Positions 1 through 64,000 of a DNA stretch of 64,000 nucleotides are shown one piece after another. Every line of letters begins with the position of its first letter. Position 1 is the stretch's first letter. The notes below the pieces were generated by a model. It saw only the letters and a program-made list of their open reading frames with translations, was not told the origin of the DNA and searched no databases. This stretch comes from Candidatus Limnocylindrales bacterium. GTDB taxonomy: Bacteria; Moduliflexota; Moduliflexia; Moduliflexales; JAUQPW01. Where the stretch lies: the NCBI GenBank assembly GCA_035559535.1, contig DATMBG010000033.1, forward strand, positions 61,573-125,572, written 5' to 3'. Made by a program: the position numbers and the translations under genes.

Positions 1-484
1 CAGCCCTTTAAAGGTTAAAATTGATCTCCTTCGAGCAAAGAGAAAATAATGTACAGAATATACTCCGCAAAATGTCAAAGTCAATATAAAAAATGACCTG
101 CCCACCTGAGCTGATTTTTTCATTTGTTGAACAATACTCTCCTAAAACTGGAATAATTCAGATTTCCCCATTAAATTTAGTGTTAGTGTGATGAGCTATG
201 AACAATAGTGCAAAAAGGCAGCGATGGATTTTGGAAGAGCAACCTTGAAGTTGTTTGAGATATGGTCGGTTTGAGCAGAAATTCGAGGAAAACCTATTTA
301 TTAGGATGCTGTGTCTTTATTGCCGTAATAAACTCCTCAAGGCATTTGTTAACTTAGTATACAAATACTAGTATTAAACCGGTGATTAACAAACGTATCT
401 TTAGAGTTTGTCCCAGAAAACGAGATATCCTTGGAAATTTTCCATTTTAGGGCTTTACATTGTCCTCACATTATCAAAACTTAG

Positions 485-1495
485 TTGTTGTCTAGAAATT
501 TATCATTATTTATTAATGATAGTATTGATAATCACTATTATGATAATAACCAATCCTCTATTGTAGGACATTATCGCCTCAAAATTCTGAATTGGGCTCC
601 TGGTATCTGGCTTTACTATACCTTAAACTTGTCCAATTTTTGGGCTGTTATACGTGATACTCTGTCTCATTATCTACTTATCATTGTTATCTGTATGGGA
701 ATGATAGGGTTAATCTTACAGCAGTCTAAATATATGGAGAGAACCTTACTTTTATTTTGGTTCGTAAGCTCTATAGGATTTATTACCTATAGCTATCTAG
801 GTCAGATCCTCCCGAGAAATAAGGTACCTATCCCAAGTATAGTTCCTGGATACCATTTTTTATTTTATTTAAAAGCTCTAGAATCGATCTTATTTGGTTA
901 TGGAATGGTTACTATCAGTCGGTTTATCGTTGTTTTAATTAAGTCTCTGATACTATTTGTTAACAGATCGTTCTTTATAAGAATCCCGCTTAAACCGTGG
1001 TATGAAAAAACAGTTCTATGTTTGTTAATCCTAGTTGCTTTTGTAAAAGTTTATCCATCGTACCTATCTCGGGAAGATTTTACTGCATTCCGTATCTTGG
1101 CTCAACAGATGAGCCAAAAACAGGATATGAAAGCCTTTATTTGGATTCGAGAACATACTCAGCCAACGGATGTCTTTTTAGCTCCCGATGATTTAGCCCT
1201 GTTCCTGGTGGGAGCATCCGGGCGTAAAGTGATTGCTGTGGATGGCTTTTTTTCAAATCCTTATGTAGATTGGTCCTCTCGTGTTTTTGATAGAAATTTA
1301 ATGCTTAACTACTTAAAAAACGGGGATTTTGAAGGGTTTTGTATGTTAGCTCTTAAGCATCATGTCACGTATATGGTTACCTACAATGATCAATCTCAGT
1401 ACATAAATGACTCTACCTCATCTTTTCTACGCAAAGAATTTTCGAGTGATAAAACAAGCATTTATGGGGTTCTAGGATGTCCCAAAAATCCATAA
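485..1495 (+). CDS. Hypothetical polytopic membrane protein encoded in a markedly AT-rich segment
   Basis: 336-aa ORF in AT-rich DNA, where long ORFs are unlikely by chance. N-terminal half is hydrophobic (several predicted TM helices), C-terminal about 150 aa is soluble. No recognisable catalytic motif. Confidence 0.4.
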   Translation: MLSRNLSLFINDSIDNHYYDNNQSSIVGHYRLKILNWAPGIWLYYTLNLSNFWAVIRDTLSHYLLIIVICMGMIGLILQQSKYMERTLLLFWFVSSIGFITYSYLGQILPRNKVPIPSIVPGYHFLFYLKALESILFGYGMVTISRFIVVLIKSLILFVNRSFFIRIPLKPWYEKTVLCLLILVAFVKVYPSYLSREDFTAFRILAQQMSQKQDMKAFIWIREHTQPTDVFLAPDDLALFLVGASGRKVIAVDGFFSNPYVDWSSRVFDRNLMLNYLKNGDFEGFCMLALKHHVTYMVTYNDQSQYINDSTSSFLRKEFSSDKTSIYGVLGCPKNP

Positions 1496-2302
1496 ATTCT
1501 CCTTTTACTTAAAGACTACTTAAAACAGGATTTCTATGGTACTTTTTACCGGTAATGTATGGCTATATACAAACGATATTACTCGTACTAAAATCAAACG
1601 ATATACTATGGGGACATCGGGTTTGATATTTAATGGAAAGACTATAATATCTATCCCTCGAAAGTCATGAGAACGTTCACGTAGAATATACACCCTCTGC
1701 TGGTTTCTACCAAATGTTAGCGGGATATTATACAGGATCAGGAGGAACTGCAATTGATTATCTTTACAGGTATGGGGGAGATACCTGGTTTTACTATGCA
1801 ACTGTTTTGTCATCTACAGGTTTAATCGGGATGCCAGCCGCGCATCCTAACACCTTTCATAAGGTTTATTTTGCTTGGTTTGATGCACAAGGCTACCCAG
1901 AGATCTATTATACGAGTTGGTAACTATAACAAGTGCAATCATAAAATTTTTATTGACTTCCATAGATAGACTCCTTACCCTAATTCTTGAGTCTTAAGGC
2001 CTTTAAACAGGATTAACTTTTTACCAGGAGGTGCTTTTATGTGCTGGGAGTGGGAAGAAGAAATTTATAGAAATTGGCTAAAAAACCGAATTCAACAAGA
2101 ACAAAAACAGGATCAGATGGAAGAAAAAGAGGTTGAGGAGATTTCCGAGGTAAAGGAAAAACAGGTTCGTTCAGATGCTCCCATCTATAGATACTTAAAA
2201 TCCGATCTGGATACCAAAAATGAAAGTAGACGGAAATCCGTAAAAACCCATTAGCCTCTTAAAATCGGTTAGAACCACACCAGAAACCCGTTTTCTTAGA
2301 TT

Positions 2303-3238
2303 TTGGATAACTACCTGATTAATGAAAACGGGTTTCTCAATCCTTTTTCCAGTCCAAAAGAAGCTATGATTGTGGATGGTCACACCCATGTTTGGAGATA
2401 TCCCGAGCACTTAAGCGATGAATTTGTCTACGATGCTTCCCATGTCGGTGGGATTCCTGGAGGACAACAAGAAAAGATAAACCCCATTATGAATATAAAC
2501 CTGGACGATCACTGGAAGGCCATGGAGCCGGTAGACAAAGCCATTGTAGTGGCTTTTAAAAGTAATCATTTAAAGGTCCATGTGCCCAATGAATATGTGG
2601 CTCAGTACGTGCAAATACATCCAGATAAGCTTATCGGTTTTGCCTCGGTAGATCCCCACGATCCAGATCCTATAGCAGAGATAGAACATGCGGTTGAAGA
2701 TCTGGGTCTCAAGGGGCTTAAGCTCTCCCCTATTTATCAAAATGTCCCTCCAACGGATCCCGGCCTGCTCCGAATTTTTGGAAAAGCCGAAAAACTGGGA
2801 TTACCTGTTCTTATCCACCAAGGAGCTACTTTTCCCAGGCGGGTTAATCTCAAAAATGCCCTTCCAGTTCTCCTGGAAGACGTTGCACTTCAGTTTCCCG
2901 ACTTGAAGATGGTTATTGCCCACTTGGGTCATCCCTGGGAAGTAGATACCCTTGTTTTAATCCGAAAGCAGCCGAATCTCTATGCGGATATCTCAGCCCT
3001 TTATTATCGCCCCTGGCAGCTTTACAATTCCCTGATATTAGCCATGGAATACGGGGTGACCCACAAGTTAATATTTGGCTCCGATTATCCCTTCACTACC
3101 CCGGCCAGTACCATCCGGGCTCTCTATGAACTTAACAACCTGGTGGAGGGGACCCGATTGCCTAAAATACCCAAAGAAGTGCTGGATGGAATTATCTATC
3201 GGGATAGTCTGGCCCTTCTGAATCTTACTGTTCCATAA
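2303..3238 (+). CDS. Amidohydrolase-2 family metal-dependent hydrolase (TIM barrel)
   Basis: N-terminal metal-binding motif 'DGHTHVW' and overall amidohydrolase-like sequence. The ORF begins at a TTG; the first in-frame ATG (MIVDGHTHVW) is near 2366, so the start is uncertain. Confidence 0.65.
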   Translation: MDNYLINENGFLNPFSSPKEAMIVDGHTHVWRYPEHLSDEFVYDASHVGGIPGGQQEKINPIMNINLDDHWKAMEPVDKAIVVAFKSNHLKVHVPNEYVAQYVQIHPDKLIGFASVDPHDPDPIAEIEHAVEDLGLKGLKLSPIYQNVPPTDPGLLRIFGKAEKLGLPVLIHQGATFPRRVNLKNALPVLLEDVALQFPDLKMVIAHLGHPWEVDTLVLIRKQPNLYADISALYYRPWQLYNSLILAMEYGVTHKLIFGSDYPFTTPASTIRALYELNNLVEGTRLPKIPKEVLDGIIYRDSLALLNLTVP

Positions 3239-3296
3239 TTGGAAACCAGGAGTTAGGAACCAGCCTATACCGGCTTCTGATTTCTGAATAACCCAG

Positions 3297-4232
3297 ATGG
3301 CCCAAATGAAAAACCTTATCTATGAAGAGATTGAAGTTGGAGAGGACCTGGGTCCTTACCAGCATCCTTTAACCAAACAACTGGTTCAAAAATACTGTGC
3401 CGCCATAGATAGTACTTATCCCTGGCAGATCCTCGAGAACTCTACGCCCATCCCTGTTGTTCCCCCTACCCTGATAGGTAATCTTTCTTTTCGTCTACTT
3501 GAAACCAAATTTTATCGACAACCTGGAACCATCCATGCAAGTCAGGAGATGAAGTTTTTCCGTCCCATTCGCCTGGATCGTAAGCTTTTCTCCAGGGGAA
3601 GAATGTTGGATAAATATATAAAACGGGGTAAGCGATGGGTGGTCTATGAAGCTTATTTTTACCATGAAGACGAGCAGGACTTGGGATACAGTCGGATAAC
3701 CGAGGTTCTACCTGGCTTTGTCAGGGAGCCAGAAGAACATAGAAACCCTATCGAACCCAGGGACGCCCAGACGCCGAGACGCATGAATTTCGAGCTACCC
3801 TCCACGTCCCAGGGTATTTCGGCTCCGGGTACCGTTCTCGGACCCGTTATTCGAAAGATCACCCAGGAAAAAATGACCGCCTACTCCGAGGATAGCCAGA
3901 CCGCCCAACGAGGTATTTCCATTCATATCCACGAAGAAGTAGCCCGGAAAGCAGGTTTAAAAGGAACTGTGGCCCAGGGTCTTATGTTTGTGGATTACAT
4001 TTCGGAATTGATGGCCCAAACCTTCGGAATGGGTTGGATCCAGCATGGAGAGCTTTCTGTTAAATTTATTGCATCGGTTTATGCTGGTGATGAAATTACA
4101 GCCAGGGGAGTGGTTAAGGAACAAGTTATCGAAGGCACATATCCCCGGACCCTGGTTGAAGTCTGGTGCGAGAATCAGGCAGGACAAAAGGTAACCGTAG
4201 GAATTGCCAGTGCCATCAACCCTCAACCATGA
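3297..4232 (+). CDS. MaoC-like (hotdog fold) dehydratase / enoyl-CoA hydratase-like protein
   Basis: ATG start. C-terminal region 'YSEDSQ...IHIHEEVARKAGLKGTVAQGLMFVDY...' matches the MaoC dehydratase pattern. Lies next to an acyl-CoA synthetase gene. Confidence 0.6.
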   Translation: MAQMKNLIYEEIEVGEDLGPYQHPLTKQLVQKYCAAIDSTYPWQILENSTPIPVVPPTLIGNLSFRLLETKFYRQPGTIHASQEMKFFRPIRLDRKLFSRGRMLDKYIKRGKRWVVYEAYFYHEDEQDLGYSRITEVLPGFVREPEEHRNPIEPRDAQTPRRMNFELPSTSQGISAPGTVLGPVIRKITQEKMTAYSEDSQTAQRGISIHIHEEVARKAGLKGTVAQGLMFVDYISELMAQTFGMGWIQHGELSVKFIASVYAGDEITARGVVKEQVIEGTYPRTLVEVWCENQAGQKVTVGIASAINPQP

Positions 4233-4280
4233 ACAATCCCTAGGTAAGAATTCTTCACCCCTTACCTCTTTCGCTTTTGT

Positions 4281-6500
4281 ATGGTTACAGATCTAAATCC
4301 CATGTTTAATCCCAGCTCTGTGGCGATTATAGGAGCTTCCGATGATCCTCTGAAGATAGGATATCGGCCCGTCCAAAATTGTCTTAAATTCGGCTTTAAG
4401 GGGAAGCTTTTTCCCATTAATCCCAAATATACAACGGTCGCTGGAGTGCCCTGTTATCCCCATCTTAACGAAATCAAAGAGGAGATTGATCTGGTCGTCA
4501 TTTCGGTTCCGGTTAATCAGGTCCTGAAGGCTTTAGAAGACTGTATAAACAAAGGGGTCAAAGCCGTAGTAATTTACAGCTCGGGCTTCTCAGAGATAGG
4601 AGAGGCTGGAAAACGGATTCAGGATCAGATGCGAGAACTTATCCGGACCGGTGGTTTGAGAGTTTGCGGCCCGAATTGCCAGGGAATTGCAAACCTTTAC
4701 ACAGGTCTGAATGTATCCTTTTCTACATGTTTCCTTCGCTATGGGGCTAAACCGGGTCCTTTGGGATTGGTTACCCAGAGTGGGATGGTAGGTGGCATTA
4801 TTTACCCCCTAGGACTTGAACATAACCTGGGGTTCAGTTATTGGATCAGTATTGGCAATGAAGTCGATTTGGATTTTGCCGATTGTGTAACCTATCTGGC
4901 TCAGGATGAAAATACCCGGGTCATCCTGGGTTATCTGGAAAATATGGGAGATGGTCGTAAATTACAGAGAGCCGTCCAGATAGCCCATCAACAAGAAAAA
5001 CCTGTCATAATAGTTTTAGCCGGAAGGACTGAGGTAGGGGCCCGGGCAGCTCTTTCCCATACAGGGTCTCTGGCCGGAGATGCCCGACTCACAGATGCAG
5101 TTTTGAAACAGATGGGAATTCTGCGGGTTTACGACCTTCAAGAACTTATGGATAGTGCCAACTTATTGGCCCGATCCATAGGAGGGAAAAGTAAGGCAGC
5201 AAGGTTGACAGATTGTAATTCTGCTTTAATCCCCCACCACCCCAAGTCTCATCGACCAAAACTTCCGAAGGGGAGACGGGTTGGGATTATAACGAACTCC
5301 GGAGGAACCGGTGTAATGATGGCAGATACCTGTGTGGATTTGGGATTGGAAGTACCCTCCTTCTCGGAAGATCTCCAAGAGAAAATTGCCCAGATTATTC
5401 CGGTTTTCGGATCTCCCCGTAACCCTATCGATATGTCTTTAGCGATGCTGGATCAACCGGAAGTACTTCCTCGCATTGTCCGACTCCTAGATCAAGAAGG
5501 ACCCGTAGACACCATCGTTGCTTTCCTGGGTATGATGGGGGGAACTTACCCCCTGGATAAAATTGTACCGGATCTCATCCACCTATCCCAAACAACCACA
5601 AAACCTTTCCTTGTGACCTGGATGGTCGGAGTTCAAGATGCCTTCCAAAATTTGCAAACCGCCGGGGTTATAATTTATAGAGATCCTACCCAATGCCTTA
5701 AAAGCCTGGCCACTCTGGTCCGGTATGTAGACCGGATTCAAGAATCTAAAGGAAATGGAGGAAAATGGGAGGGTAAGAGAACAGAAACCCGTCCAGCTAC
5801 TCCCCTACCTGCTCATCTGCCTGCCCATTCATCGATTTTGGATGAACATACCAGCAAGAATTTACTGGCCGGTTATGGAATTCCATCGTGCCGGGAGAAA
5901 TTAACTTCTTCGGAAGAAGAAGCGGTGCTTGCAGCTCAAGAGCTGGGTTATCCCGTGGTGCTCAAGGTTTGCTCCGCTGAGATTCCTCATAAAAGCGAAC
6001 TTGGTCTGGTAAAGATCTCTCTTTCCAACCCCGATGAGGTAAGAAAGGCTTATCGAAATCTCATGGTTACCCTGGAACAGAAAGCTCCCCGGGCTAAACT
6101 TCAGGGAATCCTGGTTCAAGAAATGGTTACAGAAGGTATCGAAATGGCTTTAGGTATCGTCCAAGATCCCCGCTTCGGTCCGGTCATCTTGTGTGGATTG
6201 GGTGGGATCTTCATGGAAATTCTTAAAGACGTCAGTTGGCGAATGGCCCCTGTAAGCCCTGCCCAGGCCAGATCTATGCTCCAGGAACTTCAAGGCTATC
6301 CCCTCCTCCTCGGAGCTCGGGGGAGGCCTCCGGCCGATCTGGAAGCCCTCATAGATACTATGGTTCGATTATCTCAACTGGCTATGGAATTATCAGAAGA
6401 AGTTAAAGAAATTGATCTAAATCCCCTCATGGTTTTAAACCGGGGAAAAGGCGTAAAAGCCGTAGATGCTTTGATGATCCTTAAACCTCATCAGATCTGA
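4281..6500 (+). CDS. NDP-forming acyl-CoA synthetase (acetyl-CoA synthetase ADP-forming type), fused alpha/beta domains
   Basis: 739 aa. N-terminal CoA-binding domain (VAIIGASDDPLKIGY), succinyl-CoA-ligase-like flavodoxin domain (GIITNSGGTGVMMADTC) and C-terminal ATP-grasp domain (GYPVVLKV...HKSELGLVK). Confidence 0.75.
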   Translation: MVTDLNPMFNPSSVAIIGASDDPLKIGYRPVQNCLKFGFKGKLFPINPKYTTVAGVPCYPHLNEIKEEIDLVVISVPVNQVLKALEDCINKGVKAVVIYSSGFSEIGEAGKRIQDQMRELIRTGGLRVCGPNCQGIANLYTGLNVSFSTCFLRYGAKPGPLGLVTQSGMVGGIIYPLGLEHNLGFSYWISIGNEVDLDFADCVTYLAQDENTRVILGYLENMGDGRKLQRAVQIAHQQEKPVIIVLAGRTEVGARAALSHTGSLAGDARLTDAVLKQMGILRVYDLQELMDSANLLARSIGGKSKAARLTDCNSALIPHHPKSHRPKLPKGRRVGIITNSGGTGVMMADTCVDLGLEVPSFSEDLQEKIAQIIPVFGSPRNPIDMSLAMLDQPEVLPRIVRLLDQEGPVDTIVAFLGMMGGTYPLDKIVPDLIHLSQTTTKPFLVTWMVGVQDAFQNLQTAGVIIYRDPTQCLKSLATLVRYVDRIQESKGNGGKWEGKRTETRPATPLPAHLPAHSSILDEHTSKNLLAGYGIPSCREKLTSSEEEAVLAAQELGYPVVLKVCSAEIPHKSELGLVKISLSNPDEVRKAYRNLMVTLEQKAPRAKLQGILVQEMVTEGIEMALGIVQDPRFGPVILCGLGGIFMEILKDVSWRMAPVSPAQARSMLQELQGYPLLLGARGRPPADLEALIDTMVRLSQLAMELSEEVKEIDLNPLMVLNRGKGVKAVDALMILKPHQI

Positions 6501-6662
6501 TCTTTACCTCTGTAGTGGGTCAAACGTCTCGTTTGACAATCTCGTTTGACAATATGGTAAAGAAATTAAATGGAAAGTAATCTTTAAGTCTGAATGAAGC
6601 ACTCGTTGACAAGGATTAATAGGTATCGGTAATCCGTTGACGAAGACTTTATTTCGGTTATA

Positions 6663-8426
6663 ATGAAAGAATCACTTGTAACTCTCAGTGGGATCCTCTT
6701 TTTCATTTTTTCCCTGACCGCTCTTTCCCTGACTGCCGACTTAACCACCTCTATACAGCCTGAGGCTCTCATAAACCATATTCGATATCTGGCCTCGGAA
6801 GACCTCAAGGGACGGTATCCTGGAACTCCAGGATCTCAAAAGGCTGTCGAGTATATCAAAGAAAAGTTTAAGGAATATGGACTCTCTCCCATTCCCTTGC
6901 CCTATATGGGGGTTAGTTTGAAATCTGTCCCTGTTTATGAGCAACCCTTTTCTATAACGATTCGGGATTTAAAAACGTTTCATCTGAATTTTAAGAAAAA
7001 GCCTTTGATTTCTCTCCATAGGGTTGAAGAAAAAAAATTTAAGAAATTCACCCCCTCCCCCCATGCAGGGAGGGTGAGGGAGGGGCTGAATCAGGCAGAT
7101 AGAATAGAAAATGATGAGCGGTTTGAACGGCCGACTTTGTCATCTCCGATTCCTTTAATTTTTTCTCCGGAAGGGACCTACCAGTTGGATCCGGTTTTTG
7201 CCGGATATGGATTAATAACTTCTGGTTATGATGCCTACCAGGGCTTAACAGTTCAAAACAAGGCCGTCATCATATTGGATGAAGTCCCGGACTTTCTTAG
7301 AAGTTATTTGAGAACCCGGGGGACCCTTCCCCTTCTCTTTGAGAAGATAAAAACGGCGCAAGAGCATGGTGCTAAAGCCCTCATCTTGTATGTAGAAGCT
7401 AATTTAAATGTTTTTGCGCCCTACCTCCTATATCCGTCCCGGCTTCCAGAGCCTATGGCCCAGGAAATTAACAAAGCTCGAAAGCAGGAAAATTTCATTT
7501 CCCTGGAAATGGAGATATCCAAGATGTTGAGTAGTGTTAAGAAACCTCCCTTTGAGGTTAAGATCCCTGTAGTACTGATTCCCTACTATCCGGCGGATAC
7601 CCCTGTATGGCTGGATGGGAAAACCACTTTCTCAGAGCTTAAAGAGTCCTTAGAACAAGCCTTCTCTTCCAACGGTCAAGATGTCACTTCCTCCTGGAAA
7701 GTGGATTTCTTAGAAAACTGGACCCTTGACCTGGAGATAAGATATAAGACTCAAGAGATTAAGACGACCAATGTTCTGGGATTTCTTCCAGGTCAAGATA
7801 TCCAGAGCTGTAAAGGGATCCTGTTGAAATGCGCCTATGAAGTCGTCATTCTAGGAGGCCATTATGATCATTTGGGAACCAATTCTGAAGGGAAAGTTTT
7901 TTACGGGGCCGATGATAATGCATCGGGGATAGCAGCACTTCTGGAAATTGCTAAAGCCCTTTCCAACAGAAAACATGAACTCAAACGGAGCGCGTTATTT
8001 ATAGCTTTTGGAGCTGAAGAATGGGGACTATTGGGATCCCAGTTTTATGTGGATCACCCGGTTGTTCCCCTGGATCGGGTGATAGCCATGCTAAATCTGG
8101 ATTCTATCGGCAAAGGTAAGCCTATGGAAATCCACCTGGTAGGCTCTTCCGTTTATCCTGAGCTGGCTTCCATAAGTCGAAAATACATGGCCCAGCTCGG
8201 ATTGAAGGAAGGCCCAAACCTGGATCATTTTGCCTTTGAGTATGGAACCGATCATTATCCTTTTCATCTAAAAGGAGTTCCTGCTATGGAATATTATGCC
8301 TCCAATTTTAACGAACTTCATACCCTTCAAGATACTCCGGCACGCATACAACCGGATAAAGTCGCTCAGGTCGCTAAAGTGGTTTTCCTGACCGCTTTTG
8401 ACTTGCTAACCACGGGGAGAAATTAA
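6663..8426 (+). CDS. Secreted M28-family zinc peptidase (aminopeptidase-like)
   Basis: N-terminal signal peptide. M28 motifs 'GGHYDHLGT', 'GADDNASGIAALLEIAKAL', 'FGAEEWGLLGSQ'. Contains an in-frame GC-rich hairpin-like insert at about 7049-7088. Confidence 0.75.
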   Translation: MKESLVTLSGILFFIFSLTALSLTADLTTSIQPEALINHIRYLASEDLKGRYPGTPGSQKAVEYIKEKFKEYGLSPIPLPYMGVSLKSVPVYEQPFSITIRDLKTFHLNFKKKPLISLHRVEEKKFKKFTPSPHAGRVREGLNQADRIENDERFERPTLSSPIPLIFSPEGTYQLDPVFAGYGLITSGYDAYQGLTVQNKAVIILDEVPDFLRSYLRTRGTLPLLFEKIKTAQEHGAKALILYVEANLNVFAPYLLYPSRLPEPMAQEINKARKQENFISLEMEISKMLSSVKKPPFEVKIPVVLIPYYPADTPVWLDGKTTFSELKESLEQAFSSNGQDVTSSWKVDFLENWTLDLEIRYKTQEIKTTNVLGFLPGQDIQSCKGILLKCAYEVVILGGHYDHLGTNSEGKVFYGADDNASGIAALLEIAKALSNRKHELKRSALFIAFGAEEWGLLGSQFYVDHPVVPLDRVIAMLNLDSIGKGKPMEIHLVGSSVYPELASISRKYMAQLGLKEGPNLDHFAFEYGTDHYPFHLKGVPAMEYYASNFNELHTLQDTPARIQPDKVAQVAKVVFLTAFDLLTTGRN

Positions 8427-8472
8427 AGAAGAAGGGAAGCATAGGAGCTTACCCTTTCTCTGATTATCTCAC

Positions 8473-10161
8473 TTGCTCAAAATTTTGACTACCTGCCGGG
8501 TCTCTTATATCTGGCCGGTCCTTGCGCTTGCGGCTTTTGGCCTACTCCTTCATGAGTATACTTACAAAGATTTTCTCATGGATGATGCCTTTATTTCCTT
8601 TCGTTATGCGGAGAATTTGGTAACCGGGCATGGACTTGTTTTCAATCGAATCGGAGATCCCGTAGAAGGATATACCAATTTTCTTTGGACACTCCTTTTC
8701 GCCGGAGTTCTTTACCTAAAGCTGGATCCGGTCATCACCGCAAAAGTCTTTGGGAGTTTATTGAGTCTCCTGGGATTAGGGCTTACTTATCGAATAGCCC
8801 GTACCATTAATGGAAAAACGGGAGAATGGGAAGGTGGGGAAGTTGGAGAATTTGAGAATCGGAGAGAAGGGGAATCGGAGAAAGGAGGAATAGAAAATCT
8901 ATGGGCAGTTTGGCCTCTTCTCTTTCTTGCTACTTCAGGATCCTTTGCTGCCTGGGCCATGGGAGGTCTGGAGACCCACCTGGTTACGGCTTTGAATCTT
9001 CTGGCTCTACAAAGTTATTTCACGGCCCATTTTCTTACTTCCGCCATCTTTTTTACTCTGGCCTCCCTTACACGCCCTGACGCCATCCTTCTGTGGGGAG
9101 CTGTTTTCTTTATGCACCTGTTTGGCCGGGTGAAGGAGAGAAGGAAAGAAAAGGAGAAGGGAAGAATAACTTCTGATTATCTTTTCCTCCTCCTCCCTTT
9201 GGGAGGATTCAGCCTGTTTTGGATATGGCGCTGGCAGTATTACGGATCCTTGTTTCCCAATACCTTCTACATGAAAACAGGTGGTGGATGGCATCAAATA
9301 CTGGCAGGAGTTTTCTATCTACTGGATTATATCCTCTCCCAGGGTGGATTTTTTCCTTTCCTTCTTTTCTACTTTTTTAAATGGAATTATGACGCCTTTG
9401 ATCATCGGGTTATTCTATCTCAAATAGGCCTTTACACCACCTTTATTATCTTATCTGGAGGGGATTGGATGCCGCTTCATCGGTTCCTGGTTCCCCTGCT
9501 TCCCCTGCTGGCTATCTTAAACACCGCAGCCTTTAAAGGCATTTATAGGAGGCTGATTCTTTTCCTGGAAAAGATGAATCCTCCATCCAAACCGGGAAAT
9601 TGGGAAAATGGAAGAGCGAAACATGATTTATTTTCCTGTTCTTTTACTCCCTCGTCCTCCCGCTCTGCTGCCCTCCTGCTCTTTATCCTGATGGGGTTCT
9701 CCTTGATATTTCCTTTGTTGGAAACTTTAACCGAGCATCCCAGGATAATGGAAGATAGTAAGGGAGTTCAGGCCCTCGTAGAGTTTGGAAAGTGGTTGGG
9801 GAAGCAGGTTTCACCTTTTTCGCTGATAGCCGTTAACCCGGTCGGGGCTATACCCTATTATTCCCGGTTAAACACTTTAGATATGACCGGATTAACCGAT
9901 TCCCATATTGCCCATCTTAAAATGGGAGGTTTACACCAAAAATACGATAGTGCTTATATTCTTAGCTATCATCCTGATTTTATTATTCTGATAGGGCGAT
10001 ATGATCCTGAAACCCGGGTCTACCAGGCTACCTGGGTGGGGGAGGAGGATTTATTTCATAATCCAGAATTTCAGTCTGAGTACCAACCGATCCATCAACC
10101 GGTTTTCAAATATAAAAAGGAGTATAGAATCGTCCTTTTTCAGCGCAAACCCTCGGGGTAG
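8473..10161 (+). CDS. GT-C-type polytopic membrane glycosyltransferase-like protein
   Basis: 562 aa, many TM helices. Acidic first-loop motif 'DDAFISFRYAENL' of the kind used by lipid-linked-sugar glycosyltransferases. TTG start in track; N-terminus uncertain. Carries an octamer-periodic purine-rich insert at 8815-8895. Confidence 0.5.
   Translation: MLKILTTCRVSYIWPVLALAAFGLLLHEYTYKDFLMDDAFISFRYAENLVTGHGLVFNRIGDPVEGYTNFLWTLLFAGVLYLKLDPVITAKVFGSLLSLLGLGLTYRIARTINGKTGEWEGGEVGEFENRREGESEKGGIENLWAVWPLLFLATSGSFAAWAMGGLETHLVTALNLLALQSYFTAHFLTSAIFFTLASLTRPDAILLWGAVFFMHLFGRVKERRKEKEKGRITSDYLFLLLPLGGFSLFWIWRWQYYGSLFPNTFYMKTGGGWHQILAGVFYLLDYILSQGGFFPFLLFYFFKWNYDAFDHRVILSQIGLYTTFIILSGGDWMPLHRFLVPLLPLLAILNTAAFKGIYRRLILFLEKMNPPSKPGNWENGRAKHDLFSCSFTPSSSRSAALLLFILMGFSLIFPLLETLTEHPRIMEDSKGVQALVEFGKWLGKQVSPFSLIAVNPVGAIPYYSRLNTLDMTGLTDSHIAHLKMGGLHQKYDSAYILSYHPDFIILIGRYDPETRVYQATWVGEEDLFHNPEFQSEYQPIHQPVFKYKKEYRIVLFQRKPSG
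8815..8895 (+). repeat. Octamer-periodic purine-rich repeat inside a CDS, translated as a G/E/W-rich loop
   Basis: ggagaatg/ggaaggtg/gggaagtt/ggagaatt/tgagaatc/ggagagaa/ggggaatc/ggagaaag read directly; encodes GEWEGGEVGEFENRREGESEKGG. Confidence 0.6.
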
Positions 10162-10212
10162 CTTTAGAGGATTGCCTTGTTTTCAAAGGAAGTCAGGCAA
10201 ACTTCTGAGTTT

Positions 10213-10240
10213 GTAGGGGCGACCGGCCGGTCGCCCCTAC
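10213..10240. repeat. 28-bp perfect palindrome, REP-like (GTAGGGGCGACCGGCCGGTCGCCCCTAC), between convergent genes
   Basis: Self-complementary 28-mer read directly. Lies between the stop of the GT-C gene (10161, +) and the stop of the glsB-like gene (10284, -). Member of a five-copy family. Confidence 0.85.
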
Positions 10241-10283
10241 AAAAGCTACCCCCTTTTATCCCTTCTGATACGGCTCGTTGATA

Positions 10284-10553
10284 CTAGCGTACCGTACCAC
10301 GCCGGAACATATTAACAATGGCCAGCAGAATAATGGCCCCCAGGAGGGAAACCAGTAATCCCCCCAGACTAAAATTGTTTTGATTGATTGTACCTACCCC
10401 AAATATAGGGGAGAGGAGCAATCCCCCCAGAAAAGCTCCTACAATACCTACCACAATATTAAGGAAAATACCTTGTTGTGCGTCTGTACGCATAATCAGA
10501 CTGGCTATCCAACCAATGAGACCACCCACAATGAGCCAAATAATAAAGTTCAT
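10284..10553 (-). CDS. GlsB/YeaQ/YmgE family small membrane protein (transglycosylase-associated protein family)
   Basis: 89 aa, glycine-rich TM helices 'IIWLIVGGLIGWIASLIM...GIVGAFLGGLL' typical of this family. ATG preceded by GGAGGA Shine-Dalgarno. Confidence 0.8.
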   Translation of the reverse strand: MNFIIWLIVGGLIGWIASLIMRTDAQQGIFLNIVVGIVGAFLGGLLLSPIFGVGTINQNNFSLGGLLVSLLGAIILLAIVNMFRRGTVR

Positions 10554-10995
10554 ACTATCAATTCCTCCATGACTAGTTAATATAGGGTTTGACTTAAACT
10601 CCTGTTTTAACGGCTATTTCACTAAGTGGCAAAAGATATGCCAATCCCGGCTTACAAAGAACAAGGACTCGGATCTTATTACTTAGCCCTCTATACGGGA
10701 CATTATCGGAGTTCTCCAGGGAGATCAAAAAGAACAGGGGGGGTATAAGTTTACCCCGCTTAGGGGAAATCTCTGGAGGAATAGCCAGGTATTTTAAAAC
10801 TAAAAGGTAATCTTATTTTTTAATAAGAACTTATAACCAAAAATTTTAGGAGACAGGTGAATAAAAAAGATTTTTCTTGAAAATAGATTATTTTCTGCTA
10901 TTCTTTTTTTATCTTATGGTTGATAAAGACCCCTATCAGGGATAAGGGAATTTGATCCCGAAGGGCAGACTTTAAATAGCTTTTATTTTAAACAC

Positions 10996-11943
10996 GTGAT
11001 AACCCAAAAATCTGAAGAAAAAGTTCTTTCTATTTCTGCATCGAAGGACTCCCTATGGCAAAGGCTAAGAGCTTACTTTCAACGGGATACGGTGGTTGGT
11101 TATCTTTTTATAAGCCCGGCCTTGCTTCTCCTTTTGACCTTAGTCGCTTATCCCTTCTGTATCGCCCTTTATTTTAGTGTAAGCAATACCATGGTAGGAG
11201 TTCCCGGTTCTTTCGTAGGATTCCGAAATTTTATCAATCTTCTCCACAACGATATTTTCTTACAAACCTTACAAAATTCCTTTATTTTTACCAGTGTTTC
11301 GGTTTTTTTTAAAACCATACTGGGTCTTACGCTGGCCTTATTATTAAACCAACAGCTATGGTTTAAAAAGTTCATTCGGGGCGCTGTTCTCCTTCCTTTT
11401 GTAATTCCAACTGCTTTAAGTACCCTGGGATGGTGGTGGATGTTTGATTCCCTCTATAGTGTGGTGAATTGGACCCTTTATCATCTGGGTTTACTGGGAT
11501 CACCTTCTGAGCTTAACTGGTTAGGCACCCCCCACTTAGCCATGGCAGCCGTGATTATTGTAAATGTATGGAGAGGTTTACCCTTCTTTGCCATCTCTAT
11601 TCTGGCAGGCCTTGTAGCTATTCCAAGGGAGTTGTACGAAGCAGCAGAAACCGATGGAGCGGGCAAAGTGAGTAAGTTTTTCTACATTACCCTTCCTCTC
11701 CTCAGACCGGTCTTAGTCATTGTGGTCCTATTTTCAACCATCTTCACTCTAAGTGATTTTAATATTGTCTATGTGTTAACCCGTGGAGGACCTATCAATT
11801 CCACCCACCTTTTTGCTACCCTTGCAAATCAGGTAGGTCTGGTTTCCGGAAATATTGGAGAAGGAGCAGCGATCTCCCTCTTTTTATTCCCTATTTTGGT
11901 CATAATTGTCTATTTTCAATTAAAAATGATCCGAAAAGAGTAA
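10996..11943 (+). CDS. ABC transporter permease (carbohydrate-type, MalF/UgpA-like)
   Basis: Six-TM permease with the EAA-loop signature 'YEAAETDGAGKVSKFFYITLPLLRP'. GTG start in track; start uncertain. Confidence 0.8.
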   Translation: MITQKSEEKVLSISASKDSLWQRLRAYFQRDTVVGYLFISPALLLLLTLVAYPFCIALYFSVSNTMVGVPGSFVGFRNFINLLHNDIFLQTLQNSFIFTSVSVFFKTILGLTLALLLNQQLWFKKFIRGAVLLPFVIPTALSTLGWWWMFDSLYSVVNWTLYHLGLLGSPSELNWLGTPHLAMAAVIIVNVWRGLPFFAISILAGLVAIPRELYEAAETDGAGKVSKFFYITLPLLRPVLVIVVLFSTIFTLSDFNIVYVLTRGGPINSTHLFATLANQVGLVSGNIGEGAAISLFLFPILVIIVYFQLKMIRKE

Positions 11944-12015
11944 TCTTATCCGTCGCCCCTTGTTAGGGGTTAAGCTTGTAGGTTAACCCGGCTATCTAAC
12001 AACAGACGACGGACG

Positions 12016-12864
12016 ATGAGCCCCAGACAGATGAAATCTTTAAAACAATTTTTCGGGTCTCACTTACCCTTAATTCCCTTTTTAATCTTTGCCCTTTTCC
12101 CTTTTTACTTCATGCTTGTAACCTCTTTTAAGGATGATGGAGAGCTTTACGATCTGAACTCCATTCCATTCTGGATATACAAGGGGGTGGTTTTGAGCCA
12201 TTATCGATTTCTTTTAGCCGAGACTCCCTTCTTAACCTGGATCAGTAACAGTCTAACGGCCAGTGTACTGAGTACTATTATCTCGGTTATTATCAGCATC
12301 CTAGCTGCTTACAGCCTGGCCAGATTAAATTTTCGGGGAGCCCATAGTTTTGGGATTGCTATTTTTATTACCTACCTGGTTCCTCCGGCTCTATTATTTC
12401 TCCCACTCTCTCAGGTCGTTCATAAACTGGGACTCTCCGATTCCATCTGGGCCCTGATACTCACCTATCCCACCTTTCTGGTTCCCTTTTGTACCTGGTT
12501 ACTTTTAGGGTATTTTAAAACCGTTCCTCGGGAAATAGAGGAATGTGCCATGGTAGACGGAGCAACCCGGTTCCAAACTTTGACAAAAATAGTTTTACCG
12601 GTAGCCACGCCGGGGATTATCTGCGCCACCCTGTTCTCGTTTACCCTTTCCTGGAATGAATTTTTGTATGCCCTTACCTTTATCTCTTCCACCGCCCAGA
12701 AAACGGCTACTGTGGGGATTACAGGAGATCTCATCCGGGGAGATATTTACTACTGGGGGTCTTTGATGGCCGGAGCCGTACTGGGCTCGGTACCTATTGT
12801 AATTGCCTATGTATTCTTCCTGGATTATTACGTCTCGGGCTTGACAGCAGGTGCCATTAAGTGA
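12016..12864 (+). CDS. ABC transporter permease (carbohydrate-type, MalG/UgpE-like)
   Basis: ATG start. EAA-loop region 'EECAMVDGATRFQTLTKIVLPVATPG'. Second permease of the pair. Confidence 0.8.
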   Translation: MSPRQMKSLKQFFGSHLPLIPFLIFALFPFYFMLVTSFKDDGELYDLNSIPFWIYKGVVLSHYRFLLAETPFLTWISNSLTASVLSTIISVIISILAAYSLARLNFRGAHSFGIAIFITYLVPPALLFLPLSQVVHKLGLSDSIWALILTYPTFLVPFCTWLLLGYFKTVPREIEECAMVDGATRFQTLTKIVLPVATPGIICATLFSFTLSWNEFLYALTFISSTAQKTATVGITGDLIRGDIYYWGSLMAGAVLGSVPIVIAYVFFLDYYVSGLTAGAIK

Positions 12865-12876
12865 TATTAAGTAGTA

Positions 12877-12941
12877 AGTACTGAGTGCTGAGTCCTGAGT
12901 GCTGAGTAAATACTAAAACCCAGTGTTCAGCACTCAGTACT
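12877..12941 (+). terminator. Long stem-loop (15-bp perfect arms) immediately after the permease operon
   Basis: Arms AGTACTGAGTGCTGA (12877-12891) and TCAGCACTCAGTACT (12927-12941), followed by a T-rich tract (ttattattg). Sits between the permease stop (12864) and the hslO start (12955). Confidence 0.45.
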
Positions 12942-12954
12942 TATTATTGAAAAT

Positions 12955-13833
12955 ATGCCAGATACACTTGTAAGAGCCATCGGAGCTTATGCGAATATTC
13001 GCTGTATAGCTGCTGTCACTACTGATCTAGTGGAAGAAGCGCGTGCCCGGCATGATACCTATCCTACTGCAACGGTAGCTTTGGGAAGGGCTCTGACCGG
13101 AGGAATTCTCCTGGGTGGTCTATTGCAGGGGGAGGAGCGAATTAACCTTCAGATCAATGGAAGAGGGCCTCTTCGTAGTATTGTCGTGGATGCTGATGCC
13201 TTTGGCCACGTTCGGGGTTTTGTCCGCCACCCCCATATCCAGGTCCCCCTCCGTGAAGGAAAAATTAGCGTAAAAGAAGCCATCGGTGCAGGGACCCTTC
13301 AAGTTTTAAAAATCCAGGCCAATCAGAAAGAACCTTATCGAGGGATTATACCTTTAGTTTCTGGAGAAATCGCTAAAGACTTGACTTCTTACCTGGTTAA
13401 CTCCGAACAAATTCCCTCGGCGGTTGCCTTAGGCGTTTATATCGAGGGTAATAACCGGGTAACCGCTTCGGGAGGATTTATCGTCCAGGCACTGCCAGGA
13501 GCTCAAGATAAAGATATTTCCATTGTGGAAGAGAATATCTCGGCACTTCCCCCTTGTAGCGAGATGATCTTAAACGGAATGGGCCCCCGGGATATCATTA
13601 TGCAGGTCATGAACGGGATTATGATTAAATTCCTGGAGGAAAAAGAAATTTCCTTCCAGTGCCGTTGTAGTAAAGAGCGGGTCGTTCGGATTATGATTGC
13701 CCTGGGAGCCGCAGAAATTCGGGATATCCTGGCAAAGGAGGGAGAAGCGAAAGCCCTCTGCGAGTTTTGTAAGAGAGATTATGTGGTTACCGGAGATGAG
13801 CTCAGACAACTTTTGGAAGAAATTGAATCGTAG
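12955..13833 (+). CDS. hslO: Redox-regulated chaperone Hsp33
   Basis: Hsp33 N-terminal domain and the C-terminal zinc-binding redox switch CxC...CxxC ('CRCSKE...CEFCKRDY'). Confidence 0.85.
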   Translation: MPDTLVRAIGAYANIRCIAAVTTDLVEEARARHDTYPTATVALGRALTGGILLGGLLQGEERINLQINGRGPLRSIVVDADAFGHVRGFVRHPHIQVPLREGKISVKEAIGAGTLQVLKIQANQKEPYRGIIPLVSGEIAKDLTSYLVNSEQIPSAVALGVYIEGNNRVTASGGFIVQALPGAQDKDISIVEENISALPPCSEMILNGMGPRDIIMQVMNGIMIKFLEEKEISFQCRCSKERVVRIMIALGAAEIRDILAKEGEAKALCEFCKRDYVVTGDELRQLLEEIES

Positions 13834-13880
13834 AGCGAAACGTGGTTTCGCCCTACGATCTAAGTTTTTACCCATAGACT

Positions 13881-14260
13881 TTAATATCTCCTATACTGCT
13901 CCTGCATCCTTAGGTCAAAAGCCTTATGTCTGGGATTTTTCTTAAATCCTCGATATTCCGCCTGGCAAGTATAACAAACGGTCATCCACGGAGAAAAGTA
14001 ATAAATGATAGCATCCAGAAGGGTGATTCCCATCAAAATTAAAAGACCCAGCAGGCTGCTACTATAATAGCTGCTTAAAATAATCCCTATAAAAACTATT
14101 ACAGCCCCCAGTTTCCGATTGAACGCCTTCCGAATATAAAATTTATCCCGCCCACATAGAGCACAAGAATCGACAATCCCGGTAGATAAGGATTCAGAAA
14201 CCCGTATAGGAATCTCTTTCAAGCATTTAGGGCAAACCAGATTGGATATGCTTTGAGAAA
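13881..14260 (-). CDS. Small zinc-ribbon / membrane protein (hypothetical)
   Basis: Cys pairs CPKC...CALC then two TM helices and C-terminal CYTC. The track ORF extends to 14330 but would translate through the REP-like palindrome at 14275-14302, so the true start is probably downstream of the palindrome (exact codon not determined). Confidence 0.4.
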
Positions 14261-14274
14261 GAGGTACGGTCAAG

Positions 14275-14302
14275 GTAGGGGCGTACGGCCGTACGCCCGT
14301 AC
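14275..14302. repeat. 28-bp REP-like palindrome (GTAGGGGCGTACGGCCGTACGCCCGTAC)
   Basis: Read directly; lies 25 bp 3' of the stop of the 14327-15175 (-) gene. Confidence 0.85.
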
Positions 14303-14326
14303 AGAATTTACAGGGAAAAGTAATTT

Positions 14327-15175
14327 TCATACCGGTATTTTGGTTACAAACAAAAGAAATCTTGCCAGGAGTTCTCCGGCCAGAACGAAGAGCATGGTCA
14401 CGTACAACATGCCGGTTGCAGATTGGGTTGAGCGAATTTTGACTGTTTCCCAGATCATATAACTACAAGCTAATGGAGCCAAAAGTCCAAAGAGGAGTCG
14501 AAACCAGAAAAAGACCCCGTAACCCTTCAAATTTAAGAGAATCTCTAGGAGCTGACGACCCGTTTCTCCTTCGGTCCAATAAAGCCCCAAGGTTAAAAGA
14601 ATTAAAACAAGTCGGAGGATCAGGGAACCGATAAACAGAAGAGAAAGTGATCTTAAAGGATCAATGGAGAGATCTGGAGTCACCAAATACCAGTGACCCA
14701 GAACCATGGCAAAACTGGCTGAGCCCAGCAGAAGGGCAGAGGTTAGAAAATTCCCCGGGAAGAGGAGATTTTCCCACCATAAACCTAACCCCAACTGATT
14801 ACGATAAACCATTGCCAGACAGATCAAGACCAGGATACCTGCCAGAACTGAAGCTCCCAATAGTTTCCGGCTCAAAGAGGGCCGTTCGGGAGTCAGGACA
14901 AAGAAACAAAGTAAAACGAGAAGGGTGTAAACCACCAAGAGAAGAAGAGTCCTTCCCGTCCAGTTGGTAAAAAGAATCGCTCCATATCCAGAAAGAAGTT
15001 CTTGCCAGGTTACAAGGGGATAGGACCAGAGAAAGAAAGCTATCCCCAACAAAAATAAGCTGGTTAGGCTGGTAAATCTAAAATATCCCCTCCCGGTTTC
15101 ATGGAGAGGAACAGCCAACAACGTTATCATGCTACCGATAGAAAGCTGAGTAAGAAGCAAAAAAATGAGAATCAT
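14327..15175 (-). CDS. Hypothetical polytopic integral membrane protein
   Basis: 282 aa, ATG start, about 8 hydrophobic helices, no identifiable catalytic motif. Confidence 0.5.
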   Translation of the reverse strand: MILIFLLLTQLSIGSMITLLAVPLHETGRGYFRFTSLTSLFLLGIAFFLWSYPLVTWQELLSGYGAILFTNWTGRTLLLLVVYTLLVLLCFFVLTPERPSLSRKLLGASVLAGILVLICLAMVYRNQLGLGLWWENLLFPGNFLTSALLLGSASFAMVLGHWYLVTPDLSIDPLRSLSLLFIGSLILRLVLILLTLGLYWTEGETGRQLLEILLNLKGYGVFFWFRLLFGLLAPLACSYMIWETVKIRSTQSATGMLYVTMLFVLAGELLARFLLFVTKIPV

Positions 15176-15590
15176 GCTGGATAGTTTAATCGAATAAAAC
15201 CTGCCCTGACAAGACCTTTTTTTATTACTTCCCTTTTACGCCTTCCTTCCTTATTTGTTGGATTCCGAAACAAAAAATTTTTTTCTTAAAAGACAGGGTT
15301 TTTTCATCCTTCCGATTCCTGAATCAAGTATGCCAACTTTATTTCTCCAAATTATGAATAAACTGTAAGTTATAAAAATTTATTTTTCTTTATAAAAAAT
15401 TTCATTTTTTTTGTAGACAAAAAAAAGGGTTTATGTATTTACTGTCAAAGGTCTGAAAATCCTGTATTATTTGACTTTTTAAAGCTCTTATCGGGTAAAT
15501 TGAAAAATAGTGGAGGTAAATTTTGATGGATTTATGTAGAGGGGCAAGAGGAGGGAGCTGGTTTAGGATTTAAACTTGAAAGGAGGTAAG

Positions 15591-16703
15591 ATGTATCCAT
15601 TAACGATAGATAAATCTATCTGGCTTCAGATTCTCTCTTTCTGTAGATATAGGAGAATCTCAGTCCTGGTTCTCTCACTGGGAATTATGGGTTGTGCTTC
15701 GGTTAGACCCCTGAATCAGGGAGATGGGACCCTGGCTCGATCTACGGAAAGAGAGAAAGACTTAGAGACATTAAATACCTCTCCGACCTCGCTTCCAGGT
15801 AACTCTTATCTTTCCATATCCAAGCCTTCTGAGTATGAACTCTTTCTGAGATTTAATCCCTCTGATCAGGAGAAACTTACCCAGGAAGAGGAACTCACTG
15901 AAATCTGGGAATCCGGATTAAGTCCAGATACCCTTAAATTCCTGGAAGCTTCGATGCAGGTTGATTCTTCGGAAATTCTTTCTACCCAGGCCCAACCCTT
16001 TCATCTTTACAGAATGAACCCTAACCCTTCGGCTTTCTCTGTAGTTAGTCATCCTATCTATCCATCCCCCTCTCCCAGGATACCTATTCGCCCTACGCCC
16101 TTCATCTCGGAGGACAGTGAATCGGCCCTGCAGGTATCCCCCTTCTTCGTCCCCCCTGTGGATAATGCTTATATTATCCGCGGACTTAATCCAAGATGTT
16201 GGTACGGTCGAGGACATTGTGGAGTAGATATGGCTACGGCCAAAGGAAAAGGGGATAATGTACGGGCTGTGGAAGATGGTATCGTGTTAGATGCGGGAGT
16301 TCGAAAACGCTATGGCTACTATGCCATCGTCTTACATAAAGGAGGTATTGCCTCCTTGTATTCCCATACTTTAAAAGATCCTGATCTAAAACCCTGTCAG
16401 CAAGTAAAGAAACAGGAGGTGATTGCAAAAGTTGGAGAAAGTGGTAATGCCAGATCGCCTCATCTTCATTTTGAGATGATCGATCTGGATAAAGGATGGC
16501 AAGGAAAAACAGACCTGAATAGTTTCATAGCTCAGATTTGTAATAGCCACAAAAACAAAATAGCTGCTATCCGAGAGAATCTTGAAGGACTTCTATTCCG
16601 AAAAGATCTCAAAATAGATCCTCTGGAGTATATTCCCAATATCGCCAAAAACCCCTCCAGATTCCGAATAGGATCTCCCAGGATGCATGCCAAGGGGAGA
16701 TAG
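15591..16703 (+). CDS. M23-family metallopeptidase, probable lipoprotein
   Basis: ATG at 15591 preceded by AGGAGG. Lipobox-like 'LSLGIMGCAS'. M23 motifs 'HCGVDMA' and 'ESGNARSPHLHFE'. Confidence 0.75.
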   Translation: MYPLTIDKSIWLQILSFCRYRRISVLVLSLGIMGCASVRPLNQGDGTLARSTEREKDLETLNTSPTSLPGNSYLSISKPSEYELFLRFNPSDQEKLTQEEELTEIWESGLSPDTLKFLEASMQVDSSEILSTQAQPFHLYRMNPNPSAFSVVSHPIYPSPSPRIPIRPTPFISEDSESALQVSPFFVPPVDNAYIIRGLNPRCWYGRGHCGVDMATAKGKGDNVRAVEDGIVLDAGVRKRYGYYAIVLHKGGIASLYSHTLKDPDLKPCQQVKKQEVIAKVGESGNARSPHLHFEMIDLDKGWQGKTDLNSFIAQICNSHKNKIAAIRENLEGLLFRKDLKIDPLEYIPNIAKNPSRFRIGSPRMHAKGR

Positions 16704-16740
16704 AACCTATTCTTCTGGCAGAAGAGTGGACATGTGGAAC

Positions 16741-16768
16741 GTAGGGGCGTACGGCCGTACGCCCCTAC
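16741..16768. repeat. 28-bp REP-like palindrome (GTAGGGGCGTACGGCCGTACGCCCCTAC) between convergent genes
   Basis: Perfect palindrome read directly, between the M23 gene stop (16703, +) and the cca stop (16791, -). Confidence 0.85.
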
Positions 16769-16790
16769 TCCCTTTTTATTTATCCTGCAT

Positions 16791-18074
16791 TTAAGCCTTT
16801 TCTTCTCTAGGGTAGGTCTGTTTGACCAACTCTAGAGCCTCTTCACGCGTGGAGATTCTTCCTTCTAATTGAGCTTCTTCTACAAAGTTCAAGATTTCGC
16901 GAAAGATCGGACCTGGAACATATCCCATGGCAATGAGATCTTCCCCCCGTAATAAAGGGGGTGGGTTTAAAGCTTCTTTCCCTAAAAGAGCCAATTGGTC
17001 CTTACAAAATTCCCAATTTTCCAAACTTCTTTTACTTGAAATACTGTCCAGTCTGTGCAACTCCAGAAGATCCTGAAAATGTTCCCCTCGTAAAAAACGT
17101 TTGAGAGTACTCGGTCTCATGTTTTTTACATTCAGAAACTTGAGATGATCCCGGACCAACTGAAAGATTGTATCTTTCTCTTTATTTGAGAACTTCAATC
17201 TCTGGCAAATTTCCAGAGCAAGCTTCGCCCCAACCTCTGCATGACCATGAAATCGAATTCGGTCTTTGATTTTAAAAGTCACAGGTTTACCCACATCATG
17301 AAGAAGCACCCCCATAGCTAGCTCAGGAGTTGGATTTTGAAGATTTTCTAGCATCTTTAACGTGTGGGTCCAAACATCCCCTTCGGGATGAAATTCAGGA
17401 GGTTGAGGGACTCCCTTCATCCGTGAAACTTCGGGAAGAATATGGACCAGTAAGCCACTGTCTTGAAGAAGTTGAATCCCCATTGCCGCATTCCCTTCGG
17501 TCAGGATTTTTACCAGTTCATCCCGAATCCTCTCAGGACTTACCTCCTTGATTTTATAAGCAAGTTTTTGAACGGCGCAGAAGGTTTTTTCTTCGATCTG
17601 ATACCGATAGCGAGCCGCTAGTCGTACACTTCGTATCATACGTAGTTTATCTTCTTCGAATCGATCTTGAGGATCTCCAATAGCCCGAATAAGCTTCATC
17701 TGTATATCTTTTAAGCCGCCCACATAATCTATTACACGCTGTTCCCTTAAATCATACAACAGTCCGTTGATGGTAAAATCACGCCTTAACACATCTTCCT
17801 CTGCGTTTTTCCCCCGGAAGGTAGCGACCTCATAACTTTCATGGTTTAGAAGAACCTTCACAACACCAAACTGGGCCCCCACGGAAACTGTCCGTTTAAA
17901 TAACTGCATGATCTGCTCAGGAGTTGCAGTGGTAGCAACATCGTAGTCCTTAGGCTTAAGCCCCAGGATAAGATCTCTTACGCACCCCCCGGCCAGATAG
18001 GCTACAAAACCAGCGTCTGTCAGTTTTTTTACAATGAATTGGACGTGATCGGGTATCTCCATAAAGATCTTCAT
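16791..18074 (-). CDS. cca: CCA-adding tRNA nucleotidyltransferase with HD domain
   Basis: Pol-beta nucleotidyltransferase motif 'GGCVRDLILGLKPKDYDVATTATPEQ' and an HD-domain region 'HDVGK...FHGHAEVGA'. Start taken at the MKIFMEIP ATG; the ORF extends to 18110. Confidence 0.8.
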   Translation of the reverse strand: MKIFMEIPDHVQFIVKKLTDAGFVAYLAGGCVRDLILGLKPKDYDVATTATPEQIMQLFKRTVSVGAQFGVVKVLLNHESYEVATFRGKNAEEDVLRRDFTINGLLYDLREQRVIDYVGGLKDIQMKLIRAIGDPQDRFEEDKLRMIRSVRLAARYRYQIEEKTFCAVQKLAYKIKEVSPERIRDELVKILTEGNAAMGIQLLQDSGLLVHILPEVSRMKGVPQPPEFHPEGDVWTHTLKMLENLQNPTPELAMGVLLHDVGKPVTFKIKDRIRFHGHAEVGAKLALEICQRLKFSNKEKDTIFQLVRDHLKFLNVKNMRPSTLKRFLRGEHFQDLLELHRLDSISSKRSLENWEFCKDQLALLGKEALNPPPLLRGEDLIAMGYVPGPIFREILNFVEEAQLEGRISTREEALELVKQTYPREEKA

Positions 18075-18250
18075 ACTCTCAGGCAAAGTTATAAGCCGGT
18101 TTATTGTCAAAACATAGGTCTATTAAAACCCACAAAAAATCTTGACAATTTAATAATAATATTGCACTTCTGTAAGTATAAAAGATGTTTGTTAGACCTT
18201 CTTAATTTACACCCAAAATACTTTGCTTGAAAGCCTGGAGAGCATCACCT

Positions 18251-19624
18251 ATGAGAAGAGTATTAAAGTCCTCAGTTTTGAGTTTAGTACTGTGGGTAAT
18301 TTGTCTCTCTCTCTTTGTTAAAGTCCTAGAAGTAGAAGGTGCAGAAACACTCACCGTAACCAAAGAGGCGGAACTAAAATCTGCTCCACAAGCTGGAAGT
18401 AAACCAAAAACTGTTATTTTACGTAATACCAAGGTTGAATGGACGGGTAATCGAAAAGGTCCCTGGCTTGAAGTGAGATTACCCAGCGGCTTACAGGGAT
18501 GGATTCAGGAGAATTCGGTCTCGACTCCTAAATCTGTCATCCCGTCGACTCCGGCCAGAACACAACCCCCTCCAGAATCTGTAACCCCCTCTGACATTGA
18601 GGCCCCTAAACAACCGACTCCTGTAGACAACTTAGAGGAGTTAAAGAAAAAATACGAAGCGGAATTGGATCAATTTAAGCAGCTTTTACTTGAACGGCAA
18701 AATGAAATAAAAGCTAAAGATACCGAATTAAAATCCAAGGATGATACGATAGCTCAATTAAACCAGGAAATAGAAGCCCTTAAAACCCAACTTACCCGGT
18801 CTAATGAAGCAGGAAAAGGGGTTCAAGGAACCCTGGAGGAGGCTCAAAACAAGATAAAAGATTTGGAAAATCAATTATCCCAGATTCAAAAAACCTTATC
18901 CGATAAAACTAAAGAGGTTGAGACTTTATCGGCTCAAAATGCAAGTTTAAAACAACAGATAGCCGAAGGAGCATCCGGATCCAGTTGGTCTCTTTATTTA
19001 ATCCCTATTCTTTTGGGTCTCTTGATCGGACTGGCTGTTTACACTTTTCGATATCGTGTTCCCCGAGAAGCCATCCCAAAATCTGGAGCTCCATTCCAGG
19101 AGTTTGAAGGCCAGACCGAAAAAATAAAACCTTCTCTTACTCCAGATAAAATTCAGGGTCCAATGGATCAAAGTTCCTGGAAAGAGCTGGCTCAGACGAC
19201 AGGTGCTTTAGAAAAAGAGGAGCCGGCTAAAACTGTAAAGGGAGAAGTCGCCCCAACCTCTTACGAGAAAGAGGATCCCCGTACCCGGCGGATTCCATCT
19301 GAACCGGAGCCCAAAGCAGAACCTGTGCTCACCCGGGGTGGTGCAACCCAGAGTTTAAGCCCCTCTGATTCAGAAACAGAAGAACCTCAAGCCTTATCTG
19401 GAGAGCGATTCGATATACGTCTTACTAAAGTGGGTGATAGAAAAGATAAAGTGCTTCAAATGCTCTTTAAAGTTAAAGGTCTTGTTCGAAGCCCTGAAGA
19501 GTTGATCAATTCGGTGCCCTGTACCATTGCCAGAAACGTTGAAAAGTTCAATGCGGAGAAATTCCGCCACTACATGAACCGGGTTGGAGCGACCATCGAG
19601 CTGGTTAAATCGGAAGAAGAGTAA
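18251..19624 (+). CDS. Membrane-anchored protein: signal/SH3b domain, long coiled coil, TM helix, and C-terminal ribosomal L7/L12 C-terminal-domain-like module
   Basis: ATG at 18251 (MRRVLKSSVLSL...). SH3b-like 'VEWTGNRKGPWLEVRLPSGLQGWIQE'. Heptad-rich coiled coil (aa about 130-240). TM 'YLIPILLGLLIGLAVY'. C-terminal 'RFDIRLTKVGDRKDKVLQMLFKVKGLVRSPEELINSVPCTIARNVEKFNAEKFRHYMNRVGATIELV' aligns by eye to the L7/L12 C-terminal domain. Confidence 0.6.
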   Translation: MRRVLKSSVLSLVLWVICLSLFVKVLEVEGAETLTVTKEAELKSAPQAGSKPKTVILRNTKVEWTGNRKGPWLEVRLPSGLQGWIQENSVSTPKSVIPSTPARTQPPPESVTPSDIEAPKQPTPVDNLEELKKKYEAELDQFKQLLLERQNEIKAKDTELKSKDDTIAQLNQEIEALKTQLTRSNEAGKGVQGTLEEAQNKIKDLENQLSQIQKTLSDKTKEVETLSAQNASLKQQIAEGASGSSWSLYLIPILLGLLIGLAVYTFRYRVPREAIPKSGAPFQEFEGQTEKIKPSLTPDKIQGPMDQSSWKELAQTTGALEKEEPAKTVKGEVAPTSYEKEDPRTRRIPSEPEPKAEPVLTRGGATQSLSPSDSETEEPQALSGERFDIRLTKVGDRKDKVLQMLFKVKGLVRSPEELINSVPCTIARNVEKFNAEKFRHYMNRVGATIELVKSEEE

Positions 19625-19629
19625 AGGTC

Positions 19630-20100
19630 TTATTGGGATAACCTCTTCAACCAATAAGATACCCTGGGGTCTTTTCCGCCTAATCGAAGATAAATATCAT
19701 AGTGATTTTTGGCCAGCGTTGCATTCTTAAGATTTTTATCGTATAAAACTCCTAGTTTATAGTGAGCTTCCATAAGATTCGGATCAATTTGAATGGCCTT
19801 TTCATAATTTTCTGCAGCAAGTTGATAATTACCTTGATGCACCTCTAAATCACCCAAACGCAAATAAGCGGTGGCATTCTTAGGATCTATCTGGATCGCC
19901 TCCAGGTAGTAAGTTCGGGCTTGATCTTTATCCGTTATGTAGAGTAGATCTCCTTGCTTAACCAGATCTCGAGATTTATCTCCATTGGCCGGAAGGATCC
20001 TGATTTCTGAAGTAGAGGAGCCAGGTGGTTCCAGCTTGCGTTTGACCTTGATTTTGTCTTCCCCGGTAATAACAATTTCCGGAAGCTTCAAACCCGGAGG
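19630..20100 (-). CDS. TPR-repeat protein
   Basis: Three or more TPR units ('AYLRLGDLEVHQGNYQLAAENYEKAIQIDPN', 'AHYKLGVLYDKNLKNATLAKNHYDIYLRL'). The track ORF runs to 20310 but its N-terminal part would translate through two REP-like palindromes, so the start is uncertain and 20100 is approximate. Confidence 0.5.
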   Translation of the reverse strand, partial: PPGLKLPEIVITGEDKIKVKRKLEPPGSSTSEIRILPANGDKSRDLVKQGDLLYITDKDQARTYYLEAIQIDPKNATAYLRLGDLEVHQGNYQLAAENYEKAIQIDPNLMEAHYKLGVLYDKNLKNATLAKNHYDIYLRLGGKDPRVSYWLKRLSQ

Positions 20101-20126
20101 TGCAGCAGGCTCAGCGGCAGAACTAA

Positions 20127-20154
20127 GTACGGGCACACGGCCGTGTGCCCCTAC
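20127..20154. repeat. 28-bp REP-like palindrome (GTACGGGCACACGGCCGTGTGCCCCTAC)
   Basis: Read directly; arms carry compensatory changes relative to other copies. Confidence 0.85.
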
Positions 20155-20264
20155 TCCAAGAAAAGAAAGCAAAATTAAAATAAAGGCGACAATCTGGCTT
20201 GATTGAAGGAACTTAAAGCCAGCCCTCCAATCGACGTAAGGTTTATTTTCAGAGATTAATCTTG

Positions 20265-20292
20265 GTACGGGCACACGGCCGTGTGCCCGTAC
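20265..20292. repeat. 28-bp REP-like palindrome (GTACGGGCACACGGCCGTGTGCCCGTAC)
   Basis: Read directly; 15 bp 3' of the stop of the 20307-22154 (-) gene. Confidence 0.85.
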
Positions 20293-20306
20293 TTGTTTTA
20301 GTCCGT

Positions 20307-22154
20307 TCATTTACTCCTCCATACCTCAAAGATCCTCTCCAGACCAGCCCCTCCAAACAGAGTATTTGAGATGGTTAAGGTAGTCCCTCTGGGATCTTTG
20401 AGGGTATATTCATCGTAGAAACGACCTTTTTTAACAGAAATTTCAGTATCCGGACCAAATTCGAGGGAATGCCTGTAAGTAACTCCCTGAAGTTGAGCAG
20501 TAGCAACGGCCAGCAGCCGTCGGGTTGTTACAACAATCCAGAAATAGGCATCCCGTGCACGGGTTTTATCTACATTCCTGAACCGAAACCGGGTAGAAGT
20601 TTCCCGGATGGCCAGAATCCCCTCCGTTGGATCTAATTCCCTAAAAATATATCGGAGAATTTCAAAGGGAGGGGTCGAGATCAGATCGTGCTTGGGAAGT
20701 TTGGCTTTCAATTTATCGATTAGGTGCTTTTCTCCTTCTTTTTTCATACCCAGAAGGTCGCAAAGATTATAATAATAAGCCTCATCTTCCTTTGTAAAGG
20801 GTATCTGCCAAAGTAAAACATCCAGTACTTCCAGGAGGGCCTGCTGTTTAAAGATGGGTACATCTAAAACTTTAACCAATTCCTTGAGGTCTGTGGGACG
20901 TTCCCGCTCGACCAAAATATCTGCAAACTCTGCTTCTGAGAAAGGGACCAAAGGATATGCCAAAGCCCGAGCCCAGATATACTCCTTTAAAGATTCTGAC
21001 CATTTGTTACACGCTGTGGCTGCCTGAACCATCAGTTTCAAGATGGCAGCTTCCCGTTTCTTGTTAATTTGCTGAACACTTACCACATCCAACTCTCCAG
21101 AGGGCAACGCTTTTTTCTCTAATTCATTTCGATATTTTGAAGAAACGCCCAACCGTTCTTCCAGATTACGCAGCCGCTCCATTTTTTTTGTAAGATTCAT
21201 CTCATCGGCTTGCGCAACTTTCTCTACCTGTCTGAGGAGTCGGGCTTTATCTCCTTTCTCAGAAACAACGGTTAAATCATAAGAGGCCGGCTTCTTAGCC
21301 AACAGGGAACGTAAAAGGCTTACTTTTAGTGAATCGTTCAATTCGGTATTCTTTAGAATGTAGGCCAAGAGGGTCTCGTACTCCTGGGAAGTCACCAAAC
21401 CATCCGCTACCGCCATGTTAATCATTTCACCTGCAATGCTATACTCGATGATAGCAGACTTAGGTTTTACCCCCCTTCGACTATAAAGCAGGATGGCTTC
21501 TTCCCCTACAACGGTCATGATCATGGATAAAAAATAACGAACAATGCTTTCCTGACTAACCGTGATAAGGACCTGTCGTCCCCAGTACCAAGGATTAGAA
21601 TAGTTGTAGGCGGCCCATAGGGCCTTCCCAATATCATAAAGATATTTATGCTTTTTGAAAAATTTAAAAGCGCTATGGCTGGTAACTTGATTGTAAAAGT
21701 TTTTATATTTGAGAATATTCTCGATATTGAAATCTTTGATTTTATTAAACGGAAAGGTCTCCAGATTCGCCCGAATACGTTCGCTGATCCGATAATTAAG
21801 TTCTGCAAGATCATGAAGAGAAGCTTGAAACTCGGGTCGATCTTTCAGGGGATAATAGAGCCTGGCAATCTCTCGAACAAGTTCATAGGCAAGTTGATAA
21901 ATCATGCGTGGATTAATGTCCGTACTCACAACCACATTCCACCAAATCTTGCTTCGATACTCTTTAATTAACTCATAAGCCTTGAGATCGGTCTCGGTTG
22001 GATTATCTACTTGGATGATAGGTACTTCTTGAAGTTCTTCTACATCTTTCTTTACCTCTTCAATAATCTGTTTTTTTTGCTTTTCGCGTACAAAGAGTAA
22101 AACGAACACAAGAAGGCTTAATAAGCTTATGAGAAAAATGGTTACCCAATCCAT
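20307..22154 (-). CDS. Hypothetical membrane-anchored protein (single N-terminal TM, large soluble domain)
   Basis: 615 aa, ATG start, N-terminal TM 'IFLISLLSLLVFVLLF'. No recognised motif. Immediately downstream of the large GT-C/TPR gene on the same strand. Confidence 0.55.
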   Translation of the reverse strand: MDWVTIFLISLLSLLVFVLLFVREKQKKQIIEEVKKDVEELQEVPIIQVDNPTETDLKAYELIKEYRSKIWWNVVVSTDINPRMIYQLAYELVREIARLYYPLKDRPEFQASLHDLAELNYRISERIRANLETFPFNKIKDFNIENILKYKNFYNQVTSHSAFKFFKKHKYLYDIGKALWAAYNYSNPWYWGRQVLITVSQESIVRYFLSMIMTVVGEEAILLYSRRGVKPKSAIIEYSIAGEMINMAVADGLVTSQEYETLLAYILKNTELNDSLKVSLLRSLLAKKPASYDLTVVSEKGDKARLLRQVEKVAQADEMNLTKKMERLRNLEERLGVSSKYRNELEKKALPSGELDVVSVQQINKKREAAILKLMVQAATACNKWSESLKEYIWARALAYPLVPFSEAEFADILVERERPTDLKELVKVLDVPIFKQQALLEVLDVLLWQIPFTKEDEAYYYNLCDLLGMKKEGEKHLIDKLKAKLPKHDLISTPPFEILRYIFRELDPTEGILAIRETSTRFRFRNVDKTRARDAYFWIVVTTRRLLAVATAQLQGVTYRHSLEFGPDTEISVKKGRFYDEYTLKDPRGTTLTISNTLFGGAGLERIFEVWRSK

Positions 22155-22163
22155 TCCTGGGAG

Positions 22164-22225
22164 CCAGGAGTCCGGGGTCAGGGGTCAGAAACCAGAAGCT
22201 CTGGCCTCTGACCCCGGACTCCTGG
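22164..22225 (-). promoter_or_regulatory. Long GC-rich stem-loop (18-bp perfect arms) between two co-directional genes, abutting the downstream start codon
   Basis: Arms CCAGGAGTCCGGGGTCAG (22164-22181) and CTGACCCCGGACTCCTGG (22208-22225). Lies after the stop of the 22241-25735 gene and ends 9 nt before the ATG at 22154. Confidence 0.4.
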
Positions 22226-22240
22226 CTTCTGACTGAGGAC

Positions 22241-25200
22241 TCATTTCTGTATTTCTATTTCTCCAATTTTCATCTTCTCTTGACCTCCAGCTTTGAGTCT
22301 TCGGCCGGTATTTTTAGGATCCCACACACCTATCCAGATTTCATAAGTTCCAGGTACCAGATAAGGAGGAATCTGAACCTGATACCGTTCTTTGACCACT
22401 TCTCCAGGAAGCCAGGTATCCGTGGGGTGTAAGTTTTGAAGAGGGAAGTGATCCTGCTGGAAGAAGTCTACAAGGGATATTCCCAGCTTTTGTTTAACTT
22501 TACGGATCAGATCAGAAGAAATGAACTTCTTCTTTGAAAAGTGAACAAAAATCGCATAATTCTTATCCATTTTAGCCAAGGCCTTCCAGTAATAGGTAAT
22601 GGGAAAGGTCTCGGAAGGTCTAAATTGGTTCTTAGGTAAGTCATATCCTATAAAAGCCAGTTGATTATCAAAATTGATCTGAACAGGGATCTGAGGTTGA
22701 AGTAATTCCCGGATCTGGATGAAATATTTATAAAGAGGAACCTCTTGTGGGATAGGCTCATGTTTTACTTCCTCATAAAGAGAAGAAAGCGACAGTGTAG
22801 ATTCAAAATCTTCTCCTACTCTGCCGGAATCCTGTAAAGATAGAATTTCTCGCCCGACTTCATGTTGTAAAACCTTTAGAGCTTCTTCCCATTCTTTTAA
22901 TTTAACCCAACCTAAGATCATATAATAAGAGAGATGGGGGTAAGTGGGATCTAATGCAAATAAAGGTGAAAGTTGGGTCAGGGCCTGCTCCCAGTTCCCC
23001 TCCTTTGCATAAGAAACTCCCATCAGGTAAGGGATTTGAAAGGGAAGTAAGGGATAAACATCAATTTTATCTACCAGAAGGGTTCCTATGCCCGATGTTT
23101 CTACTCGAAATTCCAAAGAAGAGGTCTCTGGGTTTACGAAACTGAGACTAAAGTTTTGATAGGTATCGGAAGCGGTAAAATCCTCTCTAAGCAGGGAGCG
23201 CCGCCCCAGGATTCCATATCGGCCACTTCGAACATCTAACATGGCAAGTAAAGGGGTTGCCGGAACTGCTTCTGAAGGGGGTAGATGATCTTTGATCTTG
23301 AGTCTATATCTAACCTGATAGGCTCCGGCCGGAAAATCTTGAAAAGGTCCATACGTTAAAAAACCTTTACCCGTAGAGATGGTTGAAGTTTTTAAAATCT
23401 CAAAGGATTGGATATCGGACTGGCTGTTTGGAACATCTGAAGTAGTTAGAATCGCGGAGTTTATCGATTCCCCCGAGATGGGAGTATCCGGTCTGGATGA
23501 AACCGCTCGACCACCGGAAGCTTCTGAATCCAGAACCACCCCTCCGGTAGTCCTTCGGAGATTCTCGGCTTCAAAACTCTGAATTAATAAACTCTGAAGA
23601 AACTTTAGCGAGGAATCGGAGGTAAGAGCGGCGCCATCTACTTCTTCTCCTCCACTTTTCCCTATAGACCTGTTAAAGTTTGCTACGTAAGTTGGAATGA
23701 GTTTCTTTGCTTTTTCCAGTACGATCCGGGACCTGGTAAACCGGCCTACCTGTTGATAGGCCTCACTAAGGGCGATATACAGAGCTAAATTTTCCGGTTC
23801 CTGCTCCACAGCCTGTTCCAGATAGAAAAGAGCTTTGTCGGTATTTCCGTTTTTTTGATAAGCCAGGCCTATTTTACCTGGATTCAAAGAAATCTGGACC
23901 AGACATCCCAAATAGCGGGTATCATCCTTGACCTTATCCAGCGAAAACAGGTAAGGAAGTCTTTCGGTAGGATTTGCATAGGCGAATCGAGGGATAAAAC
24001 CCGAGTAAGAGGTTATGTTAATGGGATAAAGATAGGCCTTGAAAAACGGAAAAGCTGTTTTTAACGGGAAAATAATCTCTTTCCTTTCATCCCCCTCTAA
24101 GTGGAAAGTACGCCGTACACCGGCTACTTCCAGGTCAACCGTATTTTGAAAAGGTCCATTCTCCAGGATAACCAGCAAATCGTCTTGCTTTTCATTCACC
24201 TTTAACACCGCTTCCAGCTTTGCTTCACCACGTACCCAGAAATTTTTACTGCTACGCCCCATATAGTTATCGTTCAGAAGATAAAGATCATAGGAAGGGC
24301 TATCCCCGGAGAAGTTTTGAATCATATGACGATTGGTATTGATGGGGAGAGAATTAATTTCTGTCAACTCTACAGGGAGTATTCGATAAGGGAATCGGAA
24401 GGCATGTTGCGCAGGATTATTGGAACTATAAAAGGGATTAATGAGAATTTGAGCTAAAAATAAAAAACCCACCAGCCAGGTTATCAAGATGGTTCCAAAC
24501 CCCCCTGGAATTTGGGTTGTCAAAAAGAGAAAAGCCGGATAGATATTTAAGAAAAATCGATTTCCGATCGCTCCACTCCCTCCATGATAGTTAGAGGGGG
24601 CCCACAGGATGTAGATGAGAATGTGGATAACGATGGTTCCAAGCAGGACAAATCGCAAAGAGGAACGCGGGTTTAATAGAAAACAGAAAAGCGCAACTAA
24701 AGCCGGAAAATAGTAAGGGAAAATCCCGGTGAACCGTCCAAATAGATAATAAAATAAATTATATAAAAAGACTTTAGGATTAAAATAAAAGGATTCTTCA
24801 AAATAAACATCATGGGTTTGTTTAGTCCCTAGATTATCAAATCCAGCTCCGGCTGACTCCAGGGGGAAATGCCAGTAAAAAGTTTTACGATCTCCGGCAT
24901 AGGCATTCCATTGACTCATGAACAGAAATTGAATCCCCGAAAGAATTCCCAGAATCAGTAGAAAAACAAGACCAACGCTTAAAACATATTTGTACCGCTG
25001 CCAAAAATAGTGGATTCTGGCTACAAATCCCTTCTTGGAAGTCAGATAAATTTCGCTTCGCGGTAAGATAACACTGGTTAAGAGGGGTAAAATAAAGATT
25101 CCATTGTGGGGTTTGGAAAAAGTTGCAAGACCTATCAAAAGAGCACTCAAGTATTTTCTACCTGGAGTTTTTCCAAAGGCCTGACCATAGTTTGCTAGAG

Positions 25201-25735
25201 GGGTTTCGTAGAATAGTACAAAGAGTCCGGAGGTTATCAAGAACATTTGAAAGATTTCGGGAGTGGACCAAAAGGTATAAATAAAGCCGGCAGTTACCAG
25301 GAAAAAGGTCAGGGAGAAGAGAAGCGCCAGTTGTTCTGAGTTATATTTTTTTAAATAAAGATATCCCAGCGTAATCATGGAAACCAGCAGGAGGGTATTA
25401 AAAATTAAAAATCCTCTTAATCCAAACAAATAGACAAAGGGAGCTAAAAAAAGCGGATAAATAAAAGGTTTCCCATAATATATTTTCTCTTCTCCATTTT
25501 GAACTACCCGGGTTAGAAAAACTCCCTGGGGACCTCCATGCCAGTCCTTGTAAAACCGAATCAGATCCCCCTGTGTATACTCCAGATCGCGATCAAAAGC
25601 TAAACTTTGGGCCATTATATAATAAACGGCCTCATCCCCAAACAGGTAAGTTACTACACTTTGGTACTTAATAGATAAAGACACTGCCAGTAAAAAGATG
25701 AGTAATCCTATGAGTAGTAGCTGATTAAATTTCAA
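22241..25735 (-). CDS. Large GT-C-type membrane glycosyltransferase (ArnT/PMT-like) fused to TPR repeats and a C-terminal soluble domain
   Basis: 1164 aa. N-terminal region has 10 or more TM helices with first-loop acidic motif 'GDEAVYYIMAQSL'. Central TPR units ('ALFYLEQAVEQEPENLALYIALSEAYQQVGRF', 'WEQALTQLSPLFALDPTYP'). TTG start in track. Confidence 0.6.
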   Translation of the reverse strand: MKFNQLLLIGLLIFLLAVSLSIKYQSVVTYLFGDEAVYYIMAQSLAFDRDLEYTQGDLIRFYKDWHGGPQGVFLTRVVQNGEEKIYYGKPFIYPLFLAPFVYLFGLRGFLIFNTLLLVSMITLGYLYLKKYNSEQLALLFSLTFFLVTAGFIYTFWSTPEIFQMFLITSGLFVLFYETPLANYGQAFGKTPGRKYLSALLIGLATFSKPHNGIFILPLLTSVILPRSEIYLTSKKGFVARIHYFWQRYKYVLSVGLVFLLILGILSGIQFLFMSQWNAYAGDRKTFYWHFPLESAGAGFDNLGTKQTHDVYFEESFYFNPKVFLYNLFYYLFGRFTGIFPYYFPALVALFCFLLNPRSSLRFVLLGTIVIHILIYILWAPSNYHGGSGAIGNRFFLNIYPAFLFLTTQIPGGFGTILITWLVGFLFLAQILINPFYSSNNPAQHAFRFPYRILPVELTEINSLPINTNRHMIQNFSGDSPSYDLYLLNDNYMGRSSKNFWVRGEAKLEAVLKVNEKQDDLLVILENGPFQNTVDLEVAGVRRTFHLEGDERKEIIFPLKTAFPFFKAYLYPINITSYSGFIPRFAYANPTERLPYLFSLDKVKDDTRYLGCLVQISLNPGKIGLAYQKNGNTDKALFYLEQAVEQEPENLALYIALSEAYQQVGRFTRSRIVLEKAKKLIPTYVANFNRSIGKSGGEEVDGAALTSDSSLKFLQSLLIQSFEAENLRRTTGGVVLDSEASGGRAVSSRPDTPISGESINSAILTTSDVPNSQSDIQSFEILKTSTISTGKGFLTYGPFQDFPAGAYQVRYRLKIKDHLPPSEAVPATPLLAMLDVRSGRYGILGRRSLLREDFTASDTYQNFSLSFVNPETSSLEFRVETSGIGTLLVDKIDVYPLLPFQIPYLMGVSYAKEGNWEQALTQLSPLFALDPTYPHLSYYMILGWVKLKEWEEALKVLQHEVGREILSLQDSGRVGEDFESTLSLSSLYEEVKHEPIPQEVPLYKYFIQIRELLQPQIPVQINFDNQLAFIGYDLPKNQFRPSETFPITYYWKALAKMDKNYAIFVHFSKKKFISSDLIRKVKQKLGISLVDFFQQDHFPLQNLHPTDTWLPGEVVKERYQVQIPPYLVPGTYEIWIGVWDPKNTGRRLKAGGQEKMKIGEIEIQK

Positions 25736-26388
25736 GATCCTCTCCCAGAGGCCAGGTGATAGGTACTGAACCGTAAATAATGTAAAGACTTACACCTTCC
25801 TCCTTCTAACTTAACCATCCCCATTTCCCTTCAAGACCTTAGGGTTTATCCTCTTTAACCTGCTATTTACGATTCATATTCTACTTAACATAATATCTTA
25901 GCTCAAAAATGAGCGTCAAGAAAAAAGGGAACCTTATCGATTCACCAGATGGGTAATTCCCTTCCTTGTCTTCAGAATTTCCTTTAACTTTTAAGGACAG
26001 AGTCGGATTTTTTACAATTCCCGAATTTCTCAAAACCCTTTGTAAGTATAAAGGTTATCGCCTTATACCCATTCGCTAAAATTGCGGTCTTAAGGGATCC
26101 GTACACGGGTTATCGGATCATCCTGGGGTGGGCATCAATTTGTGAAAATTCTCCCTTTTAAATTTTCTTCTTGACTTCTCCTTTTATTCGCCTATCTTAT
26201 AAATTAAGTTCTTCGATTGTTTTCAAACCCCTCGTTCATAGGACGCAGGGTGAACTTAAGGTTTGACCCTTCCTGGAGACTTCCTACAGGAAGTATTTCA
26301 GATAAAGCCTGAGCAGAGTAATCCGTTAAACTGAAAACCCTGGATTGAGCGGGCCAAGTTTTGCCTTGGCCTCAGGAGGTAGAAGGAT

Positions 26389-26820
26389 ATGCAAAAGCCC
26401 CGAAACGCTTTGGATGATTGTTTGAGGATCCTAGCCGGCTCCAGTAGCATAGCCGGAATTTACGTACTCTACAGGCTCTTTGAATTAACCGGATCTACCC
26501 TTACCACCCAAGATATTCGTTTACTCCTCACCCTGAGTATGACCATACTTATTTTAGCGGTAGCCCTCATTTTCGCTTACCTGGTTCTCTTTCTATATGA
26601 ACGGCTCCTCTATGTTTTCCAACAATTTAAAAAGATAAAAAATCCTGATGGGCTTACCCCGCAGACTGAGAGATTAAGCCATTTGGAGTTAACGATGATT
26701 TCCGCTCTGGAAAGAATAGAAAACCGACTGGCTTTACTGGAGGGTAGAATAGGAGAAGAACATGTTTTTCCTGTAAGTTACGAAATAGATCCTCGTGAAC
26801 TGAAATCCAGCAACTTTTAA
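26389..26820 (+). CDS. Hypothetical small membrane protein
   Basis: 143 aa, ATG preceded by GGAGG, two predicted TM helices then a coiled-coil-like C-terminus. Confidence 0.45.
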   Translation: MQKPRNALDDCLRILAGSSSIAGIYVLYRLFELTGSTLTTQDIRLLLTLSMTILILAVALIFAYLVLFLYERLLYVFQQFKKIKNPDGLTPQTERLSHLELTMISALERIENRLALLEGRIGEEHVFPVSYEIDPRELKSSNF

Positions 26821-26995
26821 GGATTTTTCATGGAAGAGTCCCAAGACCCAGATTGTCCTTCCTTCAGGGGAGAGGGTAACCCCGGGGATCCAGAAAGTTT
26901 AGTATGGCCCTCTTTGTCTAAACTCTCCGTTGTAGGGCAAAACGCTATTTCGTCCAACAATGGCGAAATAGTATTTGCCTTACAACCGGGGATTT

Positions 26996-28114
26996 TTACA
27001 AATAATCTTCAAGGACCCCGCACAACTGTTCAATAGAAGCCCGACGTGCATTATAACCCATCAAGCCGATCCTCCAGATCTTTGACTTCAACTCTCCAAA
27101 GCCGGCTCCAATTTCAATTTGATGCTTTTTAAGCAGATCCGCGCGAACACTCAAAGGATCGATATGTTGAGGGGGCATCACTGAAGTGAGCATCGGAAGC
27201 CGATATCCCTCTTGAGCAAATAACGTACATCCCATCTTCTGCAGTCTTAATTTTAGCAAATCTCCGGCCTCTTGATGCCGTTTAAACCGCTGTTCCAACC
27301 CTTCTTCCATGATGATTCTCAAAGCTTCACGCAGTCCATAAATATAGGTCGTGGGGAGAGTATGATGATAAATTCGCTTTTCCCCCCAATAATCGATGAG
27401 TAAATCGATACTTAAATAGAAACTGCTGACGGGGGTTTTGCGACGCCTGATGACTTCCAAGGCCTTGGCACTGAAAGTTATGGGGGCCAGACCCGAAACC
27501 ATTCCAATACATTTTTGTGAACAGCTAAAGGCAACGTCAATATGATGATGATCGACCCTCACCGGAAGTCCCCCTAGAGAAGTCACGCAGTCCACCACGA
27601 AAAGGGTATCTGTTTTGGCAACAGCAGTCCCTATCTCTTCCAGAGGTTGTTGAACTCCGGTTGAAGTCTCTGCATGGACAATGGCAACGGCCTTTGCCTC
27701 CGGATGTTGATGGAGAGTTTCGATAACCTGTTGGGGGTCCACGATTTTCCCAACCTCTCCACGTACTTCTATCACTTTAGCTCCCAGGCGCTCGGCAACC
27801 TGTTTGATCCGTTCCCCAAAATATCCTTTGATTCCTACAATAAGGGTGTCACCTGGCTCCAGAATGTTAACCAGACAGGCTTCCATTCCTGCACTCCCTG
27901 TTCCGGAAATAGGGAATGTTATGGGATTTTTAGTTTCAAAAACAACCCGAAGCATCTCCTGGATTTCATCCATGATTGGAAATAAATCGGGGTCGGCATA
28001 ACCAATGACCGGAGCACAAATAGCTTGAAAAATGCGCGGATGAATATTTGCCGGACCCGGGCCGAGTAGAAGCCGGGGGGATGGAAGAAACTCAGAATAA
28101 AGGTTCTCTTTCAC
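26996..28114 (-). CDS. Class V pyridoxal-phosphate aminotransferase (alanine-glyoxylate / serine-pyruvate aminotransferase-like)
   Basis: 372 aa. GTG start preceded by AAGGAGGAG. 'GPGPANIHPRI', 'ISGTGSAGMEA', and a PLP-lysine region 'FSCSQKCIG'. Confidence 0.8.
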   Translation of the reverse strand: MKENLYSEFLPSPRLLLGPGPANIHPRIFQAICAPVIGYADPDLFPIMDEIQEMLRVVFETKNPITFPISGTGSAGMEACLVNILEPGDTLIVGIKGYFGERIKQVAERLGAKVIEVRGEVGKIVDPQQVIETLHQHPEAKAVAIVHAETSTGVQQPLEEIGTAVAKTDTLFVVDCVTSLGGLPVRVDHHHIDVAFSCSQKCIGMVSGLAPITFSAKALEVIRRRKTPVSSFYLSIDLLIDYWGEKRIYHHTLPTTYIYGLREALRIIMEEGLEQRFKRHQEAGDLLKLRLQKMGCTLFAQEGYRLPMLTSVMPPQHIDPLSVRADLLKKHQIEIGAGFGELKSKIWRIGLMGYNARRASIEQLCGVLEDYL

Positions 28115-28311
28115 GTATCTCCTCCTTGTTAGGTCCTATAGAAAAATTGGGTTTTAAATAAACGAGTCCTTAACTCAGTTCAATAACCTTTGAAATGGTA
28201 ATATACACTCACTCCCTCAGTAAAGCAAGCCATATACTACGAAGCCGACCGGTTAACTGAATTGCTGAGTCAGTATGAAATTTTGAAATCTGACAGAGGA
28301 AAAAGAACACC

Positions 28312-29319
28312 TTATCCGTTGGATGGTAAAGGTTCCAGGGTAAAGGTGGCTCGTTCCATAACGGTCCCGTTGTAGAGGTAGTGAACCGTCCAGACCCCAA
28401 ATTTTCTGGCAGCCGGATATCCGGCTATGGTGGTGTAACAATACCAATAGCTATAAGCATAAGACCGATCGTGATTAATTCTACAACTTGAATAGAGTTC
28501 CCCCTTAGGGGTATACCATCTCCACTCTGAAACATCTCCTGCTTGTACGTTTAAAACCCTTACCCAAAAGGTTACATAGGAGTCTGTTGCATAAAACTTG
28601 TTCCCTGAGGGTGGGATAGAACCATTCTGGGGGATTTGATTGGTAAGCACGGTTTTCACCACTTTAAAAGCCCCACCTTGATAAGGTTCCTGATTTTCCC
28701 AGTAACTCACAGACCTGTTGGAGCTACAGGGACCTGCATAGGGATTAATGAGATTAATGGCAGAATCCGTTACAATAAAATGGAGATGGGGTGTATCGGA
28801 ATCTCCAGAACTCCCGACCTCTCCTATTTTCTGTCCTTTCTTAACACGATCACCTGTTTTGACTAAAATAGAACCTTTTTTCATATGATGATATACAGTC
28901 CGAAGACCATTGGCATGGTGAATAAATACATGGTTGGAGTTTTCATAGGGACAGTTACGCTGACAATGATCGTAATATCCATCGACCGCCTCGGTTACAA
29001 CTCCGGAGTCGGCGGCTAGGACATCAACACCTCGATCCATGGCTTCCCATCCCTCGATGACAAAATCTGTCCCATTGTGCCCATCATACGTCATGGAACC
29101 ACAGTTCCAATCTTTGACACTTCCCGGCGCCGGATCGTCATCCATATAATTCGTTATGAAACAGGTTTTCCCTAATTCACAGTTCAGAGGAAAGATAAAC
29201 TGACCGGCACTCCAGGCCGGGGAAGGAAAGAAAGAAAGATTCTGTATCTCCCCAAAAAGAACCGTTATCCCCATAACACTTACGACAAAAAAACATCTTA
29301 AAAACCGATATATTCTCAT
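28312..29319 (-). CDS. Secreted M23-family metallopeptidase
   Basis: ATG at 29319 preceded by GGAGGG. Signal peptide. M23 motifs 'HNGTDF' and 'GSSGDSDTPHLHF'. Confidence 0.75.
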   Translation of the reverse strand: MRIYRFLRCFFVVSVMGITVLFGEIQNLSFFPSPAWSAGQFIFPLNCELGKTCFITNYMDDDPAPGSVKDWNCGSMTYDGHNGTDFVIEGWEAMDRGVDVLAADSGVVTEAVDGYYDHCQRNCPYENSNHVFIHHANGLRTVYHHMKKGSILVKTGDRVKKGQKIGEVGSSGDSDTPHLHFIVTDSAINLINPYAGPCSSNRSVSYWENQEPYQGGAFKVVKTVLTNQIPQNGSIPPSGNKFYATDSYVTFWVRVLNVQAGDVSEWRWYTPKGELYSSCRINHDRSYAYSYWYCYTTIAGYPAARKFGVWTVHYLYNGTVMERATFTLEPLPSNG

Positions 29320-29538
29320 CTTCAACCCTCCGATTTTTACCCACCGTTTCTAACCCATACCATTGCTTCTTTAACTTCTCGATTTTTGCTTCCCATTTTT
29401 ATTCAATTTTGATGCCCCTATAGAACCTTTAGAGGATTTTACCGATCCGAACTGTCTTAATTGAAGGAATGAGGGACTGTCAAGGGAAAAGTCATGGTTT
29501 TTTTTCTCGGTAAAGGGGGAATTGTATCGGAGGAGGTA

Positions 29539-29615
29539 GGGGAGGGAACTTCGCTTTAAAGTTCCTTCCCCTGCAAAGAGGGGAAAGGTTAGTAGGTTAG
29601 ACGTCTCGTTTGACA
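29539..29615 (-). promoter_or_regulatory. Cluster of overlapping stem-loops plus a conserved 15-mer in the leader region upstream of the M23 peptidase gene
   Basis: Hairpin GGGGAGGGAACTT/AAGTTCCTTCCCC (29539-29571) overlaps an alternative hairpin TCCCCT/AGGGGA (29567-29582). Followed by ACGTCTCGTTTGACA (29601-29615), which also occurs at 6524-6538. Confidence 0.35.
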
Positions 29616-29736
29616 TTAAGGGGGCCCTCTCAGGGATCTCACTCTTATCCTGGTGCATATGGGGACCGGGGGTGAAGGGAGAGAGGCCAGGAGTGAGGGC
29701 CGCTCAAACGTTAAACAAAACTAAGTAAACAATGTA

Positions 29737-30054
29737 CTATTCTAAATCTTTAGGTTCCGATTTGTGGCCCTTTACAATAATTGGAGTTTTCAAGGCGGGA
29801 AATGAACGATCTAATTCATTCAATTCTTTCTGGAGTTTCTCAATCTCTTCATTAAGATAAATAATCCGGTTGATATATTCCTTAACAGAGGGATGTAGAA
29901 GGGGATTTTCGAAGGTTTTTTTGAGAAGATTATAATAAAGTTGACCGAGTTTAATAAAAATTTTCTCTTTTTTACGCCCTACATTTGCTAACTTCTGACG
30001 ATACCAGACAATTTGGATAGCTTTATAGATACTCTCTTTAAGTTTCACAATCAA
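29737..30054 (-). CDS. Hypothetical protein (coiled-coil-like)
   Basis: 105-aa ORF 6 bp downstream of the MBL-fold gene on the same strand; no motif recognised. Confidence 0.4.
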   Translation of the reverse strand: MIVKLKESIYKAIQIVWYRQKLANVGRKKEKIFIKLGQLYYNLLKKTFENPLLHPSVKEYINRIIYLNEEIEKLQKELNELDRSFPALKTPIIVKGHKSEPKDLE

Positions 30055-30060
30055 CTAAAG

Positions 30061-30972
30061 CTATAGGATGATCTCCAGACCTTCATAAGCTATGCGAGAA
30101 TTTGGAAAATGGAGTTGAACTTGTTTTTCCATCTCAGAAAGGAAACTATCGGAGTGGGAAGGGTCGTGATGAAACAAAATATACTGTTTGACTCCTGCAG
30201 CTTTAGAGAGTAAGACTCCCTCTCGCCATGTGCTGTGGCCCCATCCAATTTTTGAGCGTTTTTGATTGGCCGGATCACCCAGATACTCTTCGGGAGTATA
30301 TTGAGAATCGTAAATAAAGATATCTGCATTCTTAGCGAGGGCTAAAACATGGGGGTCGAGATCTCCTCCGTAATAATGTTCTGTATCCGTTGCATAAACA
30401 ACCACCTTATCTCCTTTAGCATTTTCGATTCTATAACCCAAAGCTCCATTAGGATGATTAAGCCTTCCAGGAATGATACGATTCTCTCCGATTTTTATGG
30501 GATTATCTTGAATTTCATGGAAATTGACCGTAGCACCCATCTGATCTAAAGATACGGGAAAGTATTGATATTCCATCTGTCCTCTAAGGGTATTTTCTAA
30601 TTTCTCAAAAACCCTTTTGGCTCCGTAAAGGTTAAACGTATTGCTCAGTTCAGGTTCTTCCTCATCTCCAGATGATTTTAAGGCAGGGAAATGAGACTTC
30701 CCCTTCACAAAGGCAGGAGCAAAGAAAGGAAATCCCTGGATATGATCCCAGTGGGTATGACTAAAAAAGATATGACCGACCTTGCCACCTTTGTCAAAAC
30801 CTTCCTCCATTAAACTAAGCCCCAGCAACCGAATGCCTGTCCCAGCATCAAAGATAAGAAGTTGGTTATCATCGGTCCTCACTTCCACACAGGACGTATT
30901 TCCACCCACTTTAACCGTCTGAGGACCTGGGGTGGGAATTGAACCCCGGACCCCCCAGAATTTCACTTTCAT
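30061..30972 (-). CDS. MBL-fold metallo-hydrolase
   Basis: Metallo-beta-lactamase motif 'HFFSHTHWDHIQG' and N-terminal 'WGVRGSIPTPG'. Confidence 0.7.
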   Translation of the reverse strand: MKVKFWGVRGSIPTPGPQTVKVGGNTSCVEVRTDDNQLLIFDAGTGIRLLGLSLMEEGFDKGGKVGHIFFSHTHWDHIQGFPFFAPAFVKGKSHFPALKSSGDEEEPELSNTFNLYGAKRVFEKLENTLRGQMEYQYFPVSLDQMGATVNFHEIQDNPIKIGENRIIPGRLNHPNGALGYRIENAKGDKVVVYATDTEHYYGGDLDPHVLALAKNADIFIYDSQYTPEEYLGDPANQKRSKIGWGHSTWREGVLLSKAAGVKQYILFHHDPSHSDSFLSEMEKQVQLHFPNSRIAYEGLEIIL

Positions 30973-31216
30973 TGCTCTACCCTCTCTCGAAACACAAATA
31001 CTTTCAACCTGAATTCTAAAAAGAATCTTCCCTTTTTAAAGAAATTCTCTGCCTTACTTGCAGGCAATCTTTATACCACTTAAAAGGATACCTTTAAGCT
31101 CCCCCCCTGAAGATTTTTAAATCTTCTCCCGCGAGATCTGTTAAATCTTACCAGGTTAAATTTTTACATCCAAATTTTATTTCAATTAATTTATATTTTA
31201 TTTTAACTTATAAGGA

Positions 31217-31513
31217 TTATACGCGAGGTAGTTTAGAACGTTCATCTGAAATGTCATCGGGAAAATAAATTTTGATCTGCTCTTGATCTGATCCCTCTTT
31301 CTCAACGCGAAGATCTAGTCGATGTCCACAGGGTAAGATAAATATGTACCTTTTATCCACCCCCCCATCTTCGTATTGTCTCCCGATCGAAACCTTTTCT
31401 GGAGAAATACTGTCCGGGCTCTCGTAGGGTGGATCACCGAAACTGACTCTAAAGCGTTGATTACAAACTCCACACCTTCCCAGATAAATACGTTCTTTAA
31501 TGGGTTCGTTCAT
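31217..31513 (-). CDS. Hypothetical small Cys/His-containing protein
   Basis: 98 aa, ATG preceded by AGGAG; 'CGVCNQ...CGH' suggests a metal-binding knuckle. Confidence 0.4.
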   Translation of the reverse strand: MNEPIKERIYLGRCGVCNQRFRVSFGDPPYESPDSISPEKVSIGRQYEDGGVDKRYIFILPCGHRLDLRVEKEGSDQEQIKIYFPDDISDERSKLPRV

Positions 31514-31735
31514 CTCTAGATCTCCTGCTTGTCGGCCATTTTAGGACTTCCCTTATGGGATATTGAATTCCCCCTTCCCTCCTAACATGGTCTGAAGAAT
31601 AAACCTCCTGTAAAATAACTGTAAAATAAACCTTTTTAATTGTCAACCCTATTTTAGTAACTTGCCTTCCAAACCAAAAAATCTTGGCCTTTCCCTTGAC
31701 AATCCCTTACATAAAAGGTAAAACTTACAGCATAC

Positions 31736-34330
31736 ATGAAAAGGAAAGTTTATGCTTTACAGGTCAGTAAAATGTTAACCTCCCTTTTTTGGGTTCTAAC
31801 AGCCGGAGCCTCCATAGGATTTTATGTCTGGATGCGGGTTAATCCGCTTGTTTTTCTAGATCAAGGAAACCTCCAGACCTATTTATATTTCAACTTCTTC
31901 CATCTTAAACTTCTCTGGTATTTAGCAGGGTGCATGTCAGGGTTAACCGTTTTTTGGCTCTTATATGCCCGGACTCTGAACCTGGCAACCGGTATAGATT
32001 TCCCCATCTGTCTGTATGCAGACGCCAAAACTTACCTGCCTTGCTATTTACTTCTTCTGAACTGGCTTAGCTTCCGCTACGTCCTTTATAAACCCGGTTA
32101 CCTTCTTCCCACCATCATTCTTATTTTTATCTTAATCCGCAAATATCGATTCTTAAGGATGATCCTCGCTCCTTTAACTTTATTTCGCTTATTCCCTGTT
32201 TCCAGGTCTCCACACTTCCGCCGGGGGATTATACCTGTTCTTATTTTTATCCTTTCTACCGGATTTTACCTGAGCCTGTCCACAAAACTTCTCTCGCCCC
32301 TCCATGTTCTGGTTGGAGATGAGCCCTCATATCTTATGATTACCGACAGCCTTTCCAAAGATGGAGATGTAAGGTTAAACAATAATTATCGAGAAAAGGC
32401 CTATTTACGTTTTTTTCCAGGTGAATATCCTCGATTTGGTAACATCGGTAAAGATGGTGGGATCTATCCTAGACACGGCATCGGACTTCCCCTTCTGCTC
32501 GTTCCGTTTTATCGCTTAGGAGATCGATTCGATCATATGGTTTTTTTTCCCAGAGCCTGTATGAATTTACTCACGGCTCTCCTGGTTACAAATTTTTATT
32601 TGCTGGCCTATGAGATGACCCGGAATCTTCCGGCTTCCTTGCTAACCACCTTTATTTTTGGGTTTACCACGCCGGTCCTTTTTTACTCTTACCAGATCTA
32701 TCCGGAAGTCCCTGCCGGATTGATTTTGTTATATGCTTTCCGAAAATGGCGCTTGTTTTATAGAAGACCCTTGCTATACCCGCTTTGCATAGGCGGGGCC
32801 ATTTCTCTTCTACCCTGGTTTGGAGTGAAGTACCTTATTTTATCCCTGGTACTGTTTCTTTTAGCCGGGTTCAGTTTGATACGATATCGGACTCATTTTT
32901 CTTATTTATCTGTTCTCCTTTTTTTATTTCCTATTATCCTGTCGGGGGTACTTCATGCCTGGTTTACCTATTCCATGTACAAAACCATATCTCCAACCGC
33001 CATGTATGGACAGGCCTCTCCGATTCCAGGACAAAAGCCGGGGTCTTATTCAGTCCTGGGGGATTTAAAATTTAAATTAAAACGAGGTCTTATGGGAATT
33101 CCTGGGGTTTTCCTGGATCAAAGGATCGGTCTTCTTTTTCATAGCCCCCTTTACTTCTTTTCGCTGGCCGGTATTCTAGCCCTATGGAGAAAGAAAGCCT
33201 ATCGACCTCAGATGTTCGCTTTACTTTTTATCTTTCTGAGCTACATCTTTTTTTATACCTCCCAACCGACAGCAGGATGGGGCGGATACAGTGTCATGAA
33301 TCGCCCGGTCATAGCCGTTATCTGGTGTTTAGGTATTTTGATGCTCTTTGGTTTGAAATCCTTCCGGGGGCCCCTGGCAACAGCCCTTCGAAACGGTTTC
33401 TTCGTTTTTAGTTTTCTTTTGGTTGGCCTCTATTTAAAAGAGCCTTTACTGCTTTATCACCAGATGGCTTATCGTTATCAAGAACTTCGAAGTAACCTCC
33501 TCTATACCTATAGTAGTGCCTTTCTAGATCTGACTTCCCTGTTTCCTGCCATGATGGGTACAGATAAAAATCCTAAAGTAACCCTCTTCTGGGCAGGTGT
33601 TACGCTAACTTTGCTGGCACTTTGTTACTATGAATCGAAAAAAAGAGTATGGGAGTATGGGAGTGTGGGAGTGTGGGAGTATGGAGGCAGGGAGGTAGGG
33701 AGGTATGGAAGTATAAGAAATAGAACTCCCATACCCCCATACCCCCATACCCCCATCCTCCTACTCTTGCCCATAGTGTTAGGCTTTCTTTTCCTGATGG
33801 GAGGTTGGATTTCAGTTAAGGAGATTCTCCCCAAGACGCAAAATGCTACCGGCTATGAAATGTTTTTCACTTTACCCTGGACGGGAAAGGGTCTGATAGG
33901 TAAATATTATGATAATGAAGCCTGGGAAGGAGTTCCTCGGGTTATTCGACGAGACCCCTCACTCGACTTTTCTTTTATACAACATCTGGATATGTTCCGG
34001 GTCAAGGTAGGAAATTTTCCTCTCCCGGTGAATCTTTCTTCCTTTTCTGTGGACTGGTCTGGATATCTGATAGTCCCTTCGTCAGGAAATTATATCTTCC
34101 AGGTAATCACTTCCCCACGGGCTTTCTTTTATCTGTCTATAGATGGGGATCCCATGGTTGTAGATGGGAAAACTCCCAGGGAATTGACCCAGGGGGATCA
34201 CTCCATTCGGATTCGGTTGAAGGAACTACATCCTTCCAATTCCCAACTCATCCTGTATTGGATACGACCCGACGGTCAAAAAGAAATTATTCCGGCGGAA
34301 GCTTTCCGGCCTTATCAAGGAATAAACTAA
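31736..34330 (+). CDS. GT-C-type membrane glycosyltransferase (ArnT/PMT-like) with C-terminal PA14 domain
   Basis: 864 aa, ATG start. Many TM helices with first-loop motif 'GDEPSYLMITDSL' paralogous to the 1164-aa protein. C-terminal PA14-like region 'GKYYDNEAWEGVP...VDWSGYLIVPSSGNYIFQVITSPRAFFYLSIDGDPMVVDG'. Contains the repeat at 33645-33760. Confidence 0.6.
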   Translation: MKRKVYALQVSKMLTSLFWVLTAGASIGFYVWMRVNPLVFLDQGNLQTYLYFNFFHLKLLWYLAGCMSGLTVFWLLYARTLNLATGIDFPICLYADAKTYLPCYLLLLNWLSFRYVLYKPGYLLPTIILIFILIRKYRFLRMILAPLTLFRLFPVSRSPHFRRGIIPVLIFILSTGFYLSLSTKLLSPLHVLVGDEPSYLMITDSLSKDGDVRLNNNYREKAYLRFFPGEYPRFGNIGKDGGIYPRHGIGLPLLLVPFYRLGDRFDHMVFFPRACMNLLTALLVTNFYLLAYEMTRNLPASLLTTFIFGFTTPVLFYSYQIYPEVPAGLILLYAFRKWRLFYRRPLLYPLCIGGAISLLPWFGVKYLILSLVLFLLAGFSLIRYRTHFSYLSVLLFLFPIILSGVLHAWFTYSMYKTISPTAMYGQASPIPGQKPGSYSVLGDLKFKLKRGLMGIPGVFLDQRIGLLFHSPLYFFSLAGILALWRKKAYRPQMFALLFIFLSYIFFYTSQPTAGWGGYSVMNRPVIAVIWCLGILMLFGLKSFRGPLATALRNGFFVFSFLLVGLYLKEPLLLYHQMAYRYQELRSNLLYTYSSAFLDLTSLFPAMMGTDKNPKVTLFWAGVTLTLLALCYYESKKRVWEYGSVGVWEYGGREVGRYGSIRNRTPIPPYPHTPILLLLPIVLGFLFLMGGWISVKEILPKTQNATGYEMFFTLPWTGKGLIGKYYDNEAWEGVPRVIRRDPSLDFSFIQHLDMFRVKVGNFPLPVNLSSFSVDWSGYLIVPSSGNYIFQVITSPRAFFYLSIDGDPMVVDGKTPRELTQGDHSIRIRLKELHPSNSQLILYWIRPDGQKEIIPAEAFRPYQGIN
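33645..33760 (+). repeat. Imperfect octamer tandem repeat (about 9 x AGTRTGGG-like) followed by inverted CCCATACC units, inside the CDS
   Basis: gagtatgggagtatgggagtgtgggagtgtgggagtatggaggcagggaggtagggaggtatgg ... cccatacccccatacccccatacccccatcc read directly; translated in frame as VWEYGSVGVWEYGGREVGRYGS...PIPPYPHTP. Confidence 0.7.
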
Positions 34331-35514
34331 GAAAAGAAATTCTGGCGCTTCTTCAAATTATCCAGGGTCTTGATGATAAAGCTCATCATGACGAGCTGGA
34401 CTCCCGTCAGGAATAGAGTAGCTCCGGTGAGGATATAGGACCAGTGAACATGAATATGCTGGGTAGTTACATACTCATAAATGGTATTTTTATTCAAAAC
34501 GATACTACTTAAAATGGAAAGCCAGCCGATCAGACCTATTTTTTTCATGATCGTTGGTTTAAAAATATATCGGCTCCAGAAACTACGCTGATGAATCTCT
34601 TTTCGGTGCATGATGGACAAAATATAGTTCGAAAAGGCTCCAAAGGTCATGGTGTTGATACCTGTTATAAACAGAACCATAATGGTAAAGAGCCGATAAA
34701 TTTCCCAATCCTCTACTTCCCGCAATTTGATATAGTAAGTCACCGGCATAATTCCCAACAATACCCCTATGAAAATCATCAGTAATCCCATCATTCCGTA
34801 AAACTTGAGCGGGTTATAAAGGTTGGCGGTATGGAGGATGGTTGAGAGGAATCGGAGTCCATCTTGGATAACATGAAGTTTAGATTTTCCTATCCGTTCC
34901 TTGTATTCAATAGGAACTTCTACGACTTTCATTCCTTCATGCAAGGCATGGGTACTCATGGCAGGAGTTAAATCGAGCCCATCGGGTAAAGGATATAATC
35001 GGGTTAAAATAGATCGTTTGAAGACCCGCATCCCACTGGCTGAGTCTGTTATTTTATGCTCGACGATCCAGCTCAAAAGTCTGGCAAAAAACCTGTTACC
35101 GATCTGTCGAATGAAAGGCATACCGGTTTTCTTTTCAATCATTCGGGAGCCGATGACCATATCGGCGTTTGTTTCTCTTAAGACCCTGCAAAGGTCTAAG
35201 AAGGCCCGGGCGGGGTAAGTCCCATCGGCATCCAGGAATCCCATATACTCCCCTCGTGCTTTATCAAACCCAGTTTTCAGAGCAGATCCGTATCCTAAAT
35301 TTTTCCTATGATGGATAAGGACCACATCTGGATAACCCTGAACAATTTCACCTGTTCGATCCTGGGAGCCGTCGTTTACAATGATAATTTCTACCTCGGA
35401 GATGCCAATTTTTGTCTCTAGAATTTCCTTTTTAACCGCCAGAACTTCCAGAATCGTGGCTCCTATAGAATTTTCTTCATTATACGCTGGAATCACTATA
35501 GAAAGTGTGGGCAT
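34327..35514 (-). CDS. GT2-family polyprenyl-phosphate glycosyltransferase (DPM1/ArnC-like) with C-terminal TM helices
   Basis: ATG at 35514 preceded by GGGAGGAGG. 'LSIVIPAYNEE', 'VNDGSQDRT', 'FLDADGTYP' GT-A motifs. About 100-aa hydrophobic C-terminal segment. Confidence 0.8.
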   Translation of the reverse strand: MPTLSIVIPAYNEENSIGATILEVLAVKKEILETKIGISEVEIIIVNDGSQDRTGEIVQGYPDVVLIHHRKNLGYGSALKTGFDKARGEYMGFLDADGTYPARAFLDLCRVLRETNADMVIGSRMIEKKTGMPFIRQIGNRFFARLLSWIVEHKITDSASGMRVFKRSILTRLYPLPDGLDLTPAMSTHALHEGMKVVEVPIEYKERIGKSKLHVIQDGLRFLSTILHTANLYNPLKFYGMMGLLMIFIGVLLGIMPVTYYIKLREVEDWEIYRLFTIMVLFITGINTMTFGAFSNYILSIMHRKEIHQRSFWSRYIFKPTIMKKIGLIGWLSILSSIVLNKNTIYEYVTTQHIHVHWSYILTGATLFLTGVQLVMMSFIIKTLDNLKKRQNFFS

Positions 35515-35767
35515 ACGCTTCCCCTCCTCCCTTCTGCTTACCCATGAATCAAAAGTTTCTGTTTCTTTTGTGCAGTTTTTATACCAGCTTTGATAGGGAA
35601 TGCCCAAATTCGATTGCCCAAATTTTTAGTATTGTTTCCTTTATAAGTTCAACTAAGCTTAACAATTTTTATTGACATCTTTCTCATCCAGTGTAAAAAA
35701 TTAAAGTATAAATGTAAAACATTAACTTTACCTAAATATAGGTTTTCGTGACTTTTAGGAAAGTCTT

Positions 35768-36238
35768 ATGAAAAATTTAATAAAATCCTTCCTGTCCTTT
35801 CTTATAACAACGATTTTTTTCGGAGTGGCCACGAGCGAGGAAGTTACGGCACATGGGTATTGGAGTAGGTATTCTTATCCTCCTTGTCCTTCACCGCCTC
35901 CTTGGGGAATGATTCCTCCTTGCCCACCAGGGTTTGGAAGATTGGGATATTCCTGTCCTCCTCCATCTGCTCGATATCTTCGGCCCCCACGGTATTCCCC
36001 CTATGGGGAGTATTTTTCTAAACCAGGCCCCCCCAGGCCTCCTCTCTCCCCTTACGGATATTTTAATGAAGAGGGGGTTTGGGTTCCTTTTTCCAGTTCT
36101 CCAGGGTTTAAGGGTAAGGGTCTTAAAAGTGAGAAAAAAGGAGTTACCTCTTCTAAAAAATCCTCGAAAAAGAAATCATCTTCTGGTAAAGGCTCCAAAT
36201 CTTATAAAGGCTCCAAATCTTATCAGATAGCTCCCTAA
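35768..36238 (+). CDS. Secreted low-complexity protein (Pro/Tyr-rich core, Lys/Ser-rich tail)
   Basis: Signal peptide 'LSFLITTIFFGVATS'. Pro-rich repeats (PPCPSPPPWGMIPPCPPGFG...). C-terminal KKSSKKKSSSGKGSKSYKGSKSYQ encoded by a short tandem DNA repeat (ggctccaaatcttat x2). Confidence 0.5.
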   Translation: MKNLIKSFLSFLITTIFFGVATSEEVTAHGYWSRYSYPPCPSPPPWGMIPPCPPGFGRLGYSCPPPSARYLRPPRYSPYGEYFSKPGPPRPPLSPYGYFNEEGVWVPFSSSPGFKGKGLKSEKKGVTSSKKSSKKKSSSGKGSKSYKGSKSYQIAP

Positions 36239-37047
36239 GGTTCCTCTTCTTGCTGCTGTATTTCCCGAATTCTTCGCCAAAATTCAGAGGCTTCTGCGGC
36301 AATCCCACTCCAGTTTCGGACCTCTTCGTGAAAACCTTCTTTTAAAACCTCGAAAAACTCATCCCTTAACTCAGAATCGGTGGGATCTATATTTGAAAAA
36401 ATCTCATAGCCGGGTAATTCTTTGTAACGCCAGTAATTCAAATTGGGGATATAGAAGTGTTTAATCCAACCCAGTAGCATATCCATCCAGGATTCACAAT
36501 AATAGCGAAGATGAATGTGGGGTTTTCCTAAAAACCAATCGGCCTGTTGAATCATTTCATTTTCGTAAAACCGGCACTGGTTATGATCTTCAACATAAAC
36601 GATTACCCCATCCAACTCCGGATAATCCTCCATACGCAGGAAAACGAAGCTCACCCTATCATCCTCCTCATACAAGAACCGACCGTCAAAAAGACGAAAC
36701 TCAATTCCATAAAGATTAACCTGGGGGATTGAAAATAAATCCTCATGGATCTTTACTAATTTTTGTCTCAGAGGACCTGCAACGCGAAGTTCAAATCCCA
36801 GAGGGTCGACTTCCTGGGGTAAACTTTCGTAGACTCTGATGAGATTGGAACTCGAAGGAGGAGTGCTAAATAAAGAGCCACTTAGAAGAATATTTCCTTG
36901 GATCGTGTGATCGAAATGCCGGATAGGCGGGGGAACCTCAAAGTAGCCATGAGAAAGTTCTGCTAATTCCTCGAGTTTCCAGCACAGATTTTCACGAACA
37001 AATAACTCAGAGCATTGACCCGACCAACTGACGATGACAGATGGCAT
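36235..37047 (-). CDS. Hypothetical protein, third gene of the dual-ATPase cassette
   Basis: 270 aa, ATG start, 92 bp downstream of the 1006-aa gene on the same strand; no recognisable motif. Confidence 0.5.
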   Translation of the reverse strand: MPSVIVSWSGQCSELFVRENLCWKLEELAELSHGYFEVPPPIRHFDHTIQGNILLSGSLFSTPPSSSNLIRVYESLPQEVDPLGFELRVAGPLRQKLVKIHEDLFSIPQVNLYGIEFRLFDGRFLYEEDDRVSFVFLRMEDYPELDGVIVYVEDHNQCRFYENEMIQQADWFLGKPHIHLRYYCESWMDMLLGWIKHFYIPNLNYWRYKELPGYEIFSNIDPTDSELRDEFFEVLKEGFHEEVRNWSGIAAEASEFWRRIREIQQQEEEP

Positions 37048-37139
37048 ATATTTTGACTCCTTTCCAGGGTGAAAGTAACCGCATAGAGCTGTTCTATGTC
37101 CTGGGTCATTAAAAATAGGACAGCTTTATGGGATGGTTT

Positions 37140-40100
37140 CTATTGATTATGCATAGCCATTTCAATTTCGGTCTTCGTGACCAGTGGGCCTTGAAGCCTC
37201 TGAAGAGGAACGCTCCCCCCAATCAGCATATCTCCATGCCCGATCAGGTATTCTGCACCCGGCGTATCCAGGATAATGGTACTATTGGCGGCGCTGGTAA
37301 CTTTAAGAGCCACTTTAAGTTGGAGATTGGCTTTGATAATCGGCGTGACTATCCGAGCATCTGGCCGCTGGGTAGACAGAATCAGGTGAATGCCTGCGGC
37401 ACGGCCTTTTTGTCCGAGGCGCTGAATGGAGGTTTCCAATTCTGTCCGGGTATCTTTGTCTGCCATGAGATCTGCATATTCATCAATCATAATGACCTGA
37501 TGGCTTAAAGATCCGCCCAGTTGATTATAGGCGTGGATATCCGATACCCCCTTTTTTTCAAACGTACGATAACGCTCTTCCATCTCATCGACCAGTTGGT
37601 GCAGTTTTTCAAGGGCCGATTCGGTATCCATCAAGATAGATCCGGAAAGATGGGGGAGGGAGGCAAGGTCCATAAAACCCACCCGCTTAGGGTCAATCAA
37701 AATCAATCGAACTTCGGTAGGTTTTGCATTTAGAGCCAGGCCTACGGCACTGGCTTTCAGAAAAATGCTTTTGCCGCTTCCTGAGGTGCCCCCTATCAGC
37801 ATACCACTCATGGTGGGATCGCTGAGATTCGCCCAAACAATCGAGCCGTCAATAGACATACCCAGGGGAAATGCAACTTTAGAAGGAGGTCGGTTACGTT
37901 GTCCCTTTTGCCACACCTCTCCCAGGGTAAGGGGAACCCGGACTTTCCGAGGTATATCCACACTCACATAACCCGCCTGGGGCTGAATCAGAGGAGCAAC
38001 CTGTAAACCCAAAGCCACCTGCAGATTTTCGGCTTGATTGACCAGCTTCTTAACGGTAACACCTTGATCCAGCCTGGGTTTGATCTTATATCGGATAAAT
38101 CGCGGCCCGGCTATGTAACCTACAGGCTCAACGGGTAGCTTTAACGTATCCAAAGCCTGAATAAGGGCCCTCAAGCCTTGCTCCGCTTCCTGGGTCGTTT
38201 CTCTGGAATTGGGATCTGAAACAGAAGACCGGGAAGTCTCAGATTTTTCCCCAGGAGATGTTCCCAAGACTTCCTCGAAGCCTTGAAACCCTGAGTGCTT
38301 CTGACCATGGAGTTTCTCCCCTATAAACGTAGCAAACTCGTTCGCTGTGATCGATTTCACCCGATTATCGAAACCGACCAGGGTTACATCTCCTTCCTTA
38401 ACCGCATAACTGAGCAGGGCCAGGGCATACCATCGGGCGGCCTGCTCCGAATCTAAAATAATCACGTGACCCCCCAGATCTTTAAAAAGTTGAAGTTTCT
38501 CATTGGTTGCCTTCCACTGGGGAGGGGGTGGAATAGGACAGCGGGCATCTCGAATATAAAAAGCTTTCCCTGAGGGATGAGACTTTAAAAACTCAATCCC
38601 CTTCAGAAGACAGGCCCCTACCGCCATAGGATTCTGCTCCACATCGATCATAAAAATCACGGGAACCTCTGAGGAGGAAGAAACCCGGAGAGTACCTGTA
38701 AAGTCAATATACTTTTCTTTACCCTCCGGACGCTGTAAAGATTCAACTTGAAAGGAACCCGCCTGAAACGTTTCCGCAGTACGGGATTTTACAGATTGGC
38801 CTGACTTTCCGATTTTAGTGGGTCCATAGCTGAGATAAACCTCTAAAGCTCGTCTTAACCGGCCTCGATCGGGTTGATAACGATCAAAATCTTGTAAAAT
38901 CGTTCGATATTGATTTTCAAATTCTTCCTCGAGGGTTTGAGAAGGAGAAACTTCGACCGAAGGCCCTTGATCCAATATTTGCCTCAACCGCTTATTGGCC
39001 TCAGCAATGACCAACCGGGGGATATACAACTGTTTTCTAAAGGTTTTATATAATTCTTCCCGGTCAAAGGGAAAAAACGGGTTGGTTTGATCTTCTCCAA
39101 GTACCGAAGCCAGACGATTTTGGATAATTGCCATAGCCTGATCTGCCGTACAACCCCGCAGCTCAAATCGGTTCGTCTCAAGACGCGTGATAATATGCTG
39201 GTTTAACTTTAATCGGAATTTTCCCTCCCATTCTCCCCCCCGGAAGCAGACAATAGGCAACATGGCTTTGGCTTTATCTATCAGGAATTCCAACATCTTC
39301 CCCAGGGCATATATTTTCCCTTCGGTTTCTAAATTCTCTAAGCGGTCGAAACAAATGATCAGGGTTTGACGGTAACGAGCCAGCAAAAGGCCCAGGGAAA
39401 TTAGAATATCCCGTGCTTCTTGCTCAAGGAGGTTGGAACGACCGGTTTGGTCCTCCGATACTTGAAAGCGATCTGATACCTGGAGTAAAGCTGCATCGGC
39501 CTGATCCAGAACGTAACCTTTAAGCCAGTTTAAAGCCGCTACCCGCTTACTCGGAATCCGATATTGGAACAAAACCTTTAAAAAACTGGTGGAAATCTCC
39601 GGGTAGGCCCTACTCAACAGATCGAGGGCTTTATCTTCAACCTCTTTAAACCGATGGGGAATAATATATTTAAAAATCAAAGTCCCCAGCATATTCCTTT
39701 GTTTATCCCGCGTGGACCCATACTTCTGGACTACTTCCCGGTAAATTTCGTCTATAATCTTCTCCAGTTGTGTTACCGGAGAAGCTGCATGTATCGGATA
39801 ACAAAGATTAACGATGATTTCCCTCAGAAGATAGCGATAGGTCTGTTCCGGATCCTCGATGGGTTGAATGTAGGCGAAGGAGAGACCTGGTGTGCCCGGT
39901 TCCGACTGTATCTGTTCCGTATACTGAAGGATTTTACCGATCAGATGCGTTTTACCGCTGCCGACTTCTCCGAGTACTAGCGCTCCACAGTTGAGACCCG
40001 GGTTTTGGGATTTCTGTTTAATAAGCTGGCAAAGTCCCTTGAAAGCATGTTCATTAATGGAAGGAACATCCGGATAGACTCCTTCCCGGGGATCTCCAAC

Positions 40101-40160
40101 ACTGGAGGAAGTAAAGGGATTCCTCCATCTTAAAATTTCAAGTTTCTCCTCGGTCGTCAT
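37140..40160 (-). CDS. Soluble dual-NTPase: N-terminal P-loop NTPase (Walker A GEVGSGKTHL) fused to a C-terminal FtsK/SpoIIIE-type motor domain
   Basis: 1006 aa, no TM helices. N-terminal 'ALVLGEVGSGKTHLIGKI' with a distant acidic motif 'LIICFDRLE'. C-terminal FtsK-family motifs: Walker A 'GGTSGSGKS', Walker B 'VIMIDEYADLM', 'LILSTQRP', 'GHGDML'. Start overlaps the upstream gene stop (ATGA). Confidence 0.75.
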   Translation of the reverse strand: MTTEEKLEILRWRNPFTSSSVGDPREGVYPDVPSINEHAFKGLCQLIKQKSQNPGLNCGALVLGEVGSGKTHLIGKILQYTEQIQSEPGTPGLSFAYIQPIEDPEQTYRYLLREIIVNLCYPIHAASPVTQLEKIIDEIYREVVQKYGSTRDKQRNMLGTLIFKYIIPHRFKEVEDKALDLLSRAYPEISTSFLKVLFQYRIPSKRVAALNWLKGYVLDQADAALLQVSDRFQVSEDQTGRSNLLEQEARDILISLGLLLARYRQTLIICFDRLENLETEGKIYALGKMLEFLIDKAKAMLPIVCFRGGEWEGKFRLKLNQHIITRLETNRFELRGCTADQAMAIIQNRLASVLGEDQTNPFFPFDREELYKTFRKQLYIPRLVIAEANKRLRQILDQGPSVEVSPSQTLEEEFENQYRTILQDFDRYQPDRGRLRRALEVYLSYGPTKIGKSGQSVKSRTAETFQAGSFQVESLQRPEGKEKYIDFTGTLRVSSSSEVPVIFMIDVEQNPMAVGACLLKGIEFLKSHPSGKAFYIRDARCPIPPPPQWKATNEKLQLFKDLGGHVIILDSEQAARWYALALLSYAVKEGDVTLVGFDNRVKSITANEFATFIGEKLHGQKHSGFQGFEEVLGTSPGEKSETSRSSVSDPNSRETTQEAEQGLRALIQALDTLKLPVEPVGYIAGPRFIRYKIKPRLDQGVTVKKLVNQAENLQVALGLQVAPLIQPQAGYVSVDIPRKVRVPLTLGEVWQKGQRNRPPSKVAFPLGMSIDGSIVWANLSDPTMSGMLIGGTSGSGKSIFLKASAVGLALNAKPTEVRLILIDPKRVGFMDLASLPHLSGSILMDTESALEKLHQLVDEMEERYRTFEKKGVSDIHAYNQLGGSLSHQVIMIDEYADLMADKDTRTELETSIQRLGQKGRAAGIHLILSTQRPDARIVTPIIKANLQLKVALKVTSAANSTIILDTPGAEYLIGHGDMLIGGSVPLQRLQGPLVTKTEIEMAMHNQ

Positions 40161-40921
40161 CTTATTTCCTCACCTCTCCAACTTAAGGTTATATAAAGCA
40201 TCCCGCTCTCATCCATAAAAGAGTTTTTTATCTCCGCTTCGGTCATCGTTGAAGGATCTCCTCCATGGAGTTCTACGGCATAATCGGCCATCAACTCCGT
40301 AAGAACCCTATCAAACCGTTCCCGAGGCCAGCGAAGATACTCGCGAATTTGATGAATCGGAATAAAACTACGCCCCTTACCAACCCGGTAATAAGCTTGC
40401 TTAAAAGCCGTCCGATCATCTGTAGGGGCTTCTTTGTCTATCCCAGGTATCGGAACTTTATCAGAAATCTTGAGAGAAACCGAATGATCTTCTTTAAGAA
40501 TACAAACAACAAAACTTTTCTCCAGGAGATGGTTGAGGGCCTTGAGGTAATTTTTCTTGAGCACGGGAAGCTCTCGACCCAATTGTCTGGAAGATAAGCC
40601 CGGTTTTTGTCTGATTTTGTTTAGAATAAGTTCTTCCACCGATTTTCTGTAACCAATGTAGGTAGACCTCGCCGCCTGGTAAATTTGTAAACCATCGCCC
40701 AAATGGGAAGTCAATTTAATCAGGATCTCTGAATTTGTCGCCTCCCTGGAGAGACCCAAGTGTTTCCGCGAGGTGGAAGAAATTCCGTCTACAATTTGTT
40801 TAACCGTAAGGTAATCCCGGTTTTTCTTTTTTAATAAATCCAGAATTTCTTTTTCGATATGGGACGGAGTATAATTTTCCATGTCAGGTAAAAATTTTCC
40901 GTGAATTATTCTCTTTTTCAT
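40157..40921 (-). CDS. Hypothetical protein, first gene of the dual-ATPase cassette
   Basis: 254-aa ORF whose stop overlaps the start of the 1006-aa gene by 4 bp. No motif recognised; a possible helix-turn-helix is a guess only. Confidence 0.5.
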   Translation of the reverse strand: MKKRIIHGKFLPDMENYTPSHIEKEILDLLKKKNRDYLTVKQIVDGISSTSRKHLGLSREATNSEILIKLTSHLGDGLQIYQAARSTYIGYRKSVEELILNKIRQKPGLSSRQLGRELPVLKKNYLKALNHLLEKSFVVCILKEDHSVSLKISDKVPIPGIDKEAPTDDRTAFKQAYYRVGKGRSFIPIHQIREYLRWPRERFDRVLTELMADYAVELHGGDPSTMTEAEIKNSFMDESGMLYITLSWRGEEIR

Positions 40922-41112
40922 GGGATTAACGGTATCCCAACAGGGTTTAGAACCGTCTAGAATCTCAAAATAGCTTTGTATCTCTTTCAGGATAAAAAAG
41001 CAAGCAGATTCTTACGGGGTAAATTTTCCTAAAAATATTTTGACGTCCTGCAGGTTCAGGGTGTAAGATAGGAATTGCTTGTAATTACCGGAAACTTAGC
41101 AGGACGACCCCC

Positions 41113-41955
41113 ATGGAACATATATCCGATACGGCCCGTTGGGTTGCTGTATATCGTGCGATGGAGACGGAAAGGACGGATGCCCATTTTCGAGACCCCT
41201 ATGCACGTCTCTTAGCCGGGGAACAGGGGGAAAGGATCGTTCGAACTTTACCACGAGGTATGTCCAGCGCCTGGGCCGTAATTGTACGTACCTGTGTATT
41301 TGACGAAATGATCCTGTGGGCTGTTCAGACTCAACAGGTGGATACTGTTTTGAATCTCGCCTCAGGTCTCGATACCCGGCCTTACCGGCTCCCCTTACCC
41401 GCTTCATTAAGATGGATCGAAGTGGATTTACCCGATATCCTTACCTATAAGGAAAAAAAGCTGGTCGATATAAGGCCGGCCTGTTCTTTGGAAATTGTAA
41501 AGATGGACCTGATGGACGTCACCGCGCGGCGGGCTCTTTTCAACCAGATAGGTGCCCTCTCTCGACGTGTACTTGTGGTAAGTGAAGGTCTTAGCCCCTA
41601 TCTCACCTCCGATCAGATTGCTTCCCTGGCCCAGGATCTTTCCACCCAACCCACTTTCCGGTGGTGGTTACTGGATTTAATATCTCCCCTTGCGCTTCAA
41701 CGAATTCAGAAATTATGGAAGAAGCAACTTGGTACAGGTCGTATTGCCTTTCACTTCGCTCCGGTGGAAGGGGCTACTTTTTTCAATCCGTATGGCTGGA
41801 AGGTCCTGGAAGTTCGATCTTCGGTAGAAGAAGGTCGTCGCCTGAAACGAGAAATGCCCTTTGCATGGTTCTGGCGGTTTCTGGTTAAGATATTTAAGGA
41901 GAAACAAGAAATTTTTCGTAATACCTATACCTTTGTCCTTTTGGAACAAATATGA
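41113..41955 (+). CDS. Class I SAM-dependent methyltransferase (leucine carboxyl methyltransferase / TcmP-like family)
   Basis: ATG start. 'VDTVLNLASGLDTRPYRL' SAM-binding region and family-typical N-terminus 'ARWVAVYRAMETERTDAHFRDPYA'. Confidence 0.7.
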   Translation: MEHISDTARWVAVYRAMETERTDAHFRDPYARLLAGEQGERIVRTLPRGMSSAWAVIVRTCVFDEMILWAVQTQQVDTVLNLASGLDTRPYRLPLPASLRWIEVDLPDILTYKEKKLVDIRPACSLEIVKMDLMDVTARRALFNQIGALSRRVLVVSEGLSPYLTSDQIASLAQDLSTQPTFRWWLLDLISPLALQRIQKLWKKQLGTGRIAFHFAPVEGATFFNPYGWKVLEVRSSVEEGRRLKREMPFAWFWRFLVKIFKEKQEIFRNTYTFVLLEQI

Positions 41956-42803
41956 CGGCTCCCAACCTTTCCTTACAAAAGACTTTTATCCCCGGTATCG
42001 TACCTCCAACCAAGTATACGGGATTATCCTGGTGGTTTGCCTTCCAGGGAAATAATCTTCTGGTTTACCTGGAAGATTCTTCGGTCCGTATTCCCTGTGA
42101 GGTGGACTTTTCCCGATTAGGGGTAACCGCCATCCGGCAACATTATTTGGGTCTTCTAGAAGGGCGCCCCTGTTACTCAATTGAACTGGCTGAAGATACC
42201 AAACCGCCGGAAGGCATGGCTTTTCAAGGTTTACGTCAGTTATTCAATCGTTTGGAAGAAGACCTTTTCTGGATAGCCGGACGGGCTGTGCAGATCGTAG
42301 ACTGGGATCGAACCCATCAGTTTTGTGGAAAGTGTGGATCCAGAATGATAACCAGATCCAGGGAACGGGCCAAGGAATGTCTCCAATGTGGTTTAGTAAA
42401 CTATCCCCGCTTATCTCCGGCTATTATCGTTCTCGTTGAACGCGACTCTCAAATCCTGCTGGCCAGATCCCACCGTTTTCCACCGGGTATGTACAGTGTC
42501 ATTGCAGGCTTTGTAGACCCGGGCGAAACCCTGGAAGAAGCCGTGGTGCGAGAAGTCAAGGAAGAAACGGGAATTGATGTCAAAGATATCCATTACTTCG
42601 GCAGTCAACCCTGGCCATTTCCCCATTCCCTCATGATTGCATTTACGGCGGTTTATGCAGGGGGTGAGATCGTTGTAGAGGATGAAGAGATTGAAGCAGC
42701 AGGTTGGTTTACGGCCGACAACCTGCCCGCTTTACCTAATAAAATCAGTATTGCACGCAAGTTGATAGACTGGTTTTTGGCGAAGCAAGGCAAGGCTACC
42801 TGA
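41952..42803 (+). CDS. nudC: NAD+ diphosphatase (NADH pyrophosphatase), Nudix family
   Basis: Zinc ribbon 'CGKCGSRM...CLQCG' followed by Nudix box 'GFVDPGETLEEAVVREVKEETGI'. Start overlaps the upstream stop (ATGA). Confidence 0.8.
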   Translation: MTAPNLSLQKTFIPGIVPPTKYTGLSWWFAFQGNNLLVYLEDSSVRIPCEVDFSRLGVTAIRQHYLGLLEGRPCYSIELAEDTKPPEGMAFQGLRQLFNRLEEDLFWIAGRAVQIVDWDRTHQFCGKCGSRMITRSRERAKECLQCGLVNYPRLSPAIIVLVERDSQILLARSHRFPPGMYSVIAGFVDPGETLEEAVVREVKEETGIDVKDIHYFGSQPWPFPHSLMIAFTAVYAGGEIVVEDEEIEAAGWFTADNLPALPNKISIARKLIDWFLAKQGKAT

Positions 42804-42982
42804 CCGGGACCCCAAGGAACAGGGATCTTCCCGGGCTTTGAGCTCCAACACATAGCTCTCACCCTCATGGGGTCAAGTCTCACAGCAGGGGAAGATCCGT
42901 TTACCTGGTTTTAATCGACTGTATGGCCGACGAAAACTTTCGCTACCTTCCGCTTTGGGCAAGAAAAGAACCTGCTTTTCCC

Positions 42983-44350
42983 TTAGTATTTAACAAGTTC
43001 ATCGGCTCCAATATCAAAGGCCGGACCCTGAGGTCTGGGATTACCCTCAAAATCTATAGGAACTTCTGAACCTAGATTGTAACCACGATCGATGGCCAAA
43101 ACAGCCGTCGACTTTAGATGAAAATTATATCTCGGTGCATTCACAAACAGACTACCATCTGACGGCCAGGATAGAACAAGATTGTTGCTTTGCGTAACGA
43201 TGGTTCCATCCCTTAAATTCAAGGGCCTGTCTAAGATGTTGTTGATGTATTTTACGTTTAGGGCACTGACCCTCACATCCGGGGTAAACCCATTGTTGTA
43301 AAGGGTATTGTTATAAATTTTTCCATCTTTATTCTTGATCACGGAGATCCCTGCATCGGCGCAAATGGCAATCCTGTTGTTTCGGACGATACCTCCCACA
43401 TGTTCATAGGTCTCTCCGCCCCAGCTTGGGTTGCCGAATCCTCCATAGCTGATTCCCACAAGACCACAGCCGGTAATGAGATTCCCTTCTATGATGGTAT
43501 TTGCCGACCCACTCTTAAACTGGATGCAGGTACCTGCCAACCTTGCCCCCCAAATGTCATGGATGTAGTTGTACCGTACAACCCAATCTTTACAGGCATT
43601 GCAATCTATGCCCTGGAAGTTACTTCCCCGGAAGGGAGTTAGCTGATAGATTTCGTTATTCTGAATGGTTACCCGACTGGCATAAACGCCATTTACCGGA
43701 GCCGTACCCCCTCCCTTGATGGCACTGGTCTGGCTTTGGGAATTGGCCCGGGTATTATCAAACAGGATATTATTTCTGATGACAATATCTGTGCTCGGTG
43801 CGTCTATTTTGATACCATGATAAGCTCCTCCTGTAATTCTTAATCCCTCAATAATTACAAATCTGGCTCCTGTGAAGTAAAAAGCCTCTTCACTCCCATT
43901 CGCATCAATGGTCACACTTCCCAAACCATCCCTTGACATAATCCTCACAGGAGCCGCCTGGGTTCCGGATCGACTGGAGGGGAATCTAAGCCGATCGGTC
44001 AGAACATAGGTACCTGGCATCAGGATGATTCGTTGACCCGGACTTATATTAGCGATGGCATTGACGAGTTGAGAAACATTGCTTACCACCACATCCAAAG
44101 CATAGGCCCGGGTGCAGGAAAATAAAAGAATCCAAATGGTCAGGAAGATAAGGTAGATGGTTTGAGGAGTAGATCCCAAAAAGATCCTTTGAGTTATCCG
44201 GTAAGACTTATCTTCTGGAGGGTTTGCTAGCCAGGAGTATTCCAAGGATTTCTCTAAATTTAGGGGTTGTAAGGAACGCAGCCGATGAATCTTATTTAAC
44301 ATACCTTCCAAAACCCGACCCCTCTCGTATCCTCTGAAATAAGAAAACAC
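42983..44350 (-). CDS. Secreted right-handed parallel beta-helix protein (pectate-lyase-fold, possible polysaccharide-active enzyme)
   Basis: Repetitive beta-helix coil motifs ('IRNNILFDNT', 'IQNNEIYQ', 'IEGNLITGCG', 'VRNNRIAIC', 'IYNNTLYNN') after an N-terminal hydrophobic segment. True start may be the internal ATG near 44302. Confidence 0.6.
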   Translation of the reverse strand: MFSYFRGYERGRVLEGMLNKIHRLRSLQPLNLEKSLEYSWLANPPEDKSYRITQRIFLGSTPQTIYLIFLTIWILLFSCTRAYALDVVVSNVSQLVNAIANISPGQRIILMPGTYVLTDRLRFPSSRSGTQAAPVRIMSRDGLGSVTIDANGSEEAFYFTGARFVIIEGLRITGGAYHGIKIDAPSTDIVIRNNILFDNTRANSQSQTSAIKGGGTAPVNGVYASRVTIQNNEIYQLTPFRGSNFQGIDCNACKDWVVRYNYIHDIWGARLAGTCIQFKSGSANTIIEGNLITGCGLVGISYGGFGNPSWGGETYEHVGGIVRNNRIAICADAGISVIKNKDGKIYNNTLYNNGFTPDVRVSALNVKYINNILDRPLNLRDGTIVTQSNNLVLSWPSDGSLFVNAPRYNFHLKSTAVLAIDRGYNLGSEVPIDFEGNPRPQGPAFDIGADELVKY

Positions 44351-44562
44351 AAAATCCTATTCCAGGGCCCAGAAGAGTAAGGTTTGATCTAGACATAACC
44401 AAAGGGAAGTTGCCGCTTCCCCGATGATTTTTCATACCAATTTGTATTTCATACCGTAGAAGCCGGTTTGAAACCGATCCCTCCCTAAGGCCTGTATAGG
44501 GACCCCATAAAATACAAATTGGGACTGTTACTTTGTAAAGTTAAATTTGAATAACTATTCTA

Positions 44563-44674
44563 CCCTCACCCCTAACCCCCTCTCCCGAAGCTTCGGGAGA
44601 GGGGTTGAGAAGTTGACCTGGAGATTTGTCGGCTCCCTTCTCCCACGCTGTGGGAGAGGGGCCGGAGGTGAGGG
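44563..44674. repeat. Nested palindromic element: two tandem 26-27-bp hairpin units enclosed by an outer 8-bp inverted repeat
   Basis: Unit 1 CCCTCTCCCGAAGCTTCGGGAGAGGG (44578-44603). Unit 2 CCCTTCTCCCACGCTGTGGGAGAGGGG (44635-44661). Outer arms CCCTCACC (44563-44570) / GGTGAGGG (44667-44674). Confidence 0.6.
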
Positions 44675-45162
44675 CAGTGAATGACCCAAAATTAACCTTA
44701 CCAGGTACTCTTCACAAGATGAGCAGAGAAATAAACAGCAGGTAAGAAGGATAAGCCAGATCGCCTGTTTTTCCATTCAACCTCTTAAACAGGTTATCAC
44801 TTCGCTCTTTCGAGTCCTACCCAACATAGGGAAACTTGAGTACTCGATGATTACTTTTTAGTCAAGTGTTTTTTTACAAAAAAAATTTAGAGTCAAAATG
44901 GCACTTATTTTTTAAGAACTTAAAATTTTTCTGCCAATATGATCTTATTTCTAAATTTGTTTAAGATTAACCTAAAATTCTATAAGTTTGGTGAATGAGA
45001 AGGAATCGGCTGAAGAAGAGAAAGAGCAAGTTATTTTCTTTGACATTCTTCCTGAGAAGTTTTAAGATCCTCTCAGATTTAAATGACCCGCTTTTAAGGA
45101 TAAAATTCATCCAGGTATGTTGGCAAAACTTCCAACATCGGGTTAATTTAAGGAGGATTGCA

Positions 45163-46344
45163 ATGAAAATAATCAACTATCAAACTTACGTGGTAGGAAC
45201 TCCCTGGCGCAACTTAACGTATCTGGTAATCGAAACCGATGAAGGGATTCGGGGGGTCGGTGAGGCTCGAGTTTTAGGGAAAACCCACACGGTGCTTCAG
45301 TACTTGAAAGACGTCAAACGTCATTTTGTGGGACACGATGTTTATGACATTGAAGACCTTTACCGGAGATTTACATTATTGGATTTTGGATCTCCAGGTG
45401 AAGTTGTTATGACAGGCCTGGCTTTAGTTGAAATGGCGTGCTGGGATTGTATTGGTAAAAAAGCAAATCTTCCGGTCTACAAATTACTGGGCGGCAAGGT
45501 TCGAACCAAGATTCCCGCCTATGCCAACGGATGGTATACCGTTGAACGTACGCCAGAACAATTTGCCAAGGCAGCCGAAAAGGTGGTCAGTCGAGGCTAT
45601 CTGGGCATGAAATTTGATCCCTTTGGGAATGGAGATATGGAATTAACCCGGAAGGAGTATTTTCGATCCATAGAGTTGATTGAAGCAGTTCATTCGGTAG
45701 CAGGGGATTATGTACAAATTTTTATAGAAATGCATGGTCGGTTTTCTCCCCATCAGGCGATTGAGATCGCCAAAGAGATTGAACGATTTAACCCCGGCTG
45801 GATCGAAGAACCCTGCCGTCCAGAGGATTTAGGAGCATTGAAGATGGTTGCCCAACATACCTCGATCCCCATCGCTACCGGTGAACGCCTGTACCGCGCT
45901 GCGCAGTTCCGGGATCTTTTCCCCATGCGCTGTGTAAACATCATTCAACCGGATATTAATCAGTGTGGGGGTCTTTTAGAAGTAAAGAAGATCGCTTCGA
46001 CGGCCGAAACCTATTCTGTGATGGTTGCCCCTCATAATGTGGGAGGGATTATCTCGACGACGGCGGTCCTTCATCTGATGGCCGGATTACGCAATGGTAA
46101 AATCGTGGAACACTTTAATGACTTTGCCGATGTACAGGTCAAGCAGGCCGGACGTCCTTACCCTGAAGTTATAGATGGGCATTTTAGCCTACCCGAGGGG
46201 CCAGGTTGGGGAGTTGAATTAAACTATGACTTTTTAGAATCCCATAAGCCCAAAGAAATAGATGGCGTTATCCAAGATCCGGGCTTAAATATGTTTGTGA
46301 ATCCAGACTGGCATAAGCGAGCCCAGAACCAGAACACCGAATAA
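45163..46344 (+). CDS. Enolase-superfamily enzyme (mandelate racemase / muconate lactonizing enzyme family; sugar-acid dehydratase-like)
   Basis: ATG at 45163 preceded by AGGAGG. Capping domain 'KIINYQTYVVGTPWRN' and barrel domain with metal ligands ('IEMHGRF', 'IEEP', 'IIQPD'). The upstream part of the track ORF is probably not translated. Confidence 0.8.
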   Translation: MKIINYQTYVVGTPWRNLTYLVIETDEGIRGVGEARVLGKTHTVLQYLKDVKRHFVGHDVYDIEDLYRRFTLLDFGSPGEVVMTGLALVEMACWDCIGKKANLPVYKLLGGKVRTKIPAYANGWYTVERTPEQFAKAAEKVVSRGYLGMKFDPFGNGDMELTRKEYFRSIELIEAVHSVAGDYVQIFIEMHGRFSPHQAIEIAKEIERFNPGWIEEPCRPEDLGALKMVAQHTSIPIATGERLYRAAQFRDLFPMRCVNIIQPDINQCGGLLEVKKIASTAETYSVMVAPHNVGGIISTTAVLHLMAGLRNGKIVEHFNDFADVQVKQAGRPYPEVIDGHFSLPEGPGWGVELNYDFLESHKPKEIDGVIQDPGLNMFVNPDWHKRAQNQNTE

Positions 46345-46407
46345 CAACCTATGAACCTGGAGCAATGGACCATGACCTGGGTCATGGTCCATTGTCTATA
46401 GCAGAGT

Positions 46408-46716
46408 ATGATCTACGTCATTGCCACCATTCAACTACTCGAAGGAAAACGGGAAGCCTTTCTTGAAGAATTTCGTAAAATAGTTCCCCAAGTTAGAGCA
46501 GAAAAAGGATGTCTGGAATATGGACCTGCCATCGATGTAAAGACAACCCTTGCTGCTCAAGGACCCATTCGGGATAACGTGGTAGTCATCATGGAAAAAT
46601 GGGAAGATATCCCATTTCTGCAAGCGCACCTCAACGCACCCCATGTACTGGAATATCGTAGGAAAGTCAAAGACTGGGTGGTCAGTTCCAGTCTGCAGAT
46701 TCTTCAGCCCGCCTAA
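46408..46716 (+). CDS. Antibiotic-biosynthesis-monooxygenase (ABM) domain protein (YgiN-like quinol monooxygenase family)
   Basis: 102 aa with ABM-like pattern (IYVIATIQLLEGKREAFLEEF...VVVIMEKWEDIPFLQAHLNAPHV). Confidence 0.6.
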   Translation: MIYVIATIQLLEGKREAFLEEFRKIVPQVRAEKGCLEYGPAIDVKTTLAAQGPIRDNVVVIMEKWEDIPFLQAHLNAPHVLEYRRKVKDWVVSSSLQILQPA

Positions 46717-46792
46717 AAAATGGTTTTGCAGAATTTTTAACTACCCAAAGAGATTTTATCAGACTGATTCTTCCGACAGAAGGGAGACAAAA

Positions 46793-47569
46793 ATGGGCTC
46801 ACAAAGTATGGAAGATCTCAATCATTACTACGAAATTTTAGACTTAAAACCTGGAGCCTCTCCAGAAGAGGTGAAACAGGCTTACAAAGATCTGGTCAGC
46901 GTCTGGCATCCAGATCGTTTTCATCATAACCCCCGGCTCCAACAAAAAGCCCAGGAAAAACTAAAGGAAATCAACCAGGCTTACGAAGAAATTGAAGCTT
47001 ATCGAAGAAGCAAACAAACTACGTCTTCTTCCGGTTATAACCAACCTAAAGTTCGGCTTCGGAGCAAGCCTACAACCCTCTCCAACGATGAAATTGTCCG
47101 GATGATTGAAGAACGAGGGTTTAACCACCCCTACGATCTCTGGGAATATGATCTGGCCCATCGAGTCAGAGGAGATTTTCAACATGAATATGTATCCTTG
47201 ATCCTAAACGGCGACAAAGTGGTCGTAGATCAGGTTACGGGTCTTATGTGGCAACAATCAGGTTCCTCAAACTTATTAACCTGGGAGAAGGCCAGAGATT
47301 ATATCGATCAACTGAATAAAAAGCATTATGCAGGTTATCTAGACTGGCGTCTACCTACGGTGGAAGAGCTGGCTTCCCTGATGGAATTTAAAGAAAAAAA
47401 TGGAAATCTCTACATAGACCCCGCATTCGATCCGACACAAATCTGGTGCTGGAGTGCCGATTTCGTGAAGGGTGCTTCGGCTGCCTGGGGAGTTTACTTC
47501 GCCCTGGGTTTTGTGTCCAATGGTCTTCTGACCAATCCCCTCTACGTCCGTGCAGTTCGCTCACTGTAG
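46793..47569 (+). CDS. J-domain protein with C-terminal DUF1566-like (Lcl C-terminal) domain
   Basis: ATG at 46793 preceded by AGGGAG. J domain 'YYEILDLKPGASPEEVKQAYKDLVSVWHPDRF'. C-terminal 'DWRLPTVEELASLM' characteristic of DUF1566. Confidence 0.6.
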   Translation: MGSQSMEDLNHYYEILDLKPGASPEEVKQAYKDLVSVWHPDRFHHNPRLQQKAQEKLKEINQAYEEIEAYRRSKQTTSSSGYNQPKVRLRSKPTTLSNDEIVRMIEERGFNHPYDLWEYDLAHRVRGDFQHEYVSLILNGDKVVVDQVTGLMWQQSGSSNLLTWEKARDYIDQLNKKHYAGYLDWRLPTVEELASLMEFKEKNGNLYIDPAFDPTQIWCWSADFVKGASAAWGVYFALGFVSNGLLTNPLYVRAVRSL

Positions 47570-47590
47570 CTATGGAGGAAACAGGACGGA

Positions 47591-47815
47591 ATGCGCAGTT
47601 TACTCAATTTTTTAGGCCATCTAAAATTAGATTGGAAAAGTTTCATTTATGGTCTAACTTTTGGAGTAATCATAGGGATTCTCCTTTTCACCGGATCTTC
47701 CAATCGTTATGAGATCAGTAATTCTTCTCGACAGGTGATTAAATTTGATAAGTTAACGGGGAATGCCTGGTTGCTCAGTGGAAATACCTGGAAAAAAATC
47801 CGGCATGAGGAGTAG
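47591..47815 (+). CDS. Hypothetical small membrane protein
   Basis: 74-aa ORF with one hydrophobic helix (FIYGLTFGVIIGILLF); weak support. Confidence 0.3.
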   Translation: MRSLLNFLGHLKLDWKSFIYGLTFGVIIGILLFTGSSNRYEISNSSRQVIKFDKLTGNAWLLSGNTWKKIRHEE

Positions 47816-47845
47816 ATCCTTCAGGAATTTTCTACTACTCCCTGG

Positions 47846-48634
47846 CTAGTCGGTAAATACCACCTCAACCGTTCCGAACAAACCAAAATCCCCGACTACC
47901 CGATCCCCGGGTTTTATCCGGACAGGTCGGAGGCAGGTTCCTGTGGTAACGATCTGGCCGGCTTTGAGTTCTTCACCCCGGGTTATTAGCTCATTGGCCA
48001 GCCAGGTAAGGGCAATTCGCGGATCGCCCAAAACATTGGCTCCAGATCCCTGGTCGGTATGCAGGCTGTTCAGGATGAGCGAAACGGGATGGGTCGAAAG
48101 CTCTGTGCTTCGCCAATCGGCAGTAGTTTCATTTCCCAACACAAAGAAACAGGCGCAGGCATTGTCGGCAATAAGTTGTGGCGCTCCAACCCGATCAAAA
48201 TCCTTGAATCGGGAGTCGGGTATCTCAATGGCCGGATGAAGGCTTGCCACACCAGACATAATTTCTTCCACGGTGTAATCCCGACCCCGAGGGGGAAAAT
48301 CGCGGGCCAGGCGAAAGGCAAATTCCAGCTCTGCCACACGCATTCTGTTGGTACCTAAAGGCCACGTAGCCGGACTTGTACTTATCTTTCCCGCCAACAA
48401 TCTCCCTGCTAACGGTCTGTCTACACCGATATGCGCCTGTCCGGCTTGACTGGTTGCCGCTATCTTCCAACCCAAAACAGGCCGGCCGGAACAGGTCACC
48501 AGGGCTGTTTGAATGGCGTATCCTTCCTCCAGGGTTCGAGGGCGGCAGGCTTCAGGTAGATTCTCGATTTTTAGACCTTCCTGCCAGGCATTCCAAAGCA
48601 TTTGGGCTGCCAGATGTACCTGTATAGGATCCAT
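47846..48634 (-). CDS. 2-keto-4-pentenoate hydratase / 4-oxalocrotonate decarboxylase family protein
   Basis: 262 aa; family-typical N-terminus 'AAQMLWNAWQEGLKIENLP...EEGYAIQ' and 'GWKIAATS'. Confidence 0.65.
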   Translation of the reverse strand: MDPIQVHLAAQMLWNAWQEGLKIENLPEACRPRTLEEGYAIQTALVTCSGRPVLGWKIAATSQAGQAHIGVDRPLAGRLLAGKISTSPATWPLGTNRMRVAELEFAFRLARDFPPRGRDYTVEEIMSGVASLHPAIEIPDSRFKDFDRVGAPQLIADNACACFFVLGNETTADWRSTELSTHPVSLILNSLHTDQGSGANVLGDPRIALTWLANELITRGEELKAGQIVTTGTCLRPVRIKPGDRVVGDFGLFGTVEVVFTD

Positions 48635-48702
48635 AGCTTACCTCAGTTCCCGTTTTCCCTTTGCATAAGGGATTCTGGTTAAACAGATTTTTAGGGATGA
48701 AA

Positions 48703-49572
48703 TCAAGGACGGGCTTTTTTCACAGGGACCAGCTTAAAGTTATACTCAACAGTATAAAAAGGAGCCACTACTCCCCACCTCTTAGCTTCTTCCACCGAGT
48801 CGTTTAATACAAAGTCTGCAACCAGGGAATTCTTCACAGCAAACACGGCGTCAGAATCCAGATAAGGGTCCCCTTCCACAAAAATGTGGGTCACCACCGT
48901 TTCATAGCCTTCCGCTGAGACGATAAAATGGATATGCGCAGGGCGATAAGGGTGCCGTCTAAACTCCGCCAGCATTTCCCCGACCGGGCCATCATGGGGA
49001 ATAGGATAGCTAGATGGTTTGATGGTACGAAACCAATATTCTCCCCTGGTATTTGTGAGAAATCTACCCCGCATACTTATTTCCTGGCTTGGATCTTGAA
49101 TATCGTACAAACCCTGAGCTGAGGCATGCCAGACATCTAATAGCGCGTTTGCAATGGGTTTTCCATCCAGATCGGTCACCTGCCCCCGCACTACGACCGG
49201 TTCTCCTTCCTCCTTGAGGGCTATGTTGGCACCTAACTCCAGGTTTGGAGCCTTTGCTCGATAAAACGGACCCAGGATAGTACTTTCCGTTGCTCCCGCA
49301 GGCTTACGATGATTAATGGCATCCACCAAAATGCTGACCCCTAAGGTATCTGACAGGAGAATAAATTCCTGGCGACGATCGTCGCACCGGTGTCCTACGC
49401 GGGTTAGAAATTGGATGGTATAGGACCATTCTTCTTCGGTGAGCTCCACCTCCCGGATAAAATTGTGCAGATTTCGGATAAGGCTATTCATGATTTGCTG
49501 AAGACGTGGGTTATCGGTCTTGATTTGTTGAAGTACAGCCTCGGTTACGTTATCTTCTGTCAGGTTACGCAT
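48703..49572 (-). CDS. Intradiol ring-cleavage dioxygenase (catechol / hydroxyquinol 1,2-dioxygenase family)
   Basis: 'GPFYRAKAPNLELG', 'YWFRTIKPSSYPIPHDGPVGEML', 'RPAHIHF'. Start taken at the internal ATG (MRNLTEDN) because the longer ORF would overlap the upstream SDR gene by 47 bp. Confidence 0.75.
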   Translation of the reverse strand: MRNLTEDNVTEAVLQQIKTDNPRLQQIMNSLIRNLHNFIREVELTEEEWSYTIQFLTRVGHRCDDRRQEFILLSDTLGVSILVDAINHRKPAGATESTILGPFYRAKAPNLELGANIALKEEGEPVVVRGQVTDLDGKPIANALLDVWHASAQGLYDIQDPSQEISMRGRFLTNTRGEYWFRTIKPSSYPIPHDGPVGEMLAEFRRHPYRPAHIHFIVSAEGYETVVTHIFVEGDPYLDSDAVFAVKNSLVADFVLNDSVEEAKRWGVVAPFYTVEYNFKLVPVKKARP

Positions 49573-49702
49573 GTTTATTACATTTCCCCCTAAAGTCGAA
49601 GTCCGCCGGGCTTGTATGGGGTATGGATTTTGATCCCGGGGGAGCTTCGATAGCTTAAAATCCTGGACTGATTGGGTTGAAACCACTTTATAACCGGAAA
49701 AC

Positions 49703-50491
49703 TTATTGAGACTCTGGATCGGGATAAAGCTTTGCCGTAAATCCCCCATCGATAATTAATTCAATACCGGTGACCCAGGCAGCAGCATCGGAGGCCAGGT
49801 AGAGGATTCCCTGGGCGATATCCTCTGGAGTCCCTAAACGGCCCAGGGGATAGAGGGGAATCAATTTCTCTTTAATTTCCTCCCAGGTCTGGCCCGGTTT
49901 GACCCGGGTTCGGGCCACATCTGTTTCGACCAGACTGGGTAGGACGGCATTGACCCGGATGCGGTATCGAGCAAAGTCCACCGCCATGGTTTTCGTTAAG
50001 GTGATAACGGCGGCCTTGGCTGCAGAATAAGAGGGAGCATCTGGAAGTCCTCCTCGGAGACCTGCGACGGAAGACACGTTAACGATGCTTCCTCCACCCT
50101 GTTTTATCATTTGGGGAATGACAGATCTGGAAGTTAAGAAAACTCCCTTTACGTTAATATCCATGATACGATCCCAGTTTTCCAGCGTAGATTCCATCAT
50201 CTTGGTCCGATCGACCGCTCCGGCATTGTTAACCAGAATATCCAGTCTCTCCCAGCGGGCCACCGTTTCCCTGACCATCCGTTGAGTATCTTCCTGTCGG
50301 GTCACATCTCCCGGAATGGCGATGGCTTCTCCTCCTTTTAAGGTAATCGCCGTCACCGCTTCTTCCAGCTTCTCTTTACGACGCCCACTTATAGCCACTT
50401 TAGCTCCCTCCTGGGCAAACAGTTCTGCCGTAGCTCTTCCGATTCCGGTACCTCCTCCGGTGATTAAGGCCACTTTATTTACCAACCTCAT
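49703..50491 (-). CDS. Short-chain dehydrogenase/reductase (SDR) family oxidoreductase
   Basis: 'KVALITGGGTGIGRA' Rossmann motif, 'NNAG', catalytic 'YSAAKAAV'. Start at MRLVNK preceded by GGAGGG. Confidence 0.8.
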   Translation of the reverse strand: MRLVNKVALITGGGTGIGRATAELFAQEGAKVAISGRRKEKLEEAVTAITLKGGEAIAIPGDVTRQEDTQRMVRETVARWERLDILVNNAGAVDRTKMMESTLENWDRIMDINVKGVFLTSRSVIPQMIKQGGGSIVNVSSVAGLRGGLPDAPSYSAAKAAVITLTKTMAVDFARYRIRVNAVLPSLVETDVARTRVKPGQTWEEIKEKLIPLYPLGRLGTPEDIAQGILYLASDAAAWVTGIELIIDGGFTAKLYPDPESQ

Positions 50492-50674
50492 GAATCCCTC
50501 CGTTTCCAAAAATAATTACCTAAATTTGTAACATTCCCCTCCTTATCCTCCCCGTGGGCGAGGAGGGAGTTCCATTTCCAGAAAACAATTACCCAACTGT
50601 GTAACCGCTACGCGCTACCCTTGTCACAAGCGAACAGAAAATAGTAAGTAGCAACTGGAGGGGATCGTTGTTAA

Positions 50675-51949
50675 TTACCTTTGCTCCCGACCCTCATCTG
50701 TCGCATACCAGTATTTGCCACTCATGACAACCGTCCACCATTGCTCCATGTCCTTTTTACTCATCTTCTTCCAATCGGGTACCTTTTGAACTAAGGCCGT
50801 ACCCAGGGTTTGCCCCAGGGTAACCAGTTTGTTACCTGCTGCACTTTGTTCGCTATCCCATCGGCTAAGAGCCGTATCTAAAGAGTTGTGGGTGGTTAAT
50901 GAATCGGCCAGTGTAATGGCATTAGTTATCGCTTTAACGACCCCACTCGCCGTGTGGGGGCGGGTAATGACCGAGGCATCTCCAATAAGACAAATACGAC
51001 CCTTACGATAGTAAGGTATGCCTACTTCAAAAATAGCCTGAATGAACGGTTGGGTGGTGGCACATATCACATTCCTGGCACAACCCGGCAGGTGGTGTCT
51101 GGCCAGGTTATGGACATACGCCACTTTCGCATCGGGGACCTTACCCGGCGGAAGTGAGGTTTTATGGACAAAACCCTGGCTATCGGTAAGCATAGCGGGT
51201 AGATCCTTATCCGCTACATTTTCATAGAGGACCCAGTTCAGTCGCCTCTTACCTACCTGGGTTTCTTCCTGACGACCTGGTACAATATACAGGACACAAT
51301 GACCTCTTTCATAGACGGCAAAGGTAAGGCGACCTTCAAATAATTCTATATCCGGTACAAGCTTCTCTTCTATGAGTCCACGCCAGGCAATATAGCCGGC
51401 GTAGTGTAAGGACTGTTCAGGAAACAACATACGACGCCCCAGCGAGTTATGACCATCTGCACAAACAACCAAATCAAAGAGAAATTCTTGACCGTTCCCC
51501 AGTCGCAGGGATACAGAATTTCCGTCTATCTCCTGCAGGGCGGTGACTTCACATCCTTGATGGTAAATATTGTCGGGTACCCGACTGCGTAAATTACGGT
51601 ATAACACATCCCAACTGGTCAAAACAACCGCTATGGGCTGCTCCCAGAGAATACGTCCGGAATCACATTCCTCCTTACCGGAGCGGATTACAAAGGGGCG
51701 CTTCGTACCGGGAAAGTGGGGCATATCCGGATCAACGAGGTTGCGCTCTACGAGGGTTTTAAACAACGACAAAGAAAGGGTAATCCCGGCACCCCGGTCC
51801 TTTAACTTCCCGGTAGATCTCTCGTAAACAGTTACCCAACAACCGGCCCGTGATAGTTCTATAGCAGCCGCACAACCGGCAATAGATCCTCCTATTACAG
51901 CAACTTTTAAACCTCTGGCCACACCTGGAGATGTTACCGTACTATTCAA
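50675..51949 (-). CDS. FAD-dependent monooxygenase (aromatic hydroxylase-like)
   Basis: N-terminal FAD-binding 'VAVIGGSIAGCAAAIEL' and 'GDASV' region. Confidence 0.7.
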   Translation of the reverse strand: MNSTVTSPGVARGLKVAVIGGSIAGCAAAIELSRAGCWVTVYERSTGKLKDRGAGITLSLSLFKTLVERNLVDPDMPHFPGTKRPFVIRSGKEECDSGRILWEQPIAVVLTSWDVLYRNLRSRVPDNIYHQGCEVTALQEIDGNSVSLRLGNGQEFLFDLVVCADGHNSLGRRMLFPEQSLHYAGYIAWRGLIEEKLVPDIELFEGRLTFAVYERGHCVLYIVPGRQEETQVGKRRLNWVLYENVADKDLPAMLTDSQGFVHKTSLPPGKVPDAKVAYVHNLARHHLPGCARNVICATTQPFIQAIFEVGIPYYRKGRICLIGDASVITRPHTASGVVKAITNAITLADSLTTHNSLDTALSRWDSEQSAAGNKLVTLGQTLGTALVQKVPDWKKMSKKDMEQWWTVVMSGKYWYATDEGREQR

Positions 51950-52046
51950 TATCTGAACCTCCTACTTTTACCCCTGAAATACCCGGAAAGTGCCTTAAAA
52001 AGTAGCTTACTGCCCCGAAGCCTAATGCAGATTTGACCATCTATTT

Positions 52047-53324
52047 TTACTGCCAGCCGGGGAATGGATAAATCAACTCCCCCGATTTGTATTCATCTGG
52101 ATATATCACCACCATTCTCCCAGATTTGGAAAATTCGCTGATATCTCGGCTTTCAATGTTCTGATATTGACCCCAAAGTACCCGACCTTTCTCCCACTCC
52201 CCGTTGGGGGCAAACTTCACCTTCCCTACAATGGTATTGAATTCATGGCTTCTTATATACTCCCCAACCGTTACCTGATCCAGACTTTGAGTTGCTTCAA
52301 TGGCCTGTCCTAATAATTCCACATACGCATAGGCCCAGGGTGGTAAATAATATCCCAGGGGATCCACCCCTTCTTGTCCGGCTCTGGCCTGATACTTCTT
52401 CAAGAATTCTTCAATCCCGGCAAACTTTAAAGTAGGTTCAGGTACCCAAAACCAGTAGGTCACAATGCCGTTGAGGGTTGGACCCAGGTTGGTCTGGATG
52501 GAGGTATACTGTAAACCCACCATACCCCCTCCGAAGATTTTAGGTTTTAAATTCACCTCCTTGGCTGCCTGGACAATCCCTGCCGATTCGGTAGGATAAG
52601 AAGCCACATAGACCATATCGGGATTAACGGCTTTGATGGATCGGAGGATTGAAGTAAAGTCTACGGTTCCCGGGGGATATTTCTTTTCATAGACGACCTT
52701 AAAGTTATACTTCTCGGCCAGTTTCTTTGTGCCGGAAAGATTATTGGCACCGTATTCACTATCTACATGCAGGAAGGCAATGGTTTGGGGTTTGGGTTCC
52801 TGACGGCTTGCAATGGCAAAGAAGCCTTCGCTCCAGTCTACATAAGGGTCTGGACCCGAGGGCATAATCTCAAAATGGTATTTATAGTTAAAGGCCTGAT
52901 TGGATCCCAGGCCCAGGAGACAGGGAAATACCATCTGATGTTCCATCACTATAGGCATGGCAGCCGCAATGAGGGGAGTTCCATAGGGAGAAACCACAAA
53001 ATCGACCTTATCCACGGTAATGAGTTTGGTATAGATGGCAGGAACATCGGCAGGTTTAGAATGATCATCGTAATACACCAATTCTACAGGTCTTCCCAGG
53101 AGTCCGCCCCTTGCATTGATATCTTCAGCCCATATTTTCATGGCCAGTACTGCCGCTTTTCCGGCTGAAGCTAACGATCCTGAAAGCCCCATGCTAAAGC
53201 CGATTTTAATGGGTTTCGGCTGGGCCATGGAAGAAGAAATATGAACCCAGCCAAAAACCAGAATTCCTATCCCTACTCCAAGCAAAATGCGCCTTGATAA
53301 CGGCAATTTTTCCTTCCAAATCAT
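52047..53324 (-). CDS. ABC transporter periplasmic substrate-binding protein (type I, LivK/branched-chain-amino-acid-like family)
   Basis: Signal peptide; 'IKIGFSMGLSGSLASAGKAAVLAMKIWAEDINARGGLLGRPVELVYYDDHSKP'. Confidence 0.75.
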   Translation of the reverse strand: MIWKEKLPLSRRILLGVGIGILVFGWVHISSSMAQPKPIKIGFSMGLSGSLASAGKAAVLAMKIWAEDINARGGLLGRPVELVYYDDHSKPADVPAIYTKLITVDKVDFVVSPYGTPLIAAAMPIVMEHQMVFPCLLGLGSNQAFNYKYHFEIMPSGPDPYVDWSEGFFAIASRQEPKPQTIAFLHVDSEYGANNLSGTKKLAEKYNFKVVYEKKYPPGTVDFTSILRSIKAVNPDMVYVASYPTESAGIVQAAKEVNLKPKIFGGGMVGLQYTSIQTNLGPTLNGIVTYWFWVPEPTLKFAGIEEFLKKYQARAGQEGVDPLGYYLPPWAYAYVELLGQAIEATQSLDQVTVGEYIRSHEFNTIVGKVKFAPNGEWEKGRVLWGQYQNIESRDISEFSKSGRMVVIYPDEYKSGELIYPFPGWQ

Positions 53325-53658
53325 AAGTTTCTCCTTTTATTTGAAATACCGATACTTTTGCGGAATTGAACCTTCATTCCCAGGCCGGTATATGGGAAAT
53401 CAAAATTCGGATTTGATCAGAAGCCCGAAATCCGCCAAAGTCCCAGCGCAAAAAACAGATTACTTGATTCCCTTTGCTTCGGCTCACATCGCTCCTGATA
53501 AGGACAGAACGTACACCGGGATCTCAGGGAATCGGAACTTTCCATTCAGATTTGCTAAAATTACATCTTGGCACTTCTTATAGAAAGCTGTCAATAAAAA
53601 GTTCTCGGGATTGGAAACTTATCTGAGGCAGGCGGGGCGCCCGGACTTTCCATAAAGC

Positions 53659-55695
53659 TCATCTAACTCCAATATTTATGAGCAGGTTTCCATATCGATC
53701 TACCTCCCCCCTACAATCTGGAGGGATAACCGTGGTAGCATGGGCTTCCAGGATAATAGCCGGTCCCTGGATTTGATTTCCCGGATTTAACTGGTCTCTA
53801 TGATAAAAAGAGGTAAGTAAGGGTATACAACCTCGGGTTTCTCCTGGAGCTTGGAAATAAACTTCCTTTTTCTTTAGTAAGGCCGGGGAAGGATCCGGGT
53901 CTGAAAGATTTCTGGATGGGATTTGCGGTTTTTCGGTAATATAGCGGGCGCGGATGCGGATATTGACAATTTCCATTTTTTCGGCCGGATTGCAGTGGCC
54001 GTAGAGGATTTCGTGGTAACTATGGAATTTTTTCACGTAATCTTTCTCCGTTTCCCGGGAGATGGGAATGGAAATTTCATAGGATTGACCCACGTAGCGC
54101 ATATCCAAAAATTTTTCCAGCAGAATATCCTTTTGAGGAATCCCATCCCGGGCTAAATCCGCTATTGCTTGACGGGCCAGTTGATCAAAGGGCGCTTCCA
54201 GTCCTCCCCCCAGAGCCGTTTCGCTATCCATCATAACGGTTCGTGAATAGTCTTTAACAACATCCGCAAGGACCATACCCAGGGCTGAAAGAACCCCTGG
54301 ATTAAGAGGGACCAGAACTTTAGGGATGGCAAGATCTCTGGCCAGATCACAGGCATGGAGAGAGCCGGCTCCTCCAAAGGAAACCAGGACAAAATCCCGA
54401 GGATCATAACCCTTTTCTACAGAGATGACCTTGATGGCCCTTTCCATATTGGAATTGGCTACGGCTAAGATACCTTGGGCCAGGGTAATTTGGTCCATCC
54501 GGTTAGCCCGGGCCATTTTTGAAAAAACCTCCCGGGTCTTTTCTAAATCCAATTTCATTTTTCCCCCCAGGAAATAATCAGGATCCAATTTTCCCAACAG
54601 GAGGTTGGCATCGGTCACCGTGATTTGATCCCCTTTGCCATAACAAACTGGACCCGGATCGGCCCCGGCGCTTTCGGGTCCAACCCGCAAAGCCCCCCCT
54701 TCATCGAAGTAGGCCAGAGAACCTCCTCCGGCTCCCACCGAATGGATGGCAAGGACCGGAACCCGGATAGGGTATCCGGAGATGGAAGCTTCAGAAGTAA
54801 TCTTTAATTCTCCAGGGCAAAGGGAGACGTCAGTAGAGGTTCCACCCATATCAAAGGTGATAATATGGGAATACCCGGCCAGATCGGCCATATATTTTGC
54901 ACCTACCACCCCTCCGGCCGGTCCAGAAAACACGGTGTGCACCGAGATTTCTTTGGCCATTTGAGAGGAAATGGTTCCGCCGTTGGATTGCATAATTTTA
55001 AATTCCCGGCAGGGAATTTTTGTTTCTAAACCGGATAAGTAACGATGCATCAGAGGAGAAACATAGGCATTAACCGTAGTGGTACTCATCCGCTCATACT
55101 CTCGGAACTCTGGAAGAATTTGATGAGAGGCCGAGACAAAAAACCCCTCCTGTCTTAACGCCTCTAGAATGCTTTGTTCATGGGCAGGATAGAGGAACGA
55201 AAAAAGCAAACATACCGAAACCGATTCGATCTGGTTGGCCTTCAATTGCCGAATAATTTCAGGAAGTTCCTGAAGATTGAGGGGCGAAATGACCTCTCCT
55301 TCGCTATTGACCCGTTCGGAAATCCCAAATCGTAGAGAAGCAGGCACTAAAGGCTTGGGTCTTTCCACAAAAATATCATAGATTCGTGGACGATTTTGTC
55401 TCCCGATCTCCAGAATGTCTTCAAATCCTCGGGTTGTAATGAGGGCCGTCCGGGCTCCTTTTTTTTCCAGAAGCGCATTGGTCGCAACGGTGGAGCCATG
55501 AATAAGCACAGAATCCTGAAACAGGCCCTCCCTTTGTAAAGAGAGTTCCTCGATTTCTTCGATAGTCTTGAGCCCCGCCAATACGGCCTGTTCTGGATGG
55601 GCAGGTGTTGAAAGAAGTTTAGCCGTGAAAATCTTCCCTTTTTCTACAAAAACAAAATCTGTAAAGGTCCCCCCAATATCAACACCGATTTTCAT
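53659..55695 (-). CDS. Hydantoinase A / oxoprolinase family protein (HyuA-like)
   Basis: ATG at 55695 (MKIGVDIGGTFTDFV) preceded by AGGAAGA. ASKHA-fold hydantoinase N- and C-domains. Confidence 0.8.
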   Translation of the reverse strand: MKIGVDIGGTFTDFVFVEKGKIFTAKLLSTPAHPEQAVLAGLKTIEEIEELSLQREGLFQDSVLIHGSTVATNALLEKKGARTALITTRGFEDILEIGRQNRPRIYDIFVERPKPLVPASLRFGISERVNSEGEVISPLNLQELPEIIRQLKANQIESVSVCLLFSFLYPAHEQSILEALRQEGFFVSASHQILPEFREYERMSTTTVNAYVSPLMHRYLSGLETKIPCREFKIMQSNGGTISSQMAKEISVHTVFSGPAGGVVGAKYMADLAGYSHIITFDMGGTSTDVSLCPGELKITSEASISGYPIRVPVLAIHSVGAGGGSLAYFDEGGALRVGPESAGADPGPVCYGKGDQITVTDANLLLGKLDPDYFLGGKMKLDLEKTREVFSKMARANRMDQITLAQGILAVANSNMERAIKVISVEKGYDPRDFVLVSFGGAGSLHACDLARDLAIPKVLVPLNPGVLSALGMVLADVVKDYSRTVMMDSETALGGGLEAPFDQLARQAIADLARDGIPQKDILLEKFLDMRYVGQSYEISIPISRETEKDYVKKFHSYHEILYGHCNPAEKMEIVNIRIRARYITEKPQIPSRNLSDPDPSPALLKKKEVYFQAPGETRGCIPLLTSFYHRDQLNPGNQIQGPAIILEAHATTVIPPDCRGEVDRYGNLLINIGVR

Positions 55696-55828
55696 TCTTC
55701 CTATTGGCCAAAGCCCTTTGTCCGTTGCAGGATGATGGGTCACGGTTTTTCATTCTACCTGGAGCTGTTTCTAACTTACCCATCCTCCTGTGCCGGTTAG
55801 GGAGTGATAACGGACAATGGGCGGCAGA

Positions 55829-56539
55829 TTATGTTAATAGCGAATAAAGCTCCCGAAGATCTTTAATACGTGGACAGGAATGATTACTGGTACCCAGGCG
55901 ATCAATGAGAACGGCCCTTATACCTACGCTTTGAGCTCCAAGAATATCATGATGGTAAGAATCTCCTATATGAATAGCCTCTTCTGGAGAAACCTCTAAT
56001 AAAGAGAGTGCCTTTTGAAAAATGAAGGGGCTGGGTTTTTCCCAGCCGACAACTGCCGATACCAGGGTGATATCCAGATGAGGCTCCAGTTCCAGGGCTG
56101 TACACAGGTCCAACAGCGCAGAGCTCCAGTTAGAGACAATACCCAGTTTATACCCTTCTGATTTTAATCGCTGTAAAACTTCCATAACCTCCGGAAAAAG
56201 CCGCCAGATGGCAGGGTTTCTAAAGGTCTCCAGCAGTTTTTCCGTAATCTCATCCAAGCACCGGTCGAATCCTACCTGCTGAAAAGTGGATTTGATCAGC
56301 AAGGCCCATCGCCGCCGGTCTTCTTCGTCTGAGTGTCGATACTCTGAATTCGCCTGAAGAAATGCTGCATCGAATTCCTTATAAACTTTTTTAGCCGCTT
56401 CTCGAACGTCTTCTATAGAGGCCGAACAACCATATTCCTTAGCCACGATATGATAAATTTCGGCTACCGACGGAGAGGTATACAGAAGTGTATTTCCGGC
56501 ATCGAAAAGTACTGCCTTATAAGACTTCATACCCTTCAA
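55829..56539 (-). CDS. HAD-superfamily hydrolase
   Basis: 'KAVLFDAGNTLLY' motif I variant, 'GIVSNW' motif III region, 'GDSYHHD' motif IV. Confidence 0.6.
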   Translation of the reverse strand: MKGMKSYKAVLFDAGNTLLYTSPSVAEIYHIVAKEYGCSASIEDVREAAKKVYKEFDAAFLQANSEYRHSDEEDRRRWALLIKSTFQQVGFDRCLDEITEKLLETFRNPAIWRLFPEVMEVLQRLKSEGYKLGIVSNWSSALLDLCTALELEPHLDITLVSAVVGWEKPSPFIFQKALSLLEVSPEEAIHIGDSYHHDILGAQSVGIRAVLIDRLGTSNHSCPRIKDLRELYSLLT

Positions 56540-56564
56540 TCTTTACTCAAGATCCCGTAATCAT

Positions 56565-57542
56565 CTAGATAGTAATAGGAGAAGGAGTGAAAGTTAAGAT
56601 AAAAAGAATTAAGGAGATCCATCCCAGGATTTTTCTCTTTCGATCTAAAGGTGTGTAGGGGTTAACAGGGGCCGGATGCCCGAGTCGAACCATCAAGAGG
56701 AGGATAAGAACCCATAAGAACCAGCCCGGCCAGCCTACAGTTTCTAAGAAGGAGAGCATGGGAGATTCCTCCACACCCCATATCTTCAAGATCATACCGT
56801 TTAATCCAAGAATTCCTAACAGGGTCAGGATCGGGATAATCACTTTAGGTAGTTTTTTATGCTTTTCTCTTCCGAACATGGCATAAATGATATGGCCACC
56901 GTCGAGTTGTCCTACGGGAATGAGATTGAGCGAAGTAACCAGAAGGCCGACCCATCCAGCAAGAGCCATAGGATGGAGGAAAATATCATAACCTTGGGGC
57001 AGATCCCCCAGGGCTAATTTACCTAGAAGAGAAAATAAGAGGGAAGAACCTAAGCTGATGAAACCGGAAGTATGAGCCGGAACTGGCTCAATTTTAGATA
57101 AATAGAGTCCGATCAGGGTAACCGGAATAGCCACCACTGCTCCGGCTAAGGGTCCGGCTACGCCTACATCGAAAAGAGCCCGTCGATCATAAAAGGGGGA
57201 ACGGATTTTAATTAAAGCCCCGAAAGTTCCTAAGAAAAAAAGGGGGGTTCCGTCTGGAAGATAGGGAGGTGCTGGAATAAAGTAAGGGAGCGTGGCCTTG
57301 ATCCCATGTTTTCTCGCCAGAAAATAATGACCGAATTCATGACTTAATAAAATAGCCAGCAGGGGAATCGAGTAAAAAAAACCATGGGCTGCTGTAGTGG
57401 TGAATACGGTCAGAATAAATAAGAGCACGTTGATCCATGGCCTGGGCCCTTTTTGGGCAGCTTCCAGGGTAACAGGAAAAGGACTTTCTCGCGCCGATTC
57501 TAAAAATCCATCTGAATTCAGGTCTAAGTCTCTTTCTCTCAT
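56565..57542 (-). CDS. M50-family (site-2-protease-like) membrane metalloprotease
   Basis: 'HEFGHYFLARKHGI' HExxH motif within a TM helix; polytopic membrane protein. Confidence 0.7.
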   Translation of the reverse strand: MRERDLDLNSDGFLESARESPFPVTLEAAQKGPRPWINVLLFILTVFTTTAAHGFFYSIPLLAILLSHEFGHYFLARKHGIKATLPYFIPAPPYLPDGTPLFFLGTFGALIKIRSPFYDRRALFDVGVAGPLAGAVVAIPVTLIGLYLSKIEPVPAHTSGFISLGSSLLFSLLGKLALGDLPQGYDIFLHPMALAGWVGLLVTSLNLIPVGQLDGGHIIYAMFGREKHKKLPKVIIPILTLLGILGLNGMILKIWGVEESPMLSFLETVGWPGWFLWVLILLLMVRLGHPAPVNPYTPLDRKRKILGWISLILFILTFTPSPITI

Positions 57543-58258
57543 GAAATTTACCTATTTTTTTCTTTGTTGAGTTTGCGGGAAATTAAAAAAAAAATTAAAA
57601 GGTTAAGTGCTATCTCTGTTTATCAACAGGTACTTCACTTTGACCTCGAGTCACTCGAAGAATACAGGGGATAGGCTCCTGTCTACACAGATTTATCATA
57701 CAATCTCGGGGAGTAGAATGCAAATTTTTTTGGTTGGAACAACTCTACGGACTGACAATAACAGAACATTTTCGCCTGTGTGCTTTGGTGAGTGAAGCAA
57801 GATAATCCCTTTAAGCCATAAGATGGCTTTGTCTCCCCGGTTTTGCTCTGGGCTTCAACTCGCCTCACTCCTCGCAAGGATATCTCGGGGTTGCGGACCG
57901 ACATGCGGGTACAGGCCAACCTCTTCTTCCCCTAAAAGAGGAGAGGAAGTGGGACTTAAAAGTCACATATGCGACCGGGATATCCCACTTCTCTGCCCCT
58001 TCCATTCCGGTTTTTCCTCTTTATTTCCCCCTCTTCCGGGTCAGAAGCCTCCTTGGAACTGGGACAAGAATATCTCATCCCGTATCTGGAAAAGGAAAAG
58101 AATTCCCTAAAAGAATCCCGGCTGTAAGAATGCAACTATTTAGTTCTCCATAACTTAACGAAAATACCCTTCATGTTGTGAAAAACTGGTATAAAAATTG
58201 CCTTTTTTAGTTCTTAGAAAAGATGAATTTTAATTTTTCAACGAGTCAGGAGGGGGTT

Positions 58259-58429
58259 ATGATACCAAAGACGTGTCAATACTGTGGTCATCCGATTGAT
58301 TCCTATTTAGACGACCTGGGTTGTTTAGAGTGTGGGGCTTCGTGCTGTCCGGCTTGTTCTTACAGTCCGGAGGATGTGGTTCATTGTGCGGAATGTGCCG
58401 AAGAAATTTTTGAGGTCCAGAGTCTCTAG
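58259..58429 (+). CDS. Small Cys-rich zinc-ribbon-like protein (hypothetical)
   Basis: ATG at 58259 preceded by AGGAGG. 'CQYCGH...CLECGASCCPAC...CAECAEE'. Confidence 0.4.
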   Translation: MIPKTCQYCGHPIDSYLDDLGCLECGASCCPACSYSPEDVVHCAECAEEIFEVQSL

Positions 58430-58521
58430 GGGTTAGGTTAGGGGGTTGGGTGTAGTCCGTTATCCGTTGTTTCCTGCTTTGACTCCTCCTAACGGACAAC
58501 AGGCAACCAACAACCAATCTG

Positions 58522-59337
58522 TCATTCATCTTCTTCCATTTCCGCGGAAATCCTGGTCTGCCTGCGGGGGTTTCCCCTACAGATCCCACGTTTACTACTT
58601 TTGATAAACTCTATCATGTAACGAACCTCGGGGGATAATTCTTGAGCTTCCAACATCGAGAGGGCCTGGTGGATATTTAAACCGGATCTGAAGAGGGTTT
58701 TAAAAGCCCGCTGGATCTCCCTTCGTACAGAAAGAGCATATCCGGCCCGTCTCAATCCAACGACATTAATCGCCTTAACGCAATTCCTTCCCTGGGCAAT
58801 GAGAAAAGGGGGGACATCCTTGGACAGAGCAGACCAGCCACTTATCATGGCAAGTTTTCCAATCCGGGTAAATTGATGGATAACCACCCCCCCGGAGATA
58901 AAGGCCTGGTCTTCAATCTGGACATAACCGGCTACCAGAGCATTGTTACATAAGATTACCTTGTTTCCAATGGTACAATTATGGGCAATATGAACCCCTC
59001 CCATGAAATAATTATCATGGCCGATATAGGTCATGGATCCTTTCTGAGTCCCCCGGTGAACGGTTACATTTTCCCGAAAAATATTCCGATGACCGATCTT
59101 TAGAAGACTTTCCTGATCTTTAAATCCCAGATCTTGGGGCTCATGGCCAATAATAGCTCCCATATGAATCTGGCAATCTTCCCCAATCTCCGTTGCCCCC
59201 AGAATATGGGCTCGTGCATAAATTTTTGTTCCTCTACCGATTTTAACATTTCCTTCAATAATGACGTAAGGGCCTATAAATACATCGGCTCCAATTTCAG
59301 CTTTAGGATCTATGATGGCTGTAGGATGAATAACCAT
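58522..59337 (-). CDS. lpxA: Acyl-ACP:UDP-N-acetylglucosamine O-acyltransferase
   Basis: Left-handed beta-helix hexapeptide repeats and LpxA N-terminus 'VIHPTAIIDPKAEIGADVFIGPYVIIEG'; C-terminal helical domain. Confidence 0.85.
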   Translation of the reverse strand: MVIHPTAIIDPKAEIGADVFIGPYVIIEGNVKIGRGTKIYARAHILGATEIGEDCQIHMGAIIGHEPQDLGFKDQESLLKIGHRNIFRENVTVHRGTQKGSMTYIGHDNYFMGGVHIAHNCTIGNKVILCNNALVAGYVQIEDQAFISGGVVIHQFTRIGKLAMISGWSALSKDVPPFLIAQGRNCVKAINVVGLRRAGYALSVRREIQRAFKTLFRSGLNIHQALSMLEAQELSPEVRYMIEFIKSSKRGICRGNPRRQTRISAEMEEDE

Positions 59338-59394
59338 ATTCAAAAATCAGAAGCGAAAGAAACCCTTTCCTTTTACCTTTCCAGCTTCCCTTTC

Positions 59395-59859
59395 TCAAGC
59401 ATACTGACGGGCCCAATTCAAAACCGAGGGAAGTTCTTCTTCAATCTCCCAAAGACATCTTCGATAATCCTCCAAAAGACCCCCATAGGGGTCCTGGACC
59501 CCTCCTTTTTTCAGGGTATTGTTGGAAAATTCGGTTAAAACAAAGGTCTTCTCAAGGGCTTCAGGAACTAATCGAACCACCTCCCATTTATGGTCTTCAT
59601 TCATGGTTAAAATAAGACTGGCTTCCTGGATAATCTCCCTGGAAAGAGGTCGGGCTCTATGACCGGAGATGTCTACCCCTTTCTCCAGAGCTGCCTGAAT
59701 AGCTTCCGGTGTACTGGTTGTATTGGGATAAGCCCAGGTTCCCGCAGAGATAACGCGAACGTTGGTGATACCCTCTTCAATTAACTTTTTCTTCAGAAGA
59801 CCTTCTGCCATAGGACTTCGACAGATATTTCCGGTACAGACAAACAGGATCGTTTTCAT
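59395..59859 (-). CDS. Low-molecular-weight protein-tyrosine phosphatase (arsenate-reductase-like fold)
   Basis: P-loop 'LFVCTGNICRSPMAEG' (CX5R) and a later Asp-Pro (DPY) motif. Confidence 0.8.
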   Translation of the reverse strand: MKTILFVCTGNICRSPMAEGLLKKKLIEEGITNVRVISAGTWAYPNTTSTPEAIQAALEKGVDISGHRARPLSREIIQEASLILTMNEDHKWEVVRLVPEALEKTFVLTEFSNNTLKKGGVQDPYGGLLEDYRRCLWEIEEELPSVLNWARQYA

Positions 59860-59861
59860 AT

Positions 59862-62800
59862 TTATCTTCTCTTTTTGAAAATTTGATCCAATATACCTTT
59901 AGAAATATCTTCCAGTACCTCCTCAGGTTTTTTCTGAGCAGGCAGTTTCTCCTGGGATTCCAAAGGAGGTTGTGGTTCCGGAGAAGGCTGCTGCTCTGAG
60001 GAGGTCTGCGACGCTACATCCTGTTCCGTGTTTTTTTCTTTCTTTTTAAAAATTTTATCCAATCCCAATTGGATTCCTTTCTGAAGGGCTATATTTGCTG
60101 CAAATTTAACTACACTGTTTTGAATACCGGCCAGATTAAATTCCGGCTCAAAAAGTGTTCCTTCAATAGGAATAGGGAAAGGAATCGTTACTTTTCCATC
60201 ACGTTCCGGAAAATATTTAACTAATTCTGGATAGTATTTAAAATCCTTGAAAAAACTGATCCGGCCCGTCAAATCCAGGGCCGTATTATTCAAACCCAGA
60301 TTTCCTGTAATCTCTAAATCCATGTTAAGATTTTGGGTGGGATCTCTTACCTGGATCATCAGATCCCCGGTACCGGCCTGTCCATCCCGAATGTTAAAGT
60401 GACCTTTAAACAGGGAAAATTCTGTATCCGGAGGAGCTTTCTTAAATTGCTCACTCAAGGCCAGGAATTCCTTAGCCTTTCCAATCTGACCTATCCACTC
60501 AAAGAGTGGAGCCAGCTCGTGAAAGATACTAAAAGCCGTGAATTTTCCATTTCGTATCTCCAGATCGCCACTTCCTGTAAGGGTTCTACTCAGTACCTGG
60601 GTGTCGAATCCTTTTCCCTGCAACTTCATGTTAACAAAAAGCAATCCGTAGATGACGTGTTTCAAGGAGGTTTTTTCGGCAAAAAGTTTACGGGCATTAA
60701 CTTGGGTCAGCCGGGTAGTAACTTCGTAAACCGCTGGGGTAGTGTTTAAATCTATTACCGCAGCTCCCTGATGGGTTCCGTCATAAAAATTGAAGACCAG
60801 GTTATTCAAGCGAATGACTTGGTCGGTCATCTGAGCCTGGGTAGTCAGTCGGGAGAAATCGAATTCTTTGGCTGTCCCCTGGTCTACAGTAATCGTTCCT
60901 TGGGCCTGTATTTTCCTGAGTAAGTCTTCCAGGGACCCGGACCCTGGAATTTTCTGCACAGGCTGAGGAGTTCGGGACCCGGTGGGTTTTTCTTCCTTCA
61001 TCTTAGGAAGGGGAGTTTCTTCTCCAGGGGCAGGTTTACGGGACCTGGAGGGTTTAGAGTCTTGGACAAGCTGAATCGGTTCCGGGGCCTGGTCTGCAAA
61101 TGGGGTAGCAGCAACAAAAAAAATGGGTAATTCACCCCTTTCAGAGTCTCTATACTCCCAGGTTTCCGGATTCTTCTTCCAGGAGGCTTTCTTTTCCAGA
61201 TCTTTTCCTTCCATCCATTCATCCAGATTCAGTTTAGAAGCATGGAGATCAAATTGAACCTTAGGAGCGTTCAGATCCCTGATATTTAGATTACCTGTAA
61301 AAACAGAGCTTCCCAACTGGCCTGTTAAATCTTTTACGGTTATTTCTCTTCCTGCTAAGACGGCAGAAGCCGAAAGATTTTCGATGGATTTGGGTAAATT
61401 GGGAAGGGCCAGCCGGACCTTTTTAAAATTAATGGTCCCGTTAATTCCCCGACCTTCTGCAATATCTTCCCATTTCCCCTTCAGGCTCACGTCCAGGTCG
61501 ATTTTTCCCTGATCATCGGGAGTCTCAGACTGGAGAATCCAGGGGTTAAAAGCAAAGGCATTGGATCGCAGGTGAAGATCCCATAACGACGAAGCATAAG
61601 ACTTCACTCCAGTTGGGTTAAAACCGGTTATAAAGCCTTTTATATCCAGAATCAAATCATTAATGTTGAGCCTAAGGGCTTCTATTTCAAATCGTTCCTT
61701 TTTGGCGATGACATCAAACTCCAATCGCCCGGGAATGCCGCTGGCTTTTTTAAACAGGATCCCATAGCTGGCTTCTCCTTTGTCTAAATTGACGGAACCT
61801 GTTAGACGAAGATTAGAGGGAGGACCTGCGGTTTTAACCTGGAGTCTGGTCGGACCTGTTAAATCAAGACCTTTAGGTAAAGAGGATTTGACCCGGGGTA
61901 ATTTCTGCAAAAGTTTTTGTATATCGAACTCATCGGTTACAATATCTAAATTAAGCTGAGGTTCGCGTTGGGGTGAAGCTCCGTTATAGGTTCTTGCTAT
62001 GATTCCTTTAACCCTCAACTGGAGATCCTCCAACAGAAGGGTCAAGTTTTTAAGGGTCACATCTCCTTTACTCAGGCCGGCTTCTAAAGCCAGATCTGAT
62101 TTAACCCCTTCCGGTTTTACAAAAAAATCCTTATAACGGATCTGGTTTTTTGTTAAATCTACGCCGCTTTTTATTTCCAGGGCCTGGGGAGACCCCTCCA
62201 CATGCACCTGGAGCTGGCCGGGGCCTGTTAAAATTAGATCGGCCAGGGACACGGTGGGAAGCAACTTATTTTGAAATTCCACCAGGTCAAAGGGGTTTGT
62301 ACTGAGGTCCAGGTTAAGTTTTGGATTTTGGAGATTTTCAATGGAACCATCTATACGTAGGGCTAAGTTCCCCAAATGAAGGGAAGAGTTGGAAAGGTTC
62401 AGTGAAGAAAGCCCAGTACGGTCATCCTTTTTGATCTCTACATTAAAATCCAGATTACCCGGGACTCCCACCTGTTTTTGGAAAACCTGACCATACTGAA
62501 GATAGCCTTTATCCAGATTGATATTTCCGACCAGGGTCAAATTTTCCGGTTTCCCTTTAGGTTTTATACTAAAGCTGGTCTTACCCGACAAAATGACTTC
62601 CTCAGGCAAGAAGCCAGAAGCTACGGGAATGGCTTTTAAAAGGGTAGCAACCTCAAAGGTATTACTATCGATTTGTAAATTTAAGTCCGGGTTCCCAGGA
62701 CTTCCGATAGTTCCGGTAGCTTTCAAAACCATGTCTTCCAGGGAGAAGGTGATATTGTCGATATTGAATTGGCCTGCGTCTAATCCTGCTTCAACCTTCA

Positions 62801-63950
62801 GATCTGATTTTATTTTAGCAGGCTTCGAGAAGAGATCTTTGTAACGAATCCCGTTATCGGTCAAGTCCAGATCTGTCATTACCTGGAGTTTATTTACGGG
62901 ACCTTCCACCTGGAGTTTCAACTCCGTCGGACCCGTCAAAGTTACATCGGTGGGAAGCAAAGACGTACTGGCCGGTGTCAGTTGTTGTTGGAGTTCATCG
63001 AGTTTAAATTTATTGGTTACTACCTCCAGATGAATGGAGGGAGATAGGGAATCAGATTTTGAACCGATTCCCGTAACCGAACCGGTAGCGTTGAGTACCA
63101 AAGGACCTAACCGAAGGGTCAGATTCTCCAGGTTGAACTCATCTTCTCTACGCTTTGAACTAAATGCTAAATTCGCGGGGACGTCAGGAGCTTTATGAAG
63201 GAGAGACTTATATCTCAGTTCGCTCTGGTCAAAGTTAACCGAACCCTCGGCCAGTAAGTCTTTGAGCTTTCCTTTAAGGGAGATCGTCAAATTCCCGGGC
63301 CCTGAGATTTTTATTCCCTCTACACGATCCGGACTTGAGGAGGCTTTAGAAGCAGATTTAGAATCAATCCCTGCCGTACGGGGGAAGAGTTCCATAAGTT
63401 TCTCGGGTAAAAAGGACTGGGAGGTTATTTTCAAATCTACAGCGGGCTCACCGGTTTTTAAATCTCCTACGGTTCCTGCCACGACCATTTGCACGTCGTT
63501 GATATTCACCGCCAGATTGGAAAGGGTTAAAGTATCTCCTCCAAAGTGACCTTCAAAGACGATCTGCCCCGGCACTCCTCGGGGTTTAGAAAAGATATTC
63601 TTGTATTGGATCTGACTTTCCTTGAGGTCAATAGTCCCTGTCAAGGTAAGATCCTGGAGAGAGCCTTGGGGTTGAAGGGCAATACTTGCGATCCCCTCCA
63701 GGTGAAGCGGAGGATGGCCATCGGTTCTTAATAAGGTAGGACGTGCTTCGGGGGGAAAGAGCGCAAAGAGTTTATTCCAGTCCAGATTTTCGAGTTTAAT
63801 AGACAGGTTTATTTGCGGTTTTGTCTTTACATTCTCAACCTCACCGGATATATCCATCATGATGGCTGCAGTTGTGACATTGGAATGAACAACCTTTAAA
63901 TCTCCTTCCCGAAGGTTTATCGACAGGGCCCCATCAACGGCTGCGTTCAC
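59862..63950 (-). CDS. Giant AsmA/TamB-like envelope protein; N-terminus may extend beyond the window
   Basis: 1362 or more aa, internally repetitive beta-rich segments ('LTGPTELKLQVEGPVNKL', 'LTGPGQLQVHVEGSPQAL', 'LTGPTRLQVKTAGPPSNL'). Synteny with lpxA. Stop overlaps the start of the phosphatase gene. Confidence 0.5.
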   Translation of the reverse strand: MNAAVDGALSINLREGDLKVVHSNVTTAAIMMDISGEVENVKTKPQINLSIKLENLDWNKLFALFPPEARPTLLRTDGHPPLHLEGIASIALQPQGSLQDLTLTGTIDLKESQIQYKNIFSKPRGVPGQIVFEGHFGGDTLTLSNLAVNINDVQMVVAGTVGDLKTGEPAVDLKITSQSFLPEKLMELFPRTAGIDSKSASKASSSPDRVEGIKISGPGNLTISLKGKLKDLLAEGSVNFDQSELRYKSLLHKAPDVPANLAFSSKRREDEFNLENLTLRLGPLVLNATGSVTGIGSKSDSLSPSIHLEVVTNKFKLDELQQQLTPASTSLLPTDVTLTGPTELKLQVEGPVNKLQVMTDLDLTDNGIRYKDLFSKPAKIKSDLKVEAGLDAGQFNIDNITFSLEDMVLKATGTIGSPGNPDLNLQIDSNTFEVATLLKAIPVASGFLPEEVILSGKTSFSIKPKGKPENLTLVGNINLDKGYLQYGQVFQKQVGVPGNLDFNVEIKKDDRTGLSSLNLSNSSLHLGNLALRIDGSIENLQNPKLNLDLSTNPFDLVEFQNKLLPTVSLADLILTGPGQLQVHVEGSPQALEIKSGVDLTKNQIRYKDFFVKPEGVKSDLALEAGLSKGDVTLKNLTLLLEDLQLRVKGIIARTYNGASPQREPQLNLDIVTDEFDIQKLLQKLPRVKSSLPKGLDLTGPTRLQVKTAGPPSNLRLTGSVNLDKGEASYGILFKKASGIPGRLEFDVIAKKERFEIEALRLNINDLILDIKGFITGFNPTGVKSYASSLWDLHLRSNAFAFNPWILQSETPDDQGKIDLDVSLKGKWEDIAEGRGINGTINFKKVRLALPNLPKSIENLSASAVLAGREITVKDLTGQLGSSVFTGNLNIRDLNAPKVQFDLHASKLNLDEWMEGKDLEKKASWKKNPETWEYRDSERGELPIFFVAATPFADQAPEPIQLVQDSKPSRSRKPAPGEETPLPKMKEEKPTGSRTPQPVQKIPGSGSLEDLLRKIQAQGTITVDQGTAKEFDFSRLTTQAQMTDQVIRLNNLVFNFYDGTHQGAAVIDLNTTPAVYEVTTRLTQVNARKLFAEKTSLKHVIYGLLFVNMKLQGKGFDTQVLSRTLTGSGDLEIRNGKFTAFSIFHELAPLFEWIGQIGKAKEFLALSEQFKKAPPDTEFSLFKGHFNIRDGQAGTGDLMIQVRDPTQNLNMDLEITGNLGLNNTALDLTGRISFFKDFKYYPELVKYFPERDGKVTIPFPIPIEGTLFEPEFNLAGIQNSVVKFAANIALQKGIQLGLDKIFKKKEKNTEQDVASQTSSEQQPSPEPQPPLESQEKLPAQKKPEEVLEDISKGILDQIFKKRR

Positions 63951-64000
63951 TCCCTTTAACGGAGAAGTAAAGATTTCCGGGTCTTTCCATAAAAAGTCCG

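What the first reader, a model, noticed from the sequence alone, without database searches (positions are those of the whole stretch)
36235..40921. Candidate novel system: three-gene cassette centred on a soluble protein fusing a P-loop NTPase to an FtsK/SpoIIIE-type motor
The 1006-aa protein has two separate nucleotide-binding modules. The N-terminal one has Walker A GEVGSGKTHL and a distant acidic motif, as seen in large P-loop NTPases with insertions. The C-terminal one has the full FtsK/SpoIIIE motif set (GGTSGSGKS, VIMIDEYADLM, LILSTQRP, GHGDML). It lacks the membrane anchor of canonical FtsK. It is translationally coupled (ATGA overlap) to an upstream 254-aa unknown and followed by a 270-aa unknown on the same strand. 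Neighbouring genes are unrelated housekeeping or secreted functions, so this looks like an autonomous module. FtsK-like DNA-pumping ATPases coupled to a second NTPase and small partners fit a DNA-targeting function such as anti-phage or anti-plasmid defence, or a remnant conjugation or segregation module. Its flanks carry hairpin-rich regions (35608-35767; 40922-41112).
Basis: partly seen in the sequence, partly recalled or inferred. Interest (0 to 1): 0.78.

Follow-up and report, generated by a model that had tools for sequence, protein, structure and literature searches.

The report
ORC-like loader fused to FtsK pump
This is a two-gene (not three-gene) module, a triple winged-helix DNA-binding protein plus an ORC/Cdc6-like ATPase fused to an FtsK DNA pump, that belongs to a class of putative anti-invader "HerA/FtsK capture" systems predicted by computation in 2024 and never tested; this copy has lost the nuclease its closest relatives carry.

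Summary
The three ORFs, all quoted motifs and the ATGA overlap are real. The "hairpin-rich flanks" are not above chance.

The conserved unit is two genes, not three. A (about 240 aa, three winged helices) is translationally coupled to B. It accompanies every homologue of B's N-terminal 635 residues in more than 30 loci (Desulfobacterales, SAR324, Magnetococcales, Tectimicrobiota). Gene C travels with them only in relatives more than 90% identical.

[quoted passage not shown] Its C-terminal part is an intact FtsK α+β motor with no membrane anchor and no γ domain.

This matches the Orc/CDC6–HerA/FtsK "capture systems" predicted by Rakesh, Aravind & Krishnan (NAR 2024), so the kind is not new.

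The closest relatives are split into three genes: A, Orc–REase-like–wHTH, and Cas4-like nuclease–FtsK. The window's B is colinear with the last two minus about 370 residues, so it has lost the wHTH and the nuclease. It is still under strong purifying selection (dN/dS 0.07–0.10). Nuclease-less fusions recur in deep branches.

In other relatives the A+Orc core is instead followed by a caspase–peptidoglycan-binding gene.

A defence role is inferred, not shown.

The parts
40157..40921 (-). Gene A: partner protein of 254 aa (possibly 241 aa from Met14 at 40882) made of three tandem winged-helix domains. Its stop overlaps the start of B (ATGA).
37140..40160 (-). Gene B: 1006-aa soluble fusion protein with the order Orc/Cdc6-like AAA+, REase-like domain, linker, FtsK-alpha, FtsK motor.
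   Evidence: dN/dS against two relatives is 0.07-0.10.
38961..40052 (-). B residues about 37-400: Orc/Cdc6-clade AAA+ ATPase with lid. Walker A is GEVGSGKTHL (K70; nt 39942-39971). Walker B is the non-canonical CFDRLEN (D272, E275; nt 39333-39353).
38391..38765 (-). B residues about 466-590: α/β domain with strand-strand-strand-helix-strand-helix-strand-helix topology and motifs YID486, ID506-V-E508-Q and YIR537-DAR540-C. It is probably the catalytically unreliable or inactive restriction-endonuclease-like insert ('iREase') of the published class.
   Evidence: Secondary structure from the model. Conservation. The acidic residues are lost in deep-branching fused members. No sequence match to PDB chains or to the Cas4-like domain. 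The fold assignment rests on topology and on the literature description and was not confirmed by a structure search of this domain alone.
38211..38255 (-). B residues about 636-650: fusion junction in a low-complexity linker. Upstream of it B is colinear with the Orc-like protein of split relatives; downstream it is colinear with residues 293-658 of their nuclease-FtsK protein.
   Evidence: BLASTP of B against the two proteins of L039 gives 57% identity over B 2-676 and 76% identity over B 639-1006.
37950..38207 (-). B residues 652-737: FtsK alpha domain.
   Evidence: Pfam PF17854, E 3.2e-8, above its cut-off. It aligns to the E. coli FtsK structure 2IUS.
37140..37919 (-). B residues 748-1006: FtsK/SpoIIIE beta (RecA-like) motor. 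Walker A is GGTSGSGKS (K797), Walker B is IMIDEY (D893, E894), and LILSTQRP and GHGDML are present. The protein ends before any gamma (KOPS-reading) domain.
   Evidence: Pfam PF01580, E 2.5e-36. phmmer against 2IUS gives E 1.6e-48 with the motifs aligned. The NCBIfam FtsK match ends at profile position 1253 of 1355. Motif positions are. dN/dS is 0.04-0.06.
37082..37130 (.). 16-nt imperfect inverted repeat in the B-C spacer. It may be a transcript-end or regulatory hairpin separating C from the A-B operon.
   Evidence: 88% complementary arms. The RNA fold is -21.3 kcal/mol, z = -2.67, with no T-run after it.
36235..37047 (-). Gene C: 270-aa conserved hypothetical protein. It is a lineage-specific neighbour and not part of the conserved module.
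   Evidence: It lies beside A-B only in L005-L007, which are 91-94% identical to the window. The 35 homologues share no contig with A or B other than that of the >90%-identical relative. Two homologue contexts that were examined are unrelated. There is no Pfam or PDB match even with a profile. dN/dS is 0.08-0.09, so it is a real gene.

Best explanation
The locus is a two-gene conflict module of the Orc/Cdc6-HerA/FtsK 'capture system' type.

Proposed mechanism, all inferred.
1. Protein A reads a DNA feature with its three winged helices.
2. A recruits, or licenses ATP-dependent oligomerisation of, the Orc/Cdc6-like AAA+ part of B on that DNA. ORC/Cdc6, TnsC and MuB assemble on DNA in this way.
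3. Each B protomer carries an FtsK alpha+beta motor, so oligomerisation brings the motors together into a ring around the duplex. A plus the Orc-like module therefore replaces the missing gamma/KOPS loader of cellular FtsK.
4. The ring then pumps the bound DNA, presumably invading or replicating foreign DNA.

In the closest relatives the pumped DNA would be fed to a Cas4/RecB-type nuclease fused to the motor. The window's protein is a secondary in-frame fusion that deleted that nuclease and the Orc protein's C-terminal winged helix. In this copy the outcome must be one of three things: nuclease-independent (stripping, stalling or mis-segregating the target), dependent on a nuclease supplied in trans, or a changed function.

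Shown here: the domain identities, the A-B coupling and co-conservation, the deletion-fusion origin, purifying selection, and the variable third modules.

Inferred: DNA binding by A, loading of the motor by the Orc-like module, and the anti-invader role.
For: - Domain identities are established for the FtsK alpha+beta motor with intact motifs, the Orc/Cdc6-clade AAA+ and the three winged helices of A.
- A and BN (the N-terminal ~635-residue Orc/Cdc6-like part of B, which in most relatives is a protein of its own) co-occur. All BN loci among the 27 genome loci and the extra metagenome loci carry an A-type partner, usually overlapping by 1-4 nt.
- The architecture matches the published class: Orc/CDC6, an iREase insert, HerA/FtsK with FtsK-alpha, and a partner of 2-4 wHTH domains.
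- The closest relatives (57-61% identity in BN, 72-76% in FtsK) are split systems. Their third gene carries a complete Cas4/RecB motif set: D169, E184-x-K186, Q199xxxY203 and four Cys.
- The third module varies behind the same core. It is a caspase plus PG_binding_1 gene in 7 loci, a nuclease-FtsK gene in 6 (L008, L015, L025, L026, L038, L039; the L038 copy appears truncated), and a fused FtsK in the window and 8 or more other lineages. This sensor-plus-swappable-effector pattern is typical of immune systems.
- Genomic contexts differ between loci, and paralogues occur in tandem in Desulfonema magnum and Desulfobacterales HSG2.
- The fused gene is maintained: dN/dS is 0.07-0.10, comparable to the flanking housekeeping genes.
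Against: - No experiment exists for any member of this class.
- The window copy has no nuclease. The acidic residues of the REase-like domain are not conserved across the family.
- The window neighbourhood is not a defence island. Among 148 neighbour proteins of related loci only a few hit PADLOC families.
- A and BN are fairly well conserved (45-55% identity across orders), not the 'rapidly evolving' wHTH protein described in the paper.
- BN's Walker B is D-R-L-E rather than D-E, so its hydrolysis competence is uncertain.
- The REase-like fold of residues 466-590 was not verified by a structure search.
Confidence: 0.6

Rival explanations
1. The module is a remnant or working part of a mobile element: a replication-initiation, partition or DNA-transfer apparatus. 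On this reading the ORC-like initiator and the wHTH specificity protein mark an origin or a clt-like site, and the FtsK-like pump moves the element's DNA, as Streptomyces TraB does. It would not be defence.
For: - Orc/Cdc6, TnsC and MuB are the nearest folds, and these act in replication initiation and transposition.
- FtsK-like pumps drive conjugation. The NCBIfam plasmid TraB model hits at E 3.9e-6.
- The module appears in varied genomic contexts and in several copies per genome.
- The published description calls these 'mobile gene neighbourhoods'.
Against: - No integrase, transposase, relaxase, primase or other element genes lie beside the module in the window or recurrently in the 27 loci.
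- There are no terminal repeats or flanking hairpins.
- No relatives occur in 2.9 million viral contigs, and A and BN have no PHROG hits.
- The TraB score of 25.7 bits is far below the 800-bit cut-off.
- Swapping the third gene for a caspase-PGB protein or for a Cas4 nuclease-FtsK protein does not fit a transfer or replication role.
Confidence: 0.13
2. The window copy is a functionally disarmed derivative. Having lost the nuclease and the wHTH, it no longer restricts DNA, and it is kept for another role such as a regulator, a DNA-organising factor or a decoy.
For: - The deletion-fusion removed about 370 residues, including the only clearly active nuclease.
- In one close relative (L038) the third gene appears truncated to 385 aa, which suggests the effector gene can decay in this clade.
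Against: - Purifying selection is strong on both halves, and strongest on the FtsK motor (0.04-0.06).
- All ATPase motifs are intact.
- Nuclease-less Orc-FtsK fusions with an A partner recur in deep, divergent lineages: SAR324, Magnetococcus and five further 50%-identity clusters. The architecture is therefore a stable working form, not an accident.
Confidence: 0.15
3. It is a cellular housekeeping factor for chromosome handling or cell division, for example in filamentous or multicellular bacteria: a soluble FtsK paralogue with its own loader.
For: - The FtsK part is very close to bona fide FtsK (E 1.6e-48 to 2IUS) and has the FtsK-alpha domain.
- The family is enriched in filamentous or multicellular Desulfobacterales such as Desulfonema and Magnetomorum.
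- Sequence conservation is relatively high.
Against: - The distribution is patchy and rare: 209 clusters at E<=1e-30 among 1.84 billion representatives.
- There is no conserved chromosomal context, and paralogues occur in tandem.
- Most family members have no FtsK at all, or carry a caspase instead.
- The protein has no membrane anchor and no gamma domain for XerCD/KOPS.
Confidence: 0.07

Closest known systems
Orc/CDC6-HerA/FtsK 'capture systems' (Rakesh, Aravind & Krishnan, Nucleic Acids Res 2024, PMC10853773; restated in PMC12839542)
   Same: [quoted passage not shown] It has a HerA/FtsK motor preceded by an FtsK-alpha domain 'captured' from cellular FtsK. It has a separate partner protein of 2-4 winged helices. 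The domains are spread over one or several polypeptides, and it occurs in varied neighbourhoods. Its closest split relatives also have the active REase and the C-terminal wHTH.
   Different: The window copy lacks the active REase and the Orc protein's C-terminal wHTH, both of which are listed as usual core domains of the class. The A partner here is not fast-evolving and shows no detectable sequence link to DndG, SspB or FokI. The same A+Orc core is also found with caspase-PGB genes, an association not mentioned in the sections of that paper I read. The class itself is a computational prediction with no experimental test.
Cellular FtsK/SpoIIIE DNA translocase
   Same: The alpha and beta motor domains are present with Walker A, Walker B and the QRP and GxGDML motifs. 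The match to the E. coli FtsK motor structure 2IUS has E 1.6e-48.
   Different: There are no N-terminal membrane helices, no long linker and no gamma domain for KOPS/XerD. The motor is fused to an Orc-like ATPase. The protein is rare, patchy in distribution and not syntenic. Its NCBIfam FtsK score is 165 bits against a cut-off of 1566.
DndFGH / SspFGH restriction modules (DndH/SspH with a C-terminal HerA/FtsK domain; DndG triple wHTH)
   Same: A translocase of the FtsK family is teamed with a triple-winged-helix DNA-reading subunit. The PADLOC SspH models hit B at E 4.5e-68.
   Different: The SspH match covers only the last ~300 of 1766 profile positions, i.e. the FtsK domain. There is no DndF/SspF kinase, no SWI2/SNF2-derived domain, no REase in the same protein, and no phosphorothioate modification genes nearby.
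ORC/Cdc6-MCM loading, and the AAA+ target selectors TnsC (Tn7/CAST) and MuB
   Different: No MCM, transposase or TniQ is present. The machine being positioned is covalently attached (FtsK). Walker B is D-R-L-E.
BREX BrxC and BREX-related capture (BRC) systems (PMC12839542)
   Different: No PglZ, PglX, BrxB/iSTAND, GNAT or TGT genes occur in the window or in the related loci.

Membership tests
Orc/CDC6-HerA/FtsK capture systems (PMC10853773) | Orc/CDC6-clade AAA+ ATPase | tested here: met
Orc/CDC6-HerA/FtsK capture systems (PMC10853773) | Inactive REase domain inserted after the AAA+ core | tested here: inconclusive
   An α/β domain at residues 466-590 has an REase-compatible topology, with D486 and the D506-x-E508 motif but no Lys. 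These residues are lost in deep family members, which fits an inactive domain. Sequence profiles found nothing. No structure search of this domain alone was possible.
Orc/CDC6-HerA/FtsK capture systems (PMC10853773) | C-terminal wHTH of the Orc/CDC6 protein, following the iREase | tested here: not met
   The window protein passes from the REase-like domain through a linker directly into FtsK-alpha. The ~80-residue tail, whose sequence pattern looks wHTH-like (not modelled), is present in split relatives (L015, L039) and is deleted here.
Orc/CDC6-HerA/FtsK capture systems (PMC10853773) | An active REase-fold nuclease in the operon | tested here: not met
   No nuclease domain is found in A, B or C. 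The closest split relatives carry a Cas4/PDDEXK_1 domain with the full D, ExK, QxxxY and 4-Cys motif set, fused to FtsK.
Orc/CDC6-HerA/FtsK capture systems (PMC10853773) | HerA/FtsK ATPase, in one subset preceded by FtsK-alpha | tested here: met
   PF17854 and PF01580 both score above their cut-offs. The match to 2IUS has E 1.6e-48.
Orc/CDC6-HerA/FtsK capture systems (PMC10853773) | [quoted passage not shown] | tested here: met
   A has three winged helices. The L008 homologue has extra wHTH repeats. Homology to DndG, SspB or FokI specifically was not detected.
Cellular FtsK/SpoIIIE | N-terminal membrane domain, gamma domain, and near-universal single-copy presence | tested here: not met
   There is no hydrophobic segment. 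The match ends before the gamma domain and scores 165 bits against the 1566-bit cut-off. The distribution is rare and patchy, and contexts are non-syntenic.
DndFGH / SspFGH | Full DndH/SspH architecture with DndF/G or SspF/G partners | tested here: not met
   The PADLOC SspH hits cover only the C-terminal FtsK portion, positions 1444-1758 of 1766. A and C have no Dnd or Ssp hits.
STAND NTPases (NACHT/NB-ARC, Avs-like) | STAND NTPase domain above family thresholds, plus a C-terminal repeat or sensor region | tested here: not met
Type VII secretion EccC/EssC | Multi-FtsK-domain membrane ATPase reaching the family cut-off | tested here: not met
   The scores are 109 bits against a 509-bit cut-off and 107 against 778. 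B has a single FtsK domain and no TM segment.
Experimentally validated anti-phage system | Protection shown on phage or plasmid challenge | not testable with these tools
   No paper in the searchable library reports a test of this class.

The most novel reading that the evidence does not exclude
Orc-FtsK fusions with a triple-wHTH partner and no nuclease are a working, recurrently evolved immune or conflict architecture in which the DNA pump itself is the effector. An ORC-like loader, guided by A, assembles an FtsK ring on foreign DNA. The pump then neutralises that DNA without cutting it, for example by stripping replication or packaging proteins, stalling forks, or mis-partitioning it. More broadly, the A + Orc-like pair may be a general DNA-sensing switch that can drive effectors as different as a nuclease-pump and a caspase-like protease.
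Probability: 0.22. Interest if true: 0.78.

Novelty: new variant of a known kind. Interest (0 to 1): 0.5.

Why it matters
The class this locus belongs to is only a computational prediction, so any well-defined, compact member is a candidate for the first experimental test. This copy has two genes and 3.8 kb.

Three results here go beyond what I found in the literature.
- The triple-wHTH protein and the Orc-like ATPase form an obligate, translationally coupled core.
- That core is followed by alternative third modules: a Cas4 nuclease-FtsK protein, a fused FtsK, or a caspase-PGB protein. This is the signature of a sensor with swappable effectors.
- Nuclease-less Orc-FtsK fusions are maintained by selection and arose more than once.

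If such a fusion protects cells, it would show a DNA translocase acting as an immune effector without a nuclease. It would also show an ORC-like module acting as a loader for an FtsK ring, a bacterial parallel to ORC/Cdc6 loading MCM.

If the fusion does nothing, the split relatives become the systems to test.

Tried and rejected
- **C as a third component.** C has 35 homologues, and none shares a contig with A or B apart from relatives more than 90% identical. Two contexts that I examined are unrelated: one has AcrB next door, and the other has 225-, 931- and 232-aa unknown proteins that do not resemble A or B. No Pfam or PDB match appears even with a profile. Rejected as part of the module; its function stays unknown.
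- **Hairpin-rich flanks as element boundaries.** Rejected.
- **Phage origin.** There are no relatives in IMG/VR contigs. A, BN and C have no PHROG hits; only the FtsK part hits phage FtsK-like morons.
- **Defence-island test.** PADLOC on 148 neighbour proteins gave scattered hits: one type II RM pair, a dGTPase, an AriA-like ATPase and PDC candidates. I had no background rate to compare against, so the result is inconclusive.
- **Specific accessions from the 2024 paper.** The held supplement contains no sequence lists. I therefore could not verify that this exact family was in their data set.
- **Organism identity.** The window has no rRNA, tRNA or Rfam hits. The nearest genome record is an unclassified 'bacterium' MAG (L007).


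Full report
**1. Observation**

The window carries three minus-strand ORFs at the stated coordinates: A (40921..40157, 254 aa), B (40160..37140, 1006 aa) and C (37047..36235, 270 aa).
- The A stop and B start overlap as ATGA, with a Shine-Dalgarno-like GGAGAGGTGAGG just upstream.
- Pfam finds FtsK_alpha (652-737) and FtsK_SpoIIIE (748-933, E 2.5e-36). At the N-terminus it finds only sub-threshold AAA_16, AAA_22 and NACHT hits.
- B has no hydrophobic segment of membrane-helix strength.
- Its match to the NCBIfam FtsK model stops at position 1253 of 1355, before the gamma domain.
- The 'hairpin-rich flanks' do not hold up. They contain only 9-12-nt AT-rich inverted repeats. Terminator-like and promoter-like sites across 35400-41400 are fewer than in shuffled controls.
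- The B-C spacer holds a 16-nt imperfect inverted repeat (RNA fold z = -2.67) and a separate Shine-Dalgarno sequence for C.
- The surrounding genes are ordinary: GT2 glycosyltransferase, PA14 membrane protein, LCM methyltransferase, NUDIX hydrolase and a beta-helix protein.

**2. What is conserved**

Below, BN denotes the N-terminal ~635-residue Orc/Cdc6-like part of B, which in most relatives is encoded as a protein of its own.

The homologue search with B showed that its first ~635 residues form a well-defined family. The members are mostly stand-alone proteins of 590-780 aa, 43-61% identical to B, from Desulfonema, Desulfococcus, Desulfatirhabdium, Candidatus Magnetomorum, Tectimicrobiota and others. 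Full-length fusions are a small minority.

The exhaustive profile search counts 209 clusters (50% identity) at E<=1e-30 and 1032 at E<=1e-10 among 1.84 billion representatives. The family is real but rare.

Protein A has its own family of ~240-aa proteins with no Pfam domain.
- In every locus I could inspect (27 genome loci plus metagenome contigs) an A-type gene lies immediately upstream of the BN gene, usually overlapping it.
- In three cases (L009, L017 and the first copy in L008) a ~140-aa protein follows BN instead. It corresponds to A's third winged helix only.

Gene C behaves differently.
- It accompanies A-B only in the three relatives that are 91-94% identical to the window.
- Its 35 homologues sit on other contigs.
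- The two contexts I looked at are unrelated to A and B.

**3. Domain identities**

An AlphaFold model of B residues 1-640, built on 53 homologues (pLDDT 88), shows three parts: an AAA+ core with lid (about 37-400), a helical connector, and an α/β domain (about 466-590).
- Walker A (GxxGxGKT) is invariant. Walker B is an invariant but non-canonical CFD-R-L-E-N.
- The α/β domain has the strand-strand-strand-helix-strand order of restriction-endonuclease folds. D486 precedes strand 2, and D506-V-E508-Q lies at the end of strand 3, with no lysine.
- These acidic residues are replaced in many deep-branching members. That fits the 'inactive REase' of the literature.
- I could not confirm the fold by a search with this domain alone.

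The C-terminal 366 residues of B align to the E. coli FtsK motor structure 2IUS at E 1.6e-48, with Walker A, Walker B, the QRP segment and GxGDML all intact.

**4. Relatives reveal the system's logic and the origin of the fusion**

Three kinds of gene follow the A-BN pair.
- In four genome loci (L008, L015, L025, L026) and in the two closest metagenome relatives (L038, L039), BN is ~710 aa. It carries an extra ~80-residue C-terminal tail whose sequence pattern looks wHTH-like; this was not modelled.
  - It is followed by an overlapping gene of ~655 aa that encodes a Cas4/PD-(D/E)xK nuclease, FtsK-alpha and FtsK.
  - The nuclease has the complete RecB/Cas4 motif set: D169, E184-x-K186, Q199xxxY203 and four cysteines.
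  - In L038 the third gene is only 385 aa and appears truncated.
- In seven loci the next gene is instead a ~360-aa caspase (Peptidase_C14, with the His and Cys motifs present) fused to PG_binding_1. It lies 4-94 bp downstream on the same strand.
- In the window, in L001-L003, in the SAR324 loci L030 and L031, and in five further divergent clusters, the FtsK part is fused directly to BN and no nuclease is present.

BLASTP shows that the window's B is colinear with both proteins of L039.
- B matches the L039 Orc-like protein at 57% identity, an alignment reported over B 2-676.
- B 639-1006 matches residues 293-658 of the L039 nuclease-FtsK protein at 76% identity.
- The join lies in a low-complexity linker at about residues 636-650.

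The window protein thus equals the two neighbouring proteins minus the wHTH tail and the whole nuclease, about 370 residues in all.

Neighbour-joining trees of the Orc part and of the FtsK part agree with each other.
- The window and L005 are sister to the split L039 and L038 and nest inside the split clade.
- The other fusions branch deep.
- These trees have no bootstrap support and use midpoint rooting. The identity values (76% against 54-55%) point the same way.

The fusion in the window's lineage is therefore secondary, and the fused state has arisen, or been regained, more than once.

The fusion is not decaying. Against two relatives, dN/dS is 0.07-0.10 for B (0.09 for the Orc part, 0.04-0.06 for the FtsK part). 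The flanking NUDIX and LCM genes give 0.06 and 0.17.

**5. Comparison with what is known**

PADLOC hits to SspH and mad8 cover only the FtsK domain. NCBIfam hits to FtsK, EccC, EssC and TraB are far below their cut-offs.

The literature search led to Rakesh, Aravind & Krishnan (NAR 2024, PMC10853773). They describe, from comparative genomics alone, 'HerA/FtsK capture systems'.
- These domains are arranged in one or several polypeptides.
- They propose that the Orc/Cdc6 part localises the apparatus on DNA, while HerA/FtsK intercepts and pumps invader DNA to the nuclease.
- A 2026 paper from the same group restates this.

The split relatives of the window locus fit that description feature for feature. 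The window copy fits except for the two deleted domains.

I found no experimental test of any member. I also found no mention, in the sections I read, of the caspase-PGB association. I could not check whether this exact family is in their data set, because the held supplement has no sequence lists.

**6. Mechanism**

Best explanation (confidence about 0.6).
- A reads DNA.
- The Orc-like module oligomerises on it in an ATP-dependent way.
- That assembly nucleates a ring of the covalently attached FtsK motors. This substitutes for the missing gamma/KOPS loading device.
- The ring then pumps the DNA.

In split relatives the DNA would be fed to the Cas4-like nuclease. In caspase relatives the same sensor core would trigger a protease, which suggests an abortive-infection type of outcome. 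In the window copy the output is nuclease-independent, supplied in trans, or altered.

The domain assignments, the coupling, the co-conservation, the deletion origin and the selection are shown. DNA binding, loading and the anti-invader role are inferred.

Arguments against a strong defence claim:
- The window is not a defence island.
- Neighbours of related loci show only scattered PADLOC hits.
- A and BN are conserved rather than fast-evolving.

Rivals:
- A mobile-element replication or transfer module. No element genes, boundaries or viral relatives were found.
- A disarmed derivative. Selection and the recurrence of the fusion argue against it.
- A housekeeping FtsK paralogue. Rarity, tandem paralogues and variable context argue against it.

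**7. Verdict**

However, the unit is two genes, the flanks are unremarkable, and the kind of system has already been predicted in the literature.

What is new is the variant. It is a selected, secondarily fused, nuclease-less Orc-FtsK protein with its triple-wHTH partner. Around it is a family picture of one sensor core with interchangeable FtsK-nuclease, FtsK-only and caspase modules.

Interest is moderate (0.5). It would rise if the nuclease-free form were shown to protect cells.

Noticed in passing
L010:9972-11024, L011:9014-10141, L012:5506-6582, L016:5908-7026, L020:3360-4400, L027:4445-5533, L029:7004-8110: In seven Desulfobacterales loci the A + Orc-like pair is followed, 4-94 bp downstream on the same strand, by a ~360-aa protein. 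It has a caspase domain (Peptidase_C14, with the HFSGHG and DCCHSG motifs) fused to PG_binding_1, and no signal peptide. This looks like an alternative effector for the same core. I did not find it described in the papers I read.
   Followed up: partly
L009:7959-8378, L017:7092-7517, L008:4119-4538: Some Orc-like genes lack an upstream A. They are followed instead by a ~140-aa protein homologous only to A's third (C-terminal) winged helix, which is the most conserved part of A. This hints that the third domain is the one that contacts the ATPase.
   Followed up: partly
L010 (Desulfonema magnum chromosome, 1187-3992 and 7229-11024); L008 (Desulfobacterales HSG2, 2027-4541 and 4548-9904): Paralogous copies of the module lie within a few kb of each other and carry different third components. 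In L008 the A homologue is 407 aa, with extra copies of the first winged helix, and an AAA_15/AAA_21 (AriA/PtuA-like) ATPase gene follows the module.
   Followed up: partly
L038:2614-3771: In the closest split relative (61% identical Orc part) the nuclease-FtsK gene is called as only 385 aa and starts after a ~300-bp gap. It may be a decaying effector gene in the same clade where the window's deletion-fusion arose.
   Followed up: no
window 36235-37047 (-): Gene C belongs to a family of ~35 proteins of 240-310 aa with no Pfam, PDB, PADLOC, NCBIfam or PHROG match. It has a conserved HLRYYCE-W core and is under purifying selection (dN/dS 0.08-0.09). Its function is unknown.
   Followed up: partly
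window 35768-36238 (+): A 156-aa predicted secreted protein has a signal-peptide-like N-terminus, a Pro/Tyr-rich middle and a Lys/Ser-rich tail. Its 3' end overlaps the 3' end of gene C by 4 nt, convergently. A ~150-aa gene occupies the same position in the 92%-identical relative L005.
   Followed up: no
window 31736-34330 (+): An 864-aa polytopic membrane protein ends in a PA14 domain. It contains an odd short internal repeat (WEYGSVGVWEYGGREVGRYGS) between the membrane part and the C-terminal part.
   Followed up: no
window 40882-40921: Met14 of A aligns with the first Met of most homologues, and the first 20 residues are modelled with low confidence. The annotated 254-aa start may be 13 codons too far upstream.
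   Followed up: partly
window 1-64000: No tRNA, rRNA or any Rfam family reaches threshold in 64 kb. The nearest genome record is an unclassified 'bacterium' MAG (JAUQPW010000119.1), so the organism remains unidentified.
   Followed up: partly
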